Part shown: in pieces, positions 1-64,000 of the stretch
How positions within the stretch are numbered: position 1 is the first letter of the stretch
Layout: every line of letters begins with the position of its first letter
From: Planctomycetota bacterium
GTDB lineage: Bacteria > Planctomycetota > UBA8108 > SXIK01
DNA length: 64,000 bases
NCBI GenBank assembly: GCA_965223265.1
Contig: OZ244999.1
Location: forward strand, 768,001 to 832,000
Direction: 5' to 3'
Made by a program: the position numbers and the translations under genes
Notes under the pieces: model-generated
What the model was told of the DNA's origin: nothing
The model's database searches: none
What the model saw: the letters and a program-made list of their open reading frames with translations, nothing else

Positions 1-977
1 CACTCGTCCTCCGCGGTTTCCCACGGCACGTCGTCGAACAACAGGCCGAACGATCGAAATCCACAAGCGGCGGCGTCTTCAAAAGCGTTGAGAATCGCTT
101 TCCGCGCTGCCGGGCTTTTGAGATCGTAGTCGCGGCCGAAGCTCATGCGCCGCAGCTCGTAGACCAGTTCAACACCGCGCTCCCGAGCGTACTCGACGAA
201 GTACTCGTCTTCCTTCCATAGTCTGTCGCCAGGTATCCAGCCCCAGCCGTTGTAGAGGACGCGATTGGCTTTAAATGCCCAGGCAAGGTCGATGCCAAGG
301 CGAAGTGAATCGGTGCGCCACAGCGCCCAGCCGCCGAGGAATCGTATGTCGATGTCGGGCCAATCGACGATCTCGTCGGCATCGATCGAGACCAACCCGG
401 TGTCCTCCGTGACGAGGCTCTGAGCCACGGTTGCTGCGCCGCGCTCGAAACCTGCATGGCTTCGAGAGATCACGCACAAGTCCTCGCCGCTCGGCGCGAT
501 GGCGTAGGACTCCCCGTGCGCCGGGAGCGTCAGGCCACGGGCTGCGAGGGCGCCTTCGACGGCGTCTCCGGGCCGCGCAAGCAAAAATCGAATCCGCCGC
601 AGTGGCGCGATTCTGGCGTCGCTCGCGGTTGGTGCCGGCGTCGTGGTTTCTCGAGGTGCTGAGTGCTGCAGTGCCGAAAACGTGCGGTCGGTCGACGCCG
701 CGAGTTCACAGCGAATGTCCCAGCGCTTCCACGCGTCGGCAAGGTGCTGCGCAGCCAGTCTCGCCGAGTTGGCCCCGGCCGTGTCGGCAGCGATCTCGAC
801 TTGCACACTACAGACAGCGTCGCCGACGCGTCGACTCAAGTGTCGACGTCCGAGCCGTCTCCGGCGCTGAGCTCGCGGTAGGTACCGCGTCGCTGCCTCG
901 TTCGGCTGCGGCACCGCGGCGCCGCGGTACGGGTTGTCGACCAGACCGTAGAAGTCGGTGTTCGCTGGCAGCAGCAC
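1..977 (-). CDS. Putative beta-N-acetylglucosaminidase-like glycoside hydrolase (GH20-domain-2-like N-terminus plus GH84-like barrel); 3' end runs off the window
   Basis: Not in the ORF track because it has no stop in the window. Hand translation from GTG at 977 stays open to base 1: ...ESYAIAPSGEDLCVISRSHAGFERGAATVAQ...IVDWPDIDIR...GFRSFGLLFDDVPWE. FGLLFDD resembles the GH84 catalytic Asp-Asp motif. Confidence 0.65.
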   Translation of the reverse strand, partial: MLLPANTDFYGLVDNPYRGAAVPQPNEAATRYLPRAQRRRRLGRRHLSRRVGDAVCSVQVEIAADTAGANSARLAAQHLADAWKRWDIRCELAASTDRTFSALQHSAPRETTTPAPTASDARIAPLRRIRFLLARPGDAVEGALAARGLTLPAHGESYAIAPSGEDLCVISRSHAGFERGAATVAQSLVTEDTGLVSIDADEIVDWPDIDIRFLGGWALWRTDSLRLGIDLAWAFKANRVLYNGWGWIPGDRLWKEDEYFVEYARERGVELVYELRRMSFGRDYDLKSPAARKAILNAFEDAAACGFRSFGLLFDDVPWETAEDE

Positions 978-995
978 GGTAGTGTTCTCTCTCGG

Positions 996-1781
996 CTAAC
1001 CGGCTTGCTGTTTGCCCTGGGAATTCGCCTCGTCCGCGGGCGGCGATTCACTCTTTGTCTCTTTTTTCTTCCAGTACGTGTGGAGACCACACTCGGTTTT
1101 CGCTTTGCCAGCCCAACGCCCGGCTCGTTCGTCGTTGACATCGCTGTTCGGTCGCGTGCACGGCTCGCAGCCTATACTCGTGTAGCCACTCGCGAAGAGT
1201 GGGTGAAGAGGAACCTTGTTCTGGGCAATGAAAGTGTCGACCTGCACGCGTGTCCAAAACGCGAGCGGCTGGACCTTCAGCTTGTCTCCTTCGAGAACCT
1301 CGATTGGTTCGGCGGCCTTGCGAGACGACGATTGATCTCGCCGAACGCCTGTGATCCAGCCGCGGTGGTCTTGAAGAAGTTCTGCAAACGGCTCCACTTT
1401 GTTCTTCTGACAGCACAGGTCCGGATCTGTTTCGTAGAGTTTCTCACCGTGTTTCTGTTTGAATGCATCGCCGTACAGCTGCGGACGCTTCAGACGCAGA
1501 TGGAGTCCCCACTCGTCTCGCAGCCGATCTGCGAAGTCGAGGCTGGCTCGAAAGTGGAACCCCGTGTCGACGAAATAGATCGGTAAGTCGAGACCGAGTT
1601 CCTTAATGATGAACATGATGCACATGCCACTCTTTCCGAACGCAGTGCTCATCATGAGGCCACCGCCGAGCAGATCGTACGCCCACTGAATCAGTGTGCT
1701 GGCATCCTGGTCGGTGCCGTTCGCCCTCGCCGCCGCAACGGCTTCGCGAATGTTGACCTTTGAGTCGCCGGGATTTTCCAT
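996..1781 (-). CDS. cysH: Phosphoadenylyl-sulfate / adenylyl-sulfate reductase
   Basis: Motifs STAFG, DTGFHF, CC..NKVEP, WITGVRRDQS..R, GYTSIGCEPCT, ERAGRW and KTECGLH. The CC...CxxC Fe-S ligands suggest the APS-reductase type. Start moved to ATG at 1781. Confidence 0.93.
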   Translation of the reverse strand: MENPGDSKVNIREAVAAARANGTDQDASTLIQWAYDLLGGGLMMSTAFGKSGMCIMFIIKELGLDLPIYFVDTGFHFRASLDFADRLRDEWGLHLRLKRPQLYGDAFKQKHGEKLYETDPDLCCQKNKVEPFAELLQDHRGWITGVRRDQSSSRKAAEPIEVLEGDKLKVQPLAFWTRVQVDTFIAQNKVPLHPLFASGYTSIGCEPCTRPNSDVNDERAGRWAGKAKTECGLHTYWKKKETKSESPPADEANSQGKQQAG

Positions 1782-1836
1782 GAAAGCCTCTGTCGAGCGG
1801 ATTCGTCGATGGCGGTCGAACCGAATCAACGATCTT

Positions 1837-3156
1837 TTAGTGGTTGGAGGAAGTTAGTTGTGAGCGAGCGAAATCTTGAAGAAACGGTGCGACACGATCG
1901 AGTTCACGCAGCAGGACGACTTCACCGACCACGATCAAAGCTGGAGCCGAGCATTCACTCTCGCGTGCCAGCGTGGCCAGTTTTCCCAACTCGGAGGTCA
2001 ATACGCGTTGATCCGGCAAGGTGCCGTTTTCGATGATGGCTGCCGGCGTCGATAGGGAAACTCCTTCGGAGCACAGCTCCTCGACGACGTGCTGCAGTCT
2101 CGACACGGCCATGAAGTAAACGTAGGTCCTCTGCGACGTGCCGGCGCTGGCTTCGAACGCAGAACGACCTTCGGCAGCCGGCAGTCGGTGTCCACTCCGA
2201 ATCACCAGCTCGCTGGCGACGCCGCGATAGGTAACAGGGATTTCTGCTGCGGCGGGTACCGCGCTCAGCGACGAGATGCCCGGGACGATTTCGAATGGCA
2301 CGCGGGCTCGGCGCAGGGCAAGGAGCTCCTCGCCGCCGCGCCCGAAGACCATGGGGTCGCCACCCTTTAACCGCGCGACGCATCGGCCGTCACGGGCTGC
2401 CTGCACCATGAGCTCGGCGATGTTGGCGCGGTGAGCGTGGCCGACTTCTTTGCCCACATAGACCTTTTCCGCCGTTGGCGCCGCGAGAGCGACCACACTG
2501 TCGCTGACGAGTCGATCATAGAACACGACGTCAGCGCTCTGTAGCACTTCGTAGCCTCGTAGAGTGACCAGTTCGCTGGCGCCGGGACCTCCTCCCACCA
2601 GGTACACCCAACCGGGAGAAACCGCTCGAGTTGTCGATTCGCCGATCGCCGGAGTGGCCGCGCCGCGTGGTGTGTCGAGGACTGCCGAGATCGTCTTCCG
2701 ATGGCGTTCGCACCACGTTGCGAGCGCATCGCGGACACGCTTCGCTGCGGCCGGGTTGACTCCTCCGGTCGACACTGAGATATCGAGTCGCGCGTGCTCG
2801 ACGACGGCAGGGACGTGGACATCGCCGCGCGCTTCATCGGCAGCGCAGTTGAAGAGAAATGATCGAGTCTGCGACAGCTCCTCAAGCAGTGTGAGCACAC
2901 CTCGATCGCCGGTCGCCGCGATCACCAGAGTCGCACCTTCAACGTCGTCTGCAAGGAATCGCCGATCGACCCATAGGATGGATCCATGATCGACGAAGCG
3001 CTGTAGCTCCGGCGCGAGATCGGGGCTGACGATCGTGACGTGAGCGCCGCAGTCGACGAGCCGCGGTACGCGGCGGCTAGCGACGCGTCCACCGCCGACC
3101 ACGAGGACGCGCTTGCCGGTGAGCTTGAGGTGGATCGGGTAGAGCGAGTGCTGCAT
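1837..3156 (-). CDS. cysG: Siroheme synthase (precorrin-2 dehydrogenase/ferrochelatase fused to uroporphyrinogen-III C-methyltransferase)
   Basis: N-terminal VLVVGGGRVA and ISVSTGG; C-terminal VYLVGGGPG, YDRLV, RLKGGDPMVFGRGGEE and VPGISS. Confidence 0.93.
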   Translation of the reverse strand: MQHSLYPIHLKLTGKRVLVVGGGRVASRRVPRLVDCGAHVTIVSPDLAPELQRFVDHGSILWVDRRFLADDVEGATLVIAATGDRGVLTLLEELSQTRSFLFNCAADEARGDVHVPAVVEHARLDISVSTGGVNPAAAKRVRDALATWCERHRKTISAVLDTPRGAATPAIGESTTRAVSPGWVYLVGGGPGASELVTLRGYEVLQSADVVFYDRLVSDSVVALAAPTAEKVYVGKEVGHAHRANIAELMVQAARDGRCVARLKGGDPMVFGRGGEELLALRRARVPFEIVPGISSLSAVPAAAEIPVTYRGVASELVIRSGHRLPAAEGRSAFEASAGTSQRTYVYFMAVSRLQHVVEELCSEGVSLSTPAAIIENGTLPDQRVLTSELGKLATLARESECSAPALIVVGEVVLLRELDRVAPFLQDFARSQLTSSNH

Positions 3157-3795
3157 CGGGAGTCGTTAGGTGCGAGAAAGGGTCGAGACGGAACTTGGTG
3201 CATCGGGAGAAGTGTGCCACACGGAGTACTTCGTCGTACGTCGCGCGCGATTCAACGGCGGCAGCCATCGATCGCGCCGCTCGGGCTGCGTTCGTCGCCG
3301 CAGCTCAAGCCGTGAAGTGCGCGGATTCACCTGGGGGCGGATCGGGTCAGCGGAAGCGTGCCCGTTCCGGGTCGAAAGTTGTGGGAGCGCTTACCGCACT
3401 CCCTTGATACAGGTACAGTTCAGGTGTCCGAGCGAGTCCATCGCAGCAATCCCTTCGCAGGAATCCATCGCGAAAATGATAGCGTTTTGCGAGTCGTTGG
3501 CGAGCGCGTGTGGCGTCGCCAAGAAACCCATCCTAGGTGGCGGACGGCGCGGATGCAATACGATTTGTGACCCCAGCGAGCAGAAACACACAGTCCCGCG
3601 GGCAGCGGAATGGCAGCTGGATGTACGGGGAGGCGGTCGATAGAATCCGGTTTTGCTTTTTTTACCTACCCAGCGGGCCGTCCAGATCGGCTCAAGGCCG
3701 CCCATCGACAACTCGCCGGACGCGCTCTACCTCCACAAGGCGGCGCTCGTTTCCGGCGTGCCAGACGGCGATGACCAAAACTTGAAGGAGGAACT

Positions 3796-4404
3796 ATGGC
3801 TTACGAGTTGCCATCTCTACCATACGCCTACGACGCGCTGGAGCCGCACATCGACGCCAGAACGATGGAGATCCATCACACGAAGCACCATCAAACGTAT
3901 ATCAACAATGTCAATGCGGCGCTGGAGGGGCACCCCGCGCTCGCGGCGAAGTCGGTCGAGGACCTCGTCAGCGACCTGGCTTCCGTACCAGAAGCGATTC
4001 GCGGGGCGGTGCGCAACAATGGTGGCGGGCACGCCAATCACTCCCTTTTTTGGCAGATCATGGGGCCGGGAAAGGGGGGCGAGCCGGGCGGTGACGTAGG
4101 CGCAGCGATCGCGTCGACGTTTGGCAGTTTCGGCGCGTTCACCGAAGAGTTCGCGAAGGCGGGCGCGACCCGTTTCGGATCGGGGTGGGCGTGGCTGGTC
4201 GTCGAGGGCGGCAAGCTGGCTGTCACAAGCACGCCGAATCAGGACACTCCGCTCTCCGAAGGCAAGACACCGATTCTTGGTCTCGACGTGTGGGAGCACG
4301 CCTACTACCTGAATTATCAAAACCGACGTCCTGACTACATCAAGGCGTTCTGGAACGTTGTCAATTGGGACAAGGTCGCCGAGCTTTACGCGGCAGCCAA
4401 GTGA
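3796..4404 (+). CDS. sodA: Superoxide dismutase [Mn/Fe]
   Basis: [38 protein letters not shown] and DVWEHAYY; AAGGAGG Shine-Dalgarno upstream. Confidence 0.96.
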
Positions 4405-4545
4405 CAGCTGCTGATCCCTAGCCCACATTTTTCTGCTGCGAGCTCCTCGGTCTTGGCTTCGATCGAAGATTGTTGCCGAGATCGCGGAGCTGGCAGACGA
4501 GGCGCTGCGGAGACGGCTCGCTCGCAGCATCCGTTGACTCGTTGA

Positions 4546-5922
4546 CTATCCAGGAGGGGTGCTCAGCCAGGGAGGTTGAGCTGCCCTGCGAAAGTGTGCC
4601 TCCAGCTTCTCGAGCGAGATACGTCGAGGTCGGTCCGGTGTGCTTCGTTCGATCAGGGTGACTTCGCCGTGTTCCTGTTCCGCTCCGACTTCGACGACAC
4701 AGGCGACGCGATCCTCAAACGCGGCCCGCACTTTGAACCGCAGTCGCTCGCGGCGGCGCTCCAAGTCGGCTGTGACGCCGGCGTCCGCGAGCTTCTGAGT
4801 CAGTCGCTCGGCGGTTGAAAGAAACTCCGTGCGTGCTGGGATCACGCGCACCTGACGTGGCGAAAGCCAGAACGGTAGATTTCCACGCTGGCGTTCGAGC
4901 AGCCGCCAGAGGAGGTCGCGAGCATTCTGACCGAGTGCCGTTCGCTGCCTGAGTGGAGACTCCGTCTCGAGGCGGCGCGGAACCGGCGACGCAGGCCACA
5001 CCGCGACAACACCGCATTCACACGCGACGTCGAAGCGGTTGTAGATGCAGAAACTGAGCCGAAGCGGTGTGCCTGGGTCAACGAACTCGTCGTCAACCTC
5101 GGCGCCGAGGTCTCGAAGCACCGCTCTGACGCCGCCGACGCGAAGGCCTAAGCGGAGCGAGGTGACGTCCGGATACGTCAAATGAACCGCGAAGGGAAGC
5201 TCCAGCATCCGGTAGATCGCGGCGGCCGCTACCAGAGTCGTCGCGGCTGCCATCGGCTGCTGAGTTGGGCGATCGGCGTCGGATGCGGCGGTGTAATCAT
5301 CGATGGCCCTTTCGAGGCGCGCCACGATCAACTCACCAGCCTTGGAGAGATGCGCCAGTTCGTGGTCGTGGGCTGCGCCGATTTCGCGCGCACTGGGCTC
5401 GACGATTCTCAATCGAGCGCCAAGGTCGAATGCATCACGTTCTATCCCGGCCTCGTAGCGGGCGACAAGCAGCTGGAAGCGCCGCGCGTCCATGCTGGCG
5501 ACACCATCGATCTGTCGTCGCCCGCCACAGGGTGATCCTGTTGACTCGCCGGACAGGGATGATGCTTGGCGCCGCGAAGGCGTCGGGTCGAAGAGCTCAA
5601 GCTCAGCCGAAAAAGCGTCTCGTCCGGTAGCAAGGGCCTTTGCCGCTCGCCGTGCCAGCGACCGGATTTCACCAGGGAGAAAGTCGACTGCCTCGGCGGG
5701 TCGTATCGAAAAACCCTCGAACGGCAGGAGTCGCGGCCGCACAGTGCAGCCGCGGCAGCGCGGATCGAGTTCGGGAAGAACCCGCTCCAAAGCGCCGCAG
5801 AGTCTGACCATCTCCGCCGAGGAATCCGTCCTCCACGCTCCCTCGTGACCACAGCAGAACTGCCTTGGACTGACGAGCGCTGGCTCGCCCTCTGCGTGGC
5901 AAGCCGATGGGCGGTCGTTCAT
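4546..5922 (-). CDS. Degenerate threonyl-tRNA synthetase-like protein with C-terminal HGTP anticodon-binding domain
   Basis: C-terminal LLERQRGNLPFWLSPRQVRVIP...ERLRFKVRAAFEDRVACVVEVG resembles the ThrRS C-terminus. Catalytic motifs are eroded and there are no TGS or editing domains. Confidence 0.65.
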   Translation of the reverse strand: MNDRPSACHAEGEPALVSPRQFCCGHEGAWRTDSSAEMVRLCGALERVLPELDPRCRGCTVRPRLLPFEGFSIRPAEAVDFLPGEIRSLARRAAKALATGRDAFSAELELFDPTPSRRQASSLSGESTGSPCGGRRQIDGVASMDARRFQLLVARYEAGIERDAFDLGARLRIVEPSAREIGAAHDHELAHLSKAGELIVARLERAIDDYTAASDADRPTQQPMAAATTLVAAAAIYRMLELPFAVHLTYPDVTSLRLGLRVGGVRAVLRDLGAEVDDEFVDPGTPLRLSFCIYNRFDVACECGVVAVWPASPVPRRLETESPLRQRTALGQNARDLLWRLLERQRGNLPFWLSPRQVRVIPARTEFLSTAERLTQKLADAGVTADLERRRERLRFKVRAAFEDRVACVVEVGAEQEHGEVTLIERSTPDRPRRISLEKLEAHFRRAAQPPWLSTPPG

Positions 5923-5963
5923 TTTCGTGCTGTCTTCTTAGCAGCCTGTTCAGGCTAATCTAT

Positions 5964-6140
5964 CAGTCCGTTGAAAGAGTCACTCGGCCGAGAAACGGGC
6001 CTCTTCACGCTCGGCTCGACCGCGTCACTACTCACCACGATACCTTACAGAAGAGGGCTCGAAGATTATCTGCGTTTGCTGCACCCGATCTGGATGCGAA
6101 GAGACCAGTTTTCGACTCGAAGCACTCTTTCAACAGGCTG
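5964..6140 (-). mobile_element. MITE-like fold-back repeat, copy 1 (long-loop variant)
   Basis: CAGTCCGTTGAAAGAGT...ACTCTTTCAACAGGCTG, flanked by CTAT/CTAA; aligns with the copies at 11010, 13525, 24085 and 26807. Confidence 0.85.
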
Positions 6141-7208
6141 CTAAGCGTCGAAGTTGGCTCCGACGGCGCCCGGCGCCACCGGTTGTCGGCCTGGGTCTAA
6201 CGGCTCGACTTCGTCGGTCTCATCCCTGATCTCGCCGACGAGCTCCTCGAGAACATCCTCGAGCGATACAACGCCACTCGTACCTCCGTACTCATCGAGG
6301 ACGACGAAAAGGTGTTGCCGAGTCTTTTGAAACTCCTCGAGCAGCGTCAAGGCTACGGTTCCTTCGTAGATGATCTTCGCTTCCTTCGCGATCTCGCCAA
6401 TCGTCTTGTCGCCATTACCCGCTGCGAGCGTCAAAAGTATGTCACGCAAGTAGGCGATGCCGACGATGCGATCGAGATCGCCCTCCTCGACGACGAGAAT
6501 GCGGCTATGCTCTGTCTGCAGCTCATCGCGGTCGATTTCTCGGAGCTTCATGTCTGCAGGAAAGGACGAGATCTCGACGCGGTGGGTCATGATGTCTTTC
6601 GCCGTGATGTCGTTTAAGCGAAAGACCTTCTGCACGAGGTCGCTTTCTTCTTGCGTGATTTCACCGCTGCGATTTGCGAGCTGCGCGAGAACGTTGATTT
6701 CATCTTCGCTACTCACTTTCGGTTCTTCTTTTCCGGTGAGCGGCCGAACGATTTTCTCGATGACCCAGATGAGCGGCAGAAGAATCTGAGTCATGAGCTG
6801 CACAACAGGAGCGGCGTAGAGCGACACCGTGCCGCAGTACTTCTCGCCGATCGTCTTGGGTGCGATTTCGGCGAAAACAATGACGAGGAACGTCAGGCAG
6901 GCGGAGAAAATCCCGACGCCTTCGCTCTTGAACAGCTTGGCTGCTTGGCTCCCGATGTAGATGGAGCCAACGATATTCACTGTGTTGTTGAGGATGACGA
7001 TGGTTGCGATCGGCCGGCGCAGATCTTCTTTGATCCGAAGAAGATGTTCGGCGAGTCGGTGCTTGCGGTCGACGGCAAGGTGGACTTGCGACACCGGGAC
7101 GCTAAAGAGCGCCGCCTCGGTCATCGACGTCAAACCCGACAGCACAAGGAGCGGAACTACATAAAAGAGTAGTAGTGTCGTCATCGAGGTCTGAAAAAAG
7201 TGTAGCAC
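6141..7208 (-). CDS. CNNM/hemolysin-family protein (DUF21 transmembrane domain plus CBS pair)
   Basis: LSGLTSMTEAALFS, IVFAEIAPKT, DIMTHR, HSRILV and VLDEYGGTSGVVSLEDVLEELVGEIRDE. Alternative start is ATG at 7184. Confidence 0.92.
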   Translation of the reverse strand: MLHFFQTSMTTLLLFYVVPLLVLSGLTSMTEAALFSVPVSQVHLAVDRKHRLAEHLLRIKEDLRRPIATIVILNNTVNIVGSIYIGSQAAKLFKSEGVGIFSACLTFLVIVFAEIAPKTIGEKYCGTVSLYAAPVVQLMTQILLPLIWVIEKIVRPLTGKEEPKVSSEDEINVLAQLANRSGEITQEESDLVQKVFRLNDITAKDIMTHRVEISSFPADMKLREIDRDELQTEHSRILVVEEGDLDRIVGIAYLRDILLTLAAGNGDKTIGEIAKEAKIIYEGTVALTLLEEFQKTRQHLFVVLDEYGGTSGVVSLEDVLEELVGEIRDETDEVEPLDPGRQPVAPGAVGANFDA

Positions 7209-7579
7209 CCTCGCCTGTAAAGCCGCAACCGCAATGCGCCGCTCTTCGACGCTAGACCACCCTAAGTGCCTTCAGGGTCGTCCGATTTCGAACTCTGAAC
7301 GGCATTTATAGAACCGCGGCTCCGGGGCCTGGCGGCTACTCGGGAGGCCGAAAAATTGCTGGTGCGCGGCTTGACCTCGTTCCCTTGCTCCTGATAGCTT
7401 CCCTGTCCACAGGCCCGACGCGTGCGAGCCCTGGGTCGCGAAGCCTGCGCTTGAGACGTGTGCCTGCAGCAACTTCCCGACTTCTGATCTCATCTCATCA
7501 CCGATCACTGCGGTGTCAGCGTCTCCACCGCGTGCAGCCGGAGTGCGCTGCCCCAGCAATTCTAGCAAGGAGTCATCCC

Positions 7580-8749
7580 GTGGGATTCAGTCAAACGAAA
7601 GAACACCGCAGAGGAAAGCACTCGTACCATCAGATCGGGCTCGTGCGCGGACAGTTCGGTGCCGTACCCGAAGACGAATGGCTCGCCTATATCAGCGAGC
7701 TTGGTTATGACGGGTGGGAGGAAGCTAGTTGGGAGCTCGGCCTTTCTCGCTGCGCGGATGACGCCGGTGCCGAGGCTTACGCCAAGGAGCGCGTCGCCAA
7801 AGCCAAGGCGCGCGGGTTGGAGATTTTTACGGTGGCGACGCATCTTCAAGGCCAAGCTCTCGGCGACGAGCCGAGCGCGAAAACGCTGCAGTTCGTCGGC
7901 GGCGAGGCTGTGGAGGCTTACAAGTCGTGGCGCCAAGCTGGGAACGAGCCACCCCGCACCGATCCTCTCTACGTTCCCGATGAGGTCGGTCGTTTGGTTC
8001 ATGAGTCGGCACAGCGCGACCTGATCGCGAGCGTGCGGCTCGCCCACTTCCTTGGAAAACTTCAAGATCGCGTTGTCGTAGTGCCCGGCTTTGTTGGCTC
8101 TTCTGCCCACTGTTGGGCTAGCTGGTTTCAGTTTCCGCCGCCGCCAGGATCGATCGGCGGGTTTGACATACCGGACGTACGTCAGGTGAGCCTAGAGCTT
8201 CTCCTCGAGCGCTTTGGCCCGGTCTTTGAAGCATGCAAGCGCTACGGCACGAAGTTCGGCCTGGAGTGTCACCCGACCGAACGCGCTATGGGCGACCTTG
8301 AGTCGGCTGGTGATTTCCTGCGCGCCGTGCAAGGCGCCGGGTTTGACGGCGTGGTCGGATTCAACTTCGATGCCTCCCACATGGAATGGCAAAACGTCTC
8401 CGGCGTTGAGTTCATTCGCGAGTATGGCGACCACATCTACTCGGCCCACATCAAAGGGGTCCAAGTCATCAAGGATCACTGCCGCGGCGGTCTCCTCGGA
8501 GGGCACCGCGACATGGGAACGAAGCTCAACGGCTGGAACTTCGTCACGGCCGGCTCGGCACGTGATGCCGTCTCCGTCGAGGAGATCGTGATCGAGCTGA
8601 ATCGCTCCGGTTACGACGGCGCGATCAACATTGAATGGGAAGACAACGACGTCGATCAACTCGACGGAGCGCGGATCGCCCTCGGGAATGTCCACAGAGG
8701 GGACGCTGCCCCGAGTCTGACGCGACACGATGAGACCCTCAAAGCCTAG
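7580..8749 (+). CDS. Sugar phosphate isomerase/epimerase (xylose-isomerase-like TIM barrel)
   Basis: FGLECHPTE, GFNFDASH, HIKG, WNFVTAG and INIEWED. Start set at GTG 7580 after AAGGAG. Confidence 0.85.
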   Translation: MGFSQTKEHRRGKHSYHQIGLVRGQFGAVPEDEWLAYISELGYDGWEEASWELGLSRCADDAGAEAYAKERVAKAKARGLEIFTVATHLQGQALGDEPSAKTLQFVGGEAVEAYKSWRQAGNEPPRTDPLYVPDEVGRLVHESAQRDLIASVRLAHFLGKLQDRVVVVPGFVGSSAHCWASWFQFPPPPGSIGGFDIPDVRQVSLELLLERFGPVFEACKRYGTKFGLECHPTERAMGDLESAGDFLRAVQGAGFDGVVGFNFDASHMEWQNVSGVEFIREYGDHIYSAHIKGVQVIKDHCRGGLLGGHRDMGTKLNGWNFVTAGSARDAVSVEEIVIELNRSGYDGAINIEWEDNDVDQLDGARIALGNVHRGDAAPSLTRHDETLKA

Positions 8750-8758
8750 CGGTGCGAA

Positions 8759-9097
8759 ATGCGGTATTTGGTCCAGGTTCTGTTGATCGCCTACGGTCTC
8801 GCTCTGATCATCGGCGGCGTCATGGGATACGCGAAAGGGGGAAGCCTGCCGTCGGTCGTCGCTGGCTCCATTTCAGGGGTCCTTGTGATCCTCTGTTTTG
8901 GAGTGGCGTTCAAGCGGCCCCGACTGGCGTTCTGCCTCGGTGCGCTGATCTCGATCGCTGTCGCCGGCCTCATGTTTTGGCGCTATTTCGAAACCAAAAA
9001 GATGATGCCCAGCGGTGGCGTGGCGATCTTGAGCACGCTGATGGCTGTTCTGCTGATCGTCGCAGCCTTGCCGCGCCGTCGGCCCGCGAAGCGATGA
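8759..9097 (+). CDS. TMEM14-family membrane protein
   Basis: YGLALIIGGVMGYAKGGSLPSVVAG...TKKMMPSG pattern with 3-4 hydrophobic helices. Confidence 0.85.
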   Translation: MRYLVQVLLIAYGLALIIGGVMGYAKGGSLPSVVAGSISGVLVILCFGVAFKRPRLAFCLGALISIAVAGLMFWRYFETKKMMPSGGVAILSTLMAVLLIVAALPRRRPAKR

Positions 9098-9129
9098 TGC
9101 GGTTTGCGGGCCGCGACGCGTCGACTCAG

Positions 9130-9179
9130 CAGCCTGTTGAAAAAGTGCTTCGAGCCAAAGTGGTTGACTCAACAGGCTG
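9130..9179 (+). mobile_element. MITE-like repeat, copy 2 (50-bp internally deleted remnant)
   Basis: CAGCCTGTTGAAAAAGTGCTTCGAGCC...TCAACAGGCTG: both termini kept, interior lost; flanks TCAG/TTAG. Confidence 0.75.
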
Positions 9180-9452
9180 TTAGCGCAAGCGGAGAACTCC
9201 GCGCTTTTCTGACTCGTCTTTGGGAGTGCGTGCGCTGTGGCGGTGAATGTGCGGCCGAGTGCTGCGATCGATCACGCGAGGCAGAAGCTCTCGGTACGCG
9301 GGTTCACCGGCGCCTGGATTGAACGTCGCCCAACGAGCTTCGCCGTTCCGCCCGGCGTCAGACGTCGGATGGGTCTGCGAGAACATGACGAAGATCCCTG
9401 CGGCGCAAAACAGAACGAACAGAATGGAGACAAATTGGGGTCGTCCGTTCAT
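9180..9452 (-). CDS. Small hypothetical membrane-anchored or exported protein
   Basis: 90 aa with an N-terminal hydrophobic stretch; strong Shine-Dalgarno AAAGGAGGTGA just upstream of the ATG. Confidence 0.55.
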   Translation of the reverse strand: MNGRPQFVSILFVLFCAAGIFVMFSQTHPTSDAGRNGEARWATFNPGAGEPAYRELLPRVIDRSTRPHIHRHSARTPKDESEKRGVLRLR

Positions 9453-9667
9453 GAGTCACCTCCTTTCGGCGGTTCGAGCGAGCTCTCCGCCTATTCCTGT
9501 ATCGACCGCTGGCGCCGCAAGCTGAATAAGAACCGTGCGTAAGGACCGCGTTTGTCGGCCGACAGACATTACTGGCGGCTCTTGGCCGCGTTTTCGGCCA
9601 TTGAGCGCGCCAGCACCGCGAGACGCGACACATCGCACACTCAATGGTTTTCAAAGGTGATGAAGGT

Positions 9668-10645
9668 ATGAAGGCGGTCACGTTCCGAGAATTCGGCGAG
9701 GTGGAGCAGCTGGAGGTCACCGACGTGCCCGCGCCCACGCCCGCGCGCGGTGAGGTTCTCGTTCGCAACTTCGCCACCGCGCTGAATCGTGCCGACTTGC
9801 TCCAGCGTCGTGGCCTCTATCCGCCGCCGCCTGGCGAATCCGAAATCCTCGGGCTCGAGTTCGCCGGCGAGATCGCCGCCCTTGGGGATGGCGTCAGTGG
9901 TTACGTAGTCGGCGACCGTGTTTTTGGGCTAGCGGCTGGTGGAGGGTACGCGGAGTTCATCGCGGTGCCCGCTTCCATGGCAGTGCCGATTCCGGAGAAT
10001 CTTTCCTACGATGCGGCAGCAGCGATCCCGGAGGCATTCTACACGGCTCACGAAGCGCTGCGTGTGATTGGGCGGCTGACGCACGACGAAACGGTTCTCG
10101 TTCACGCCGGCGCTAGCGGCGTCGGAAGCGCCGCAATTCAGCTCGTGCGACTGTTCGGTTCTCGAGCCATCGCGACGGCCGGGGGAGCAGCAAAGGCCGA
10201 GTTTTGCCGCGGGCTTGGAGCCGATCCTGCGATCGATTATACGCAGGACGATTTCGTCGCGGTCGTTGAACGCACCACCGCTACAGCCGGCGTCGACGTT
10301 GTGCTCGATCTGGTCGGCGCGAAGTATTTCGAGGGCAATCTTCGCTGCCTGGCGCCGCGTGGACGCTTGCTCGTGCTCGGTCTCGTCGGCGGCTCGAAGG
10401 TCGCACTTGATCTCAGCGTGATTCTGCGGCGCCGACTCCAGATCATGGGAATGGTGCTTCGGAGCCGCAGTCGCGACGAGAAGGTGGAGGTGACGAACCG
10501 ATTCGTCAATGAGTTGTTGCCACACTTCGAGTCGGCAGCCTTGCGGCCGCTGATCGACAGTGTCTATCCGATCGAGGAGGTTCGTGAGGCGCACCGGAGG
10601 ATGGAGGCGAATCAGAATCTCGGCAAGATCGTGCTGCGGCTATAG
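9668..10645 (+). CDS. NAD(P)H-quinone oxidoreductase, PIG3/zeta-crystallin (MDR) family
   Basis: ALNRADLLQRRGLYPPPPG, ILGLEFAG, VLVHAGASGVGSAAIQ and AHRRMEANQNLGKIVL. Confidence 0.93.
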   Translation: MKAVTFREFGEVEQLEVTDVPAPTPARGEVLVRNFATALNRADLLQRRGLYPPPPGESEILGLEFAGEIAALGDGVSGYVVGDRVFGLAAGGGYAEFIAVPASMAVPIPENLSYDAAAAIPEAFYTAHEALRVIGRLTHDETVLVHAGASGVGSAAIQLVRLFGSRAIATAGGAAKAEFCRGLGADPAIDYTQDDFVAVVERTTATAGVDVVLDLVGAKYFEGNLRCLAPRGRLLVLGLVGGSKVALDLSVILRRRLQIMGMVLRSRSRDEKVEVTNRFVNELLPHFESAALRPLIDSVYPIEEVREAHRRMEANQNLGKIVLRL

Positions 10646-10666
10646 TCCAGATCGGACGCAGAGGAG

Positions 10667-10761
10667 GATACAGTGGCAGCGGCGGATACAGATACGGATA
10701 CGGAATCAGAGACAGATACGGATACGGCAGAAGCAGAGTACTCCCACTCCCACGCCCACGC
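10667..10761. repeat. Hexamer-periodic low-complexity tract (GATACA/GATACG/GAGACA, then CCCACT/CCCACG)
   Basis: Period-6 repeats visible directly in the intergenic sequence. Confidence 0.75.
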
Positions 10762-10934
10762 AATCGTGGAGCTCGGATTCAGAGACCAGAAGCCGGCGAC
10801 ACCCTGAGTCCGCCCCGACAGTTGCGTAAGTTTTCGCAGGAAGGGCTCAGAAACCCTTTCCCTGAGGTTCGATCGGCAGTTGAGGGACGTCGTGGCGGAC
10901 CTCACGTTTGGTGAGGTTGACGGTGTGCCGTGTT

Positions 10935-11000
10935 CCCCCTCGCCCACGCACACCCACACGCAAACGTACACGCAAACTCTCACTCAATCGCAATCCCGCA
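10935..11000. repeat. Hexamer-periodic low-complexity tract (CCCACG/CACACG/CAAACG)
   Basis: Period-6 repeats immediately before MITE copy 3. Confidence 0.6.
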
Positions 11001-11009
11001 CGGTCTTAA

Positions 11010-11169
11010 CAGCCTGTTGAAAAAGTGCTTCGAGCCGAAAACTGGTCTCTTTGCGTCCAGATCGGCCGCGGCAAACGCAGGCAATCTTCGGGATTTTCGA
11101 GTATTGACGCGGTCGAGCTGGGCGTGAAGAGGCCAGTTTCTTCGGCCGAATGACTTTTTCAACGGGCTG
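11010..11169 (+). mobile_element. MITE-like fold-back repeat, copy 3 (160 bp)
   Basis: CAGCCTGTTGAAAAAGT...ACTTTTTCAACGGGCTG with TTAA on both sides (11006-11009 and 11170-11173). Confidence 0.9.
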
Positions 11170-11232
11170 TTAAGGCGCGTCTCTTTTGCAACGTTGGGGT
11201 CCGCCTCTGACTCCTGACTCCGATTCGCCGCC

Positions 11233-12123
11233 CTACTCCGACGTGGCGTCGGCAGCGTCAGGTTGCCCTGCCGGCTCTGAGTTGCTCGCGGTGCAGCGAT
11301 CCACGAAAGACCGCCAGCGCTTCTTGTACTCGTCGATGTCGACTTTGACCAAAAGGTCGTTGTGACCTGCGCCTTCAACGTCGAACAGCTCGCTTCTGTT
11401 CGTCACCTGTCGGTGCAGTTGCTCGCTCATCCGAAATGGCACGATGCGATCGTCACGTCCGTGGACGAGGAGAATCGGGCACTTGACGTCGTCGATCTTG
11501 GCCAGGTTGTCGTACCGATCCTTCATGAGCCAATCGACGGGCAGGAAGAAATACGTCGCTTGGGCAACGTCGACGCACGAGGTGAACGGCGATTGCAGGA
11601 TGACGCCGAGAGGGGTTTGCCGGGTCGCGAGTTCAACGGCGACGCCGCTGCCGAGCGATTCACCTACAAGGATGGGCGGCGGTGCGCCGCGCTCGCGCAG
11701 CCAGGCCAATACCGCCTCCCCGTCGCGGTAGAGACCTGCTTCGGTGGGGGAACCCTCACTGCCGCCGTAGCCTCGATAGTCGAAGATGCAAATCGACGCA
11801 TCGGTGGCATCACGCAGCAGATAGAGCCAACCGTCTCGATGGCCGCGGTGGCCGGCATTGCCGTGAAAGACGACGAGTGTCGCGGGTTTCGATCCTGGCC
11901 AGAACCAACCTTTGATGCGCACACCGTCGGTCGTCGTCGCGGTGAACTCCTCAGCGCCTCGCAGTGACGCCGGCAGCGGTGGATCTGAGGTCGCTGGGAT
12001 GTACTGCATGCGCCTCTGCGCCAAATACACGATGGCGACGAGTGCGGCGTAGGCGACGAGCAGCGTCCGCACCGGCCGCCACAGTAGCGCCTTCCAGTTT
12101 CTCTTATTTAAGGGCGTTGTCAT
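11233..12123 (-). CDS. Alpha/beta hydrolase (ABHD13/YfhR-like)
   Basis: FHGNAG, DYRGYGGSEG, nucleophile elbow GESLG, HGRDDRIVP and GAGHND; N-terminal transmembrane helix. Confidence 0.92.
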   Translation of the reverse strand: MTTPLNKRNWKALLWRPVRTLLVAYAALVAIVYLAQRRMQYIPATSDPPLPASLRGAEEFTATTTDGVRIKGWFWPGSKPATLVVFHGNAGHRGHRDGWLYLLRDATDASICIFDYRGYGGSEGSPTEAGLYRDGEAVLAWLRERGAPPPILVGESLGSGVAVELATRQTPLGVILQSPFTSCVDVAQATYFFLPVDWLMKDRYDNLAKIDDVKCPILLVHGRDDRIVPFRMSEQLHRQVTNRSELFDVEGAGHNDLLVKVDIDEYKKRWRSFVDRCTASNSEPAGQPDAADATSE

Positions 12124-12160
12124 TCGGGAGCCGCCTCGGCAGATAACGTCGGCCTGGAAT

Positions 12161-13300
12161 TCAGCGCAGTTCTATGACTTCTTGCTGCTCAAGTTTGGAG
12201 GAAAAGATACGGAGCGCTGCCGGCGCACCGCGCAGCGATACGGCGAACTTCTGACCATCCGGCGAGAGTGAATAGCCGTAGAGTGTGTCTTGGGATTCTA
12301 GGCGTAGTTCGCGGTGGTGGACGACGTCGCGCCCGTCGACGGCAATGCTCACTAAGCGCGGCGATTCTTCGCGGCTGCGCTTGGGCGCCAGAACTCCGAA
12401 CACGTGACCGTTCGCCGCCATTGGCTGTCCGCACAAAGCGCGTCCGTCGACGCACTTGAGCAGCCGCCCGTTGGCTCCATCGAGTTGTACGTAGTAGCCG
12501 GAAATCCCTCGACGCCAACTTGCGTCCCCGAAGCTGAGCGTCACTCCGACCCATTCGGGGCTGGAACCTTCAGCGCGGACGTGTGTACCGCCGGTGTCGT
12601 TGAACGTGATTTCAAGTGGCTTTTTCCCTAAGGCGGTGGCGATCTCACGGCGCAGGTCTGAGAACTTTCGGGACCACGTTTCCTCCAGAGTCGGCGAGAG
12701 CGAGGCAATTTCCGCGGCGCCAGATTCGTCGTCGACTCGGTAGATCAAGAGGCCGCCCGACGGTCCCGGCCCGACGACCTCAGCCAGTTCGATGGTCTTG
12801 AGAGCTTTTCCATCCGCGGCGGACGCGATCGTGATGGCTTCTTCGCCCGAAGCGTATGCCATGCGTCCGCCTGCGAGTCGCACCGGTGGGCGCCGCGTCA
12901 GACGAGTGGCGTTCGCACGTGGTAGTTTGAGAGGCGACCACTTCTCGTCGTGACGCAGCCACGTCGACTCGCTCTCGTCCACGGCGCTGCCGTCCTCCCA
13001 TTCGACTGTGAACGCGACGAACGACTTGCTGTCGATCCAGAGCGCGCCCAAGAATCGCTGAGCGGCGCGAGGCGGGGCAATTTGTCGGCGGGCGCTGCCG
13101 TCGACGGAAACCTGCCAAAGCTGGGAAGCGGGCTCGTCCAGCGGCTCCTTCGATGGACCCGTAAGAAGCAAAACGTGCTGAGCGTCCGGGGACCAAATCG
13201 GAGAGCGATGCGGGCAGCCAACGCTCGAGAGGACAAGTAGGAGGCATGTGCCCCATGGAGTGATCCGTTGCTTGACCGAAGCTGAGGTCGTTTTGGACAT
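12161..13300 (-). CDS. Hypothetical exported protein or lipoprotein with TolB/beta-propeller-like repeats
   Basis: Lipobox-like LLLVLSSVGC; WSPD and LSPDGQKFAV motifs. Confidence 0.65.
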   Translation of the reverse strand: MSKTTSASVKQRITPWGTCLLLVLSSVGCPHRSPIWSPDAQHVLLLTGPSKEPLDEPASQLWQVSVDGSARRQIAPPRAAQRFLGALWIDSKSFVAFTVEWEDGSAVDESESTWLRHDEKWSPLKLPRANATRLTRRPPVRLAGGRMAYASGEEAITIASAADGKALKTIELAEVVGPGPSGGLLIYRVDDESGAAEIASLSPTLEETWSRKFSDLRREIATALGKKPLEITFNDTGGTHVRAEGSSPEWVGVTLSFGDASWRRGISGYYVQLDGANGRLLKCVDGRALCGQPMAANGHVFGVLAPKRSREESPRLVSIAVDGRDVVHHRELRLESQDTLYGYSLSPDGQKFAVSLRGAPAALRIFSSKLEQQEVIELR

Positions 13301-13524
13301 CGGAAGGCGGCGCGGCATGAGTTTTCTCGACGTCGAGGTTGGCGAATTGCGGGCGGACTGGTGTGTCGGAGCTTACGAAAGAACGACGAAGGGAACGGAC
13401 GATTCCTGGCAGAGTCTGTGTATTCTACCTTGCATCTCGCGCCAATTCCTACTGTACGAGCTGCGGCGGTTCGTCCCTTCTCTTGACCTGACGAAACCGG
13501 GAGAGCTGGAGCGCAGTCGTCTTG

Positions 13525-13700
13525 CCGCCTGTTGAAAGAGCCCTTCGAGCCGAAGGCTGATCTCGTCGCGTCCAGATCGACCGCGACCAACGCAGGTAAT
13601 CTCCAAGCCCTCGTCTATACGGTATTACGGCGAGCATTGACGAGGCGAGCGGGGCGTGAACAGGCTGGTTTCTCGGCCGAATGACTTTTTCAACGGGCGG
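13525..13700 (+). mobile_element. MITE-like fold-back repeat, copy 4 (diverged long-loop variant)
   Basis: CCGCCTGTTGAAAGAG...GACTTTTTCAACGGGCGG; interior colinear with the other copies. Confidence 0.8.
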
Positions 13701-13776
13701 CCGGTGCAACGCTTCGGCTATCATGAGCGTCATTGGGAATGAGTTCACCGAATCAGCGCGGCCAATGGAGTTTGAC

Positions 13777-14844
13777 ATGAAGGGTAAGCATCGTCCGAAA
13801 TCGAGAATTGAAGTCTGCTCCGATTGTGAGTCCTTGTCACGCCGACGTTTCTTACACAACCTCGGTGGCACGTTCGTCGCGGGTACTGCTGGTGCCGCAC
13901 TTGGCGGGCTCGCGTTGCCCTCAATGCCATCGACGCGCGTGGCGCATGCGGAGAAGACCGCAAAGAACGCTGAGAGCTACGTCAAGCTTTTGTACGAGAG
14001 TCTTACCAACAAGCAGCGTAAGCTCATGCTCTTCCCTTTCGATCATGAGCTGAGGAAGAAAATTTCCAACAACTGGCATATCGTCGACGATAAGGTCGCG
14101 TCGGTTGGGAGACTCTACACGTTTGACCAAACCGAGATGATCCGCCAAATCCTCAAGGACATCTTCACCGAAGACGGGTTCGACAGGGTCAGCAAGCAGA
14201 TGGAGGATGACGCCGGCGGGCTCGACAACTACACGTGCGCGATCTTCGGTGCGCCCGGCGACGACAAGTTTGAGTGGGTCATGACGGGGCGTCACCTGAC
14301 GATTCGAGCCGACGGCAACTCCGTCGACAATGTGGCTCTCGGTGGCCCGATTTTTTACGGTCATGCCGTGAAATTCACGGAGCGTCCGGACCACCCTGGG
14401 AACGTGTGGTGGCATCAAGCGCGCGCCGCGAACAAAGTGTTCGAAGCACTGGATGGGAAGCAGCGGGAGAAGGCTCTCCTCAAGGAGTCACCTCCAGACG
14501 AGCCGGAGACAGTTGCGCTGGTCGGCTCGAAAGGAAAGATCCCCGGGCTCGCCGGCCACGAGATGTCGGCCGATCAGAAGGGGCTTCTCGAGGCGACGCT
14601 TCGCAGCATGCTCAACATGTTTCGCAAGAGCGACGTCGACGAGATCCTCGAGTGCTTGAAAAAGAACGGCGGTGTCGATCAGCTGCGCGTATCGTTCTAC
14701 CAACAGGGCGATCTGGGCTCCGACGGCATCTGGGACCGGTGGATTGTCGCTGGCCCGGCGTTTGTCTGGTACTTCCGCGGCTCACCTCACGTTCATGCGT
14801 GGCTTAACGTCGGACACCACGGTGCAGGCGATCAGCCTCTCTGA
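13777..14844 (+). CDS. DUF3500 domain-containing protein, Tat-exported
   Basis: SRRRFL twin-arginine signal; Y..AIFG.PG..KFEWVMTGRHLTIRADG, GGPIFYG and GPAFVWYFRGSPHVH. The ORF-track start at 13681 lies inside a MITE. Confidence 0.85.
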   Translation: MKGKHRPKSRIEVCSDCESLSRRRFLHNLGGTFVAGTAGAALGGLALPSMPSTRVAHAEKTAKNAESYVKLLYESLTNKQRKLMLFPFDHELRKKISNNWHIVDDKVASVGRLYTFDQTEMIRQILKDIFTEDGFDRVSKQMEDDAGGLDNYTCAIFGAPGDDKFEWVMTGRHLTIRADGNSVDNVALGGPIFYGHAVKFTERPDHPGNVWWHQARAANKVFEALDGKQREKALLKESPPDEPETVALVGSKGKIPGLAGHEMSADQKGLLEATLRSMLNMFRKSDVDEILECLKKNGGVDQLRVSFYQQGDLGSDGIWDRWIVAGPAFVWYFRGSPHVHAWLNVGHHGAGDQPL

Positions 14845-15020
14845 CGGGCGACACCTGCCGTTGGATCCCCAACGCCTGCAGTTCATTTGAGGACGAACGT
14901 CGCCAGCTTCGGAATGTTCTCTGCCCGTTCCGGTTGTCGTTCTTGCAGGCGTCGGGGCCAAATTTTTGTTTGCAGACCGCGTGAAGTGTGCGGGGTACGC
15001 AACACCGTGGAGTGCTGGTT

Positions 15021-15518
15021 TTGAAGCGATTCCTATCTTTGGCGATCGTGTTGGCGCTTGCCGGCTTCGTCGTCTACCGCATGGGGCTCCGGTTCGTCTC
15101 TGACGAAACGAAAATCCGCTGGCGACTGGAGACGATGGCGACTGGTTTCAATGAAACGGATCGTTCGGACTGCCTCGGCGCTTTCGCGGACGACTTCGTG
15201 CACAAGTCGCCGGCGTTTGATCGAGAACGACTTGGAGCGTTCCTGGTCCATGTTTTTCTCACTGGAAAGCATCCAAAGACGAAGCAGTTTCGCTACCGTG
15301 TCGAGCTGCCCGAAGAAAAAACAGAGATCGTCGTCGATTCACAATCCTCCGAGACTGCGACCGTTGAGTGCGAGGCGGTGTTTTTTGAGCGCAGCAGCCA
15401 AGAGTGGCGGCAGGCATGGAATGTCGCGGTGACGGCGGCGCTGGAGAAACGTGACGGACGCTGGTATCTCGTGCGGTCGGAGCATAAGACAGTGAGCGGG
15501 CGTCGGCCGTTTCGCTGA
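15021..15518 (+). CDS. Hypothetical membrane-anchored protein, NTF2/SnoaL-like fold
   Basis: N-terminal transmembrane helix; pattern ...LGAFADDF...ATVEC...LEKRDGRWYLVRSE; GGAG 8 nt before TTG at 15021. Confidence 0.6.
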   Translation: MKRFLSLAIVLALAGFVVYRMGLRFVSDETKIRWRLETMATGFNETDRSDCLGAFADDFVHKSPAFDRERLGAFLVHVFLTGKHPKTKQFRYRVELPEEKTEIVVDSQSSETATVECEAVFFERSSQEWRQAWNVAVTAALEKRDGRWYLVRSEHKTVSGRRPFR

Positions 15519-15900
15519 CGTCCGCCCCGCTAGCAGCGTCCGCAGTCGAGTCGCGAAGGCTTGCGAGTTAGCCATCGCTGAGCCCGGCGAACTCAGAGCG
15601 CCTGCCTGTTTGCGCTCGCAAGGTGACCGCGTCGGGGGTATGCTTCGAATGGCGGACGAGATCTCGGACTCTCGACTCGAGGTCGAGCCGCGTTTCAAGT
15701 CGTGATCTTGTTCGCTACAACACCTAGCCACCAGATTCCGCGCTGCACGAACTGAGTGAACGCAAGCGACAATGAGAGGGGTTGCCAACGTGCCGACGCG
15801 CAGTTGTCATTCTCCGACCGTCTCAGCGTGCCGACTGCACCTGCCAAACCTCGACCGTTCGTCCTGATCATGGCTGTAACTTTCCTGCGGTGATGCGCCC

Positions 15901-16473
15901 GTGAAATCCCTAAAAGGAAAACTCCTGATCGCCACGCCGGGGTTAGTCGATCCGAATTTCGCCCGGAGCGTTGTTCTGATTGCTGAGCACACGCCTGAAG
16001 GCGCGTTCGGGTTGGTGATCAATCGTCCGGCCCAACTCAAGGTGAACGAGCTGTGGGCATCGCTTTCGAATGAGCCTTGTCAATGCAAGGCCTGTACGTT
16101 CGTTGGCGGTCCGGTGCAGGAGAATCATGTTCATATTCTGCACGCGTTTTCGGAGCTCGCGGCTGGGAGCGGTGACGTCGTCGACGGCATCTATCTGGGC
16201 GCCGAGCTCGAGCTCCTCGAAGCGATCCTGCAGCGATCAGAATCGTCCCACACGAGTGAATCTGCGCCTTTTCGACTCTACTGCGGCTACGCCGGTTGGG
16301 GCGGTGGACAACTGGATCGTGAGATGGAGGCGGGTGGGTGGCTGACGTTGCCGGCAACCAAGGACTACGTGTTCGCGGCGACTCCGAATGACATGTGGCG
16401 CGACGCTCTGAGCGACGTCGGTGGGCCGTACAAGTTCTTCTCCCTCATGCCACCGAACCCGGAGCACAACTGA
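15901..16473 (+). CDS. YqgE/AlgH family protein
   Basis: GKLLIATPGLVDPNFARSVVLI, GAFGLVINRP, FVGGPV and GYAGWGGGQLDREM. Confidence 0.95.
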   Translation: MKSLKGKLLIATPGLVDPNFARSVVLIAEHTPEGAFGLVINRPAQLKVNELWASLSNEPCQCKACTFVGGPVQENHVHILHAFSELAAGSGDVVDGIYLGAELELLEAILQRSESSHTSESAPFRLYCGYAGWGGGQLDREMEAGGWLTLPATKDYVFAATPNDMWRDALSDVGGPYKFFSLMPPNPEHN

Positions 16474-16552
16474 TCTCCGTATAGGCAGCCGCTCGAGCGT
16501 GTGTCGACCAGACGCAAGCCTGCGTCATAGCGCGTCGCGTGGCCGTTACCAG

Positions 16553-17884
16553 CTACTTTTTCTCAGGCTGTCGCAAGCCCAGCGTGATCAGAATCGGTAG
16601 CACAAGACTGGCTGCACCGACGGTATATACGAACTCTGAACCGGTCCGCCAGTAGACGAGACCGGCGAGAATCGGTCCGACTGCACGCGCCAGTGCACCG
16701 AGTGAACTGAACAGGCCCAAGACTTCGCCTTGTCGGTCGACCGGTGAGAAGAGGGACGTCAACGCACGCAGAGACGGAATGACAATCGCGGCGCCGATCG
16801 CCATGAGGAACACGCCGCCGTAGAGTCCCACCTGCGATGTCGCCACACCCGTAAGCACAAGCCCTGGGATCAGCACGACTAACCCGGCGCGTGCTAGCTT
16901 GACCTCCCCGAAACGCGGCGCGAGCCGCCGAATCAGACCGCCTTGAACGAAGGCCATAGTCAATCCCGCAAAGCAGAGAAGCCAAGCGTTTTGCCGTGGT
17001 CCGTAGTCGAAGCGGTCTGCGGCGTGGAACATGAGGGAGAACTCCATGCCGCTGAATGCGGCAATGAAGAAGAAGTTCGTCCAGTTGCACCGATTGACGC
17101 CGGCGAGATCGACGGGAATCAAGCTGCGCAGTGGATTGACACTGCGGCCAGTGGATCGATGCTCGAGCGGGAGGGTTTCTTCGAACCGTCTGTACACCCA
17201 GACAAAATTGAGCGCACTCAGTACGAACGCGCCTGCGGCTGCGAGGGAGAACGGGTTGACCCCGTACGCTGCCAAGGCTGGCATGTGCGCGCTGAGATCG
17301 CAGCCACTTCCAGAGAGTAGGCCACCGAGAACAGGACCGAGGATGAACCCGAGCCCGAACGCAGCGCCCACGAGTCCCATCCCCTTGGCGCGGTTTTCCC
17401 TTGAGGTGACGTCGGCGACAGCAGCCGTCGCGACCGCGATGTTGCCGCTCATGATGCCACCGAATGTGCGTGCCACGACGAGGAGTAGAAACGTGCCGCT
17501 GAAGAACCAGACGAGATAGCTCAGTGCCATCGCGCCGACAGTTAGAAGCAGAATCGGTCGTCGTCCCCTGCGATCAGACAGCCGCCCCCACACCGGTGCG
17601 AAGAGAAACTGCAGGAGCGAGTAGAGCGATCCGAGAATGCCGCCGAAGAGCGCCAAGACTTGAGGACTCGGTGTGCCGTCTTCGTTTGGCGAGGTTCCGG
17701 AAAGTCTATGGAGTCCGTCCAAAAGCCTTCCGAGAAGTCCACGTCCGTCGCTGCCCTCGAGATAGTAGTCGAGCATCGCGGGAAAGAGCGGAAAGATGAT
17801 CGAGAATCCGACCAGATCCAGAAAGAGGATCAAAAAGATGATGCCGAGAGGGCTACGTTTCTTCGTTTCGTTCACGAACCTCAC
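16553..17884 (-). CDS. MFS transporter, TetA/DHA1-like
   Basis: DLVGFSIIFP, motif A GRLSDRRGRRP, GAAFGLGFILGPVLGG; about 12 transmembrane helices. Confidence 0.93.
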   Translation of the reverse strand: MRFVNETKKRSPLGIIFLILFLDLVGFSIIFPLFPAMLDYYLEGSDGRGLLGRLLDGLHRLSGTSPNEDGTPSPQVLALFGGILGSLYSLLQFLFAPVWGRLSDRRGRRPILLLTVGAMALSYLVWFFSGTFLLLVVARTFGGIMSGNIAVATAAVADVTSRENRAKGMGLVGAAFGLGFILGPVLGGLLSGSGCDLSAHMPALAAYGVNPFSLAAAGAFVLSALNFVWVYRRFEETLPLEHRSTGRSVNPLRSLIPVDLAGVNRCNWTNFFFIAAFSGMEFSLMFHAADRFDYGPRQNAWLLCFAGLTMAFVQGGLIRRLAPRFGEVKLARAGLVVLIPGLVLTGVATSQVGLYGGVFLMAIGAAIVIPSLRALTSLFSPVDRQGEVLGLFSSLGALARAVGPILAGLVYWRTGSEFVYTVGAASLVLPILITLGLRQPEKK

Positions 17885-17937
17885 CTTCCGTCCGGCAGTC
17901 TACCGGGTCGTTTGTGTTGGGGCTGGGACGCTGCGCT

Positions 17938-19053
17938 TCACGAAATGGGCACGACCTCCATACGCCGTTTCTCGGCGTCGATGGTAGTGATCCGCGCTCG
18001 TACGATCGTGCCGACCGAGAGCTGCTCGCCGAGTTCACGGACGGCCGTCTCGCGCGTCATCCACCCCTCGACTCCATCTTCGACGCGTAGCGTCACGCCG
18101 TCGGCGCTCACTCGAGCCAACCAGCCCGTCACCTCGTCGCCGACATGATAGTTCTCGACGACATGCTCCCAAGTGTCGGCACCTGCCTCTTGAAGATCGA
18201 GACCGAGGCGCCCACGATCGACGTCCTTTGAGATCACTTCCACGCCCACTGTCTGCCCGACGACGAGAGCTTCGCCGCGGCCCGAATCGTCGGTGCGGGA
18301 GCGTAGCTTTTCGCGGATCTTGCTGGAGTGAAGCAGTCCCTCGACGCCGCCCAGGTCAACGAAGGCTCCGTGATCCGTCAACCGGGTCACGCTTCCCTCG
18401 ATAAGGTCTCCGACTTCGATGCGGGAAAGCGCCGCGTCCCGGGCTACGTCTTTCTCCCTTTCCAGAACGAGCCTGCGGCTGACTACCAGATTCTTCTCTC
18501 GCTGGTCGAACTGTGTCACCTCGCATCGGAGCTGCCTGCCGACGTAGCTAGATAAGTCTGCCGTTTCGACTCGCTGCAGGTCAATCTGTGAGATCGGCAT
18601 GAAAGCGCGCTCGCCGCCGATCTCCACCGTCAAGCCTCCCTTGTTTGTTGCCACGGCAACGGCGGCAAACTCAGCGCCGACTCGGAGCTGTTCCCAGAAG
18701 ACCTCCTTGCGAACCGAGCTAGTCGAAAGAAGCGAAACTTCCTTGTCACGGTCAAAGGAAACGAACTCCGCCGTCACTTGCGATCCCGCCGCGGGCTCCT
18801 GCCCGGCAGCGAACTCGGTGCGATCGATGACGCCGAGGTTCTTGCCGTCGAGCTCGACCAGGATCTCGTCGTCCCGAACCTCGACCACAGTGCCGACAAC
18901 CTTCGTCCCTGCTGTCAGTCGGTCGGCGCGTACGCCACCGTCCGGAGGTGCGCCTCCGGCCATCAGACGCTCGAGGTCACTGTCTGAAAGCGCTGCGACG
19001 TCCTTGAGCAAGTCGTCGTGATCGTCGTCGAAGTGTGCGGATCGTTTTCCCAA
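17938..19053 (-). CDS. S1 RNA-binding domain protein (short RpsA-like paralog, about 4 S1 repeats)
   Basis: NKGGLTVEIGGERAFMPISQID and GAFVDLGGVEGLLH; 371 aa. Confidence 0.85.
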   Translation of the reverse strand: MGKRSAHFDDDHDDLLKDVAALSDSDLERLMAGGAPPDGGVRADRLTAGTKVVGTVVEVRDDEILVELDGKNLGVIDRTEFAAGQEPAAGSQVTAEFVSFDRDKEVSLLSTSSVRKEVFWEQLRVGAEFAAVAVATNKGGLTVEIGGERAFMPISQIDLQRVETADLSSYVGRQLRCEVTQFDQREKNLVVSRRLVLEREKDVARDAALSRIEVGDLIEGSVTRLTDHGAFVDLGGVEGLLHSSKIREKLRSRTDDSGRGEALVVGQTVGVEVISKDVDRGRLGLDLQEAGADTWEHVVENYHVGDEVTGWLARVSADGVTLRVEDGVEGWMTRETAVRELGEQLSVGTIVRARITTIDAEKRRMEVVPIS

Positions 19054-19081
19054 GTTCGTCGCTCCTGCGGGTGTCTTCGGG

Positions 19082-20116
19082 TCAGCGCGTCACGTTGACG
19101 TTGAATTCGTCGCCGAGTCGGACGAGCATCTTCCAAACTTCGTTTGGGACGTCCAGCCCGCTTTGAGTACGTTCCTGCGTCCGTCGGCGCTCGATATCTC
19201 CTGGTAGGAGGACCTGGTCGACGCCCGGGCGCCGACTCGCCGATTTCAGGTACGCAGCATAGTCGTCGATCTTGTCGTAGTATTCGCCACGCTCCGTGAA
19301 GAGAGTCGGGTCGATCACCTGCAGAAGAAGTCCGTTGCCGTACGTCTTCGTCAGCAGTGCAGATCCTGCGCCCGAGAGGAGCCCTCCGAAGAGGTCCATA
19401 GCGACCGAGAGAGCGTAACCCTTGTGTCCTTGATCACCGCCGAGTGGTGCCAAGGAACCGTCGGTGTAGAGCGTCGCGGGGTCGTTTGTCCAGCGTCCTT
19501 CGGCGTCGTAAACCCAGCCTTCCGGCACCGGTTCGCCTTTCTTGTTTGCTAGCCGAACCTTGCCTTCGGCGACGGCGCTGGTGGCGAAATCGACGACGAT
19601 GGGTTGGTCTCGCGTCGGCACAGCGAACGCGATGGGATTGGTCGGCAGACGGCGCTCTGTCCCGCCCCAGGGGGCGACCCGCGCCGAGCCGTGGACGTTA
19701 CAGAATGCGACTCCGAGAAAACCGTCAAGGGCGGCCTTTTCTGGGTAGACGCCAACACGACCCAAGTGGTAACAGCGTCGCACGCTGACCATACCGATCC
19801 CGTGCTCTTTTGCCTTGGCGAGCGCAACTTCCGTCGCGAAGTCCCCAACAACGGGCCCCCACGTGAAGTGGCCGTCGACGAGCGCCGTCGTCGGCCCTTC
19901 CTTGAGGACCTCGGGCGCGGCGGCGGGCTGCACCAGTCCGTCCAATGCGTGCTCGAAGTACTGCTCAATCCGGAGGATCCCATGAGAGTCGTGACCGCTC
20001 AGATTGGCGTCAACGAGGTGTTGTGCGACGCGATCGGCCGCAGTCTCGGGCGTCCCGATGGCGCGCAGGAGGCTACTGGCGATTGCGGTGAGCTGGGCGG
20101 CAGGTACTAGCGGCAT
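19082..20116 (-). CDS. Ldh_2-family (malate/L-lactate/ureidoglycolate) dehydrogenase
   Basis: ANLSGHDSHG, HLGRVG, TNPIAFAVP, DFATSAVAEGK and GHKGYAL. Confidence 0.93.
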   Translation of the reverse strand: MPLVPAAQLTAIASSLLRAIGTPETAADRVAQHLVDANLSGHDSHGILRIEQYFEHALDGLVQPAAAPEVLKEGPTTALVDGHFTWGPVVGDFATEVALAKAKEHGIGMVSVRRCYHLGRVGVYPEKAALDGFLGVAFCNVHGSARVAPWGGTERRLPTNPIAFAVPTRDQPIVVDFATSAVAEGKVRLANKKGEPVPEGWVYDAEGRWTNDPATLYTDGSLAPLGGDQGHKGYALSVAMDLFGGLLSGAGSALLTKTYGNGLLLQVIDPTLFTERGEYYDKIDDYAAYLKSASRRPGVDQVLLPGDIERRRTQERTQSGLDVPNEVWKMLVRLGDEFNVNVTR

Positions 20117-20191
20117 GGGTCGGCGAAGTTGGTCGTGCTTCAGGCGGGAGGGCTGTAGGGCGACTGTGGCGGCCGGAAACCGGGCGGCATG

Positions 20192-21403
20192 TTACAACGC
20201 AGAACCGTCCGTGTCGACTCCGCGACGCGTGGCTCGTTCAGTTTCACCGCTTGTCCCGGAGGTGCAAGGGCGGAGTTTCTTGAGCGGATAGAACGTGTCG
20301 CGCCAATCGATCCCTCCTGCTTGGGAGATGGTGAGCGCCGAGTTCCACAGCGCGGCGAGTCCAACAACGACCGTAATTGGGTGGGCCATAAACGACCACG
20401 ATGCCGTCCCAGTAACCGGCGCGAGAGCCGCATACATGAGTGCAAGAGAGAGCCAGGCGACAACGGCGGCGATCCATAGCGATGAGTGGAACACGCCGAA
20501 GACCGGCAGCAAGCAATTGAGCGCGACGAGGACGATGGTGGCAACGATCAAGAGCGGCCAGCTGAATCCAACGGCGGCAAATGCGTTCTTACGTGTGACC
20601 CGAAACATTTCAGGGAGAGTCGGTGACCAAGGCACCTGACACCACCTGCCAGCATAGGCCATTTCGTATCGTCCCCCGAAGCGGCGCACGGCGCGTCCGA
20701 GTTCTACGTCATCGATCACGGCGAGTTTGAGCCGGCTGTGGCCGCCCATCGCCTCGTAGAGGTTGCGGCGCAGTAACATGTAGGCACCCGCTCCCACAGC
20801 TTCCCAACTCTGCCGGCGACGCGAGCTCGTCCACAGACCAAGCAGGAGAACAAGCAATGTGAACGCCTGAGTCATGAGGCAACGAACCCAAGCGCTTTCG
20901 GTCTCGTTGTGTGGAATGACGGTCAGGTAGTCGAGGTCCCTAGTGATCGCGCGGCTGATCGTCGTGCGTAGAAGCTGTGGGTGATGGAGCACGTCGGCGT
21001 CGGTAAAGAGCAGCCAGTCCCCACGTGCGTGGTTGGCCGCGAGGTTTTGAGCATGGGGCTTGCCTAGCCAATCAGGCGGCAACGTCGAAACGGTGAGCGG
21101 TGTGATTCGCTCATCGGTGGCGCTCAGCGAAGCGATGATCTCGCCAGTCCTATCGCGACTGCGATCGTCGACCGCGATCACTTCAAAGTCTGGATAATCG
21201 ATCGATAGCAGCGACTCGAGCGTGTTCGCGACGTGACGTTCCTCGTCGCGGCAGGCGACGATCACGGAGACGCTGGGCCACGCGTCGGGAGCCTTCGTCG
21301 CGCTGGGACTCTCTTGCACAAGCGAGAAAACACGGCGTCCGCGCCAAACGCAAGCAGCGGTGAACGCCCACAGGGCGGCGAGAAGAGCGGCGAGTGTCGT
21401 CAT
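20192..21403 (-). CDS. Glycosyltransferase family 2 (HpnB/CrtQ-like, membrane-bound)
   Basis: VSVIVACRDEE, VDDRSRDRT, WLGKPHA, LFTDADV and DDVELG. Confidence 0.9.
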   Translation of the reverse strand: MTTLAALLAALWAFTAACVWRGRRVFSLVQESPSATKAPDAWPSVSVIVACRDEERHVANTLESLLSIDYPDFEVIAVDDRSRDRTGEIIASLSATDERITPLTVSTLPPDWLGKPHAQNLAANHARGDWLLFTDADVLHHPQLLRTTISRAITRDLDYLTVIPHNETESAWVRCLMTQAFTLLVLLLGLWTSSRRRQSWEAVGAGAYMLLRRNLYEAMGGHSRLKLAVIDDVELGRAVRRFGGRYEMAYAGRWCQVPWSPTLPEMFRVTRKNAFAAVGFSWPLLIVATIVLVALNCLLPVFGVFHSSLWIAAVVAWLSLALMYAALAPVTGTASWSFMAHPITVVVGLAALWNSALTISQAGGIDWRDTFYPLKKLRPCTSGTSGETERATRRGVDTDGSAL

Positions 21404-21430
21404 GTTCGAGGCGTGGACACCAAAACTTGG

Positions 21431-23677
21431 CTACTCTCCGCTCGAGTCTTCGAGGACGCTCAAGAGGTAGCTGACTCGGCTCTCGACGAAGCTACGGATC
21501 GAGGCGTAGCCGCCTGTGATGTCGGTACGTTCCTGGTCGAACGTGGTGCCGGCGAACGACTCGTGCAGCGAAAGGTCGCTGAGGAGCGACTGCTCGATCG
21601 GCTCGATCAGTGCGTTGACCGCTTCGACGGTAAACCGGCCACCGGGCTGCATCTCGGCGCGTAGGAAGGCTCGGTATGCGTCGTCGAGATCTGCGAAAGA
21701 GTGCACAGCCGCCAGCATGAGACCTGCAGGCCTCTCCGTTTGAAAGACGGCACCCGGAATCGGGTTGCCGTTCTTTGGCCACGAGACCGGCATGTCGATG
21801 CAGCACGGCAGAAAGACTTGGTCGAGATCCCACGGGATGAGCTTCCATCGACTTTCGGGAGTCAAGCCGTCATACAAGAAGTGGTTGTTATGGTAGCCGT
21901 CCCAGTTCGCCATCATCATGCTGATGGCGCTGTACTGCAGAACATTCTCTATGTCGAGGTTGTTGTCGATGGCGGTGCGTCGTGCGGTCAAGTCTGAGGA
22001 GCGCAGTTGCCCGACGAGATCCACCTGCCGCTGCGATCCAGAACCGATGTTGTTCTGCTTTAGCATCACCTTGTCGAGCTTGTAGATGTCGCCGTCTGGA
22101 TCCAGTCCGTTCATGGCGAAGAACCGCTCGTTGACTTGCTGGACGACGAGCGCACGGCCGTGTTGGGTCTCTGTGTTGTGGAAGTCGATCAAGCGAACCC
22201 ATTCGGCTCGAGGCGAAAGGGCGCCGAATGAGCGAAACAAGACGAAACCTAAACCTTCGACGTGAGCGCTGATCGGTGATCCGAATCGGCTCAGTCTGGG
22301 GATGATATTGAGCGTGCGGTCCTCGCGGTATTCGTTGCCTTTGGCGAACTTGAGTTTTTGTCCGTTGCCGGAATCCCGACTCAGAGCATCGCCGAAAACG
22401 AGTGGTTCCTGCGACCCTGTCTCGAGCACAACGGCTCCACTCGGCACCAGGCGCGGGCGAAGGTTTGTGGGCTTGCGCGCGAACATCCACAGGATCGGAA
22501 GCGCGTGGGGGATCTCAAAGTCGTAGACAAAGATGCTCTTGAAGGGAAACGGTTCGGCCTCGTGCGGCAGCTGCAGCACAGTGTCGTCGTCGAGCGTGAC
22601 TTCGAGGTCGTAGCGTACCAGCGATTGCGACGCCTGTGGTGGAAGCTGTGCGGTTGCCTGCGTGCTCGCGTCTCCAAGCGCTTCCATGGCCATCACTACG
22701 GTCTGAAGTTCAGAGACCTGCGTGGTGACGACTTCCCAGCGAAGCAACACTTCTTTGATGCGCGCGGGGACAACGTCGAGATCAATCGACACGGTGATCG
22801 TATCCTGCGACGAAGGTTGCCGCGGGCTTGTCAGGGCCGCGTTGATGACCGGATGTGTCGGGATTCCGAAAGAGGAATTCTCGCTCCCCGGAGTATCGTT
22901 GCGGAATGTCTCGGCTGTCCGCCAGCTGTGAAAATCGTCCGCGAGCGTTTCGTAGTTGATCCGTTCAAGGCTGCGGCGGGTGCCATCCGCCCCGGTCGGC
23001 CATGGCGCGCGGTCGTCGTAGCGCACGCTCTCCACTTCGCAGTCGCCGTCGGAAAGCGTCAGACGCTCGCCTGAATCCGAAAGTTGGCCTTCATAGGGTC
23101 CGATGACCTTCACGTCGGTGAGACGTTCGAATTCCGCCGGATCCTTCGCGACGAGCAGATAACCACCGGCGGCGATCGTAGTTCCTTCGGGCACGACATA
23201 CGCGATGCCGTTGGTGAACGCGTAACCGCTGACGTCGATCTCCTGATCGGTGCGGTTGTGGAGCTCGACGAACTCTCGCTCGTTTCTTGTATTCGGGTTG
23301 TACTGGATCTCGCTCAGGACGATCGCTGGCGTTGGCACGATGCCATCAGCGCACTCGAGGGCGTCGCACGTCAGGTCGGGACCAGGGCGGATCGCCCCGG
23401 GTGACGGTAGATCGCCGTCGCGAAAGAGAGCTGCGAGCGTCGTGACGATGTCGGCCGTGTCGAGGTTGCCATCGTCGTTAGCGTCCGCCGCGTCGCGGCA
23501 CGGTAGCTCGGGGCCACCCGAAAAGAGGCTAAGAATGATCGAGACGGCATCCGCCACCGTGACGCGATCGTCGCGGTTGGCGTCGCCGCGCAAGAAGTCG
23601 GCGTAGAGAAACGGACCGCTAGCTATGACGACGGTACAGACGAGACAGATCGTCGTGGAGAGGCGCAATCGGCGCAT
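21431..23677 (-). CDS. Secreted protein: dockerin-like domain, lamin-tail domain and CotH-kinase domain
   Basis: Signal peptide; FLRGDANRD...DAADANDDG; LSEIQYNP...EFVELHN (lamin-tail); NWDGYHNNHFLY and IPWDLD (CotH). Confidence 0.85.
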   Translation of the reverse strand: MRRLRLSTTICLVCTVVIASGPFLYADFLRGDANRDDRVTVADAVSIILSLFSGGPELPCRDAADANDDGNLDTADIVTTLAALFRDGDLPSPGAIRPGPDLTCDALECADGIVPTPAIVLSEIQYNPNTRNEREFVELHNRTDQEIDVSGYAFTNGIAYVVPEGTTIAAGGYLLVAKDPAEFERLTDVKVIGPYEGQLSDSGERLTLSDGDCEVESVRYDDRAPWPTGADGTRRSLERINYETLADDFHSWRTAETFRNDTPGSENSSFGIPTHPVINAALTSPRQPSSQDTITVSIDLDVVPARIKEVLLRWEVVTTQVSELQTVVMAMEALGDASTQATAQLPPQASQSLVRYDLEVTLDDDTVLQLPHEAEPFPFKSIFVYDFEIPHALPILWMFARKPTNLRPRLVPSGAVVLETGSQEPLVFGDALSRDSGNGQKLKFAKGNEYREDRTLNIIPRLSRFGSPISAHVEGLGFVLFRSFGALSPRAEWVRLIDFHNTETQHGRALVVQQVNERFFAMNGLDPDGDIYKLDKVMLKQNNIGSGSQRQVDLVGQLRSSDLTARRTAIDNNLDIENVLQYSAISMMMANWDGYHNNHFLYDGLTPESRWKLIPWDLDQVFLPCCIDMPVSWPKNGNPIPGAVFQTERPAGLMLAAVHSFADLDDAYRAFLRAEMQPGGRFTVEAVNALIEPIEQSLLSDLSLHESFAGTTFDQERTDITGGYASIRSFVESRVSYLLSVLEDSSGE

Positions 23678-24084
23678 GAGTGAACTCAGTCAGAGGTGTT
23701 TTCTACAAGACCCTCGCCTGCCCGCTCGTGCAGCAAGGTTCAATTCTACGCCAGGCCGGAGGGACGGTGGCCTTATTTTTACCAGGTCGCTGTCTCTCAA
23801 TGTTGTTTTCCCTCGTCGCTGTTTTCTTCTGTAACTTCTTGAGTGAGTTTTGGTTGCGTCCCCTTCTGCTGCCGGCCAGGCTGTCGGCGTGATCGATGGG
23901 GGTTTAGCTGCTTGGGCTGTCCGAGTACCTTTTGCGGTCGGGGGAGCGCTTCAGCGCGCATCGTCTCAGGCGTCGTCCGCACTCAGCGCGTGGCTCCTTC
24001 TGACCCAACGCCGACTGCAGATGACGGCAAGAAACGCCGCTACTGACGCCCTTCGCCGTTTTGGTAGGCGCTGGGCTGACTTAG

Positions 24085-24244
24085 CAGCCTGCCTGAAAAA
24101 GTGCTTCGAGCCGAAAACTGGTCTCTTCGCGTCCAGATCGGCTGCGGCAAACGCAGGTAATCTCCGAGATTTTTGAGTATTGACGCGGTCGAGCTGGGCG
24201 TGAAGAGGCCAGTTTCTCGGCCGAATGACTTTTTCAACGGGCTG
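24085..24244 (+). mobile_element. MITE-like fold-back repeat, copy 5 (160 bp)
   Basis: CAGCCTGCCTGAAAAAGT...ACTTTTTCAACGGGCTG with TTAG on both sides (24081-24084 and 24245-24248). Confidence 0.9.
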
Positions 24245-24262
24245 TTAGACAACGGGAGAGCC

Positions 24263-25180
24263 ATGAGCACGATTCCACAGCGACTGCTTGGACGTACGGG
24301 TGAGTCAGTGCCGATTTTGGCATTGGGGGGAGGGCATGTTGGCGTTCTGTCCATCGAAACCTCGGAGGTGATTCGGATTATCCAGTACGCCATCGACCAG
24401 GGAGTCACCTTCCTCGACAATGCCTGGGAGTACAACAGCGGCCGTTCAGAGGTCCTGATGGGCGAAGCGATCGAAGGGCGCCGCGATCAGGTGTTTCTGA
24501 TGACGAAAGTTTGTGCCCGCGATCGCGCCGGCGCCGAGAAACAGCTCGAAGAAAGTCTTCGTCGTTTCAAAACCGACTATTTGGACCTCTGGCAGTTCCA
24601 TGAAATCAATTACGCGAACGATCACGAGTTGATCTTCGCTCCGGGCGGCGCGGCCGAGGCTGCAGAGGCGGCACTCAAAGCCGGCAAGGTGAAGTACGTC
24701 GGTTTCACTGGGCACAAGGATCCAGAATACATGCTGCCGATGCTGGACTATGAGTTTCCGTGGTCCGCCGCTCAGTTTCCCGTCAACGTCTTTGATGCCA
24801 GTTATCGGAGTTTCACGCAGCGACTGTTACCGGAGCTTGAGAAGCGCGGCATCGCTGCACTTGGGATGAAGAGTCTCGGCGGTCGCGGGCAGTTCATCAC
24901 CGAAGCGGGCCTGACACCCGGGGAGTGTCTGCGGTTTTCCCTCTCACAGCCGATCGCGAGCCTTGTCTCCGGTCTCGACTCCATCGCGGTAGTTGATCAA
25001 AACGTCGAGATTGTTCGGGCGTTTGAGCCGATGACTCAACAGGAGCAGGAGAAGCTCGTAGAACGAACCCGCTCGCTCGCCGCGGACGGTCGGCTCGAGT
25101 GGTTCAAAACGACACCCTACTTCGACAGCAAATACCACCGTGACCAACATGGCTTCCCGACCGTCCTCGTGTGCAATTGA
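24263..25180 (+). CDS. Aldo/keto reductase
   Basis: RLLGRTG, FLDNAWEY, SE..MG, VFLMTK, DYLDLWQFH and GFTGH; GGGAG upstream of ATG 24263. Confidence 0.93.
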   Translation: MSTIPQRLLGRTGESVPILALGGGHVGVLSIETSEVIRIIQYAIDQGVTFLDNAWEYNSGRSEVLMGEAIEGRRDQVFLMTKVCARDRAGAEKQLEESLRRFKTDYLDLWQFHEINYANDHELIFAPGGAAEAAEAALKAGKVKYVGFTGHKDPEYMLPMLDYEFPWSAAQFPVNVFDASYRSFTQRLLPELEKRGIAALGMKSLGGRGQFITEAGLTPGECLRFSLSQPIASLVSGLDSIAVVDQNVEIVRAFEPMTQQEQEKLVERTRSLAADGRLEWFKTTPYFDSKYHRDQHGFPTVLVCN

Positions 25181-25217
25181 AATGTTCGTGCTGTTCCGAT
25201 CGGCGATTCGACTCTAT

Positions 25218-25317
25218 CAGTCCGTTGAAAAAGTCATTCGGCTGGGAAGCCGGCGTCTTCCACGCCGACATACGCCGCGGCGAGTCGTGCCAGAAGCATC
25301 TTGTAGAAGAGGGCTCG
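25218..25317 (-). mobile_element. MITE-like repeat, copy 6 (one arm plus loop, degenerate)
   Basis: CTAT-CAGTCCGTTGAAAAAGTCATTCGG...AGAAGAGGGCTCG matches the start and loop of copy 1. Confidence 0.7.
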
Positions 25318-25337
25318 GTGGCCTCGTTAGCTCCCCG

Positions 25338-26702
25338 ATGTCGTCACGAATCTCGCGCTTCAGTTGTCTTTCCTTGATCGCCCTCACGTGTGGCAATTGC
25401 TGTTACGTGCGACCCTACCGGACACCCACGGATGTCGAACGCTGGCAGGACCCGACGCCGCCGCAGCTTTCGATCGACGAGAAAGCGCATGTCTTTCAGA
25501 AACGCATCGAGGCTCGGCACCAGCTGCCTGACGGTGTGATTCGCTACAAGCTCGAGAACCTCGTCGTCGACCCGATCGGCCACCACGGCAACGTCGCGGA
25601 CGGAGCTTTCTATTTGGGGCTCTACTGCAGCACCCAGGCTCTACGGTATTCGGTGACCTGGGAAGATGACGCCAAGGCGCAGCTGCTCAAGACTCTCGGC
25701 GCCATGGAGCTGGTTGCGTCCGCTTCGGGGGAGCCAGGACTGCTTGCGCGTCATGTAGCGAAGGTCAAGCCGAAGGACGAGCGCTGGCGGGTTTCGACCA
25801 CTCAGCCGGGATACTTTTGGCGGTCGGACGTGAGTAAGGATCAGTATGCGGGATTCGCGCACGGACTGGCCGTCGCACTGGCTACGGTCCCCGATCCCGG
25901 CGTGCGAAGTCGGATCGCCGCTCTCGCCGCGCCGATCGCCGACCACTTCCTGCGTAACGACCTACACATCGTCGATTGGGATGGAGAAACCACGACTTTC
26001 GGGAACGTTCAGGGGCGATTGTTCGGTTTCCCCGCCGGCGTCAATGCGCTCATTTCTCTTCTTGTCGCTAAGACTGCCGCCGTCAGCACTGGGGAGGAGA
26101 GATTCGTGTTGTTCTATGACCGCCTTGTCGACCAGGGCTACCTGCGCTTGGCGCGCGCCGCGAATCTGCGGGCTCCGGGCGGCAAGCGCGTCAACGAGAA
26201 CATGGCTTTCCTGACGCTGTATGCCCTTTGGCTCCTCGAAGAAGATCAAGAGAGGGCGAAGCAGCTGCGTGTGGTGAGTCGCCGTCTGTGGCCGGCTGTG
26301 CGTGATGATCGCAACGCCTTTTTCTCATTTGTTCAGGCGGCCATCGTGGGCTCCGGGGAAGGAGCTGCGACGACTTTGGCGGTCGAGATCGCCGAGGCGC
26401 GCCAGCGAGGGCTGGCTGCACTCCGGGAGTTTCCCGACTCGAAGATTGCCTGGCCGGTCGACCTGACTCGGCAAGACTTTGGCGTACGTCGTGCCTTCTT
26501 CAACAACGTTGATTGTTGGCCGCGGGCGAGAACCGCCGTCCCCATCTATTTGCGCTATCGAAGTTCGTCGCAGTGGGTCGGGGACCCTTACCAGATGGTT
26601 GGACGTCTAAAGAATCACGGCGACGTCGAGTACGCAGGCATCGACTATCTCATCGCGTACTGGGTCGCTCGTGAGCATGGATTCATCGCGGCGCCAGAAT
26701 AA
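25338..26702 (+). CDS. Hypothetical exported protein (possible alpha/alpha-toroid enzyme)
   Basis: Long ORF with signal/lipobox-like N-terminus; GLLAR, WRSDVSKDQYAG and GIDYLIAYW segments. The upstream ORF extension overlaps MITE copy 6. Confidence 0.7.
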   Translation: MSSRISRFSCLSLIALTCGNCCYVRPYRTPTDVERWQDPTPPQLSIDEKAHVFQKRIEARHQLPDGVIRYKLENLVVDPIGHHGNVADGAFYLGLYCSTQALRYSVTWEDDAKAQLLKTLGAMELVASASGEPGLLARHVAKVKPKDERWRVSTTQPGYFWRSDVSKDQYAGFAHGLAVALATVPDPGVRSRIAALAAPIADHFLRNDLHIVDWDGETTTFGNVQGRLFGFPAGVNALISLLVAKTAAVSTGEERFVLFYDRLVDQGYLRLARAANLRAPGGKRVNENMAFLTLYALWLLEEDQERAKQLRVVSRRLWPAVRDDRNAFFSFVQAAIVGSGEGAATTLAVEIAEARQRGLAALREFPDSKIAWPVDLTRQDFGVRRAFFNNVDCWPRARTAVPIYLRYRSSSQWVGDPYQMVGRLKNHGDVEYAGIDYLIAYWVAREHGFIAAPE

Positions 26703-26806
26703 GCTGTCTCGGTCAGTGACCGAGCGGGAATCGGAGGCGGATCAAGGGTAGAGTCAGTGTCGTCTCACGCTCACATCGTGCGGCTCGCCTCAGCGGGCTG
26801 CTAGCG

Positions 26807-26965
26807 CAGCCCATTGAAAAAGTCATTCGGCCGAAGAAACTGGCCTCTTCACGCCCAGCTCGACCGCGTCAATACTCGAAAATCCCGACGATCCTGCGTT
26901 TGCCGCGGCCGATCTGGACGCGAAGAGACCAGTTTTCGACTCGAAGCACTTTTTCAGGCAGGCTG
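26807..26965 (-). mobile_element. MITE-like fold-back repeat, copy 7
   Basis: Close reverse complement of copies 3 and 5; followed by CTAA and preceded by an extra end remnant GCGGGCTG-CTAG. Confidence 0.88.
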
Positions 26966-27063
26966 CTAAGCGCTTCAAGTCGCGCTGAAGTTTCGATTGA
27001 GAACGCCGCTACCTGGGGTCATGATGGCGACAGAGCTGTCAGTTCGCCAGAACCGGGATTCTC

Positions 27064-28263
27064 ATGAGCTTCCACGACGACGCTATGAAGCGCACGAATC
27101 GCGCGCCGAGCGCATGCAGCCCTTTTGCTCGCCGAGAACCCGTTGTCGGCCCCGGGGCTGAAAGCGGACGGGAGCGGACGGCGAGGTGTTCGTGTCTGTT
27201 TTTTGCGCTCCTATGGCTCTTCTGCGGCAGTCTCCTGCAGGCTCAAGACGAGCTCTCGCCGCCCGCGGAATCGCCGCCGTTGGTCACACCTGAGGTCGAA
27301 AAGGCGGTGAGTGCCGGCATCGCTTATCTGCTGAGCGTTCGTGCGGACGATGGTCAGTGGTGGGCCGAAACGCCTTCCGGCGGTAATGCTCGGCGTGGCG
27401 ACTATCCGTGCGCCAACACTGCACTTGTTGGACTTTCCTTGCTCGCAGCGGGGAGCATGCCGACGCGCGGGCCACACGCCAATCTCGTCAAAGAGATCAC
27501 CGATCAACTTCTCCTCAACTCGACGGAAACTGGCCTTCTGACATCGTCGCGTGGCGATGAGCCGCGGACGATGTATGCCCACGCGTTCGCGATGACTTTT
27601 CTCGCCACTGTTTTTGGGCAGGAAGGAGGCGGGCCACGTCGCGAGGCTATCCGCAACGCACTGAGCGCCGCGGTCACTCTTTGCGAGCAGAGCCAGACGT
27701 ATGACGGTGGCTGGGCCTACACGCCCAACTTTCACGAAGACGAAGGGACTCTCGTCGTGACTCAACTCCTGGGACTCCGCGCCTGTAATGACGCTGGGGT
27801 TCCCGTGGCCAAACAAGTGATCGACGATGCGGTCGGTTACATCCGCAAGTCCGCGACGCCGTCCGGCCAGGTCATGTACCGGATTGGAAGCCGCCAGTTT
27901 CGACCGGGTGTCACCTGTGCCGCTGTCGTCGCCTTGTGGAACGCCGGCGAGTACGACTCGCCACTGATGAAACGAATCTACCAATTCGTTCGCCGGCGAA
28001 TCGAGCCGAATTCAGGCGCGCTCTGGGAGCAGTATCATCACGGCGAGTATGTCGAGTTTTTTCTCGCGCTCGCGTTGTGGCTGAAGGGAGATCGCGGCGC
28101 CGCGCACTACAAGAGGATTGCAGCGAGTTTGCTGAGAAGCCAACGTCCGGACGGCAGCTGGCGTGGGTCGGACAATCATGACTATGGGGTCGTTTACTCC
28201 ACTTGCATGGCGCTGCTGATCTTGCAGATGCCGTACGAGCGGCTGCCCATCTATGCTCGTTGA
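27064..28263 (+). CDS. Prenyltransferase/squalene-oxidase repeat-containing protein
   Basis: Repeats such as Q..DGGW.Y and SQRPDGSW; MYAHAFA; LRACNDAG; YSTCMALLILQMP. Confidence 0.85.
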   Translation: MSFHDDAMKRTNRAPSACSPFARREPVVGPGAESGRERTARCSCLFFALLWLFCGSLLQAQDELSPPAESPPLVTPEVEKAVSAGIAYLLSVRADDGQWWAETPSGGNARRGDYPCANTALVGLSLLAAGSMPTRGPHANLVKEITDQLLLNSTETGLLTSSRGDEPRTMYAHAFAMTFLATVFGQEGGGPRREAIRNALSAAVTLCEQSQTYDGGWAYTPNFHEDEGTLVVTQLLGLRACNDAGVPVAKQVIDDAVGYIRKSATPSGQVMYRIGSRQFRPGVTCAAVVALWNAGEYDSPLMKRIYQFVRRRIEPNSGALWEQYHHGEYVEFFLALALWLKGDRGAAHYKRIAASLLRSQRPDGSWRGSDNHDYGVVYSTCMALLILQMPYERLPIYAR

Positions 28264-28347
28264 GCAGGGAAGAACTGTGCGAAGAAAAGTTGCGCGAAGG
28301 ATCGGTGTGTCTGCCCTCGTCCTGCGTGACGAGACGAGGAGCGATCC

Positions 28348-29478
28348 TTGACCGAATCACATACACCGCCAGCTACGAACGGCGGGGTGGCCAGCGACGA
28401 CGACTCAGTCGCTCAGGGGCAGCTCGAAAGCGCGCTGTCTGGGAGAGACTTGCTCGACACGGTTGATCGCCTTGATTCGATGATGGATGCGGTGCGCGAT
28501 CAGGTCGAGCAGGTCATCGTCGGCCAGGCGGCGGTGATCGAAGAGATCCTTATCGCACTGTTGGCGGGAGGCCATGTCCTCCTCGAAGGCGTCCCTGGGT
28601 TGGCTAAGACTCTGTTGGTACGGACACTCGCGTCCACGTTATCTCTCGATTTTGGGCGCATTCAGTTTACGCCGGACTTGATGCCGGCGGACATCACAGG
28701 GTCGCAGGTCCTCACCCAGCACCGTGGTGGCCAGTCGCGCGGTCTCGCGTTTCAAGCTGGGCCGCTATTCGTCAACTTGCTCTTGGCTGATGAGATCAAT
28801 CGCACACCTCCGAAGACGCAGGCGGCGCTTCTCGAGGCTATGGCGGAGCGACAGGTCACAACCGGCGGGCGACGTCGTCCTTTGCCACCACCGTTTTTTG
28901 TTCTCGCAACGCAGAACTCGATCGACCAAGAGGGGACGTATCCTCTTCCCGAGGCGCAGCTCGATCGATTCCTCCTCAAGGTTGCGGTTGACTACCCGAG
29001 CTACGATGAGGAGGAGCTGATCCTCAGACGGACGACATCCGATGCAAGCGCAAGCGCGGGTCAGGTCCTCAGTCGTGAACACGTCTTGGCCTTGCAGAGC
29101 ATCGTCTCGTCTCTGACCGTCGCGCCCAACGTTTTGCATTACGCGACGCGACTCGCCCGGGCTTCCCGGCCCGAAGCGCCGGAATGTCCGTTGCATTTGC
29201 GTCCGGCGATCGCGTGGGGCGCCGGGCCACGCGCGGGGCAATCTTTGGTCGTGGCTGCAAAGGCGCGAACTCTCCTCCGAGGCCGCTTTGCAGTGACCTG
29301 GGGCGACGTCCGCGCCGTCGCCGTTCCAGTTCTCCGGCATCGAATCATTCCCAGCTTTGAGGCTCAGGGTCGAGGACTGGACGCCGATCGGATCGTGCGC
29401 TCGCTCATCGATCAGGTGTCGCCGTTCTCAGAAGGAAGTGCGCATGACGGGGCCCTCCGGAAAATTCTTCGACGCTAA
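28348..29478 (+). CDS. MoxR-family AAA+ ATPase
   Basis: HVLLEGVPGLAKT, RIQFTPDLMPADITG, LLADEINRTPPKTQAALLEAM and EGTYPLPEAQLDRF. Confidence 0.96.
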   Translation: MTESHTPPATNGGVASDDDSVAQGQLESALSGRDLLDTVDRLDSMMDAVRDQVEQVIVGQAAVIEEILIALLAGGHVLLEGVPGLAKTLLVRTLASTLSLDFGRIQFTPDLMPADITGSQVLTQHRGGQSRGLAFQAGPLFVNLLLADEINRTPPKTQAALLEAMAERQVTTGGRRRPLPPPFFVLATQNSIDQEGTYPLPEAQLDRFLLKVAVDYPSYDEEELILRRTTSDASASAGQVLSREHVLALQSIVSSLTVAPNVLHYATRLARASRPEAPECPLHLRPAIAWGAGPRAGQSLVVAAKARTLLRGRFAVTWGDVRAVAVPVLRHRIIPSFEAQGRGLDADRIVRSLIDQVSPFSEGSAHDGALRKILRR

Positions 29479-30367
29479 GCTCATTGATCGAATCACCCGC
29501 CATGAATTGACGGCCAGGCGCATAGTCGATGGATTTCTGGCTGGGCGCAATCGCAGTGACCGTCACGGATTCAGCGTCGAGTTTGTCGAGCATCGCGAGT
29601 ATGTGCCGGGTGACGACCTGCGTCACCTCGACTGGAAGGTCCTGGGTCGCCTCGGTCGCTACTACGTCAAGCGCTACGAAGAGGAGACCAACATCACGTG
29701 TGTGATCTGTGCCGATGTCAGTCGTTCGATGAGCTATGGTTCGGGTGAGTGGACCAAGTTTGAAGTTGCAGCGTTCGTCGCTTCAGCGCTCTCGTATTTG
29801 CTCAGCCGGCAACGTGACGCGGTAGGGTTGGCCCTCTTTGACGACGAAGTGCGCACTTTTTTGCCTCCCACAGTGCGACGAGTCATGGTCGCGAACGTGG
29901 CGCAGAAGCTACTGCATGCGGAGCTGAACCAAGGCACCGATATCGAGGCTTCGGTGAAACGGATCTGCGTCGACCTTCCGCAGCGATCTCTCTTTGTCAT
30001 CTTGTCGGATTTCTTCGCCGACGCCGATCGCTTCGAAGCTGTGATGAAGTTTCTTAGCGCTCGTGGGCACGATGCGATCGTGATTCAGATCGTCGACGCG
30101 GCGGAGCGAGATTTTCCCTTTGGCTCGAACGTGCAGTTTCGAGGCCTTGAGGACGCGCGTGAGTTGATCGTCGAGCCGCGGCGTGTTCGCGCCCGATACC
30201 TTGAACTGTTCGAGCGACATGTGACGAAGTTGCGTGGTGCATGTCAGCGTGTGGGGTGTGACTATCTCATGCTGACCGCCGGCGAGCCCATCGCGCCGGC
30301 GCTGGAGACCGCCCTCGCCGCGCGCACGCGTGGAGGCGTGATACGGCGTCGCGGAGCCGGTTCGTGA
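29444..30367 (+). CDS. DUF58 domain-containing protein (vWA-like)
   Basis: GFSVEFVEHREYVPGDDLRHLDWK, YVKRYEEET, DVSRSM and ILSDF. Confidence 0.95.
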   Translation: MTGPSGKFFDAKLIDRITRHELTARRIVDGFLAGRNRSDRHGFSVEFVEHREYVPGDDLRHLDWKVLGRLGRYYVKRYEEETNITCVICADVSRSMSYGSGEWTKFEVAAFVASALSYLLSRQRDAVGLALFDDEVRTFLPPTVRRVMVANVAQKLLHAELNQGTDIEASVKRICVDLPQRSLFVILSDFFADADRFEAVMKFLSARGHDAIVIQIVDAAERDFPFGSNVQFRGLEDARELIVEPRRVRARYLELFERHVTKLRGACQRVGCDYLMLTAGEPIAPALETALAARTRGGVIRRRGAGS

Positions 30368-32880
30368 TGCCTCGCCCGTGGGCCTTTATCGATGGTTTTG
30401 TTAACCCCGCCTTGCTTGCCGGTTTGGCGTTGGCTGCTGCACCGATCATCATCCATCTCCTCTACAAGCGACGCTTTCGCGTGGTTGATTGGGCGGCGAT
30501 GGATTTTCTCTTGCAGGCAGATGCGACGAATCGCCGTCGACTACGTCTCGAGGATCTTATTCTTCTTCTGCTGCGCGTCGCTCTCATTGTGTTCATCGTC
30601 GGTGCGCTTGCTCGACCTGTGCTCCGTGGGTATGTCGGCGTCGGCGAAGACGAAAAGCACATCATCATCGACGATTCGTTGAGTATGGACGCCGCCCATT
30701 CGGACGGCCTTCCGATTGTCCGAGCACAGAACATAGCCGCGCGCCGGATTCAGCAGGAAATCGAACAGCATCGGCCATTCACAGTATGGGCCGGATCACG
30801 CGCGGAACAGCTGCGAGCGGTCGCGGCGACCGCGGGGAGCGGCCACCCGGAGAGCGCCGTTGCCGAGGATCCACAGTTCGTCGCATCCGGCGCAGCAGCG
30901 CTCCGTCACGTGCGAGCACTGGACGCAACCGACGGCTCGCTGCGGGTCGATCGGTTGATCGGACGCCTTCGCGAGCGGTTCAATGAAGTCGAGCAGTCTC
31001 TGCTGCGCGGCGTGTATCTGATCCATGACCTACGCGCCAGTGACTGGTTGCTTTCAGGTGCGACGAGAGACTTGCGGCCGGAGATTCTCGCTGCGGTGCA
31101 GGGGCTGAAGGCCGACGGTCTCAGCGAGCGCACCACTTGGCATTTGATCAATGTCGGTCGAGCCGGTCGTGAAAATCTGGCGGTGGCCGCCATCGACGCC
31201 GCTGCCTCACGTCCTCTCGTTGGGCGTCGCACGACGCTACAGGTTGTGATTCGCAACACGGGTCTCGAGGTGCGACGCGGGGTCGTGGGGCGTATCGAAA
31301 TCGGAGATCCTCGCGGTGGCCCTGTGTCCGATGCCGTCGCCACGGGGGCGACGCCCGAGCGTTTCGTGGTCGGCGGCACACCTTTTCGTTCCCTCCAGAG
31401 TCTACCGCTACCACTCGTCTCGGCGATCGAACCAAATGGTTCAGTTCGTGTCCAGGTTGAGTGTGTCTTCGCGTCCGCGGGCGAGCATCCGGTGATCGTT
31501 CAATTGGAGAACACCGGTGATGCCTTGACACGCGACGACGTGTTCTACGGGACCGTGTTTGTCGACGATGCGATCCGGGTCACGATCATCGACGGAGATC
31601 CAGGTGCGGATCGTCTCGGCAGTGAATCGGGGTTTCTGGCTGCGGCGTTGAGTCCACGCGGCGGCGCTACGACCGGCGTCGTGACGACCACGAACACGGG
31701 TGCCTTTTCTTCCGCTGATCTTGATGACGCGCATGTCGTCATGGTGCTGAACCGAGGCGAGTTCGCGGCCGCCGAAGTAGACGCTCTCAAGAGCTTTTGT
31801 CGGCGCGGGGGCGGCGCTGCGTTTTTCGTCGGCGACAAGGTCGATCCGCGGCGCTACGAGACTGCGTTTGCATCGTTTGCGGTACCCGAGGGCGCTCGCA
31901 ACGAGGCAGGCGTCGCGGTGCCGGGAGCTGATGCCCGGACGTGGACCTTGTTTCCGGTACGACTGGGCGCCCGAAGAGACGGTATCCAGCATCTGCGACG
32001 TACGAACGAGGAGCACAAAGCGTTTCAAATCTTCTCGGGTGTGGAATCGTCGTCGCTCGATCGGGTTGTCTTCTCACGCTACTTCGACTGTGAGCCTGCG
32101 CCCCACGCCACGGTTGTGGCGACGTTCGACGACCCTGAAGCGACTCCCGCTGTCATCGAGGCGAGCGTCCCAGCTCTGACCGTGCGAGAAACTGACGCGA
32201 CTGGCACGCGACCTGACACACTCGACCGCGACGGTGTCGGCGCTGAGATCGCTGATGATGAGGATGGTAGCCCAGGGATCGCCGATCAGAATCGTGGCGG
32301 CAAAGTCGTGTTCTTCAATTTCACGGCGGACCGAGACTGGGGGGATTGGCCCACCGATCCGACGTTTCCCGTCATCATGCACGAGTGGGTCTCGTACCTA
32401 GCTGGAGCGCCTAGCGAGCGCCGAACGGTTTCGTGTGGCTCACCGCTGGTTTGGCGCACCAGCCCGGGGTTCGAATACGAAGTCGCGACTCCGAGCGGTC
32501 GTGTTCAGGTCCTCGAACCATCGCGGCAGCGCCGGAGTTACGCCGAGCATCTATCCTACGCCGAGACGTTCACCGCTGGCTTCTATCGCGTTTGGCCACG
32601 ACGACAAGGAGCCGGCGACGCGGATGCTGGGAGCGATGTTGGTCCATTGTGGTACGCAGTCGTGCCCGCGAGAAACGAGAGCGAGCTTGAGCCAGCAGAT
32701 GAGTCTCATTTGCTCCGACAATTGCGCGACGCCGGACTTGATGTCACGTCTTCGGGGGGCGGGGAAGTGGAGTCTGGCTCGCGGCGAACGGGCGGTGAGA
32801 TTTGGTCGGTGCTGGCGTTTTTCGCCGCCGCCTTGCTTGTCGTTGAACTTCTCTTTGCGGCTTGGTTGGGACGCCGGTGA
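30364..32880 (+). CDS. BatA N-terminal domain / vWA-containing membrane protein
   Basis: FVNPALLAGLALAAAPIIIHLL...WAAMDFL...LLLLRV (BatA); IIDDSLSM; DRDWGDWP..P.F; C-terminal transmembrane helix. Confidence 0.88.
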   Translation: MMPRPWAFIDGFVNPALLAGLALAAAPIIIHLLYKRRFRVVDWAAMDFLLQADATNRRRLRLEDLILLLLRVALIVFIVGALARPVLRGYVGVGEDEKHIIIDDSLSMDAAHSDGLPIVRAQNIAARRIQQEIEQHRPFTVWAGSRAEQLRAVAATAGSGHPESAVAEDPQFVASGAAALRHVRALDATDGSLRVDRLIGRLRERFNEVEQSLLRGVYLIHDLRASDWLLSGATRDLRPEILAAVQGLKADGLSERTTWHLINVGRAGRENLAVAAIDAAASRPLVGRRTTLQVVIRNTGLEVRRGVVGRIEIGDPRGGPVSDAVATGATPERFVVGGTPFRSLQSLPLPLVSAIEPNGSVRVQVECVFASAGEHPVIVQLENTGDALTRDDVFYGTVFVDDAIRVTIIDGDPGADRLGSESGFLAAALSPRGGATTGVVTTTNTGAFSSADLDDAHVVMVLNRGEFAAAEVDALKSFCRRGGGAAFFVGDKVDPRRYETAFASFAVPEGARNEAGVAVPGADARTWTLFPVRLGARRDGIQHLRRTNEEHKAFQIFSGVESSSLDRVVFSRYFDCEPAPHATVVATFDDPEATPAVIEASVPALTVRETDATGTRPDTLDRDGVGAEIADDEDGSPGIADQNRGGKVVFFNFTADRDWGDWPTDPTFPVIMHEWVSYLAGAPSERRTVSCGSPLVWRTSPGFEYEVATPSGRVQVLEPSRQRRSYAEHLSYAETFTAGFYRVWPRRQGAGDADAGSDVGPLWYAVVPARNESELEPADESHLLRQLRDAGLDVTSSGGGEVESGSRRTGGEIWSVLAFFAAALLVVELLFAAWLGRR

Positions 32881-35216
32881 ATATGGCCGAAAGACTCCTC
32901 AGAGGGCTGTTTGGCGTCGACACAGATTCCGACGCTCGCCTCGAATGGCTTGGCGCGCCGTACGGACTCGGCGGGTGGTTCGCATTCTTCCTCGCCGCCG
33001 CGATCGTGACCATCATCGTAGTTGTCTATCGTCGCGAACGCCGTTTGCGTACGTGGCAGCGTCTGCTGCTTGCAACGCTCCGTCTCTTCGCTTTTGCGAT
33101 GGCTTGTTGGATCCTGCTTGATCCGCGTGTGGTCAGAGAGCTCAAGGTCGAGAGACGTGGACAGGCGATCGTACTCGTTGACACGTCGACAAGCATGGAT
33201 GAGCTCGATCCGTCTCAGCAGCAGCAACTCTCTGACAACCGTTCGGCGATCCAGCATTCGCGACTGCAGCAGGCTGTTGATGCGCTCGAGACGCAAGATA
33301 CGTTGTCAGAGCTCGCAGTGACCCATGACGTGCGCCTCTTTGGCTTCGATCGGTCGATCGGTCCGGTTACGGACATCGATGATCTCCTCGCTCCTCTTGA
33401 AGTCGCTTCGGCTGCCGACGCTGAGCCCGCCGTCTACAGCCGCGATGGAACACATCTTGGCAGTGCTATGCGAGCAGCTTTGGAGAGCGTTCAGGGTGAC
33501 CCTGTTGCGGGAGCTCTGATTCTCTCGGATGGTCGATCGACCGGAGGCGAACCGTGGGCTCGAGTCGTCGAAGAGTACGCTGTTCGTGGGGTGCCGGTCT
33601 TCACCGCTTGCCTCGGGGATGAACGGGTTGAGCGTAATCTTTCGGTGTCCAACTTCTCGGCGCCGGAGATCGCTTCTGTGGGATTCAGCATTCGTCTGGA
33701 CGCAGAGGTCCGGATTGTTGGGTTTCAAGGACAAAGGATTGACGTCACGCTCGAACGTGTTGACTCCAACCGCCGACGTCAGCAGATCGCGAAACGTGCG
33801 ATTGCAGTGGAGTCAAGCACGATCGTTGAGCGGTTCGCGTTCTACGACGCGGCCGAGGAAGAGGGAGACTACGAATACGTTCTGCGTCTGCCGCTGCACA
33901 ACAGAGAGAGCGAACACAGCGACAACTCGCGCCGCGTTCGCGTGAACATTCGCAACGAATCCATGCGGGTGTTTCTTCTCGCTGGCAGTTCGACCGCCGA
34001 GTATCGGCGACTCGTTCGATTCTTGACGCGTGATCGAGAGCTTGTGACTTCATGTTGGCTTGCTGGTGTCGGCGCGGATTACCCCCAAAGAGGCGATGCT
34101 CCGATCGGGAAGCCACCACGCCGCCTCTCAGAGCTCCGAGACTACGACGCTGTGATTCTCCTCGATCCGGCACCGAAGTCACTCGACGACGAGGTATTCA
34201 TGGCTGCGCTCAAAGAACTCGTTGTTGAGCACGGAACCGGGTTGGCCTACGTTGCCGGGGAGAACCATTTGCATCCTGGCGCCAATCGATACTTGGCGCC
34301 GCTGCTGCCGGTGGAGTTCGATGGCGGCGGCTGGGACTCGCGTGCGCCATACACCGCACTCTGGCGTCCGATCCTGACGCCGCGCGGACTCGAGCATCCG
34401 ATCTGCCGGCTCCGCGACGATGCTGAAGAGAACGCGTCGGTATGGCTTCGGCTTCCCGGATTCTATTTCTTCGCTGACGGCGCCAGGTTACGCCCGGCCG
34501 CCGTCGAGCTTGCGCGGCACCCTGGTGGAAGCGTTGCTGCTGCGATTCTCCGAGCCGGGAGCGGGTTGTCGATCTACCTCGGTACCGACGATCTCAACCG
34601 CTGGAGTCACGCGCGGCAACCCGGACTGCACGAGCGGTTCTGGTCTGGCGTGGTGCGATTCTTGGTTGCCGGGAAGCGGCTTGCTGGAAAGTTCGCGAGT
34701 GCTCTCTACGTTGACTACGACCGCTACGAAATCGGCGAACGAGTTGAGATTGAAGCGAGCGTTTTGGATGCTGAGAGGGTCCCGGTCGTGCGGTCGCAGA
34801 TGAGCGTTCAAGTGGTGCACGACGGTACGACGGGCATCTCTACGACGCTGTTGTCCCCCGTCTCCGGCCGTCCCGGTTGGTACCGTGGCGCTCTCGAGCC
34901 GAAGGCTGCAGGAGGCTACGCCCTCCGAATGGATGGGGGCGCCGAGGCGACGTTCCGCGTCGTCGTCTTGGCGAATGAGAGCGCCGATTTGACGCCGGAC
35001 CGTTATGCGATGAACGAAATAGCGCGTCGAAGCGGCGGCGAATCGCTGGCGCTCGATTCACTCAGCGAAGTGATTGATCGACTTCCCGACCGTTCGTTCA
35101 CCGAGGTCATCGGCCGCTCGCTCGTGTCGCTGTGGGATTCAGCGTGGGTCCTCGGCTTTCTCTGCTGCGCTTTGATCCTCGAGTGGATTCTCCGCAAACG
35201 ATGGAGTCTGAATTGA
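32877..35216 (+). CDS. vWA plus glutamine-amidotransferase-like domain membrane protein
   Basis: VLVDTSTSM (MIDAS), ILSDGRS, YDAVILLDP and C-terminal LWDS...EWILRKR. GTG overlaps the upstream stop. Confidence 0.85.
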   Translation: MNMAERLLRGLFGVDTDSDARLEWLGAPYGLGGWFAFFLAAAIVTIIVVVYRRERRLRTWQRLLLATLRLFAFAMACWILLDPRVVRELKVERRGQAIVLVDTSTSMDELDPSQQQQLSDNRSAIQHSRLQQAVDALETQDTLSELAVTHDVRLFGFDRSIGPVTDIDDLLAPLEVASAADAEPAVYSRDGTHLGSAMRAALESVQGDPVAGALILSDGRSTGGEPWARVVEEYAVRGVPVFTACLGDERVERNLSVSNFSAPEIASVGFSIRLDAEVRIVGFQGQRIDVTLERVDSNRRRQQIAKRAIAVESSTIVERFAFYDAAEEEGDYEYVLRLPLHNRESEHSDNSRRVRVNIRNESMRVFLLAGSSTAEYRRLVRFLTRDRELVTSCWLAGVGADYPQRGDAPIGKPPRRLSELRDYDAVILLDPAPKSLDDEVFMAALKELVVEHGTGLAYVAGENHLHPGANRYLAPLLPVEFDGGGWDSRAPYTALWRPILTPRGLEHPICRLRDDAEENASVWLRLPGFYFFADGARLRPAAVELARHPGGSVAAAILRAGSGLSIYLGTDDLNRWSHARQPGLHERFWSGVVRFLVAGKRLAGKFASALYVDYDRYEIGERVEIEASVLDAERVPVVRSQMSVQVVHDGTTGISTTLLSPVSGRPGWYRGALEPKAAGGYALRMDGGAEATFRVVVLANESADLTPDRYAMNEIARRSGGESLALDSLSEVIDRLPDRSFTEVIGRSLVSLWDSAWVLGFLCCALILEWILRKRWSLN

Positions 35217-37996
35217 TGGTGAAGCGGCCCAGGCGTCCTACCCTGCGCGATTCCCTCTTGGCTCTGAACCCAAGGATTCGTCGCTCTCTTCGGCAATTGG
35301 GGTGGTCGGAGATCGTCGTCGTCGTTTGCTGGGGATTCATTCTGTCGCTGGCTCTCGATCGCGTTTTGGAGTTGCCGTGGCTTCTTCGAGGCGGGATTTT
35401 TGTCGCACTCATCTTCGTGCTGACTGCTTTGGTGCGTCGAAGCCGGCGACGGTCGCGCGTCGCGGTGTCCACTGAGCAGTTGGCGACCGCCGCCGAGATT
35501 CGAGATCCGCGCTTGGAGGGTCGGCTCCTGAGCGCGCTCGAGTTGCCGAGGGAGTGGGCACGACAAAAAAAGAGCGGTGCATCAGCTCTGGAGATCGCGC
35601 TGACCGAGCGTGCGGTTCGTGAAATCGGCGTTGTCGCGAGAACTGTCGAGATCGACGGCTCTCTGGACCTGGCACGCGTGCGACGCTGGGTCGGTGCAGC
35701 TGCCCTCTCCGTCGTTGCCGCAGCAGCGGTCGCAGCTTGGCGGTCGAACGACCTCTCGGTTTGGTTTCATCGCGACGTTCTACTCCGGCAAGTCGACTGG
35801 CCGCGGCGAACTCACTACGTTCTATTTCCCGCACATGCCTCGGGCCAGTTCGAAGTGCACGTTGCTCGCCAACAAGATGTCGTTCTTCGGGGATGGGTTT
35901 TGGGCGTGCTACCAGAGGAGGTCCGCATTCAGCGCACGACGAGCGACGGTCGACCTGGCGGCGACCTGATCGTTCGCGTCGAGGGATACGAGCGCGTTCC
36001 CGACTCCGCGCTCCAGACTTGGCGTCAGGCGTTTTCCTCGAACGCCCCCGAGCCGGGAGCTCATGATCCGGCCCAGCGGGATCTGCGAGCAGGACTTAGC
36101 GGCTACCCCTTCGAAGTGTCGACCGGACGCCTCGACGAGTCGACGCAGTTCTTCGCGCGCGGTGGTGACAATCAGAGTCGCCGCATTGACGTCGTTTGCC
36201 ACGATCGACCGCGTCTTGAGGAGCGACGATACCAGCTGCGTTTCCCGAGTTATCTCAACATGCCGCCCGAGAATGTGGAGAATGTGGTTGGGGACCTCGT
36301 CGTCCCCGATGGAACTCATGTCGATGGCCTCTTCAGAGCCAGCACTCCGCTCGAGAGCGCTGAAGTCACGTTTGGTGACTCGGAGAGCCAGCCCCTAGAC
36401 GCGACGGTCGAGGAAGACACCGTTCGTTTCGGTTGGACGAGCAGTCGTACAGGAGTGCTTGAGGTCCGCGTCATGAGCCAGCCGTGGGGGATCAGCGCAT
36501 ATCCTTCCTTTCGACAGCCCGTGATCGTGGAGCCTGATCGCGCGCCAGACGTCACCCTGGAAATCGACAGCGAGTATCTCAGCGTCGCTCCCGACGCATC
36601 CATCGCGCTTTCGTCGACGGCCAGCGACGACCACGGCGTGTCCAGCTGGATCGTGCGCCGCTGGATCGGCGCCGCTTCAGAGCAGTCATGGAGCCGCGCG
36701 GAGAGCCAGCCGGACAATGAGACGGCCATCGACCTCTCACTCGTGAAAGACACAGCCACCGGCATCGACGCCAACGGCAGCCCGACTCACATTCGGGTGC
36801 AAGGAACCTATCGCGGCGAAATTGACCTGCGCCCACTCAGTCTCGCCCCAGGCGACCGGATCGTGCTGCAGGCAGCCGCGGCAGACAATCGTGAGCCCGA
36901 GCCTCAGTGGTCGGAGTCCCAGCACGAAGTCGTCACGGTCGTCGAAGCGGCGACGATCGTGCAGCAAACCGATCTGGCGCGCGTCGAGATCCAAGAAAAA
37001 CTGCTAGAACTCGCAGCCGTGGAAGAGCGCCTTGCCGGAAGCGTGGCTGGAGACCGTTCGGGGTGGGAGACAGAGGCGGAGACAGAGACGGAGACGGAGG
37101 CGGAGACAGAGGCGGAGACAGAGACGGAGACGGAGGCGGAGACAGAGACGGAGACAGACACAGAGACAGAGACAGAGACGGAGACAGAGGCGGAGACGGA
37201 GGCGGAGACAGAGGCGGAGACAGAGACGGAGACGGAGGCGGAGACAGAGACGGAGACAGACACAGAGACAGAGACAGAGACGGAGACAGAGGCGGAGACG
37301 GAGACAGATAATGGCTTCGCCTCCGGACCAGCCTCTGATTCTGCTTCTGGGTCCTCTGATTCTGCCTCCGCCGCTGGCTCTGCCTCGGATTCTGCCTCTG
37401 GTTCCTCTGATTCCGCCTCTGCTTCTGCCTCTGCCTCTGATTCTGCTTCTGGCTCTGCCTCCGCCTCCGCCTCTGCCTCTGCCTCTGATTCTGCTTCTGG
37501 CTCTGCCTCTGCCTCTGCCTCTGATTCTGCTTCTGGCTCCGCCTCCGCCTCTTCTCCTCCTGCCCCGAACCCTTCCAAGCGCCTTGCCGAGCGACAGCGT
37601 GCCGTCGCGGCGGAGGCGAGGGCTTTGAACGAGCGGTTCAAGAAGATGCGGCGAGCTCTGGAGGCGAATCGACTTCTGGATGAGGCGACGGCGGCGAAGT
37701 ATGAGCACGGGGTGGCGGAGCCGCTCGACGAGTTGGTGGAGGAGCGTTTGCCGCGTTCTGCTGAAGAGATCGAGGCGCTTTCAAAGTCTCGGGCCGCGGC
37801 GGAGGATGCGCGTGGGGTTGAGGAGGATTTGAAGGCGATGGCTGCTGACTTGCGGGCGATCGCGGAGAATCTTGCGGGGAGCGGTAGTGAGCGTGAGCTG
37901 ATCCACCGCCTTGAGATGATCCTCGAGTTGCAGCGGCAGGCGCGAGAGGTGACTGATGAGCTGCTGCGTCGGCCGCGGGAGGGGAATGGTCGATGA
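35216..37996 (+). CDS. DUF4175-like membrane-anchored protein with a low-complexity ET/EA and SA/SD insert
   Basis: Three N-terminal transmembrane segments, PSYL, PDRAP, ASDDHGV and coiled-coil tail. ATG overlaps the upstream TGA. Confidence 0.8.
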   Translation: MVKRPRRPTLRDSLLALNPRIRRSLRQLGWSEIVVVVCWGFILSLALDRVLELPWLLRGGIFVALIFVLTALVRRSRRRSRVAVSTEQLATAAEIRDPRLEGRLLSALELPREWARQKKSGASALEIALTERAVREIGVVARTVEIDGSLDLARVRRWVGAAALSVVAAAAVAAWRSNDLSVWFHRDVLLRQVDWPRRTHYVLFPAHASGQFEVHVARQQDVVLRGWVLGVLPEEVRIQRTTSDGRPGGDLIVRVEGYERVPDSALQTWRQAFSSNAPEPGAHDPAQRDLRAGLSGYPFEVSTGRLDESTQFFARGGDNQSRRIDVVCHDRPRLEERRYQLRFPSYLNMPPENVENVVGDLVVPDGTHVDGLFRASTPLESAEVTFGDSESQPLDATVEEDTVRFGWTSSRTGVLEVRVMSQPWGISAYPSFRQPVIVEPDRAPDVTLEIDSEYLSVAPDASIALSSTASDDHGVSSWIVRRWIGAASEQSWSRAESQPDNETAIDLSLVKDTATGIDANGSPTHIRVQGTYRGEIDLRPLSLAPGDRIVLQAAAADNREPEPQWSESQHEVVTVVEAATIVQQTDLARVEIQEKLLELAAVEERLAGSVAGDRSGWETEAETETETEAETEAETETETEAETETETDTETETETETEAETEAETEAETETETEAETETETDTETETETETEAETETDNGFASGPASDSASGSSDSASAAGSASDSASGSSDSASASASASDSASGSASASASASASDSASGSASASASDSASGSASASSPPAPNPSKRLAERQRAVAAEARALNERFKKMRRALEANRLLDEATAAKYEHGVAEPLDELVEERLPRSAEEIEALSKSRAAAEDARGVEEDLKAMAADLRAIAENLAGSGSERELIHRLEMILELQRQAREVTDELLRRPREGNGR
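37067..37306 (+). repeat. 40 tandem hexamers (GAGACA/GAGACG/GAGGCG/GACACA) containing an exact 102-nt tandem duplication
   Basis: Units 37097-37198 and 37199-37300 are identical; the tract encodes 80 aa of (E/D)(T/A). Confidence 0.92.
37331..37555 (+). repeat. Pyrimidine-rich hexamer tract (GCCTCT/GCCTCC/GATTCT/GCTTCT) encoding SA/SD/SG repeats
   Basis: Directly visible period-6 repeats. Confidence 0.9.
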
Positions 37997-38084
37997 AGAG
38001 GGCCTGCAGGGGTTCGATGTGGCGACTGGGAACGATTCTGCTTTTCTTGACTGCCGTGGTGACTGACAATTGAGGCGTGATCCA

Positions 38085-39773
38085 ATGAAGTCACGATTCA
38101 TTTCCAACATTGGTGATTGGCTCTGGATTGTCGTGGCTCTGGGCTGTTTGCCCTTCGCGAGTCGCGCACTTTTCGGCCAGAGCGACGTAGCGAACCTCGA
38201 CGCGGCGAAGCGCCTGCAGCGCGAAGTTGAACGGCGCTACCGAGGTCTCCGATCCGCGATCAGCGGGCTGATCAGCATGACGGAAGACGTCGATCGCGCT
38301 GAGCGTCTTGGATTGGCGCTCCGGCGCTCAGACGAGCTCGAGTTGCCGCGGCGGCTGCGTCGGGTGCGCCGCTTACTGGCGAGCCGGCGATTGCAATCAG
38401 CTGCTGACGAGGAGGCTTTGCTCGAGAAAGATCTTGAGCGCGTCCTCAAGTTGCTGCGCGGCGAAGACGACGCCGAGGCGGCGCGGCGCGATAAGGAAGA
38501 ATTGAAGGAGCTGCGCGAAGAGCTGGAGCGTCTCGAGCGACTCAAGGCAAAACAGGAGGAGGAGAGGAATGCGACGGAAGAGCTGACTGCGGGCGAGGCG
38601 CCATCCAGCGGTCAAGCGCTGGAGGAGCGACTACGCCAGCAGCGTTCACTGAAGCGCGACGCCGACGAGCTCTCCAAGAGGCTAAAGCGCAAAGCGGCGA
38701 GTCGACAGCGCGGAACGCCCAGCTCCGGCGGGCAGCGTGGGAATTCAGGACAACGCGGCTCCATGGGGAATGCCCAAGAGGCGATGGCGAACGCTGCGCA
38801 GCGCATGCGTGGAGCGGCGATGCGACTGCGGGCTCGCAACGTTCGCGGCGCCCGACAAGATCAAGACGAGGCATTGACGCAGCTTAAGAGAGCCGCGGAA
38901 GAGCTTGAGAATGAGATCGCGCGGCGGGCGGCTGACGCGCAGGCGAGTGTGATCGGGAAGATCGTCCTTAAGCTCTTCGCGCTCGTGACGGCCCAGGAGG
39001 CGCTGCGGCACGAGACGAACGAGCTTCATGCGGCGGACGATATGGAGCCTGCACAACTCCGCCGCGAAGCGCGTCGACTGGCTCGCGAAGAACGTCTTCT
39101 CAAAGTCGATGTGGACGACGTGCAGCGTCTTGTGGCGAGCAGTGAATCCACCGTCGTGGCTCCACGACTTATGGAACGGGCGCAGTCCGACCTGGAGAAT
39201 GCGGCGACGTTGCTTGCAGCTGGTGAGGCAGGGGACGTCGTGCAGTTCTTGCAAGCGGACGTGGAAAGTTCGTTGCGGGCCGTCCTCGAGGCTTTCAAAT
39301 TGGACATGGATAGCGGCGGTGGTGGTGGCGGTGGCGGCGGCGGTGGAGGAGGTGGCGGAAAAATGAAGAAGGAGAAGATCCCACCGGCCGCAGAGGTGCG
39401 TTTGATCTTGGCCGAACAGCGCCGCTTGTTCGATCGCACTCAGCGTCTTCGCAAGCTCGGGCTGCTGGGTTCTGGAGAGAAGCCTGGCGAGACTCAGCCC
39501 GTGAATCCAGCCCAGCTCGAATTGCTGCGGCAGGGGGAGCGACTTGCCGACAACGAGGCGGCGTTGGCCCGGCTTACCGAAGAGTTCCTCCGCGCGTACC
39601 CGAAGGTGGATGCATTTCTTCTTGGCGCGGAGGCGCCAACCGCGTCGCCGCAATTCGATCGAGACACCTTGCCTGACTTGGATGGTCGCGAGGGAGAGCA
39701 GAGCGTCGAGTCCAGCGACACTCGAAAGCCAGACCCGGAAGCGCGGCAAGTGCCGCCGAAGGAGGAGCCATGA
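38085..39773 (+). CDS. Hypothetical exported coiled-coil protein with a 15-Gly tract
   Basis: Signal-like N-terminus, long heptad regions and ..AEVRLI..EQ motif; co-oriented in the MoxR operon. Confidence 0.75.
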   Translation: MKSRFISNIGDWLWIVVALGCLPFASRALFGQSDVANLDAAKRLQREVERRYRGLRSAISGLISMTEDVDRAERLGLALRRSDELELPRRLRRVRRLLASRRLQSAADEEALLEKDLERVLKLLRGEDDAEAARRDKEELKELREELERLERLKAKQEEERNATEELTAGEAPSSGQALEERLRQQRSLKRDADELSKRLKRKAASRQRGTPSSGGQRGNSGQRGSMGNAQEAMANAAQRMRGAAMRLRARNVRGARQDQDEALTQLKRAAEELENEIARRAADAQASVIGKIVLKLFALVTAQEALRHETNELHAADDMEPAQLRREARRLAREERLLKVDVDDVQRLVASSESTVVAPRLMERAQSDLENAATLLAAGEAGDVVQFLQADVESSLRAVLEAFKLDMDSGGGGGGGGGGGGGGGKMKKEKIPPAAEVRLILAEQRRLFDRTQRLRKLGLLGSGEKPGETQPVNPAQLELLRQGERLADNEAALARLTEEFLRAYPKVDAFLLGAEAPTASPQFDRDTLPDLDGREGEQSVESSDTRKPDPEARQVPPKEEP

Positions 39774-41044
39774 GTCGCGTAGGAGTCCGCGTAGGTTTTG
39801 TTCGCCATCGTCGGCCGGTGCTCTCGAGAGTCGCCGCCGCCGTCGCATTCGTTTTCGTCGGCGTCATCGCTGCGGACGAGCCTCGACGGGATCGTGATTC
39901 TGTGACTCCCCGGGTGGATCCCGCTGCCGAATCGACCGAAGACGCTCCCGGCTCACTCGACGACGCGGCGCGTCCTGGTGGATCCGTCGGTACGCCTCGC
40001 TCGACGACAGATTTGTGGGACCGTTTTCTCGATTCCCTGCGTGCATCTGGGCGAGGCGACTTGATCGACGAGCTCTCGCTAAGTGATCGTGCTCGGCTCG
40101 ACTTTGAGCGCGGCGATCTCGTCCGGGCGGTACTGGCGCGCTTCACCCCAGAGCTTCGCAAGTTGCATGCGCTGTTTGCGGGTGATCGTGAGGCGTCGTC
40201 GTTGACGGTCGAAGAGTTGGACGTCGCGATCGCACAAGCTCGTCGGCTGCAGGAGGTCGAAAACCGATTCATCCGCTATTACGGTGACTATTACCGCGCC
40301 TCTTTGGAGCTCGAGATGGCTGACCGTAACTCCTCAGCCGATGCCGGTGATCGTCGCACTTTCGCTCGGGCTCTTCTTGAAGCGCTGGCAGTGGCGGATG
40401 ACTTCTTGCCAGTCGAACTGGCGCACCGCCGCCTGTCGGAGCTCTTCGTCGACTTGAACGAGACGACGCTCGCCATCTTGGAGCTCCAGCTCTTTCTCGT
40501 GGAACTCCCGGAGTCTCGCGCGAGCGAGCGTGCCGAGGCGGAGACGGCGCTCGCCCGGCTCAGAGAGAAGCCGAAGCATCCTGGGCCCGTCAGGGAAACG
40601 AGCCGCCGTATGAGGACAATTGCGGAGAGGTTGAGCGACAGCGATGTCGGTGCCGAAACCCAGCGTGAGGAAGCCGGTGTTGTCGCGGTACTCGACCGCG
40701 TCGCGCGCCTCCTCGAAAAAGTCGACGAAGCTGGCGGGCCGCGCCGCGCCTGCAGTGGAAGCGCGTGCAAACGGGGGAAGTTGGCACCGGGCTCGAAAGC
40801 TGCCAAGGGGCGCGGGCAGGGAACGGCGAATGCGCGTGGCGAAATCACCGACCATGCCAGTGGTCAGGCCGGTGGCAACGCCCTCAGGGAGGAGCCCGAG
40901 CGGCGCGACCGCGAACGCTGGGGCGAAGTGAACGAGGCCGATGTCGCCCGTTCTCTGCGCGAGGTTTGGGAAAAGCTGCCCGGTCGCTACCGGCGCGTCA
41001 TTTCCGACTACTTCCGCGACATCTCCGGTTTGGCTGACGAGTGA
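39770..41044 (+). CDS. Hypothetical exported protein, last gene of the MoxR operon
   Basis: ATGA overlap with the previous gene and GGAG upstream; C-terminal WG.....LPGRYRRVISDYFR motif. Confidence 0.75.
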   Translation: MSRVGVRVGFVRHRRPVLSRVAAAVAFVFVGVIAADEPRRDRDSVTPRVDPAAESTEDAPGSLDDAARPGGSVGTPRSTTDLWDRFLDSLRASGRGDLIDELSLSDRARLDFERGDLVRAVLARFTPELRKLHALFAGDREASSLTVEELDVAIAQARRLQEVENRFIRYYGDYYRASLELEMADRNSSADAGDRRTFARALLEALAVADDFLPVELAHRRLSELFVDLNETTLAILELQLFLVELPESRASERAEAETALARLREKPKHPGPVRETSRRMRTIAERLSDSDVGAETQREEAGVVAVLDRVARLLEKVDEAGGPRRACSGSACKRGKLAPGSKAAKGRGQGTANARGEITDHASGQAGGNALREEPERRDRERWGEVNEADVARSLREVWEKLPGRYRRVISDYFRDISGLADE

Positions 41045-41060
41045 TTGTTGGCACCGGTCC

Positions 41061-41095
41061 AAAAGCGCGTCATTCTGACGGTTTGACGCGCTTTT
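41061..41095. terminator. Bidirectional intrinsic-terminator-like hairpin
   Basis: AAAAGCGCGTCA-N11-TGACGCGCTTTT, a perfect 12-bp inverted repeat between convergent genes. Confidence 0.5.
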
Positions 41096-41354
41096 CGAGG
41101 TACCTCACAGTGTCGAGAAAACTTGAGCCTCGCACGGCCATGACCAGGTCGATCGGGTTGAAGTTCCGCTTGCAGCGAAAGCATCGCGCCAGATTCGTCT
41201 TCGTATTTGTAGCCGTGTCGAACTCTCCACAGCAGGGGCACAGGAAGCGTAGCCAACCGCCGCGGGTTTTCGTCGCCAGTTCCAGAGCGTGAATGGTCGC
41301 GACGATGTCCACTTCGTTTCGCAACCGTCGAAGGTGTTCTGCTGCGATTCTCAC
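41070..41354 (-). CDS. Stand-alone CHC2/primase-type zinc-finger protein
   Basis: 94 aa: VDIV..I...RFLCPCC...NLARCFRC..NFNPIDLVM......FLDTV..L, resembling the DnaG zinc-binding domain. GTG overlaps the istB stop. Confidence 0.8.
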   Translation of the reverse strand: MRIAAEHLRRLRNEVDIVATIHALELATKTRGGWLRFLCPCCGEFDTATNTKTNLARCFRCKRNFNPIDLVMAVRGSSFLDTVRYLEKRVKPSE

Positions 41355-41710
41355 GACTTCGTCCGCCTCTTTTTGCTCGCACGCGCCCTTCGTTCCTTCT
41401 CCCGCTGGTGTTTTCGCTCCTCAGACTCCTTGAGGCGGTAGGATTCCGCATCGATTTCCACCACCTCGCAGCGGTGAACAAGCCGGTCGACGAGGGTGAC
41501 AACCACGCCGGAGTTTGGGAACACATCGTTCCAGTCCTGGAAGCTCTTGTTGGTCGTCAGCACGATCGGCTTTTCCTGCTGGTAGCGTCGAGTGACAAGT
41601 TCAAAGAGTAAATCGGCGTGGTCTGCCGAGGTGGAGAGATACCCGAGCTCATCGATTACGAGTAGTCGCGGGCGACAATAGTGCCGTAGTCGTCGCTCCA
41701 GCGCCGAGGT
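41351..41710 (-). pseudogene. istB: IstB-like ATP-binding protein, C-terminal fragment (Walker A missing)
   Basis: LLVIDELGYL (Walker B), LLFELVTRRY, IVLTTNK.F..W...F and VDRLVHRCEVVEIDAESYR. Confidence 0.9.
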
Positions 41711-42135
41711 AGGAAGCCAGGTCGTACAAACGCCGAAGCGAAGCGGCCACAGAAACGGCACCGAAGCCTGCTCACCGGACGTTCAAAGCGCCCTGATGGC
41801 TCCGCGGTAGTGATGCTCGTCGTCTTCTCAGGCTCCGTTCGCTCCTGCGACCCGAAGATGTGTGCACCAGAAACCGTGGCGGTGGAACCCTGATGAGTCA
41901 CACCGAGATGTCGACGCCGCCAGCGACGCTGTCGACGGGTGTGGTTACGAGCACCAAGCGTGCTTTGCTGATAGCGTCGAGCTGCTCGCCGGATCGACTC
42001 GCATCGTGCAGCGTGCGAGCAGGCGCGAGAGCAGTATCGCTGTCCACGGTCGCAGCGACTGCAGATGACGACTTGCGCGTGGCAGCGTGAACACTGGTAG
42101 AGTCGAACGGAGCGTCCCTGGGCCGCAGCCACCAT
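41656..42135 (-). CDS. Cys-rich basic zinc-finger protein of the IS21-like element (3' end altered by the deletion junction)
   Basis: CSRC..QVVICSRCDRGQRYCSRAC...RYQ...G..NH..RQRR.R...VTHQGS...CRFCG. Confidence 0.75.
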   Translation of the reverse strand: MVAAAQGRSVRLYQCSRCHAQVVICSRCDRGQRYCSRACSHAARCESIRRAARRYQQSTLGARNHTRRQRRWRRRHLGVTHQGSTATVSGAHIFGSQERTEPEKTTSITTAEPSGRFERPVSRLRCRFCGRFASAFVRPGFLPRRWSDDYGTIVARDYS

Positions 42136-42441
42136 CGCACAGATCGGAAGGGTTTTGCGACCGAGACGATACTGCCAGAGTGGGGAGCCCCGGAGAGCGT
42201 CGAGACCTTGAAGGCGCGCCTTAGTAGTAACGCAACGGCCTTACCGAAAGAGAACGGAGTCGGGATGGTCGCTTCTGGTGAGTTGCCTCTACCCAAGCTA
42301 CGTATCCAGACGACGTTCTCGCCGGCTGAGGAGCCGGTCCGTCCCGGATCGCAGCGTGACCCTCTTGCGCGCTGCGAAGATAGCGTACTGACTCGAGGCT
42401 CTCCACTCCTGACTTCGACTAATCTGCCAGAGCTTGTTCGA

Positions 42442-44307
42442 TCAGTTCGTGCCGATTTCTTCTCGCAGGAAAGAGGAAGGTTTGTGCCTTCTTCTTATCG
42501 ATTCACCGGACCGAAACCGGAGTACGGTCGGAAGCTGCTTGCTGTAACGATCCGCCTGCCCCTCGGTCAACTTGGGGAGAATCTGCTCCTCTAGATTCAA
42601 CTGAGCCTCTACAAACTGCTCCATTACGCCCGGTGCTAGTCCGAGTCCCAACCTGGAGTTCGTTCCGTCCCGTTCGTCCTCCGGGAGGCTATAAACGATG
42701 TCCCGTGCGACGTCGATGAACTCATCCACAAAGGGGAGAATGGATTCGACCTGCCCGTCGTCCAGTGCATAGATTCGTCGGAGATCCCTTACCACGACTT
42801 GTGGGGCGTCCTCTTGATCAACACCGTATGTATAGTGAGACGCTCCGCCGTCGAACAGGTGCTCTGAAAACTCGCTTAGCGCCGGCCAGTATTCAAGTTG
42901 ATCGTCCGAAAGGATCTCTTCGACGCCGACCCAGGTTTCCATGATGGTCGAGCGTCGTACGCCGTATCGCTCCAACGGAGTCAGCCCGTCGACCGCAACG
43001 TCTGCGGTGGACGGTAACCGCTCGTTGAGTTTCTTTTGTTGCTTCTTCGTCAGCCCGAGCGATTCAGACACGATCGCTCGGATCAGTTGTCCGCGGATCG
43101 AATCGTCGAAGAAAGGACGTGGCGAAGCCGCTTTGATTCGTGCTTCGAATTGGCTGATCCCATTGCGAAATTTTGACATCCGCTCGCTCGTCTCCGCGGA
43201 GGGTGGGCCCTCCTCACGGATTTGCAGCGTGTCGATATTCTCGGCGAACAACACGGCAAGACCGGAAAGATCGATTAGCCCAGCGATTTCTCGTGAGGTC
43301 TCCTCCGTGCCGTCCTTCGTCGCGGTCTCAGAGGTCTTTCCAGCGGATTCAATCGCTAAGCGCTGGTCTGAGATGGTTTTTTCTAAGTTGCGGATCGTCG
43401 TACGACTTCGCTGAAGCTGGGATCGGGTGTCCTTGTACTGTCTTCGTAGAGTCTCCAGTTCGCTTCGCAGCCGCGAGGCTTCCCGAGTTGCCCTCTCGTC
43501 GTGTGTGGAGTCGTTATTCATCGTCAGTACGCTCACCCCAACGCTGCATACCGCAACGACGGCGATTGCGATTCCTACTGCTTTCTTCGTCACGATTGCT
43601 CCTCCTAAGAGTGTTGCAGAGCCATGAATCGTCGATGACGTTGTGAGCGTCTTGGCGACCGCCGCCGTAGTTCTTCCGACCGGCAGACTGCCGAGCAAGA
43701 GGAGGGTGGTTTGCCGTCCCTTCTTCTTCCACGTGCGAGTCGACGGAAGCATGTCGCGAAGTTGAGCTTCGAATCGGCGCCAGAGTCGATTGCGAAGCAG
43801 GTCTCTTCCCGTCTGTAGCCTCTTCTTAGCGGTAGCACTTGTCGTGCCTTGCGCTTTTGCGACTTGGCGGACGGATTCCCCTTCGTAGTAGAAGAGAAAG
43901 ACCGCTTCACGAACGTTCGCGGGTAGGCGTTGCACTTCGCTCCACAGTCGGTCGTTCAGTTCTCGAATCTCGCTTCGGTTCGCCGCATCCGGCTCAGCGG
44001 ATGGAGTCTCCTGGGTGAGTGATGCAGGGGGTGAACGTCGTCGTAACTCCTTGCGCGCTACGTTCCTGACGATGGTTAGAAACCACGGTCTAAAGCTCGT
44101 ATTTCGCTCCAGACGGTCAAGGTTCTTGAGGGCCAACAATGTTGCTTCCTGCACCACATCCTGGGGGTCGGCTGCGTTTGAGATGATGGCATGAGCTACC
44201 GCAAACGCCTTTTTTTGGTGGCGTACGACGAGTTCTTCGATAGAGCGGGGATTGCCTGCCCGCGCCTGTTGGACAAGTCTGGCGTCCGAAATGAGTGTGG
44301 TGATCAC
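42442..44307 (-). CDS. ECF sigma-70 factor with transmembrane helix and long C-terminal extension
   Basis: Region 2: D..LV..AR.G...DVVQEA.L.A..NL..L....FRPWFLTIVRN. Region 4: LP...REAVFLFYYEG.S...VA. Then a transmembrane segment, a coiled coil and LTxxQ-like motifs. Confidence 0.92.
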   Translation of the reverse strand: MITTLISDARLVQQARAGNPRSIEELVVRHQKKAFAVAHAIISNAADPQDVVQEATLLALKNLDRLERNTSFRPWFLTIVRNVARKELRRRSPPASLTQETPSAEPDAANRSEIRELNDRLWSEVQRLPANVREAVFLFYYEGESVRQVAKAQGTTSATAKKRLQTGRDLLRNRLWRRFEAQLRDMLPSTRTWKKKGRQTTLLLLGSLPVGRTTAAVAKTLTTSSTIHGSATLLGGAIVTKKAVGIAIAVVAVCSVGVSVLTMNNDSTHDERATREASRLRSELETLRRQYKDTRSQLQRSRTTIRNLEKTISDQRLAIESAGKTSETATKDGTEETSREIAGLIDLSGLAVLFAENIDTLQIREEGPPSAETSERMSKFRNGISQFEARIKAASPRPFFDDSIRGQLIRAIVSESLGLTKKQQKKLNERLPSTADVAVDGLTPLERYGVRRSTIMETWVGVEEILSDDQLEYWPALSEFSEHLFDGGASHYTYGVDQEDAPQVVVRDLRRIYALDDGQVESILPFVDEFIDVARDIVYSLPEDERDGTNSRLGLGLAPGVMEQFVEAQLNLEEQILPKLTEGQADRYSKQLPTVLRFRSGESIRRRHKPSSFLREEIGTN

Positions 44308-44805
44308 GACTATCTATGGGCTATGGGCGGGTGCTGAAATGTCAAAACTCGTAGTCACCGTGTATCCAGATCCTACTTCGGGAAAAAGGTGAACGGAAAA
44401 TTTCAATCACGAGAACCGATTTGTTGAACGTTGGGGGGCGCGGAGTGGAGACGTCAAAGACCACGGCTAGTCAGACGAGGCGGGGTACTCGTTGGTCGCT
44501 TCAGCGGGCCGGGTACTGCCGCGGGGTATGATCGGCAGCGCTGCTGACAGCGGGGTACTACGCGGAGAAACGTCAGAATGACGCGGATTCTAACCCGCGT
44601 TTACAAGTGATCGAGCGCGCGAGTCAGGTCTCCCGACCCTGGAGACTCGATGCGCAGGATGCAGCCTTTCGCGCGACGTCTGGGAGCGTCGGCGTGAGAG
44701 ATTCCGAATCGCGACGACGGCTCCACGAACAAGCACTCGGTCGCAATCCTTCCCGTCTGTGAGACGATCTATCCACTCACTGGTGCCGAAAAGGCGCCGC
44801 GGTCG

Positions 44806-46500
44806 CTACAGAGGACACTCGGGATTGGGTGTGGCGCAATCGGCGCTGGGTGCTGACGAGCACGCCGGCGTCAACGGATCGATCCAGTCGACCGGAAGGT
44901 CACCCGAGGCGAACAGAAAGTTGAGCAGAAAGATCATGTCACCGACGTCGGTCCGGCCGTCAGCGTCGAGGTCGCAGGCCGCTGCGCAGGGGGGGATCTC
45001 CGTATTGGGTACGAACAACCAGTTCAGGCCGAAGACGGCCGAACCGAGCTGTGGGATGGAGCCGATTCCGTCGCAGACCCCGCGAATGAAGCTGTTGCCG
45101 ATCGGGGTGGCGAAGGTCAGCTCTGATCCGTAGCAGCCGGTCGCGTCGTCGCGAAAGAACTGGATAGCGAGGAGATCTGTCTCGAGGGAGCTGTTGATCA
45201 GAATGGCGTCGAATGAGGTGTCGAGCGAACCCAAAAAACTCAGCTGATCGTCCCGAAGTCTCCATACATCGATCCAATCTGATCGATCGGCTGCCGTCCA
45301 GTTGAGGAGCATCTGGTTCGATCCCGGTAGGAATTCTTGACTGAATTCCGTCACCGCGTTGGTGTGGGGCGTCGTGCTGAGAACATTGAGTGTCGACGAG
45401 GTCAGAGTGGTCTCCGTGCCATCTTCGCAGACACCCCGAACGGCAAAGTCGTGTTCGCCAGCATCGAGATCAAACAAACTGACGGTCGATGCGGTTCCAG
45501 CCAGAGTCACTGCCTCGGCGCCGTCGAGAAGCACCTTCACTTCGTCGAAATTGCCTGGATTGATCCAGGTGGCGAACACGTCATTCACACCCTCTGAGGT
45601 CGAGTACCTGAACTGACTAGGCGTGAAATCAATCGGTGCGGTGCACTTGACTGTGGAACAATCCAAATTGCACGTTGTGTCAATAAAGCCACCACGATAG
45701 GCGCCTTCGTCGTTGAAGAGAAAGCCAATGTTGGTGATCTCCCAGGTCCCCGGCGAGGCGTTGATGAAGAGGAGACCATCGCGCCTTCCCGTCTCGGTCG
45801 ACGTTGCGAGTTGGAAAGTGCCCGACTGCACGAGAATTGTGTGACTTGTCGGTACCGGTTCGTTGCTTTCCCAAGTAACCACGAGATCGCAGAGTGCATC
45901 GGGGTTGACAACGCGTCCTTCGACACACGAGAGGTTCGCGACGTCAGCGAATGGCTGCTCTGAGAGCACCGTGATACTGGCTTCTGCGTCGCTTGGAACG
46001 CCAGCACCGGAAACCGTGAACGTTATGCGTCCGGCCGGAATGCCGCCAACGAAGGCGGTGTTGGTATTGGGAAGTTCATCGATTCCCAAGCCGTCGACGC
46101 GAATGCCGTCCCCGATACTCGCGCCGAATTCGTCCACGGCAGTGATGCGAACCCCAGTCAAGTTTGGTGACGTCTCATCCCAAATCAGAAGGACGGTGTT
46201 GCTCGCATTACCACTCGCTTCGAAGTCGGTCTGCAGCACGGCGAGTGCCTGAACGTTGCCGCCGGCGCCGTCTTGCGCTTGCGCCCGGGCGGAGCGCCAC
46301 GTCTCGACGTGAAACTTCCGACTGACTGCCAAGGGTTGATAGACTTCCAGCTCACCGAGATTGCCGAGAAATCTTCCTCGGTCGCGATGCGGTGGGGCGA
46401 TTTCCCACTCCGTCGTTGCGTTGGTCCGCAAACGATCCGCGCCGCAGAGAGTCGGATGCACAGCCGCAAGAGCGAAAACGGACACCATGAGAACGCGCAT
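44806..46500 (-). CDS. Secreted beta-rich protein with C-terminal dockerin-like domain
   Basis: Signal peptide from ATG 46500; C-terminal FIRGVCDG...PPCAAACDLDADGRTDVGDMIFLLNFLF. Confidence 0.75.
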   Translation of the reverse strand: MRVLMVSVFALAAVHPTLCGADRLRTNATTEWEIAPPHRDRGRFLGNLGELEVYQPLAVSRKFHVETWRSARAQAQDGAGGNVQALAVLQTDFEASGNASNTVLLIWDETSPNLTGVRITAVDEFGASIGDGIRVDGLGIDELPNTNTAFVGGIPAGRITFTVSGAGVPSDAEASITVLSEQPFADVANLSCVEGRVVNPDALCDLVVTWESNEPVPTSHTILVQSGTFQLATSTETGRRDGLLFINASPGTWEITNIGFLFNDEGAYRGGFIDTTCNLDCSTVKCTAPIDFTPSQFRYSTSEGVNDVFATWINPGNFDEVKVLLDGAEAVTLAGTASTVSLFDLDAGEHDFAVRGVCEDGTETTLTSSTLNVLSTTPHTNAVTEFSQEFLPGSNQMLLNWTAADRSDWIDVWRLRDDQLSFLGSLDTSFDAILINSSLETDLLAIQFFRDDATGCYGSELTFATPIGNSFIRGVCDGIGSIPQLGSAVFGLNWLFVPNTEIPPCAAACDLDADGRTDVGDMIFLLNFLFASGDLPVDWIDPLTPACSSAPSADCATPNPECPL

Positions 46501-47030
46501 GGGCACTCCAGCTCTTTTCAAGTTGAAGGGATCAAGGGGTTCGACGCCGCCAACCAGATCGGTTTGCTCTACCAACTCTGTGCCGCAGACACACCGCATC
46601 AGAGTCCCCTCCCTATCTCCCGTACAGATCCGGAATCTATTGTCCGGCCCGCCAAAGGTGGCGTCAACATGCGGTTCCGGGCAGCACGGTGCCGCGGGTG
46701 CCTCATGCGCCGCTCCAAGGCATACCACGTTCTGAGTCAGCCCCCGCGACCGACGCCCACCCGATACAACGGCCAGGCGGACGGCTCACGGCTGTCGAAA
46801 TGGCGGCTCTTGCTGTGAGAATGAGGGGGCTCGCACCGTTAGGCATGCAGAATAGCTCCGTCAATGGCCATGTTAGAGAGGAGAGACCGGTATTTGAGGG
46901 TATTTTGTGCTGAGAAATGATCGTTTTGGAGGATAATGCAGTCCTGGAATCGGCTCTTTGTCGATTCTGTGTCGATTTCAGAGTCCTCCGGCCTCGATTT
47001 CTTTCTAGATAGCCCGATTTGGAGCGATTT

Positions 47031-48731
47031 GTGACTGGCGCCGACATCATCATCGAAGCTTTGCGGCGGGAAAACGTTCAACACGTGTTCGGTCTGCCTG
47101 GCGGTGCGGTGATGCCGGTATTCGACGCGATCCTGGACGCCAAGATCCAGCTCATTCTTACGCGACATGAGCAGGGGGCGGCTCACATGGCCGATGGGTA
47201 CGCCCGTGCTACTGGTCTCCCCGGCGTCGTGCTGGTGACGAGTGGACCCGGGGCGACGAACACCGTCACCGGACTCCTGACTGCTCACATGGACTCAGCC
47301 CCTCTCGTGGTCATCTGTGGGCAACAGATCACACCGATGCTTGGAAAGGATGCGTTTCAGGAAGCGGACATCTTCGGCATCACGATTCCGGTGGTGAAGC
47401 ATTCCTATCTCGTCAAGAGCCCCAACGATCTTCCGCGCGTTATGAAGGAGGCGTTTCACATCTGCCGCACGGGCCGGCCAGGGCCGGTTCTCGTCGACGT
47501 ACCAAAGGACGTCGCTTCCAAGGATTGCGACACCACGTTTCCCGAGACGCTGGAGCTACCCGGTTACGACGTGCCGAGCTCCGCGGATCTCGATGCGATC
47601 TATGCTGCCGCCGATCTCCTGCGGCAATCGAAGCGGCCCCTTCTCTATGTCGGCCAAGGAGTGATTCTCTCTGGCGCTGCTGCGCCCGTTCTCCAGCTTG
47701 CTGAGGTCTTGAATGCTCCGGTCGTGACGACCCTGCTTGGCAAAGGGGGGTTTCCGGAGACGCACGATCTCTCCCTCGGCATGATGGGCATGCACGGCAC
47801 CGCGTACGCCAACAAGGCGGTCGTCGGTTGCGATTTGATCATGTGCATCGGTGGACGCTGGGACGACCGCATCACAGGAAAGCTGGAGGAGTTTTGCCCG
47901 ACCGCCAAGAAGATTCACGTCGACATCGACCGAGCAGAGTTCGGCAAGGTGGTGCAGCCGGACGTCTCCCTTGTCGGTGACGCGAAGCTCGTCGTCGAGG
48001 ATCTCCTCAAGCATGTACAGCGTCTCGACACCGATGAGTGGCTCTCTGAGGTCACCGAGTGGAAGCGACGTTTTCCGCTAAAGTATCCGAAGCGAGGTGG
48101 ATTGAAGGCGCAGCACGTCTTGCAGTGCCTCTTCGAAGTGACCGACGGAAAGGCCATCGTCACTACGGATGTCGGACAACACCAGATGTGGTGCGCGCAG
48201 TTCTATCGTACTTCGTTCGAGCGCCAGTGGATCACGAGCGGCGGAGCTGGGAGCATGGGGTTCGGATTTCCGGCAGCGATCGGAGCTCAATTCGGTCGTC
48301 CAAATGACGTCGTGTGGGCAGTTGTCGGCGACGGCGGCTTTCAGATGACACTGAGCGAGTTGTCAACGGCGGTGATCCACCGACTGCCGGTGAAAGTTCT
48401 CATCATCAACAATGCCTATCTCGGAATGGTGAGGCAGTGGCAGGAGCTCTTTTTCGACAATCGCTATTCGGGCGTCGACCTGCAGGGCAACCCTGATTTT
48501 GTCAAGCTGGCGGAAGCCTACGGTGCGCGCGGCTTTCGCATTCGCCGCAGTGGCGACGTTCGTCGCATCTTGAAGGAAGCCATGGCGTACAGCGACGGGC
48601 CGTGCGTCGTCGATGCGGTTGTCGAGAAGGAAGGCAACGTCTTTCCGATGATCCCGGCTGGCGCCGCGGTCAAGGACATGATCGTTGAGCCTCCCAAGGA
48701 GAAGCTCGCGAAGCCTGAGGGGAGTACTTGA
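47031..48731 (+). CDS. ilvB: Acetolactate synthase large subunit (biosynthetic)
   Basis: FGLPGG, RHEQGA.HMADGYAR, TSGPGATN, GRPGPV, GMHG, DVGQHQMW and GDGGFQM. GTG 47031 follows GGAG. Confidence 0.96.
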   Translation: MTGADIIIEALRRENVQHVFGLPGGAVMPVFDAILDAKIQLILTRHEQGAAHMADGYARATGLPGVVLVTSGPGATNTVTGLLTAHMDSAPLVVICGQQITPMLGKDAFQEADIFGITIPVVKHSYLVKSPNDLPRVMKEAFHICRTGRPGPVLVDVPKDVASKDCDTTFPETLELPGYDVPSSADLDAIYAAADLLRQSKRPLLYVGQGVILSGAAAPVLQLAEVLNAPVVTTLLGKGGFPETHDLSLGMMGMHGTAYANKAVVGCDLIMCIGGRWDDRITGKLEEFCPTAKKIHVDIDRAEFGKVVQPDVSLVGDAKLVVEDLLKHVQRLDTDEWLSEVTEWKRRFPLKYPKRGGLKAQHVLQCLFEVTDGKAIVTTDVGQHQMWCAQFYRTSFERQWITSGGAGSMGFGFPAAIGAQFGRPNDVVWAVVGDGGFQMTLSELSTAVIHRLPVKVLIINNAYLGMVRQWQELFFDNRYSGVDLQGNPDFVKLAEAYGARGFRIRRSGDVRRILKEAMAYSDGPCVVDAVVEKEGNVFPMIPAGAAVKDMIVEPPKEKLAKPEGST

Positions 48732-48734
48732 GGC

Positions 48735-49226
48735 ATGAATCGTTCCCACACGATCAGTGTTCGCGTGCATGACCGACCAGGTGTGTTGTCTCGAATCGCC
48801 CAGGTGTTCGCACGCCGCGGCTACAACATCGACTCTCTGGTTGTCAGTCAGGCGCACACGAAGGGCTTCTCACGCATGACGATCGACTGCCAGGGCGATC
48901 CAGCGGTTTTGGACCAGATCATCAAACAGCTCAACAAATTGGTCGACGTTGTGCGTGCGGCGGAGCACCAGACCGAGTCATCGGTGGCGCGAGAACTGGC
49001 ACTATTCAAGGTCAAGGGCGACGCTTCGAGGCGTAGCGAAATCCTCCAAATCATCGATATCTTTCGCGCCAAGACTGTCGACATTGGTGAGCACAGCCTC
49101 ATCGCGGAAGTGACCGGTACGGCGGAAAAGCTCGACGCGTTTGAGAATCTCATGAACGACTACGGCATTCTTGAGATGATTCGTTCAGGCAGCGTTGCCA
49201 TGGCTCGCGGACCGGAGTTGACTTGA
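48735..49226 (+). CDS. ilvN: Acetolactate synthase small regulatory subunit
   Basis: PGVLSRIAQVFARRGYNIDSL, QIIKQLNKLVDV and RELAL.KV. Confidence 0.95.
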   Translation: MNRSHTISVRVHDRPGVLSRIAQVFARRGYNIDSLVVSQAHTKGFSRMTIDCQGDPAVLDQIIKQLNKLVDVVRAAEHQTESSVARELALFKVKGDASRRSEILQIIDIFRAKTVDIGEHSLIAEVTGTAEKLDAFENLMNDYGILEMIRSGSVAMARGPELT

Positions 49227-49430
49227 TGGGGCCGCCGGAGGAGCTGCGGACACTCGCCACGAGGCCGCCCCCCGCGCTGTTGACGAGGTTTGCGAGTTCG
49301 ACGCGGGGTCGGGGCAAATACGACGAGCCGCTCGGCGACCGCTTCTCGCAGTGGTTACCCACGCGTGGAGGGATCGTCGGCAGTGAAAGAACCAGTTGAC
49401 GCCAACCTGTCAATGACTTAGGACGCGAAC

Positions 49431-50474
49431 ATGAGTGCGCCGATCGATCTTAGAAGCGACACCGTTACTCGACCTGACGCCCCCATGCTGGAGGCGATGC
49501 GGGTCGCGCCTCTTGGCGACGATGTCTTTGGCGACGACCCGACGGTGCACCAGCTGGAAGCTACTGCCGCGTCTCTCCTCGGCAAGGAAGCATCACTTTT
49601 CGTACCGACGGGAACGATGGCCAACTCGATCGCCATTGGTCTGGCTGCCGATCCTGGCGACGAGGCTCTGGTGGAGGCAAGTGCCCACAGTTTTCACTTT
49701 GAGGTCGCCGGTATCTCGCGGCTTTGGGGGGTGATGCCTAATCCAATTCCAGGCGATCGTGGCGTCGTGTCGCTCGACGTTCTCGGCGCGTCAGTCCTGC
49801 CGTCCAACATTCATCTACCGAAGACAACGGTGGTGATCCTTGAGCAGACCGCAAACCTTGCTGGCGGTCGAGTGCTGCCTCTCGATTACCTGCAAGCCGT
49901 CGGCAGGTTTTGCCGCCAGAAGAAGCTGCACTTCCACCTCGACGGGGCGCGCATCTTTAATGCTGCGGTGGCTTCGGGCGTGCCCGCTCGAGACTACGCG
50001 GCGTGCGCCGACACGGTGATGTTTTGCGTCTCCAAAGGGCTTGGAGCACCGGCCGGATCGCTTCTTGTCGGCTCGGCTGCCCATATAGAAGCTGGGCGTC
50101 GGCTCCGTAAGCTTCTCGGCGGCGGCATGCGCCAGGCCGGCGTCCTGGCTGCTGCTGGGCTCTACGCACTCGAGCACAACGTCGAGCGTCTCGCCGAGGA
50201 TCACGCCGCCGCTCGCCAGCTCGCCGCCGCCCTGCGTGCGGTTGACGGCGATTTGGTCGAACCGGATTCTCCTGAATCCAACATGCTGTACTTACGTGGG
50301 CGGCAGATCGACACGGGGTGGGCGCCGCCATTTGTCGAGCGGCTCGCGGATCGTGGCGTGCTCGCCGTGGCCTTGGGAAACGCGGTACGGTTCGTCTTTC
50401 ACAAGGACGTCGCGCCGAAGGACGTGGACGTCGCCTGCGATCATGTCGTCGAGCTCGTCGGAGCGCTCAAGTGA
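49431..50474 (+). CDS. ltaE: Low-specificity L-threonine aldolase
   Basis: IDLRSDTVTRP, GDDVFGDDPTV, HLDGARIFNA, SKGLGAP and GGGMRQAG. Confidence 0.94.
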   Translation: MSAPIDLRSDTVTRPDAPMLEAMRVAPLGDDVFGDDPTVHQLEATAASLLGKEASLFVPTGTMANSIAIGLAADPGDEALVEASAHSFHFEVAGISRLWGVMPNPIPGDRGVVSLDVLGASVLPSNIHLPKTTVVILEQTANLAGGRVLPLDYLQAVGRFCRQKKLHFHLDGARIFNAAVASGVPARDYAACADTVMFCVSKGLGAPAGSLLVGSAAHIEAGRRLRKLLGGGMRQAGVLAAAGLYALEHNVERLAEDHAAARQLAAALRAVDGDLVEPDSPESNMLYLRGRQIDTGWAPPFVERLADRGVLAVALGNAVRFVFHKDVAPKDVDVACDHVVELVGALK

Positions 50475-50621
50475 TCCGGTGCACAGCCGATATCTCTCTT
50501 GTCGGCCGATGGCATGGCCGATTTGGGTCAGCTCCCTGAGAAAGAGTCATCCGGACGAGAAGCTGACCTGTTCACGCCTGATTCGAACGCGTGAAGACTC
50601 GAAGACCGCGGGAGTGACCAC

Positions 50622-52244
50622 ATGAGTGACACCTCTGACGACGCGCGAGAAAGGCGAACACAGGAGGGTGCGCCTGAGTCTTCTTCTGGAACGTCGTCAG
50701 AAGTTGCGAAGCCCGTGGCGGGAATGAAGGCGACGGCTGTCTCCGGCGCCGCGTTCGGAGTCTCGGCGCAGCTCTCTCGTAGCGTCTTTCGCATGCTGAC
50801 GCTCGCCGTTTTGGCGCGGTTGCTCTCCGAAGAGGACTATGGTCTAGCTGAGATCGCACTGGCGTTCAACGCGTTCGGGATGATCTTCCGAGACTTGGGG
50901 CTCGTCCAAGCGTCGATGCGCGCACCGAACCTCACTCACGAGCAGTCCTCCGGTCTCTTTTGGATCAACGTATCGCTCGCCACTGTCTGTTCGCTCCTGG
51001 TCGTCGTCGTCGCTGTGGCCTTGCAGGTATGGGGTGGCCCAGAGTCGCGCGAAGCAGGTCAGCTCGTTCTCGTGTTGGCCCCTACTGCGCTCGTCGCCTC
51101 CCTGGGCGGCCAACCGATCGTTCACCTGTCACGCCAGCTGCGCTTCAAAACGCTTGCGATTGTCCAGTCCGTTCCGTCGTTCGCCGGTCCGTTGGTCGCT
51201 ATCTGCATCGCACTAGCCGGCGGTGGCGTGTGGGCGTTGATCGCGCAGCATTGGGTTGTGTTCCTGCTGGAGGCCGTGCTTGCTTGGTTGGCGTCGGGTT
51301 GGCGTCCGCTCCGGCCGCAACGCCCGCGGGCGATCGGATCGATCGTACGGCATGGACTTTGGATGACGATCTCCGAGTTTTTCTACATGGGGCAGCTGAA
51401 AGCGCAGCGCCTGATCATTGGATTCGTTCTGGGAACGGCTGTACTCGGCAATTTCGGCCGGGCCATGACTCTCTTGGAGATGCCTGGGAAGAATCTGTTC
51501 ACCCCGATTGCCCGTGTCCTGATTCCGTCGCTGGCACGTCTGCAGCACGAACCACAGCGGTTCGCTCAGGCCGCGCTGCGTGTCGCTCGTTCATTGGATA
51601 CGATCATGGCACCGATTCTTGCGGTGGGGATTTCCGTCGGAGATCATTTTGTTCGCATCCTCTTGAGTGCGAAGTGGGTCGAAGCAGCACAAATCTTTCC
51701 CGTTCTCGTTGCATCACTGCTGGGGCTCGGCTCTAGTCTCCAAGCTCACTGGATGCTGGTCACCCTCGGGTTTGGTCGGCGGCAAACCGTACTCACCGCC
51801 GCCAGCTCGATCGTCGAGTTGCTTTTTGTGGTCTCCGGGTTGCTTTTGGCTCAAGAGTTCGGCTGGGCTGGGATTGTCGGCGTGGCGTGCGGTTACGCCA
51901 TATCCAAATTGGTCATGCGGATCCCGCTACTTTTCTTTGCTCTCCGACCATCTCCGGTGTCGATACGCGAGTTCATGCGAACGATTTTTTTCCCGAATTT
52001 CTCGGTCGTTTGTGGCGTCGCTTGCGCCTTCGTGACCTTGTTCTTTCTGCGCGACGCCGACGAGTGGATCCGGCTGGTTGTCGGAGGTGGCGTCGCGTTT
52101 GGCGTCAGTCTAGGCTTGATTCTGGCGCGGCGTGACACTCGACTTGGGTTGGTCGAAATCCTCACGGCCGTGGGTAAGAAGTATTCGCGCCGCAATCGCG
52201 ACGTCGAAGAAGCCAACAAGGCTCCCGGAGACCAAAGTGCTTGA
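50622..52244 (+). CDS. Polysaccharide flippase (Wzx/PST family)
   Basis: VLARLLSEEDYGL, DLGL, S.LFWIN and GGGVWAL; many transmembrane helices. Confidence 0.9.
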   Translation: MSDTSDDARERRTQEGAPESSSGTSSEVAKPVAGMKATAVSGAAFGVSAQLSRSVFRMLTLAVLARLLSEEDYGLAEIALAFNAFGMIFRDLGLVQASMRAPNLTHEQSSGLFWINVSLATVCSLLVVVVAVALQVWGGPESREAGQLVLVLAPTALVASLGGQPIVHLSRQLRFKTLAIVQSVPSFAGPLVAICIALAGGGVWALIAQHWVVFLLEAVLAWLASGWRPLRPQRPRAIGSIVRHGLWMTISEFFYMGQLKAQRLIIGFVLGTAVLGNFGRAMTLLEMPGKNLFTPIARVLIPSLARLQHEPQRFAQAALRVARSLDTIMAPILAVGISVGDHFVRILLSAKWVEAAQIFPVLVASLLGLGSSLQAHWMLVTLGFGRRQTVLTAASSIVELLFVVSGLLLAQEFGWAGIVGVACGYAISKLVMRIPLLFFALRPSPVSIREFMRTIFFPNFSVVCGVACAFVTLFFLRDADEWIRLVVGGGVAFGVSLGLILARRDTRLGLVEILTAVGKKYSRRNRDVEEANKAPGDQSA

Positions 52245-52746
52245 CGCGTGGTCTACGTGTTTGGTTGTGTTCGCTGCGCTGGCGGCAGCGGCGATTGTCG
52301 TCGTCCTGCGGCCGACGATTCAGCGTCGCATGTTGCTACGACATATTCGCAACGCCCGGCGGGCGTTCGTCTGCGAATTCGAAAGAGTGTGCGCCGAGCA
52401 TTTCGCTCTCGCGGTCGGCAGGAGCGAATCGGAGAGCGCTCGGTGGCTGACCTGCGCCTACCGAGCGGCTGGGCTCATATGTGTGAGCGCTCAATGGACC
52501 GTTTGCGTCCTGGTGCCGGCTGAGATCCGGCTGCGGTTGGAGTCCGGTGACGCTCCGTCGTCGAAGCCGGATGACGATGTCTTGCGAGCAGCGGCGGTAT
52601 TCGTCTGGGACGGGCGGCGTTGGTGCACCGACGGACGGACGATTCGGAACTGCTCGCCCGACAGAGTGCTGGCGATCTTTGGTCACGAGTTCCGGCCTCC
52701 GCTTGCGTTGGTGAGTGCCGAACGTGACGTTCTCGTCGAGGCTTGA
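52237..52746 (+). CDS. Hypothetical membrane-anchored protein
   Basis: GTG overlapping the flippase end; N-terminal transmembrane helix; AVF.WDGRRW.TDGR...N..P motif that I recall from planctomycete hypotheticals (not verified). Confidence 0.6.
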   Translation: MLDAWSTCLVVFAALAAAAIVVVLRPTIQRRMLLRHIRNARRAFVCEFERVCAEHFALAVGRSESESARWLTCAYRAAGLICVSAQWTVCVLVPAEIRLRLESGDAPSSKPDDDVLRAAAVFVWDGRRWCTDGRTIRNCSPDRVLAIFGHEFRPPLALVSAERDVLVEA

Positions 52747-52804
52747 CCCGTGAACCGGAGTTTTCCCCCACGGATGGAAGGCAAGTTGAGTTCGATCGGA
52801 ATCG

Positions 52805-54295
52805 TTACTTCGACTGTGAGCCACAGAAACCGGCTATGAGCCGGTCATACTGCTCATCGAGCCGGGCTCGGAGGGCTGCGGTGCGAGCCGGGAGCGTGTC
52901 CTTAAACTCATCCTCAACGTCCCGAAGTTCTTCGAACTTCTCGATCAACTCCTTGGCAGTCAGGCCTTCCCCATCCACGGCGAACTGTGGGTAGCCAAGA
53001 TAACGGTAGAGTTCGTGGGTTTTCTCGTTGTACGCCAGGCCGATCGCCGGGATGCCCAAGAGATGCGGTAGCAATGTGCCGTGAAACCGGCCGGCGACGA
53101 CGAATCTGCACGAGCTGATCTCGTTGATGAGGTCACTGTGCGTCTCGATGTTCGGCACGAAGACCTGCGTTTGGTGTTCTAGAGGGACTGCTTCAAGGAG
53201 CGCTGCTCTGAGCCGCTGATTGACGTCGTAGTCTGCCCTGGTCTGCGTATAGAACAGATTGATCCGGTATCGTTCTTTGACGAGCCAGCATGCGAATTGC
53301 GTGATGGCGCTCATGTATGCGTCGTAGAGCGCGTCTTCGAACTCCTTGGAGTAGCGGCGGTCGAAGTACGGGTATGCGTTCAGGCCGACGACAGCTTCGA
53401 GTCGCGACTCGTTCGGTGACGGATCCATCGTTCGTGATGTCGAACGCCGGTTCGAGGCGCGCTCCAATGAGGCGAGCGGGTAGCTGAATGCAAGGTCCGG
53501 ATAGACAGAGAATTGCCGGGTTTCGGCCGCAAAGCCGCGGATCAGCTGGGCGGAGAACTCGTCCCTGAAGGAGGAGTAGGACGACCATTCCACCGTCTTA
53601 CGAATGAAGAATCTACCGAGGCGAGAAGAGAACGGGCCAGCGCCGACGGACACGAGCGCGAAGGGGGTCTTGGAGATCTTCGCCAAGAGCGCCCAGCGAA
53701 AAAGGTTGTACGGGTGGTTCCATGGTCCGGACCAGCCGTCGTAGAGCTGCCCTGATCCGGCCACGATCAAAAGGTTGATCCCGCGAAGCCTCCGGAGAGA
53801 CCGGAGGCAAAAGAACGGTTCACAGCACACGGATTTCACGTTTCGCCAGAGGGATCTCACCGCGCGGAGTACGGTGTTCGCTCCAGGAGCATTCCTCACC
53901 CACCGTTTGAGTCGCTGCTGCGATCCATTCCCCTCGTTCGACGCCGATGGAGCCTTGAATCCAGGAACATGTGGCCCTTGGCGTGCGGCGACGACCGCTG
54001 AACGTGCCATTGGGAAGGCCTCGATTCCGTGGCGATACCGAGTGTCGGAAGGGTTCAACGAGAGCCCGACCATCTCGCCGTCTGCAAGGCGCCCTCGCAA
54101 CTGCGCGATCAGGGTACTCACGACGATCTCGTCACCCAGGTTGCCACCGTGATAGTGGCCGCAAATCGCGATCCGCGGTGCGTGCAGCGTCTGAGCTGCG
54201 GTGCTGCGGCTATCGTCGGTTGTCGTCTGCACCTCTGGGACCGTTTCACGGGTCGGTGCCGGTCGCTTCTCGTGTGGCGTCAGTGGAGCGGCCAT
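52805..54295 (-). CDS. Polysaccharide pyruvyl transferase family protein
   Basis: GHYHGGNLGDE, GSGQL, SVGAGP, FRDEFS, PDLAFS and GRFHG. Confidence 0.92.
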   Translation of the reverse strand: MAAPLTPHEKRPAPTRETVPEVQTTTDDSRSTAAQTLHAPRIAICGHYHGGNLGDEIVVSTLIAQLRGRLADGEMVGLSLNPSDTRYRHGIEAFPMARSAVVAARQGPHVPGFKAPSASNEGNGSQQRLKRWVRNAPGANTVLRAVRSLWRNVKSVCCEPFFCLRSLRRLRGINLLIVAGSGQLYDGWSGPWNHPYNLFRWALLAKISKTPFALVSVGAGPFSSRLGRFFIRKTVEWSSYSSFRDEFSAQLIRGFAAETRQFSVYPDLAFSYPLASLERASNRRSTSRTMDPSPNESRLEAVVGLNAYPYFDRRYSKEFEDALYDAYMSAITQFACWLVKERYRINLFYTQTRADYDVNQRLRAALLEAVPLEHQTQVFVPNIETHSDLINEISSCRFVVAGRFHGTLLPHLLGIPAIGLAYNEKTHELYRYLGYPQFAVDGEGLTAKELIEKFEELRDVEDEFKDTLPARTAALRARLDEQYDRLIAGFCGSQSK

Positions 54296-55221
54296 TACGT
54301 CTCTGGGCTCGTGTGGTGTGAACCGCTACGGCCGTTGAAGATTTCTCGTGCCGACAGTTTGAATTCACCGGCGACGACCCGCCAGTACGCGGGACCCCAG
54401 ATGCTCAGCAGAGCATAGAGACATTTTTGGCGTTCCGCGAAGCTCGACACGGAACGGCGAATCGATCTGACGATCTCGACACACTGCTTGGTCCGCGGCA
54501 TGACGAACCGCAGCGAATTGGATGCGTCCATCGTCAGGTGGTAGCTATGTCGCGAACGAGAACATTGAAACGATGATCGGCTGTGCATGCGGCGGAAGTA
54601 CAACGGCTTCGGGATCTCCCAGAACTTCCCTAGCATCGCGAGCTCCGAAAGCAGTACGACGTCGGAAGACTGATAGCTGCCAAGGACGGGCGTCTTCCGC
54701 AAAGAGGTGGCACGAATCAGCCCGAGGGCCGCATGACAAAGTCGACAGTTCTGCAGCACATGTCGCAGACGTGCGCTCGGTGTCTCCAAGTTGCGAAGGT
54801 CCAATCGATCCTCGTACGCTTCGAGCTCGTCGCCGGAGGAGTCGATCAGGGTGGTCTGCGGATAGGCCAGAATGACGTCGTCGCCCTGCTGCTCCAGCAC
54901 GTCGACGCACTCGGCGAGGTAGTCGGGGCCGCAGACGTCGTCAGCGACGACCCACTTGAAGTACTTGCCTGTGGAATGTTCGAAGACGCGGCGACAATTA
55001 GGAGCGATGCCGAGGTTTTGCTCGTTGCGGTGATAGCGGACTCGCCGGTCTGCCTCGACGTACTCCTGGCAGATACTAGGCGTGTCGTCGTTTGACGCGT
55101 TGTCAGAGATGATCAGCTCGAAGTCCGGAAATCTTTGCGCCAAGACTGCGTCAATCGCCTCGCGGACGTAGGCCTCGCCGTTGAATACCGGTAGGCCAAG
55201 ACTGACAAGTGGAGAGCTCAC
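54295..55221 (-). CDS. Glycosyltransferase family 2
   Basis: VSLGLPVFNGE, IISDNASNDDT, NLG...N and YFKW...DD. Confidence 0.93.
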   Translation of the reverse strand: MSSPLVSLGLPVFNGEAYVREAIDAVLAQRFPDFELIISDNASNDDTPSICQEYVEADRRVRYHRNEQNLGIAPNCRRVFEHSTGKYFKWVVADDVCGPDYLAECVDVLEQQGDDVILAYPQTTLIDSSGDELEAYEDRLDLRNLETPSARLRHVLQNCRLCHAALGLIRATSLRKTPVLGSYQSSDVVLLSELAMLGKFWEIPKPLYFRRMHSRSSFQCSRSRHSYHLTMDASNSLRFVMPRTKQCVEIVRSIRRSVSSFAERQKCLYALLSIWGPAYWRVVAGEFKLSAREIFNGRSGSHHTSPET

Positions 55222-56165
55222 ACTTAACTCCAGGCGCTCAGATAAGACGTCTTCGTTGGTTGCCTTGAAGGTGGATCAAACCCGCAGGAATTGGGTTGCC
55301 GCTGCGCTGTCCGGTCGGTGCACCGCAGAAGTTGTTCCAGTCACCCGAGGTGCGAAAGCGTTCAATTCCTCGAGGACGCGAGAGCAGCATCTTTGTGACA
55401 CCCGCCGAATCTGTCATCGCCCCGGGGTGAAAGCTGCGGTGAACCGACTCGTTCGCGAACACCTGTTAACGTAGCGCTCGACGAGTCAACTTTGAGCGGC
55501 CGTCGGTCTTGCGCATTTAGTTGCGCACTGAAATGCACCAACAAGGCCCAGAATTCTCGTTGTCGACGCCCTCGATCGTCTTCGTATTCGGAACAGCTCT
55601 ACTACCTCGGGATCATCTCTCTCTTTCGGACCTGGCTGCCGTCCAGCACAGCGATTTCGCTGCTGAAGGCAAGCTCCACTGATCAGTCTGTTTATCGGGA
55701 CTGGTTGATGATCATACCAAAATCAGCCAACCATTTCTCACAACCTCGTCCGCTTGCACACGGGCAGCGCTACCGAACCTTGTCCGAACCCTTGCCACCT
55801 CTCTTCCTGACACAGAACGAGTGGCGGGAATTGCATCCCAGAGGGAGGCCACCGGATCGCCCTTGATCTCCTCGTTGGGAGAGGGTGCAATGAATCGCGT
55901 CAACTCGACGGGTGTTACGACGCCGTTCGCCGGGTGACTCGGGGGGAAACGGCGGGAGAGCGGGTCAGACTTTTTCGGAGAGTCTGTAGGATCAAGACTC
56001 ACTCCTGAACCGTGCGTTCCTCGTGTCGCGCGCCCGTGCGCGTCTCCCGGTGCGTGCCTCTGCGTTCAGGGCGTTGTTAGTCGCCAGAATTGACGATATT
56101 GCGAAAGGCTTTCAGTGTTGGCGTAGGTTATCCGCGCCGGAGCGATCGCAGGAGTTAGAGAAAAG

Positions 56166-56717
56166 TTGAAGTTTATCGAAACGAAGATCCCTGGCGCGTT
56201 TCTCATCGAAATCGAAGAGCTACGCGACGAGCGCGGTTTCTTCGCGCGGGCATTTTGTCAGCAGGAGTTTGAGCGACTCGGACTCAAATCGTCGATCGTT
56301 CAGAGCAACATCTCAGGCAATCCGGCGAAGGGGACCCTGCGCGGACTCCACTTTCAAAAACATCCTTTTGAGGAGGTCAAGATTGTCCGCTGTACTCGCG
56401 GGGCGATTTTCGACGTCCTCGTGGACCTTCGCCCCGGATCGGAAACCCTTGGTCAATGGGACGGATACGAACTGACGGCGGAGAATCACCGTATGCTCTA
56501 CATCCCCGAGCGGTTCGCGCATGGATTCCAAACCCTGGAGCCTGACACCGAGGTGATGTATCTGGTGACACAGTTCTATTCTCGGGAACACGCGAGCGGT
56601 CTGCCGCACGATGATCCTGCGTTCGATATATCGTGGCCGCTGCCCGTGAGCGCCATCTCGGACGCCGACGCGAATTGGGAACGGTATTCTGCTTCTCCGT
56701 TCGGCGCCACCACTTGA
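56166..56717 (+). CDS. rfbC: dTDP-4-dehydrorhamnose 3,5-epimerase
   Basis: DERGFFAR, GTLRGLHFQ, GAIFDVLVDLR and FAHGFQTL. Confidence 0.94.
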   Translation: MKFIETKIPGAFLIEIEELRDERGFFARAFCQQEFERLGLKSSIVQSNISGNPAKGTLRGLHFQKHPFEEVKIVRCTRGAIFDVLVDLRPGSETLGQWDGYELTAENHRMLYIPERFAHGFQTLEPDTEVMYLVTQFYSREHASGLPHDDPAFDISWPLPVSAISDADANWERYSASPFGATT

Positions 56718-56745
56718 GACAAAGAGACACAGACGGCGGATCCCT

Positions 56746-58050
56746 ATGGAAAACTTGGCACTCGACACTCTTCTCCAACAGCGGCAGCGCAGCGGATCCC
56801 CCATCGGGGTGGGGCTCGTCGGTGCGGGAACCATGGCGAGCGCTGTAGCCCATCATCTGTTGCCGGCGCCGCCGGGACTGAAACTCATCGCTATATCCAA
56901 CCGCACGGTCGACAAAGCCGTAGAGGCCTTCGCTACGTCCGGTCGCGTGCGTCGGGCGGACTCCGCCGGCGAGTTGCAAGAGGCGGCCGCAGCGGGCGAC
57001 CCAGTTGTTACGGACGATTTCCGACTCCTCTGCGGGGCCGATTGCATTGACGTCATCGTCGACGCCACCGGAAGCGTAGAGTTCGGTGCACACATTGCCG
57101 TTGAGGCAATCACCAATCGAAAGCACCTGGTTCTGGTCAACGCTGAGCTCGATTCTACAATCGGCCCAATCCTCAACGTCAAGGCGACTGAAAATGACGT
57201 CGTGATGACGCATATCGACGGCGAGGAGCCAGGGATCGCCATGAACCTGATTCGCTACTTGCGCACGATGGGGTTGGAGCCGGTTGGCGCCGGGAATCTC
57301 AAGGGCATGCTGGACCCCTATCGTACCCCCGAGACTCAGCGAGAGTTTGCGGCGAAATTCGGGATGGACCCGAAGATCACGACGTCGTTCGCCGACGGGA
57401 CGAAGCTCTCGATGGAGTGTACGATCCTGGCGAACGCGAGCGGATTCGGCGTCGGTAAGCGAGGTATGCACGGGCCTGCTTGCGATCACGTCAGTGAGAT
57501 CGCGGCACTCCTGCCGGCAGAGCAGCTCCTGAGCGGCGGCATCGTCGACTTCGCGCTCGGCGCAGCTCCCTACACGGGCGCCTTTGCGATCGTGCACGAG
57601 ACAGAACCAACCAAGATGAAGCATCTCGACATGCTGAAGATGGGGCAGGGCCCGTTCTACGTCTTTTATGTCCCTTATCACCTGCCGCATTTCCAGTTCG
57701 TGCCGACGATTGCACGCGCGGTACTGCACGGCGATGCGACGGCAGCTCCAGCGGCAGGGCCGCGCTGCGAGGTGGCCGCGATTGCGAAAACGAACCTGGA
57801 GGAAGGGGCCGTGCTCGACGGTGTTGGTGGCTTCGCCGCGTACGGGGAGATCGAGAACGCGAGCGTCATGCGGGCGGAGAACCTTCTGCCGATGGGGTTG
57901 GCGGACGGATGTCGGTTGAAGCGAGGCGTAGCGAAGGACGCTGCGATCGGCATGGCCGATGTCGAATTCCCGGCCGGCCGGTTGTGTGACAAGCTCTACG
58001 CAGAGCAAGTCGAGTATTTTGTTGAGTCTGCGGCGCGCGACGGAGCATGA
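56746..58050 (+). CDS. Homoserine-dehydrogenase-like NAD(P) oxidoreductase with C-terminal SAF domain
   Basis: VGLVGAG, NAELDSTIGP, SFADGTKLS.E, PYHL and AKTNL..G..LDGVGG. Confidence 0.85.
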   Translation: MENLALDTLLQQRQRSGSPIGVGLVGAGTMASAVAHHLLPAPPGLKLIAISNRTVDKAVEAFATSGRVRRADSAGELQEAAAAGDPVVTDDFRLLCGADCIDVIVDATGSVEFGAHIAVEAITNRKHLVLVNAELDSTIGPILNVKATENDVVMTHIDGEEPGIAMNLIRYLRTMGLEPVGAGNLKGMLDPYRTPETQREFAAKFGMDPKITTSFADGTKLSMECTILANASGFGVGKRGMHGPACDHVSEIAALLPAEQLLSGGIVDFALGAAPYTGAFAIVHETEPTKMKHLDMLKMGQGPFYVFYVPYHLPHFQFVPTIARAVLHGDATAAPAAGPRCEVAAIAKTNLEEGAVLDGVGGFAAYGEIENASVMRAENLLPMGLADGCRLKRGVAKDAAIGMADVEFPAGRLCDKLYAEQVEYFVESAARDGA

Positions 58051-59271
58051 ATGAAGCCGGCTAAATGCGACGAAAGCTCTCGTCGATCGCTCTGGAACTC
58101 AGGTCGCTGCACGCTGTGTGGGCAATCGGATCTGGTGGAGTTCCTCGAACTGACGAACGTGCCGGCTCAGGACGGACTCGTCTGGCCGACGCGCGAGGAA
58201 GCTCTCGCAGCGCCGTCTGGTGACATTCGCTTGTGCGTCTGCCGAGACTGCGGTTATGTCGGCAATCGTTCGTATCGAGCCGAGCTAGTTCAGTTTCAAG
58301 GCTACGATGTCTCGCTCGAGCACTCGCCTCTCTACCAGGGTTTCGTCGATTGGTTGATCGACCGCCTGATCTCACGCTACTCGCTGCAGGGTAAGTCTGT
58401 GCTGGAAATCGCGTGCGGCAAAGGTCATTTCCTTCGCAAGCTTTGCGCGCGTGCGCAGTGCAGCGGCATTGGGTTTGATCCCAGTTTTGAGGAAGAGTCG
58501 GAGGGTGTCGGTTGTGACGCTGGCGTTCGCTTTGTCCGCGACTTCTACAGTGCCGCCTACGCACAGCACGAGGCTGATCTGATTTGCTGTCGACAGATGC
58601 TTGATATTGTCGACGAGCCGCGCCACTTCCTCTTAGAGCTGGCGAGCGCAATTCGCGAGAGTCCCTCCGACAGCGTCGTCTTCTTCGAAGTGCCGAACGC
58701 GGAGATGAACCTGAGCCGTTTCGTACCTTGGAACATCGTCTACGAACATTGCTGTTGGTTTTTTCCCAAGACGTTGGCGCTGTTTTTCGAGGTCGCGGGA
58801 TTCGAGGTGCTGGACGTGTACGCCTGTCACGAGGACGAGTACATAGGAATCGAGGCGCGCCTCACTGACTCGCCTCGGCGAGAGCATGAGCTCGAGCCGG
58901 CTGAGCTGCAGAACCTTGTCGCGCACCTTCAGGCCTGTGGCGAAACCATGAGAGAGATGGTGGCTACATGGCGCGGCACAATCTCTCGCGCTCTAGGCGA
59001 GGGAAAGACGTTGGCGGCGTGGGGTGCCGGCGCACGGGCGATCGGATTTCTTTCCGCTCTCGGAATTGTTGAGGAAATCACTCGCGTCGCTGATATCAAT
59101 CCGCGCCGTCAGGGCCAATTTCTAGCAGGAACAGGCCAGAAGGTCGTTTCACCGGAGGACCTGCTTTGTTCTCCTCCTGACGTGGTCATCGTAACGAATC
59201 CGACCTACCAGAGCGAAATCGAGAGCCAGGCATCGAAGATGGGCCTCGCGTGCGAATTTCTTGCTCTTTGA
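58051..59271 (+). CDS. SAM-dependent methyltransferase, NDP-sugar C-methyltransferase-like
   Basis: N-terminal CxxC...CxxC, VLEIACGKG, FEVPN, YEH and WGAG...DINP..QG..L.GT. Confidence 0.88.
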   Translation: MKPAKCDESSRRSLWNSGRCTLCGQSDLVEFLELTNVPAQDGLVWPTREEALAAPSGDIRLCVCRDCGYVGNRSYRAELVQFQGYDVSLEHSPLYQGFVDWLIDRLISRYSLQGKSVLEIACGKGHFLRKLCARAQCSGIGFDPSFEEESEGVGCDAGVRFVRDFYSAAYAQHEADLICCRQMLDIVDEPRHFLLELASAIRESPSDSVVFFEVPNAEMNLSRFVPWNIVYEHCCWFFPKTLALFFEVAGFEVLDVYACHEDEYIGIEARLTDSPRREHELEPAELQNLVAHLQACGETMREMVATWRGTISRALGEGKTLAAWGAGARAIGFLSALGIVEEITRVADINPRRQGQFLAGTGQKVVSPEDLLCSPPDVVIVTNPTYQSEIESQASKMGLACEFLAL

Positions 59272-59286
59272 CCAGGATCACTTCCT

Positions 59287-60063
59287 ATGAAAGTCGTTCT
59301 TTTCTGCGGAGGGCTTGGAACTCGACTTCGCGAGTACTCACACAACCTTCCGAAGCCGTTGGTGCCGATCGGCTATCGCCCGATCCTCTGGCATGTGATG
59401 AAGTATTACGCCCACTTTGGGCACAAGGATTTCGTCCTCTGCCTCGGTTACATGGCAGACAAGATCAAGGACTACTTCATCAACTACGATGAATACCTCA
59501 CGAACGACTTCACGCTAACGAACGCTGGCAGGAACATCGACCTCCGCACGAGTGATCTCGACGACTGGCGGATTAGCTTCGTCGACACCGGGCTCTATTC
59601 GAACATCGGTTCTCGTCTCGTTCAGGTCCGTGACTACGTCAAAGACGAGGAAGTTTTCTTGGCGAACTACACCGACGGCTTGACGGACATGGACCTGGAG
59701 ACGACCGTCGAGCGCTTCAAAGCCTCGGGGAAAATCGCGGCGATGGTTTGCCCGAAGCCCTCGCAGACTTTTCACGTCGTCACACTCGGAGAGGACTGCA
59801 CGGTCAAGGGGATTCGCCACGTTCGGGAGACTGAGACGCTGGTCAACGGCGGCTACTTTATCTTCCGACAGGAGATCTACGACTACATCAACGAAGGCGA
59901 AGAGTTAGTCAACGAACCGTTCGGACGGCTGATCAAAGCGAATCAACTGATTGGATTCCAACACGACAACTACTGGGCGATGGACACGTTTAAGGAGCAA
60001 CAAGAGCTCACGGATTTGTACAATGAGGGCTGTGCCCCGTGGGAGGTTTGGAAATCCAAGTAG
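59287..60063 (+). CDS. rfbF: Glucose-1-phosphate cytidylyltransferase
   Basis: MKVVLFCGGLGTRLRE, PKP.V.IG.RPILWH.MK.Y, VDTG, NGGYF and W.MDTFKE. Confidence 0.9.
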   Translation: MKVVLFCGGLGTRLREYSHNLPKPLVPIGYRPILWHVMKYYAHFGHKDFVLCLGYMADKIKDYFINYDEYLTNDFTLTNAGRNIDLRTSDLDDWRISFVDTGLYSNIGSRLVQVRDYVKDEEVFLANYTDGLTDMDLETTVERFKASGKIAAMVCPKPSQTFHVVTLGEDCTVKGIRHVRETETLVNGGYFIFRQEIYDYINEGEELVNEPFGRLIKANQLIGFQHDNYWAMDTFKEQQELTDLYNEGCAPWEVWKSK

Positions 60064-60110
60064 CTCTTCCGACTCGATGTTTCAGGCTGCTAATCCACAA
60101 GGAATGATCG

Positions 60111-61418
60111 GTGAAATTCGACAAGTCGCTCGCATTACAACCGCGCTTTCACGCTTTGATCCCAGGAGGCTCGCACACCTACGCTAAGGGTGACGACCAG
60201 TTTCCTGAGTTCATGCCGCCGTACATCGTACGAGGTCACGGTTGCCGCGTGTGGGACGCCGATGGCAACGAATACATCGAGTACGGCTCGGGACTGAGGG
60301 CCGTCACCCTGGGCCACGCGTACGAGCCTGTCGTTGACGCTGTGGCGAAGCAGCTGAGGCTCGGAAATAACTTCATTCGTCCTGCGACCATCGAGTTGGA
60401 GGCCGCGGAGCAGTTTCTGAGCTTGATCGACGGTGGCGAGATGGTGAAGTTCGCGAAGAACGGGTCGGACGTCAATAACGCGGCGATTCGAGTCTCGCGC
60501 GCCTACACCGGACGCACTCATGTCGCCATGTGCGCCAGTCATCCGTTTTTCTCCGTCGACGACTGGTTCATGGGCACGACTGCGATGGATGCCGGCATTC
60601 CGGAAGCGGTGAAGAACCTGACTTTGAAGTTTCTCTACAACGATTTGGAAAGTTTAGAGAAGCTTTTTGCTGAGTATCCAGACCAGATCGCCTGCGTCAT
60701 ACTCGAACCAGAGAAGCAAGCGCCGCCTGCGGATGGATTTCTGGAAGGCGTACAGTCTCTGTGCAAGAAGCACGGCGCCGTTTCGATCTTTGATGAGATG
60801 ATCACGGGCTTTCGCTGGCACGTCGGCGGCGGTCAGAAATTCCATGGTGTGACACCAGATTTGTCGACGTTCGGAAAAGCGATGGGGAACGGTTTTTCGA
60901 TCGCAGCGCTCACCGGAAAGAGCGAGATTCTCCGTCTCGGAGGGTTTGACCATGACAAGGAGCGGGTCTTTCTTGTGTCGACGACACACGGGGCTGAGGG
61001 GCCCGCCCTCGCGGCTGCCATCGAGACGATGCGTGTCTACGAACGACTTCCGGTGATCGAAACTCTGTGGAAGCAAGGACAGCGGTTGGCAGATGGACTC
61101 AACGAGGCCATCGCAGCGCAGAACGTCGAAGGGCACATCGAAGTGATCGGTCGGCCTTGCTGCCTTGTCTTTGCCACGCGTGATCAGGATCAGAATCCAT
61201 CTCAGCCGTTTCGGACGCTGATGCTCCAGGAGTTGATGAAGCGGGGCGTGCTGGCTTCGTCAATCGTCGTTGGGTTCTCGCACGAAGACAACGACATCGA
61301 CCAAACGGTCGAGGCGTTCAGTGGAGCGATGGAGGTCTACCGCAAAGCGCTGGATGACGGGGTTGAAAAGTATCTGGTTGGTCGATCTGTGAAACCGGCT
61401 GTGCGCACGTACACGTAG
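60111..61418 (+). CDS. Class-III PLP aminotransferase (glutamate-1-semialdehyde aminomutase-like)
   Basis: IPGGSHTYAKG, WDADGNEYIEY, FAKNGSD, FDEMITGFR and PDLSTFGKAMGNG. Context suggests a sugar aminotransferase rather than HemL. Confidence 0.88.
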   Translation: MKFDKSLALQPRFHALIPGGSHTYAKGDDQFPEFMPPYIVRGHGCRVWDADGNEYIEYGSGLRAVTLGHAYEPVVDAVAKQLRLGNNFIRPATIELEAAEQFLSLIDGGEMVKFAKNGSDVNNAAIRVSRAYTGRTHVAMCASHPFFSVDDWFMGTTAMDAGIPEAVKNLTLKFLYNDLESLEKLFAEYPDQIACVILEPEKQAPPADGFLEGVQSLCKKHGAVSIFDEMITGFRWHVGGGQKFHGVTPDLSTFGKAMGNGFSIAALTGKSEILRLGGFDHDKERVFLVSTTHGAEGPALAAAIETMRVYERLPVIETLWKQGQRLADGLNEAIAAQNVEGHIEVIGRPCCLVFATRDQDQNPSQPFRTLMLQELMKRGVLASSIVVGFSHEDNDIDQTVEAFSGAMEVYRKALDDGVEKYLVGRSVKPAVRTYT

Positions 61419-61470
61419 GTCCTCCGAGACGGTGATCCGATTCCGATTGTGTCCGCTACCGTCTCGGCGT

Positions 61471-62112
61471 CTACAGCTGGATTTTGCGCGCGTAAAACGC
61501 CTCTGCGTAGCCGTTCGGCGCGTTCGACTCCAACCCTCTCAGGCGCATCAGACCGGCGAAGGTCTCAGCAGCAAACCAGTGCTTCGTCGCTTGACTCGGA
61601 AAGCATTTGAGAAGTATCTCAATCTTCCTTTCGCGCTGCGCATCTGATACCGGGGCGAACACGTTCGGTGAGCCGAGATCGCCATCGTATTTCGGTATCT
61701 CGTATTCGAGGATGCAGTGATTTCGGAACGTGTTCCACGTCAGCTCCGAAACGAGTCGGTGGTCTTGATGGCGGTCGGCTCCGTAGTGGCAGAAGATTAA
61801 GTCTGGAGAGACTTCTTCTTTGAGTGCCTCGAAACGTTCTTTGACTGCGGCGCCGTCGTACGGAAAGAAACCGTCGCGGAAACCTTCGATCTTGATCTGT
61901 GCCGATTTCGCCGCGGCGAGGAAGCTCTCCGCGCTCGCCTGTGCTTCGTCGCGACGTGTGCCATTGGCGCTGAGGACGATCCACGTGAGCTCGATCGACG
62001 GACGTTCTTCGAGCAGTCGCAGCACCGTTGCGCCGCAACCGATTTCGATGTCGTCCGAATGGGCGCCTATGAGGAGCACGGAGCGGACCTGGTCGAGACC
62101 AAGTGAAATCAT
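61471..62112 (-). CDS. PIG-L/LmbE family deacetylase
   Basis: GAHSDDIEIGCG, D.HQDH, YEIPKYDGDLG and AEAF. Start set at ATG 62112. Confidence 0.92.
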   Translation of the reverse strand: MISLGLDQVRSVLLIGAHSDDIEIGCGATVLRLLEERPSIELTWIVLSANGTRRDEAQASAESFLAAAKSAQIKIEGFRDGFFPYDGAAVKERFEALKEEVSPDLIFCHYGADRHQDHRLVSELTWNTFRNHCILEYEIPKYDGDLGSPNVFAPVSDAQRERKIEILLKCFPSQATKHWFAAETFAGLMRLRGLESNAPNGYAEAFYARKIQL

Positions 62113-62374
62113 AGGGTGACGTAGCCAGTTGAGTCGTGGAATCGAGCGGGAAGAAGACGGCGCCATCGAGGGCCTGAAGACGCACGAATATACCCCAGCG
62201 TCCGCGAAAGATAACGGCAAGAAAAGCCTTCAGCTCGGCGATTTGCACGCCATGAGCGGCATTCTGGTCCGCCTCGGCGATGCTCACACGCGGTGAAGGA
62301 AAAGTCGTGCGAGGACCGTAGCAGAAATCGGCTCTGCACCGGTTCGGACTGGACTGGTTTCCACGCTACGGTTA

Positions 62375-64000
62375 TCAGCACTCGCTCGGGCCGCCCTCTG
62401 GCGCCGGCGCAGCCCATCGCGTCCGCGTCGCGGCGCGGTTCAGACGTTCACGCAGCCCCGTCAAGCGCTGCGCCTGGCTTTCGCGTTCGACGGCCAGCGA
62501 GAGCGCCCGCCGCGACCCGACGAGAATCAGCAGTTTACGAGCCCTCGTGACGCCAGTGTAAAGGACATTTCGGTGTAGCATCATGTAGTGCTGCGTGTGG
62601 ACAGGGATGACGACGGCTGGGTATTCGGAGCCCTGACTTTTGTGCACCGAGCAGGCGTACGCTAGCGTCAGCTCGTCGAGGTCGCTTGCACGGTATTCGA
62701 CTGTGCGACCGTCGAAGTTCACCCGTAGCATCCTGTCCGAGTCGTTGACGAAAACGATGCGTCCGACGTCGCCATTGAATACTTCTTTGTCGTAGTTGTT
62801 GCGGATCTGCATCACCTTGTCGCCAGCTCGAAATCGCCAACCGTAGCGACTGATCTCCGGTCCCGAGCTCGGATTGAGTAGCGCCTGCAATGTGTGGTTG
62901 AGGGCTTCCGAACCGAGCGCGGAACGCTTCATGGGTGTCAAGACTTGGATGTCGTCGATGGGGTCGAATCCGAATCGATTCGGGATCCGCTCCTTAGTGA
63001 GCTTGCAGATCTTGTCCACGGCGACCTCGGGCTCGTCGGCCTCGACAAAGTAGAAGTCGCCGAGTTCTTCGGGTTCGTAAGTCGTCTCGGGAAGATCGCC
63101 AGCGTGAATCCTGTGGGCATTTGACACGATGCGGCTCTGCGCAGATTGTCGGAAGATCTCAGTCAAACGGATGACCGGGACGGCTCGCGACTCAATGATG
63201 TCTTTCAAAACTTGACCGGGTCCAACCGAGGGGAGTTGGTCGACGTCGCCGACGATAACCACCGAGGCGTGGTTCGGGATCGCACGCAGGAAGCTGTGCA
63301 TCAATTTCGTGTCGACCATCGATGCTTCATCAAGAACAAACACGTCGCCGGTGAGCTGGCGGTCTTCGTTGTGAACGAAGCCGCGTGGAGGTCGGTATTC
63401 GAGCAATCGATGGATTGTCTTTGCCTCGCAGGCTGTGGCCTCGGCGAGCCGTCGCGTCGCCCGACCGGTCGGTGCGCAGAGGCGGCACGTGAGTCGCTTC
63501 GCTTCGAGAATCGCCACAAGGCTGCGGATGATCGTGGTCTTGCCAACACCGGGTCCTCCCGTGATGACCACGACCTTTGATTGCAGGGTTCGTTCAAGCG
63601 CCAGCCGCTGACTCGCTGCGAGTTCGACGCTAAGTTTTGACTGGATCCAGGTAACAGCCTTCGGTGCGTCGATCGCGGACATCGCGCGCGGTGCGGTGGC
63701 CAGACGCACGAGGTGGCGGGCGATGCCCCGTTCGGCATGAAAGAGCGGAGTCAAATAGACGAAGGTGTCATCGCCGATTTGATCGACGCTCACCTCACCG
63801 CTTTCCACGACTTCAAGACTCGACTCTTCCAACTCGCTAGGAAGCCGTTCGACAACCCGTGCGCTGCGCTCGATCCAATCGTCGCGTCGCGCCGCTGCGT
63901 GTCCCTCCGTCGCGAGCTCTTTGAGGCTAAAGAGGAGCGCTGCAGCCGCTCGCAGGCTCGAGTCGGGGAGAATTCCGAGGCTCATCGCGATGCGGTCAGC
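62375..64000 (-). CDS. recD2: ATP-dependent RecD-like DNA helicase (5' part outside the window)
   Basis: ITGGPGVGKTT, APTGRA, DEASMVD, GDVDQLPSVGPG, GDKVMQ..NNY, NGD.G, HKSQGSEY and LYTGVTRA. The frame is open to the window edge. Confidence 0.95.
   Translation of the reverse strand, partial: ADRIAMSLGILPDSSLRAAAALLFSLKELATEGHAAARRDDWIERSARVVERLPSELEESSLEVVESGEVSVDQIGDDTFVYLTPLFHAERGIARHLVRLATAPRAMSAIDAPKAVTWIQSKLSVELAASQRLALERTLQSKVVVITGGPGVGKTTIIRSLVAILEAKRLTCRLCAPTGRATRRLAEATACEAKTIHRLLEYRPPRGFVHNEDRQLTGDVFVLDEASMVDTKLMHSFLRAIPNHASVVIVGDVDQLPSVGPGQVLKDIIESRAVPVIRLTEIFRQSAQSRIVSNAHRIHAGDLPETTYEPEELGDFYFVEADEPEVAVDKICKLTKERIPNRFGFDPIDDIQVLTPMKRSALGSEALNHTLQALLNPSSGPEISRYGWRFRAGDKVMQIRNNYDKEVFNGDVGRIVFVNDSDRMLRVNFDGRTVEYRASDLDELTLAYACSVHKSQGSEYPAVVIPVHTQHYMMLHRNVLYTGVTRARKLLILVGSRRALSLAVERESQAQRLTGLRERLNRAATRTRWAAPAPEGGPSEC

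Follow-up and report, generated by a model that had tools for sequence, protein, structure and literature searches.

A gene for a membrane-anchored ECF sigma factor lies between the ends of an IS21-type element in a planctomycete genome. This locus raises the question of whether the gene arrived inside the element as its passenger or came to lie there in some other way. The locus was analysed in a window of 64,000 nucleotides (the whole stretch examined, contig OZ244999.1, positions 768,001 to 832,000), and coordinates are those of the window. The original prediction described a hidden IS21-type transposon that mobilises the sigma factor as cargo. We consider it probable, with modest confidence, that the element is a defective single IS21 copy whose intact sigma passenger was gained before arrival at this site.

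The ends of the element and its target site

The element spans 41046-44605 (3.56 kb, IS21 type) with AGTGAT flanking each side (Table 1). The sequence at 41046-41080 and the reverse complement of 44571-44605 are identical at 25 of 35 positions in a gapless alignment. The inner 15 nt, which start at base 21 of each end, are identical and the outer 20 nt match at 10 positions; the coordinates and letters of the predicted ends were confirmed. The 15-mer CGCGTCATTCTGACG has two copies in the window, one per strand, against 0.03 expected from 100 shuffles, and the rest of the 9,179,496-base genome contains no further copy; a control pattern gave no match. An automated repeat search of the window listed seven inverted pairs and missed the end pair of the element. 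The ends run TGT...ACA and thus have the TG...CA termini with repeated inner motifs of IS21 terminal repeats. Both can be aligned, with no gap, to 26 ends from 13 IS21-family elements of other phyla, which encode IstA and IstB. A profile was built from these 26 foreign ends with the element's own ends excluded. It ranked the IRR first (E = 2.4e-4) and the IRL fourth (E = 0.17) in the whole genome, and the two took ranks 1 and 2 in the window (IRL, E = 1.2e-3). The IRL is closest to the left end of one such relative (L004 in genome G014), with GAATCCGCG....TCTGACG common to both.

Table 1. Features of the element and its flanks in window coordinates.
Feature	Position	Strand	Remarks
Left target-duplication copy, AGTGAT	41040-41045	.	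holds the TGA stop of the gene at 39770-41044
IRR (right inverted repeat, CHC2 side)	41046-41080	-	TGT start; gapless alignment with 26 foreign ends
CHC2 (DnaG-type) zinc-ribbon accessory ORF, 94 aa	41070-41354	-	Pfam Zn_ribbon_DnaG, E = 2.6e-6
istB remnant	41351-41707 (ORF 41351-41761)	-	about residues 147-265 of a 265-aa IstB
Cys-rich ORF, 159 aa	41656-42135	-	CxxC..CxxC..YCSxxC; first gene of the IS21 subgroup
Internal-deletion junction	41707-41710	.	Cys-ORF homology stops at aa 142; IstB homology from aa 19 of a 136-aa frame
Non-coding stretch before the Cys-rich ORF	42136-42399	-	putative inner IS leader
Putative passenger segment, 2052 bp	42400-44451	-	contains the sigma gene; perfect 10-bp inverted repeat; limits uncertain
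One-component ECF sigma gene, intact, 621 aa	42442-44307	-	about 150 nt inside the IRL; same orientation as the IS genes
Outer IS leader	44452-44570	-	four GTACCCCGC-like repeats, minus-strand starts 44558, 44529, 44516 and 44488
IRL (left inverted repeat, sigma side)	44571-44605	-	TGT start
Right target-duplication copy, AGTGAT	44606-44611	.	letters at the flank

The poor match of the outer 20 nt might suggest that the inverted repeat and the AGTGAT pair arose by chance and that the IS genes are unrelated debris, but the ends of active multi-copy relatives diverge to a similar degree (24-30 of 36 positions identical). The uniqueness of the 15-mer in 9.18 Mb and the base-for-base fit of the ends to the cross-phylum pattern refute a chance origin, to which we attach virtually no probability.

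Target duplications in the subgroup were 5 bp in 10 of 17 rows, 8 bp in 1 and absent in 6, and 5-bp target repeats are reported for IS5376 in the text available from PMC10122671. Because 5 bp is the family norm, AGTGAT is read either as a 5-bp duplication, GTGAT, next to a base that happens to match, or as one of 6 bp, and both lengths lie within the 4-8 bp of IS21 elements. The presence of AGTGAT at both flanks and of a stop codon in the left copy had been predicted correctly, as had the adjacent MoxR operon, which begins with MoxR (AAA_3, 28348-29478), DUF58 and BatA. These results support genuine IS21-family ends with a target duplication. An IstA transposase cut its target with a 5-bp stagger, which duplicated GTGAT, and both ends were joined to DNA where two genes converge, exactly at the stop codon that closes the final gene in the MoxR/DUF58/BatA operon.

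In G001, a genome of the same family, the orthologues of both flanking genes converge across 159 bp that contain only a hairpin and no insert, and the sigma gene is absent from this syntenic site. G001 is a distant comparison, its flank proteins being just 33-37% identical, and is the sole one of five related genomes with both flank orthologues on one contig; the other four have them on different contigs and are uninformative on the site. Contigs from four public runs contained the filled site only.

The interior of the element was scanned for further family ends and yielded none; the best candidate, in the sigma gene, scored 6.3 bits and was on the wrong strand. The element is not a two-copy composite because it has no internal second end, which bears out the predicted single pair of ends. 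Tandem or neighbouring copies are frequent among IS21 elements, and the element does have one large internal deletion, so two IS copies might have flanked a resident sigma gene and then collapsed, leaving one outer IRL and most of the other copy. Against this, separate insertions would share the same 5-6 bp flank by chance in only about 1 in 1000 to 4000 cases, no trace of a second IRL or IRR occurs between the sigma gene and the Cys-rich ORF or elsewhere inside, and the syntenic site of G001 has no resident sigma gene. We regard a collapsed composite as highly improbable.

The IS genes and the internal deletion

All four ORFs of the element are on the minus strand. Pfam searches agreed with the predicted CHC2, istB-fragment and ECF sigma ORFs; the Cys-rich ORF was also present as predicted and has no family match in Pfam or NCBIfam. 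The istB remnant matches Pfam IstB_IS21 (E = 2.2e-28; 99.8 bits against a cut-off of 24.1; profile positions 144-236 of 238). It scores 104 bits with NCBIfam IS21_help_AAA (positions 141-232 of 232), which is under the full-length cut-off of 200, and is 62% identical to the IstB of one relative (L005) from residue 147 on. Walker B is retained and Walker A is gone, so the IstB AAA+ helper ATPase of IS21 elements is represented here by a remnant of its last ~45%. The deletion at the junction took all of istA and the first ~146 istB codons, and the last ~17 residues of the Cys-rich ORF now run out of frame into the istB remnant. The loss of istA and istB sequence is a single deletion. An istA gene, encoding the DDE transposase with its HTH, rve core and Mu-type C-terminal domain, was sought in 41046-44605 and none is left. 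The element is non-autonomous, as predicted, because istA is gone and istB is truncated, and it is filed as an IS21 derivative instead of a full member because istA is missing here yet present in siblings with the same end type.

The position of the CHC2 ORF downstream of istB recurs in L005 and in a sibling IS of this genome, and the ORF shares 51% identity with its CHC2 counterpart in an unrelated 4065-bp IS. The Cys-rich and CHC2 ORFs are IS accessory genes and not cargo. The GC content of the element is 0.576, which compares with 0.642 for the gene to its left and 0.6085 for the genome and falls in the lowest 4.6% of equal-sized genome windows. The IS backbone (istB plus CHC2) has a GC content of 0.577, similar to that of the sigma gene.

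An IS21 subgroup with a Cys-rich first gene

The full gene order of the subgroup is IRL, a leader of ~300 bp, the Cys-rich ORF, istA, istB, sometimes a small accessory ORF, and IRR, with 5-bp target duplications. The Cys-rich ORF lies directly 5' of istA in L004, L074, L031 and a RefSeq plasmid, and the IstA of L074 passes NCBIfam transpos_IS21 (253 bits against a cut-off of 160). Two large collections contained 463 and 509 relatives of the Cys-rich ORF, confirmed by tblastn. The accessory ORFs vary and include the CHC2 zinc ribbon, a MarR-like HTH protein (L074) and a 63-aa ORF (a Methylotuvimicrobium plasmid). A search of 185,579 species genomes and a metagenome set found no close IS sibling; identity to the Cys-rich ORF did not exceed 51%, or 62% where only part of the ORF aligned. 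Separately, the Cys-rich first gene is often unannotated in PLSDB plasmid records, for which the PLSDB gene table is incomplete.

Leader cargo was absent from all 78 relatives with a mapped IRL (leader range 108-573 bp) and from all nine loci of a phylum sample, in which no leader exceeded 358 bp. Cargo is therefore not habitual in this IS family. Searching this genome by tblastn with subgroup IstA recovered a copy split by a 3.38-kb insert, a distant IstA of 26% identity and a fragment, and no intact cognate IstA.

The putative passenger is an intact one-component ECF sigma factor

The sigma protein matches Pfam Sigma70_r2 (E = 4e-13) and Sigma70_r4_2 (E = 1.7e-8) and scores 72.8 bits with NCBIfam TIGR02937 sigma70-ECF, well above the cut-off of 42.9. 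It has sigma2 and sigma4 without sigma3 or sigma1, the domain content of ECF (group 4) sigma factors. After the sigma domains (aa ~6-180) come a linker and a membrane helix (242-263), then a coiled-coil helix (270-326); the outer domain (336-610) is mostly helical. Hydropathy has a single peak of 2.6 at aa 243-261, after KK. The AlphaFold model (mean pLDDT 80.3) has helices at 242-261 and, as one long helix, at 270-326, and a confident helical domain; its sigma fold matches SigW (Z = 16.6, rmsd 3.0, 156 aa) and CnrH (Z = 15.7). As the original prediction held, the sigma gene inside the ends is intact and encodes a membrane-anchored ECF protein. The model points to a fused membrane-spanning extension, with predicted topology and a putative sensing function. 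The sigma domains would be cytoplasmic, held by one membrane helix to a helical outer domain, and a signal from outside may be answered through the C-terminal domain.

One-component ECF sigma factors are common in Planctomycetes and share this layout of sigma2, sigma4, linker, membrane helix and extension, and fused ECF extensions are described as regulators in the accessible text of PMC7826278 and PMC7671368. The present protein differs in that its gene sits in a mobile element and its extension matches no Pfam family. The nearest relatives, four proteins, are 39-50% identical over the sigma domain only, no relative of at least 50% identity was found among ~15 billion proteins, and relatives of the C-terminal domain (91 representatives besides itself) are at most 32% identical. 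The sigma-fused build is shared by 21 of 30 tested relatives of the extension, and, of 400 other genomes from the phylum, 10 have this type. The best sigma-domain paralogue in the genome is 37.6% identical, and the C-terminal domain has no paralogue there (best E = 0.55). The GC content of the sigma gene, predicted to be low, is 0.563, in the lowest 2.6% of equal-sized genome windows. Low GC, remote relatives only and the missing C-terminal paralogue argue for a foreign sigma gene.

The subgroup carries variable accessory ORFs and the sigma gene lies upstream of the IS genes in the same orientation, features expected if the sigma factor were a lineage-specific accessory regulator that controls the transposition genes on envelope signals. 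However, the sigma gene occurs in 0 of 78 family members and 0 of 9 loci of the phylum sample, and its relatives are chromosomal, with neither IS genes nor IS ends within 1.5 kb at any of 11 loci of remote relatives. Such a regulatory role appears very unlikely. The same 0 of 11 and 0 of 78 counts give no sign of the suggested role of these elements in the spread of extended ECF sigma factors.

When the sigma gene entered the leader

The sibling IS of this genome likewise has the GTACCCCGC-like repeats of the outer leader after its own left end, and leader homology between the two elements ends near 44470. The non-coding stretch at 42136-42399 probably represents the inner IS leader. Added to 44452-44570, it brings the IRL-to-ORF distance to ~418 bp, which is within the family's 108-573 bp; its DNA is not clearly similar to that of relatives' leaders. 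The putative passenger segment between these stretches is bracketed by a 10-bp inverted repeat, TCTCCACTCC at 42400-42409 and its complement at 44442-44451. The repeat is marginal, as ~0.05 such pairs are expected by count and shuffles give similar 14-mer scores. No target duplication occurs beside the 10-bp repeats.

The IS may also have landed cargo-free, with the ~2-kb sigma segment added to its leader only afterwards at this locus, through illegitimate recombination or as a small insert that escapes recognition, and never travelling with the IS. The target duplication cannot prove co-travel of the sigma gene, because later entry into the leader would leave an identical duplication. In the sibling IS of this genome, foreign DNA begins ~150-185 nt past the left end, and pieces of another IS separate the IRL from the Cys-rich ORF (1272 bp in total); this may point to a leader site that is fragile or favoured. 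The perfect inverted repeat around the sigma gene and the cargo-free leaders of all 78 relatives also favour late entry. On the other side, late entry requires a second, independent foreign arrival within one 400-bp part of an element that is itself foreign, the genome has no source copy of the sigma gene, and the bracketing repeats, barely above chance, adjoin no target duplication. We judge late entry unlikely, though a serious alternative.

Under the preferred reading of a passenger gained beforehand, the sigma gene would most likely already have been within the element on its entry to the site and the genome, and would be transcribed from its own promoter or one in the leader. The internal deletion removed istA and the Walker-A half of istB, and because of this loss the copy cannot move alone.

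Comparison with known elements

The element resembles IS21 and IS5376 in its TG...CA ends with repeated inner motifs and its 5(-6)-bp target duplication, as far as these are described in the available part of PMC10122671. It shares the IstB remnant with the IS21 family, and siblings with the same end type encode both IstA and IstB, whereas this copy lacks IstA and keeps only the last ~45% of IstB. The subgroup adds the Cys-rich ORF before istA, and this element adds the CHC2 ORF after istB and a sigma-factor gene in the leader.

The ISfinder authors define a tIS or MIC as one pair of IS ends around a gene unrelated to transposition (PMC3129680, in the text at hand). Here a single end pair with no internal end encloses the ECF sigma gene, which would thereby be the passenger of an IS21-derived cassette of the tIS/MIC type. 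Like a MIC as described in that text (PMC3129680), the element encodes no transposase, and movement would therefore require a cognate enzyme in trans. It differs from tIS and MIC in retaining IS accessory genes, in being a single copy and in having no cognate transposase in the genome. The genome contains no second copy, and neither several copies nor different sites, the mark of movement as a unit, were seen in the genome, the two large collections or the four runs. The earlier statements that the element mobilises the sigma factor and could be moved in trans were not borne out: one copy was found, its target duplication fits either order of events, and the candidate IstA partners of the genome are split or only 26% identical. 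Our verdict is an IS21-derived, transposase-less passenger cassette.

Significance

Passenger-carrying IS elements are known, and one source, in the portion available, limits them to two other IS families. A literature search for an ECF sigma factor as IS passenger returned nothing on the subject by title or abstract. The locus is a single example of a regulator inside a mobile element and not a new kind of system, and it documents a possibility and not a process because it is one dead copy. It is doubtful, and we would put little weight on it, that IS21 elements of the Cys-ORF subgroup can take a complete one-component ECF sigma gene into their leader and carry it between planctomycete genomes; if true, this would offer a physical route by which such sigma factors could have spread so patchily. 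A conserved Cys-rich first gene, unnamed in Pfam and NCBIfam, characterises a large IS21 subgroup found in several phyla, which is useful for annotation. Sigma factors rewire whole gene sets, and a sensor-plus-sigma protein in a transposable cassette could confer a new signal response in one step.

Ends and family of the element

The original prediction gave the letters and coordinates of both ends of the element correctly. The two 35-nt ends align without gaps at 25 of 35 positions, their inner 15 nt (from base 21 of either end) are identical, and AGTGAT stands on either flank. By shuffling, 0.03 copies of the inner 15-mer would be expected in the window, which has two. A whole-genome search with this 15-mer bore out the pairing, returning only the two element ends, in opposite orientation, from the single-contig genome of 9.18 Mb. 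A general repeat search of the window did not list the pair, which is a miss.

Relatives of the Cys-rich ORF amounted to 463 tblastn-confirmed stretches in a species-genome collection and 509 in a metagenome collection; the best 80 of 463 and the best 80 of 509 were used. Multi-copy members from Rhizobium, Mesorhizobium plasmids, Methylomicrobium, Halioglobus and a Phycisphaerae genome gave exact element limits of 3.25-3.9 kb and a gene order of IRL, leader (the stretch from the IRL to the Cys-rich ORF), Cys-rich ORF, istA, istB and IRR. One plasmid copy has its two large genes labelled in RefSeq as an IS21 family transposase and an IstB helper, and in the member at locus L074 IstA passes NCBIfam transpos_IS21 and IstB passes Pfam IstB_IS21. 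The ends of the element align without gaps with 26 ends of 13 elements of this subgroup, the common pattern being TGT, a GC-rich block, AAA.CGCG and then T.TG.CG. A profile made from those 26 ends alone, with the element's own ends left out, was run against the whole genome, where the CHC2-side end comes first (E = 2.4e-4) and the sigma-side end comes fourth (E = 0.17); in the window they come first and second. Target duplications in the subgroup are 5 bp in 10 of 17 rows, 8 bp in one and absent in six, in agreement with the 5-bp repeats of IS5376 described in the available part of PMC10122671. The flanking AGTGAT can therefore be read as a duplicated GTGAT with one further base that matches, or as a duplication of 6 bp.

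The subgroup is large, with members in Pseudomonadota, Acidobacteriota, Planctomycetota and other phyla (for example loci L048, L059, L074, L096, L111 and L135). Its conserved Cys-rich first ORF matches no Pfam or NCBIfam family. In the PLSDB gene table, which is incomplete, no gene lies under the Cys-ORF match in 8 of 12 listed plasmid records, a hypothetical protein does in three, and one record is without annotation. The idea that the product of this ORF binds zinc and acts as an anti-sigma partner was considered and rejected, because the ORF precedes istA in sigma-free elements and has hundreds of such relatives.

Coordinates of the features (window positions unless a contig or locus is named; C1, contig of the same genome)
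Feature	Position	Strand	Remark
Element	41046-44605		defective IS21-type copy
IRR	41046-41080		CHC2 side
CHC2 ORF	41070-41354	minus
istB remnant	41351-41707	minus
Cys-rich ORF	41656-42135	minus
Deletion junction	41707-41710
10-bp inverted repeats	42400-42409, 44442-44451		perfect, around sigma gene
ECF sigma gene	42442-44307	minus	621 aa
GTACCCCGC-like direct repeats	44488-44566; L031:260-350		four in the element; also in the sibling
IRL	44571-44605		sigma side
Two large MoxR/Bat operon genes	35132-39773
Repeat stretch in this region	36904-38094
Right-flank gene	44806-46728	minus
Sibling copy	~C1:2465758-2473650		L031 = C1:2465548-2468814
Second copy of the sibling's insert	C1:6104029-6107410		3.38 kb
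4065-bp IS	L136:201-4265		= C1:600413-604477; nine more sites
CHC2 ORF of 4065-bp IS	L136:3814-4131
Mini element, 679 bp	G141:C114, 1313-1991		L022; Cys ORF orientation
Mini unit, ~632 bp	G037:C119		L029; at contig end
Remnant joined to another ORF	G239:C31, 1378-3213		L018

State of the copy and supply of transposase

The four ORFs predicted inside the element all lie on the minus strand and have the domains assigned to them at the outset. Homology of the Cys-rich ORF extends to residue 142, and IstB homology begins at the position matching residue 147 in an IstB of 265 aa. A single deletion therefore removed istA completely and, with it, the half of istB that encodes Walker A. Planctomycete members regularly carry the CHC2 ORF as an accessory gene behind istB. 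A profile search of the element found no further family ends inside it, and the element is therefore not a collapsed pair of copies. A promoter and terminator scan returned no promoter-like sites and seven terminator-like sites against 4.0 expected.

The genome contains one other subgroup member, the sibling copy. Its istA is interrupted by a 3.38-kb insert that is also found at a second site and has no matching target duplication at its flanks. The only other IS21-type IstA in the genome is 26% identical. No gene now present in the genome would be expected to mobilise the cassette. DNA comparison with 41 related genomes yielded matches of just 65-79% to the IS genes and none of use for the flanks. 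Close siblings were also sought by protein, where identity peaked at 51% in the genome collection and at 62%, along part of the ORF, in the metagenome collection. The subgroup member closest by its end sequences is in genome G014, and its istA is truncated.

Transposase-less derivatives of the subgroup exist elsewhere, as the 679-bp mini element in genome G141 consists of IRL, Cys-rich ORF and IRR and is flanked by a 5-bp duplication, CGGGG. A similar mini unit is present in genome G037. Locus L018, in which an IRL, a leader and the 5' part of the Cys-rich ORF run in frame into a 611-aa ORF, was examined as a Cys-domain fusion and rejected as an IS remnant joined to another ORF; the 611-aa ORF is sugar-phosphate-isomerase-like, a label given by sequence reading rather than family search.

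Another IS of the genome, 4065 bp long, has ten copies with an identity of 99.975-100%, which suggests recent activity. Its ends begin TGCTAAGTCCCACA and it makes 6-bp duplications. It encodes a Cys-rich ORF with a weak DUF6431 match, a Mu-type rve transposase (634 aa), an AAA_22 ATPase (338 aa), a 97-aa ORF and a CHC2 zinc-ribbon ORF. The last is thus common to two transposase-plus-ATPase IS families; the two CHC2 ORFs are 51% identical as protein and 78% over 111 nt as DNA, which suggests a putative accessory module exchanged between IS families.

The sigma factor gene

The sigma ORF is intact and lies within DNA additional to the normal leader. The protein has sigma2 and sigma4 domains with the fold of SigW (Z 16.6) and CnrH (Z 15.7), followed by a single strongly hydrophobic helix at residues 243-263 preceded by KK. 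In the structural model (pLDDT 80.3 for the whole model) a long helix comes next, and the C-terminal domain after it is mostly helical and modelled with confidence. In two PDB searches with the whole 621-aa model, matches to the sigma domains filled the lists and the C-terminal domain was barely covered; a protein atlas search with this domain returned unnamed clusters alone, with scores of at most 0.85. Among 1.84 billion cluster representatives the domain, itself not counted, finds 91 remote relatives, none above 32% identity. When 30 were checked, 21 were likewise fused to sigma2 and sigma4 and nine were shorter proteins without a Pfam domain. The domain is present in 10 of 400 other genomes of a sample of the phylum (21-32% identity), and no IS genes or ends lie within 1.5 kb of the relatives at 11 fetched loci. 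By these comparisons the sigma factor is a divergent member of a sparse one-component ECF family.

The genome contains no paralogue of the C-terminal domain, and its best sigma-domain paralogue is 37.6% identical. GC content is 0.576 for the element and 0.563 for the sigma gene, against 0.6085 for the genome and 0.642 for the gene to the left; the sigma gene falls within the lowest 2.6% of equal-sized genome windows. With only remote relatives, no paralogue and low GC, the sigma gene is thus foreign to this genome in both content and composition.

Leader and arrival of the sigma gene

Between its IRL and its Cys-rich ORF the element has 2470 bp, as against 108-573 bp (median 325) in the 78 relatives with a mapped IRL among the matches listed; nine loci of the same phylum have 137-358 bp. 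Another 80 relatives had no strict IRL match. Forty of these had less than 600 bp of upstream sequence, and the others had weak candidate ends at 146-512 bp, except for one noise-level match. Four GTACCCCGC-like direct repeats just inside the IRL, also present in the sibling, may serve to bind a protein such as IstA or the product of the Cys-rich ORF. Leaders of relatives near the Cys ORF are too diverged to delimit the passenger segment. The 10-bp inverted repeats around the sigma gene (about 0.05 pairs expected by count) are just marginally above chance and have no duplication beside them; removal of the 42400-44451 segment gives an IRL-to-ORF distance of about 418 bp, within the subgroup range.

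The sigma gene probably arrived as a passenger of the IS. This order is favored by parsimony, as a foreign gene lies in a foreign element of similar GC and the genome holds no source copy. The target duplication is compatible with either order of events, and the sigma segment could have entered the leader after the IS had landed, a sequence of events we consider rather unlikely. It is kept alive by the sibling, in which foreign DNA begins 150-185 nt past the IRL. That DNA consists of pieces of another IS (a transposase C-terminus and an AAA_22 N-terminus) between the leader and the Cys-rich ORF, a hint that the leader may have a vulnerable point. Leader homology between the element and the sibling, the four repeats included, runs for about 135 nt from the IRL and ends there. 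Arrival as a passenger remains the preferred reading.

Insertion site

The operon to the left begins with MoxR, DUF58 and BatA genes. Its two large genes in the tabulated region have many low-complexity runs, with long Glu/Ala/Pro- and Ser/Val-type repeats in both frames of one stretch, and a 567-aa protein of the region contains 15 glycines in a row. On the right flank, the C-terminal ~100 residues of the protein recur very many times in related genomes (G001 has 138 matches and G003 has 144, for example) and have no Pfam match; their Asp/Gly-rich motif may resemble a dockerin-type calcium-binding module.

Both flanking proteins served as queries against five related genomes. G001, a four-contig genome of the same family, was the sole one with both best matches on one contig; the two flank genes were on different contigs in the other four. 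In G001 the flank genes are convergent and 159 bp apart, with just a hairpin in the spacer, and the host spacer of the element minus the insert is 194 bp. The predicted empty site is therefore found as a gene order in a distant relative, with flank proteins 33-37% identical. The contigs of four public runs (two samples of one study) contained the filled site only, with no empty-site or circle-junction form; contigs cannot reveal rare variants.

Discussion

A literature search for an ECF sigma factor as an insertion-sequence passenger returned nothing on the subject, as judged by title or abstract, and PMC7371123 has nothing relevant on IS21 passenger genes. Transporter IS (tIS) are so far confined to the IS1595 and IS66 families, according to the available portion of preprint 10.1101/2021.05.26.445724. 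Pinto et al. (PMC7671368) describe ECF genes in Planctomycetes as duplicated and fortuitously inserted, and the stem 'transpos' has no matches in the accessible part of that text. The data examined lend no support to the broader proposal that such elements contribute to the spread of ECF factors. That the sigma gene has moved with this element is likely, although unproven. The element itself is genuine, a non-autonomous IS21-derived cassette whose ends enclose an intact gene for a one-component ECF sigma factor, and it works like a mobile insertion cassette or tIS as these are defined in the consulted part of PMC3129680.

Follow-up and report, generated by a model that had tools for sequence, protein, structure and literature searches.

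Organization of the locus

The DNA examined here (the window, a stretch of 64,000 nucleotides from a Planctomycetota bacterium) carries three adjoining open reading frames on its minus strand, at 41656..42135 (159 aa), 41351..41761 (136 aa) and 41070..41354 (94 aa), together with one terminal inverted repeat of an IS21-type element. The features assigned to this locus, with the evidence used for each, are listed below.

41046..41081, minus strand: right terminal inverted repeat of the IS21-type element (repeat identity to relatives; blastn)
41058..41098, no strand: local hairpin with 15-nt arms (41058-41072 / 41084-41098), 93 % complementary (inverted-repeat scan)
41070..41354, minus strand: gene for a 94-aa DnaG-zinc-ribbon-like protein, here termed CHC2-like (PF01807; profile against PDB 1d0q; AlphaFold2; Foldseek)
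41351..41708, minus strand: C-terminal remnant of istB (PF01695 positions 144-236 of 238)
41705..41715, minus strand: approximate deletion junction that fuses the end of the ZnF gene to mid-istB (ZnF homology stops, istB homology starts)
41656..42135, minus strand: gene for a 159-aa basic protein without a Pfam family, here termed ZnF (ORF listing; homologs; 31-sequence alignment; AlphaFold2)
42136..42441, minus strand: region upstream of ZnF, the expected site of the left end (no inverted repeat, no DNA similarity to relatives)

Read from the outside inward on the plus strand, the right repeat agrees at 28/36 positions with the right repeat of one intact relative (L046) and at 24/36 with both repeats of another (L125); blastn aligned it with L046:3332-3375 at 79.5 % identity over 44 nt (E 1.7e-4). 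Its outer end at 41046 is located 2 nt past the stop codon of a neighbouring plus-strand gene (39770..41044). The preliminary description of this DNA had placed the stop codon of the CHC2-like gene inside the repeat and its start in translational coupling with istB, and both placements are confirmed by the coordinates, with the stop codon at 41070-41072 and a GTGA overlap with the istB stop at 41351-41354. The hairpin extends over part of the repeat and over the 3' end of the CHC2-like gene, and may be either a terminator or another copy of the repeat core in inverted orientation.

The 136-aa reading frame matched the IstB_IS21 family (PF01695) with 99.8 bits (cut-off 24.1), only over the C-terminal positions listed above; what remains is the C-terminal third of istB, without the part containing Walker A. 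This frame is open to 41761, yet homology begins only near 41708, and the truncation of the gene explains why its score of 104.3 against the NCBIfam model IS21_help_AAA stays under the cut-off of 200 set for whole proteins. The native ZnF sequence ends at about residue 143-145, and the last ~15 codons are istB DNA read out of frame past the junction. Lost at this junction are the entire istA gene and the first ~140 istB codons; relatives keep istA between ZnF and istB, and neither the ORF listing nor a profile search recovered istA from the window copy. This makes the window copy a deletion derivative and not an intact member of its group. A left repeat could not be located in 42100-42700, where an ungapped scan with the repeats of ten relatives reached at best 18/36, and the inverted-repeat scan, local alignments and a repeat-core pattern from a further copy in the source genome (L019; 0 matches) likewise failed to detect one. 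With istA and the 5' portion of istB missing and no left end detected, the element is unable to move by itself.

Taken as a whole, the interval 41046-42135 on the minus strand is likely an immobile, internally deleted relic of the IS21 family that derives from a distinct subfamily, and its identity and architecture in particular are assigned with high confidence. The earlier view that the two small genes bracket an IS21 module applies to intact relatives; in the window, istA is missing and the copy is dead. A search for the empty site with a 2.9-kb query in 30 related genomes found none; only transposon parts matched, and the flanks did not. Both small reading frames have stayed open despite the loss of istA, of about half of istB and apparently of the left end, which could mean that the host has kept them for its own purposes. 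We consider such domestication very improbable, as the tail of ZnF is a frame-shifted fusion product, the locus is not common to any related genome searched, and a recent deletion may leave short frames uninterrupted by chance.

Properties of the two small proteins

The 159-aa protein has the cysteine pattern C15xxC18-x6-C25xxC28-x6-C35xxxC39 with a distal C126xxC129, as had been noted from the letters of the window, and the ORF listing places its gene upstream of the istB remnant. All eight cysteines are invariant in the 31-sequence alignment. Profile searches assigned the protein to no Pfam or NCBIfam family, and comparison with the PDB gave a ribosomal protein as the best sequence match (E 0.088) and a best fold match at E 2.7. 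Its AlphaFold2 model reaches a pLDDT of ~90 or more at residues 11-70 (mean 72.2). The protein contains a helical hairpin rich in arginine, which two presumed Zn(Cys4) sites hold together. A comparison with the ESM Atlas yielded 30 clusters, all named 'hypothetical protein' and with no common Pfam family.

The resemblance of the 94-aa protein to the zinc-binding domain of DnaG primase, also part of the preliminary description, was borne out by several methods. The protein scored 27.6 bits against Zn_ribbon_DnaG (PF01807; cut-off 24.9), a 55-sequence profile of its family matched PDB 1d0q over the whole domain (E 2.1e-5), and the AlphaFold2 model (pLDDT 92.1) superimposed on 1d0q_A in Foldseek with a TM score of 0.73 and a probability of 1.00. 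It shares whole-domain profile similarity and the fold with DnaG, but differs in being a stand-alone, transposon-encoded protein, 90-120 aa long in this family, that lacks the TOPRIM and helicase-binding domains. No primase catalytic (TOPRIM) domain was found in the 94-aa protein, and its match to the primase model TIGR01391 covers positions 2-90 of 414 only (22.1 bits, cut-off 283.6). The presumed metal ligands are four cysteines (C39, C42, C58 and C61) instead of a Cys-His-Cys-Cys set: the second ligand, within CPxC, is Cys in 55/55 sequences, where the aligned residue of 1d0q is His. A TniQ domain was detected in neither small protein (Pfam, E<=1).

The existence of both genes could be questioned, with the 94-aa frame as a decayed primase fragment and the 159-aa frame as a chance ORF. 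The Pfam score of the former is barely over the cut-off, the latter belongs to no family, and in 18 of the 25 plasmid records listed (of 34 matching) no gene is annotated under the ZnF match, although the gene table is incomplete. Against this stand 105 ZnF homologs with the eight invariant cysteines and 468 cluster representatives of the CHC2-like protein at E<=1e-10, numbers that exclude chance ORFs. The best 150 of these 468 are all small (96-245 aa), the conserved parts are modelled confidently in both proteins, and the positions of the genes within elements are constant across phyla. Judged from sequence conservation, the reading is already contradicted, and we rate it as extremely improbable.

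Distribution of the two genes among transposons

Four related elements have inverted repeats at the following positions.

L125: inverted repeats at 2485-2520 and 5937-5972, four genes inside
L046: inverted repeats at 37-71 and 3340-3374, four genes inside
L137: inverted repeats at 1394-1434 and 4723-4763, four genes inside
L019: inverted repeats at 752-809 and 7482-7539, the second copy in the source genome, disrupted

Intact members consist of four overlapping genes within inverted repeats of 35-58 bp that start with 5'-TGT. The order ZnF-istA-istB-CHC2 between such repeats occurs at three loci other than the window (L125, L046 and L137), where istA is present; relatives have a full-length IstB, and the L125 IstA scored 264.8 against NF033546 (cut-off 160). 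In L019, istA is interrupted by a serine-recombinase insertion. These elements resemble canonical IS21 members (IS21 and IS5376, with istA plus istB) in their DDE IstA, AAA+ IstB, overlapping genes and repeats that start with TGT and end with ACA, and differ by a conserved Cys8 gene 5' of istA and a small gene 3' of istB.

To describe linkage of the ZnF gene, we retained 80 metagenome loci from at least 563 confirmed matches, of which 73 were informative with >=400 nt downstream. The istA gene lies within 150 nt downstream in 66/73, farther away in 5/73 and was not found in 2/73. ZnF-type IS21 members also occur on plasmids of Burkholderia, Rhizobium and others, and the two plasmid records inspected (Methylotuvimicrobium and Burkholderia) both contain ZnF-istA-istB followed by a small ORF that overlaps the istB stop. 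In an IstB tree, the ZnF-linked proteins form a single clade (45 rows, support 100/99), and all 7 rows with both ZnF and CHC2-like genes are within one set of 8 (support 98/88) that also includes the window fragment. The loci were collected by ZnF or CHC2 search, and the diversity of ordinary IS21 is barely sampled, with 6 outgroup rows in the tree. The tree and the tight linkage of ZnF homologs to istA support the architecture proposed in the preliminary description.

The fourth position is much less constant. Among 45 ZnF loci with sequence after istB, the next gene is a small acidic ORF in 32 and CHC2-like in 2, and the contents found in this slot overall are a small acidic ORF, a ~95-aa ORF, a CHC2-like gene, or an AAA_25 gene plus a CHC2-like gene. 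Members of the subfamily carry znf, istA (the DDE transposase), istB (the AAA+ helper) and, in fourth place, a small gene that varies, and CHC2 is not the usual occupant of the last position. The proposed four-gene subfamily stands with respect to gene order at the three intact loci, but CHC2 as its regular fourth gene does not. As most ZnF-type IS21 elements lack CHC2, the two small proteins need not act together.

The CHC2-like gene has its own distribution, which we sampled with 80 genome loci retained from 240 confirmed matches. Its homologs lie mostly away from IS21 genes, with 6/80 loci in an IS21 context, 67/80 on two other backbones and 7/80 unresolved. The first of these backbones (26 loci) has a DUF6431-like gene, an rve/Mu-like transposase, an AAA_22 ATPase and the CHC2-like gene; the second (41 loci) has a Zn protein, the CHC2-like gene, a ParB-like gene, a protein of 555-590 aa and an AAA_22 ATPase. 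In the second, the CHC2-like gene comes after the Zn-protein gene and not after the ATPase gene. The 555-590-aa protein had no match in Pfam, NCBIfam or PDB sequences and is a candidate transposase on the basis of its place in the element, the element's copy number and motifs of DDE type recognized by eye. When first-gene proteins of the other backbones were compared with DUF6431 (PF20020), 2/6 were above the cut-off of 26.6 and 4/6 just under it; the L020 protein scored 21.1. ZnF itself did not match DUF6431 in Pfam. Homology between ZnF and the first-gene proteins of the second backbone ('ZnF3') was considered and rejected (hhalign probability 1.2 %, E 0.044), and these proteins are positional analogues only.

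Both non-IS21 backbones with a CHC2-like gene show signs of recent activity. The source genome contains 10 copies of a 4065-bp CHC2-bearing element, of which 7 are 100 % and 3 are 99.975 % identical; their 6-bp target duplications are perfect. The gene order in this element is DUF6431-like, rve plus Mu-transposase-C protein and AAA_22 ATPase, with the CHC2-like gene and a gene for a 97-aa protein last. It is similar to the transposase plus ATPase pairs of Mu and Tn552-like elements in its rve plus Mu-transposase-C protein and AAA_22 ATPase, and differs in the added DUF6431-like first gene, the two small last genes, its size and the length of the duplications. Relative to replication direction, assigned from cumulative GC skew, 7 copies are co-directional and 3 opposed, a bias that is not significant, and the 6-bp target duplications have no obvious common motif. 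These data do not favour strict fork- or strand-directed targeting.

The variable fourth-gene slot, and the occurrence of the same CHC2-like gene on unrelated backbones and also beside tyrosine-recombinase trios, are the pattern that cargo-like shuffling would give. Both small genes might then be passengers that help the element indirectly (through counter-defence, host manipulation or addiction) and have no part in the transposition reaction. Such a role is quite improbable in our judgement: the first position invariably belongs to znf, which runs into the istA start and whose presence follows a single IstB clade, in three contexts the CHC2-like gene begins before the ATPase gene has ended, and the elements, at ~3.4-4.1 kb, are without other genes, a tight coupling typical of core machinery.

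Possible roles and wider meaning

We infer that both zinc proteins are probably DNA-binding cofactors with a function in regulation or target choice, and would act as transposition cofactors rather than as passengers. ZnF would be an element-specific nucleic-acid-binding protein, produced together with IstA, that controls expression of the transposase or its assembly at the ends in the manner of the small first-gene proteins of IS1 and IS3. InsA of IS1 and OrfA of IS3 are small DNA-binding regulators encoded by the first genes of these insertion sequences, and share with ZnF a small, basic and partly zinc-binding character and a gene 5' of, and overlapping, the transposase gene. ZnF differs from them in having no Pfam, PDB sequence or PDB fold match and no apparent frameshift fusion to the transposase.

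In most architectures the CHC2-like gene is located directly 3' of, and overlaps, the gene for a P-loop ATPase. Its product may serve as an adaptor that connects the ATPase-target complex with some feature of the DNA, for example single strands or forks, and might operate as a target selector or as a factor that hands over to replication and repair. Bacterial DnaG binds the helicase through a part other than its zinc-binding domain, and the analogy with an ATPase adaptor is therefore loose. Complex prediction for the L125 IstB with its own CHC2-like protein, both entered as alignments, gave a score of 0.00, which speaks neither for nor against binding. The division of labour proposed here, with ZnF in regulation or assembly and the CHC2-like protein as adaptor, is accordingly offered as a tentative assignment.

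A partial precedent may be seen in the selectors of Tn7 (TniQ/TnsD, TnsE and TnsF, with the AAA+ protein TnsC), which are likewise small or zinc-finger proteins beside a transposition ATPase and occupy a modular, exchangeable slot. The differences are that ZnF and the CHC2-like protein have no TniQ match, that the backbones here are IS21 and rve/Mu-like plus AAA_22, and that a targeting role for them is putative. In a 2023 survey (PMC10293859), the legend of a figure names the Tn7 selectors and states that no selector had been reported for IS21. Extended further, the DnaG-zinc-ribbon-like proteins could form a portable class of selectors or adaptors for IstB, AAA_22/MuB-TniB-like and AAA_25 ATPases that steer insertion to single-stranded or fork DNA, with the Cys8 ZnF belonging to the core of a very large IS21 clade; we regard this generalization as doubtful.

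The CHC2-like protein might instead help to finish transposition through host replication and repair at the strand-transfer product, recruiting or mimicking primase contacts so that gaps or forks are processed, with no role in target choice and with ZnF as a plain repressor. The fold, that of a primase zinc-binding domain, is in line with this, as are the AAA_25 (RepA/DnaB-like) ATPase genes that precede the CHC2-like gene at L038, L055 and L178 (at L149, AAA_25 alone was seen), its occurrence on elements with a Mu-like transposase plus ATPase, and the 10 copies without orientation or site bias. However, the protein has no primase catalytic domain and its host contacts are only putative, and IS21, which is thought to move by cut-and-paste, would need just short gap repair. 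We consider this alternative unlikely.

In the full-text literature searched, we found no account of IS21 elements with accessory genes of the zinc-finger, CHC2, DUF6431 or ParB-like type, although a curated ISfinder or TnPedia note may exist. The data point to a large IS21 clade, represented by at least 563 metagenome matches, with a conserved zinc-binding first gene, at which plasmid gene tables mostly list nothing, and a variable fourth gene. One family in the fourth position, the primase-zinc-ribbon look-alike, is common to IS21 and two other transposon backbones. Two profiles built from the ZnF and CHC2-like alignments would allow these genes to be named in annotation. IS21 serves as a structural model for systems that combine a transposase with an AAA+ ATPase. 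If the small proteins control where or when insertion occurs, this would explain the target choice of such elements and could provide small, portable parts for engineered transposition; if the portable-selector reading is correct, IS21-like elements would possess a modular slot for selectors much like the one in Tn7.

Decay of the window copy and its counterparts in the same genome

The IS21-type copy in the window is a relic and is dead. Three open reading frames remain of it.

41656..42135, reverse strand: ZnF, 159 aa (ORF call)
41351..41761, reverse strand: istB remnant, 136 aa (ORF call and IstB_IS21 profile)
41070..41354, reverse strand: CHC2-like, 94 aa (ORF call and Pfam Zn_ribbon_DnaG)

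As the preliminary description had proposed, the 159-aa ORF carries the motif CxxC-x6-CxxC-x6-CxxxC with a distal CxxC, a GTGA at 41351-41354 overlaps the istB stop with the start of the 94-aa ORF, and the CHC2-like stop codon (41070-41072) lies inside the right terminal inverted repeat. Compared base by base inward from 41046, this repeat equals the right repeat of the intact relative L046 at 28/36 bases and both repeats of the relative L125 at 24/36 bases each. Pfam Zn_ribbon_DnaG matches the 94-aa ORF with 27.6 bits (cut-off 24.9), and Pfam and NCBIfam searches of the ZnF ORF returned no family. The 136-aa ORF matches the IstB_IS21 profile with 99.8 bits at profile positions 144-236 of 238 only, and its score against the NCBIfam whole-protein model is 104.3, under the cut-off of 200, owing to the loss of the Walker A half.

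DNA similarity to relatives is confined to four stretches: the ZnF gene (42106-41878), istB from ~41708 downward, the CHC2-like gene, and 41088-41045, which includes the right terminal inverted repeat. Similarity to ZnF stops and similarity to istB starts at ~41705-41715, which means that the final ~15 ZnF codons come from istB DNA read in a different frame. The window copy has no istA, which was lost together with ~140 istB codons through a single deletion. Repeat scans and comparison with the repeats of relatives found no left repeat, the best match being 18/36. Elsewhere in the window, long Glu-Thr/Glu-Ala and Ser-Ala/Ser-Asp low-complexity runs occupy 36900-37700 within a 954-aa ORF (35132..37996), and a run of ~15 Gly lies at 39026-39439 within a 567-aa ORF (38070..39773).

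This genome contains no intact ZnF-istA-istB-CHC2 element. Its second copy, L019, retains 58-bp repeats (752-809 and 7482-7539) around all four genes, with istA broken by a serine-recombinase element (recombinase of 691 aa, L019:2234-4309). The whole block is nested in the AAA_22 ATPase gene of another element (L019:447-764, resuming at L038:3-542), and at least two overlapping tyrosine-recombinase genes, possibly a recombinase trio, begin ~235 nt past the right repeat (L019:7774-10036 onward). A third remnant is a ZnF fragment in an ORF (L022:10320-11357) where it is joined to the C-terminal part of an IS256-like transposase, judged by eye; the fusion probably marks insertion into another ZnF-IS21 relic. 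Matches to the repeat core occur near it at G000:C1:6100342, 6111574 and 6071122.

A four-gene IS21 subfamily within a ZnF-linked clade

The suggested four-gene subfamily is real: ZnF, istA, istB and CHC2 lie in this order between TGT-starting inverted repeats at L125 (a genome from the window's own taxonomic order), L046 (a Gemmatimonadota assembly) and L137 (a metagenome contig). In L046 and L019 the repeat begins 2 nt past the CHC2 stop.

A word-indexed protein search recovered 105 ZnF homologs, most of 138-150 aa, none with a Pfam family and the named ones annotated "hypothetical protein". A metagenome scan gave at least 600 stretches (at least 563 confirmed), from which the best 80 loci were analysed. 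Among the 73 of these that extend 400 nt or more beyond ZnF, istA lies within 150 nt in 66, further away in 5 and is missing in 2. ZnF thus withstands the refuting condition of the preliminary description, that homologs lie mostly away from IS21 genes. Fourth genes were counted in the 45 of the best 80 loci that have istB and at least 250 nt beyond it. A small acidic ORF, o4, follows istB in 32/45, CHC2 in 2/45 (L137, and L178 with an intervening AAA_25 gene) and AAA_25 alone in 1/45; the other 10 gave no tblastn match, two of them having o4-like ORFs and one a ~95-aa ORF resembling that of the 10-copy element described below. The o4 ORF (63-72 aa; L128:7263-7454, L129:7185-7403 and the 32 metagenome loci) lies across the istB stop in most ZnF-type IS21 elements; it matches no Pfam family and bears the annotation "hypothetical protein". 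The ~95-aa ORFs form a family with no Pfam match, beside or replacing the CHC2-like gene (L020:5351-5644, L082:7690-7983, L181:3106-3387, L122:1703-1939). ZnF homologs also occur in 34 plasmid records (Burkholderia 15, Rhizobium 4, others); the gene table, itself incomplete, lists no gene at the match in 18 of 25 listed rows, and the two records inspected have ZnF, istA, istB and then a 63- or 72-aa ORF across the istB stop.

An IstB tree of 56 rows (IQ-TREE) excludes duplicates, IstBs that are under 200 aa or cut off by a contig end, and a single IstB containing a stop codon. One clade on a long branch (100/99) takes in all 45 ZnF-linked IstBs. The seven rows with both accessory genes, the window fragment included, belong to a set of eight with good support (98/88), whose eighth row, L181, has a ~95-aa ORF in place of CHC2. 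A separate clade (99/95) consists of four CHC2-bearing IS21 elements of the ParB type. The rows derive from searches seeded with ZnF or CHC2 and include only 6 IstBs without ZnF, so the tree does not fix the place of these clades within all IS21. The ZnF-IS21 clade is very common.

The CHC2-like gene in other transposons

A profile of 55 CHC2-like sequences covers the Bacillus stearothermophilus DnaG zinc-binding domain from end to end (1d0q, E 2.1e-5), and the AlphaFold2 model (pLDDT 92.1) matches 1d0q_A with TM 0.73 and probability 1.00, every other match having E >= 0.001. The ligands are four Cys, with Cys at the usual His position in 55/55 sequences. Of the 468 cluster representatives recovered by an HMM search at E<=1e-10, the 150 listed all measure 96-245 aa and mostly carry the domain N-terminally; the family is one of small proteins and not of primase fragments.

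Scanning species-representative genomes gave 240 confirmed CHC2 loci, of which the best 80 (43 assemblies) were sorted by tblastn.

Architectures of the best 80 CHC2 loci (genes; loci; assemblies)
DUF6431-like gene, rve/Mu-like transposase, AAA_22 ATPase, CHC2; 26; 17
Zn protein, CHC2, ParB-like gene, 555-590-aa protein, AAA_22 ATPase; 41; 13
IS21 (istA and istB) with CHC2; 6; 6
Assigned to no architecture; 7; 7

The anticipated tie of CHC2 homologs to IS21 thus did not hold, as they lie mostly elsewhere, nearly always in transposons that combine an ATPase with a transposase, known or putative. This primase-zinc-ribbon-like gene is portable and common to three transposon backbones. Of the 41 ParB-like-type loci, 14 have ZnF as their Zn protein, 19 have ZnF3 and 7 a DUF6431-like protein; the remaining one has no sequence before CHC2. 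A second IS21 lineage has an added ParB-like gene, in the order ZnF3-like, ParB-like, istA, istB, CHC2 (L117) or ZnF, CHC2, ParB-like, istA, istB (L072).

Among the seven unassigned loci, one has an ATPase fragment and three have CHC2 immediately 5' of three tyrosine-recombinase genes. This fourth context, in which the small gene overlaps the downstream trio, is seen at L050:7980-11400, L048 and L068, and in L068 the reading frame continues into the first recombinase. An AAA_25 (RepA/DnaB-like) ATPase gene lies directly 5' of the CHC2-like gene with start/stop overlap at L038:521-1779, L055 and L178:3275-4566, the L178 pair following istB within a ZnF-IS21 element; in L149 the AAA_25 gene is seen alone.

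A 4065-bp element of the first architecture is present in 10 copies in the genome, seven at 100 % and three at 99.975 % identity (one at L020:2028-6092 = G000:C1:8374027-8378091, with nine further sites), and looks recently active. It comprises DUF6431-like, rve/Mu-C transposase, AAA_22 ATPase, a 97-aa ORF and, last, CHC2, whose stop is ~125 nt before the right end. Termini are TGCTGAG... and ...CTTAGCA, with perfect 6-bp target duplications. The second architecture has 13 copies in another assembly, with a common left end ~215 nt before the Zn-protein gene.

Proposed roles of the accessory proteins

Gene order, overlaps, repeats, linkage, clades and folds were determined directly in this analysis; for ZnF and the CHC2-like protein alike we infer a putative role as transposition cofactors. 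Full-text literature searches yielded nothing on such IS21 accessory genes, although curated notes on the ORFs may exist in supplements, ISfinder or TnPedia, and a text search of PMC12486865 turned up neither zinc nor additional ORFs.

The ZnF alignment has eight invariant Cys, which would be enough for two Cys4 sites, and conserved RRYQ and VTHQGS motifs. Its model pairs a small beta-hairpin zinc knuckle with two long helices rich in arginine (pLDDT ~90 for residues 11-70); a disordered linker then leads to a short C-terminal element with the distal CxxC. The mean pLDDT of the model is 72.2, and sequence and fold searches of solved structures found no relative. ZnF looks like a nucleic-acid binder, and its gene is always first, overlaps the istA start and tracks one IstB clade, all of which favours a putative role in regulation or assembly at the ends or leader of the element.

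For the CHC2-like protein, the main rival reading is hand-over to replication or repair. Relative to replication (origin ~7.96 Mb and terminus ~3.56 Mb by GC skew), 7 copies of the 10-copy element are co-directional and 3 opposed, and the duplicated target sites of the 10 have no motif in common; both observations are against strict fork targeting. Three P-loop ATPase contexts (IstB, AAA_22 and AAA_25) show the CHC2-like gene overlapping the ATPase stop, and different small genes alternate in the slot that it occupies, which resembles the exchangeable target selectors of Tn7. These features favour a putative adaptor, which by this analogy may join the ATPase-target complex to a DNA feature. 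The point of interest is the wider pattern, a very common ZnF-IS21 clade together with a portable primase-zinc-ribbon-like gene.
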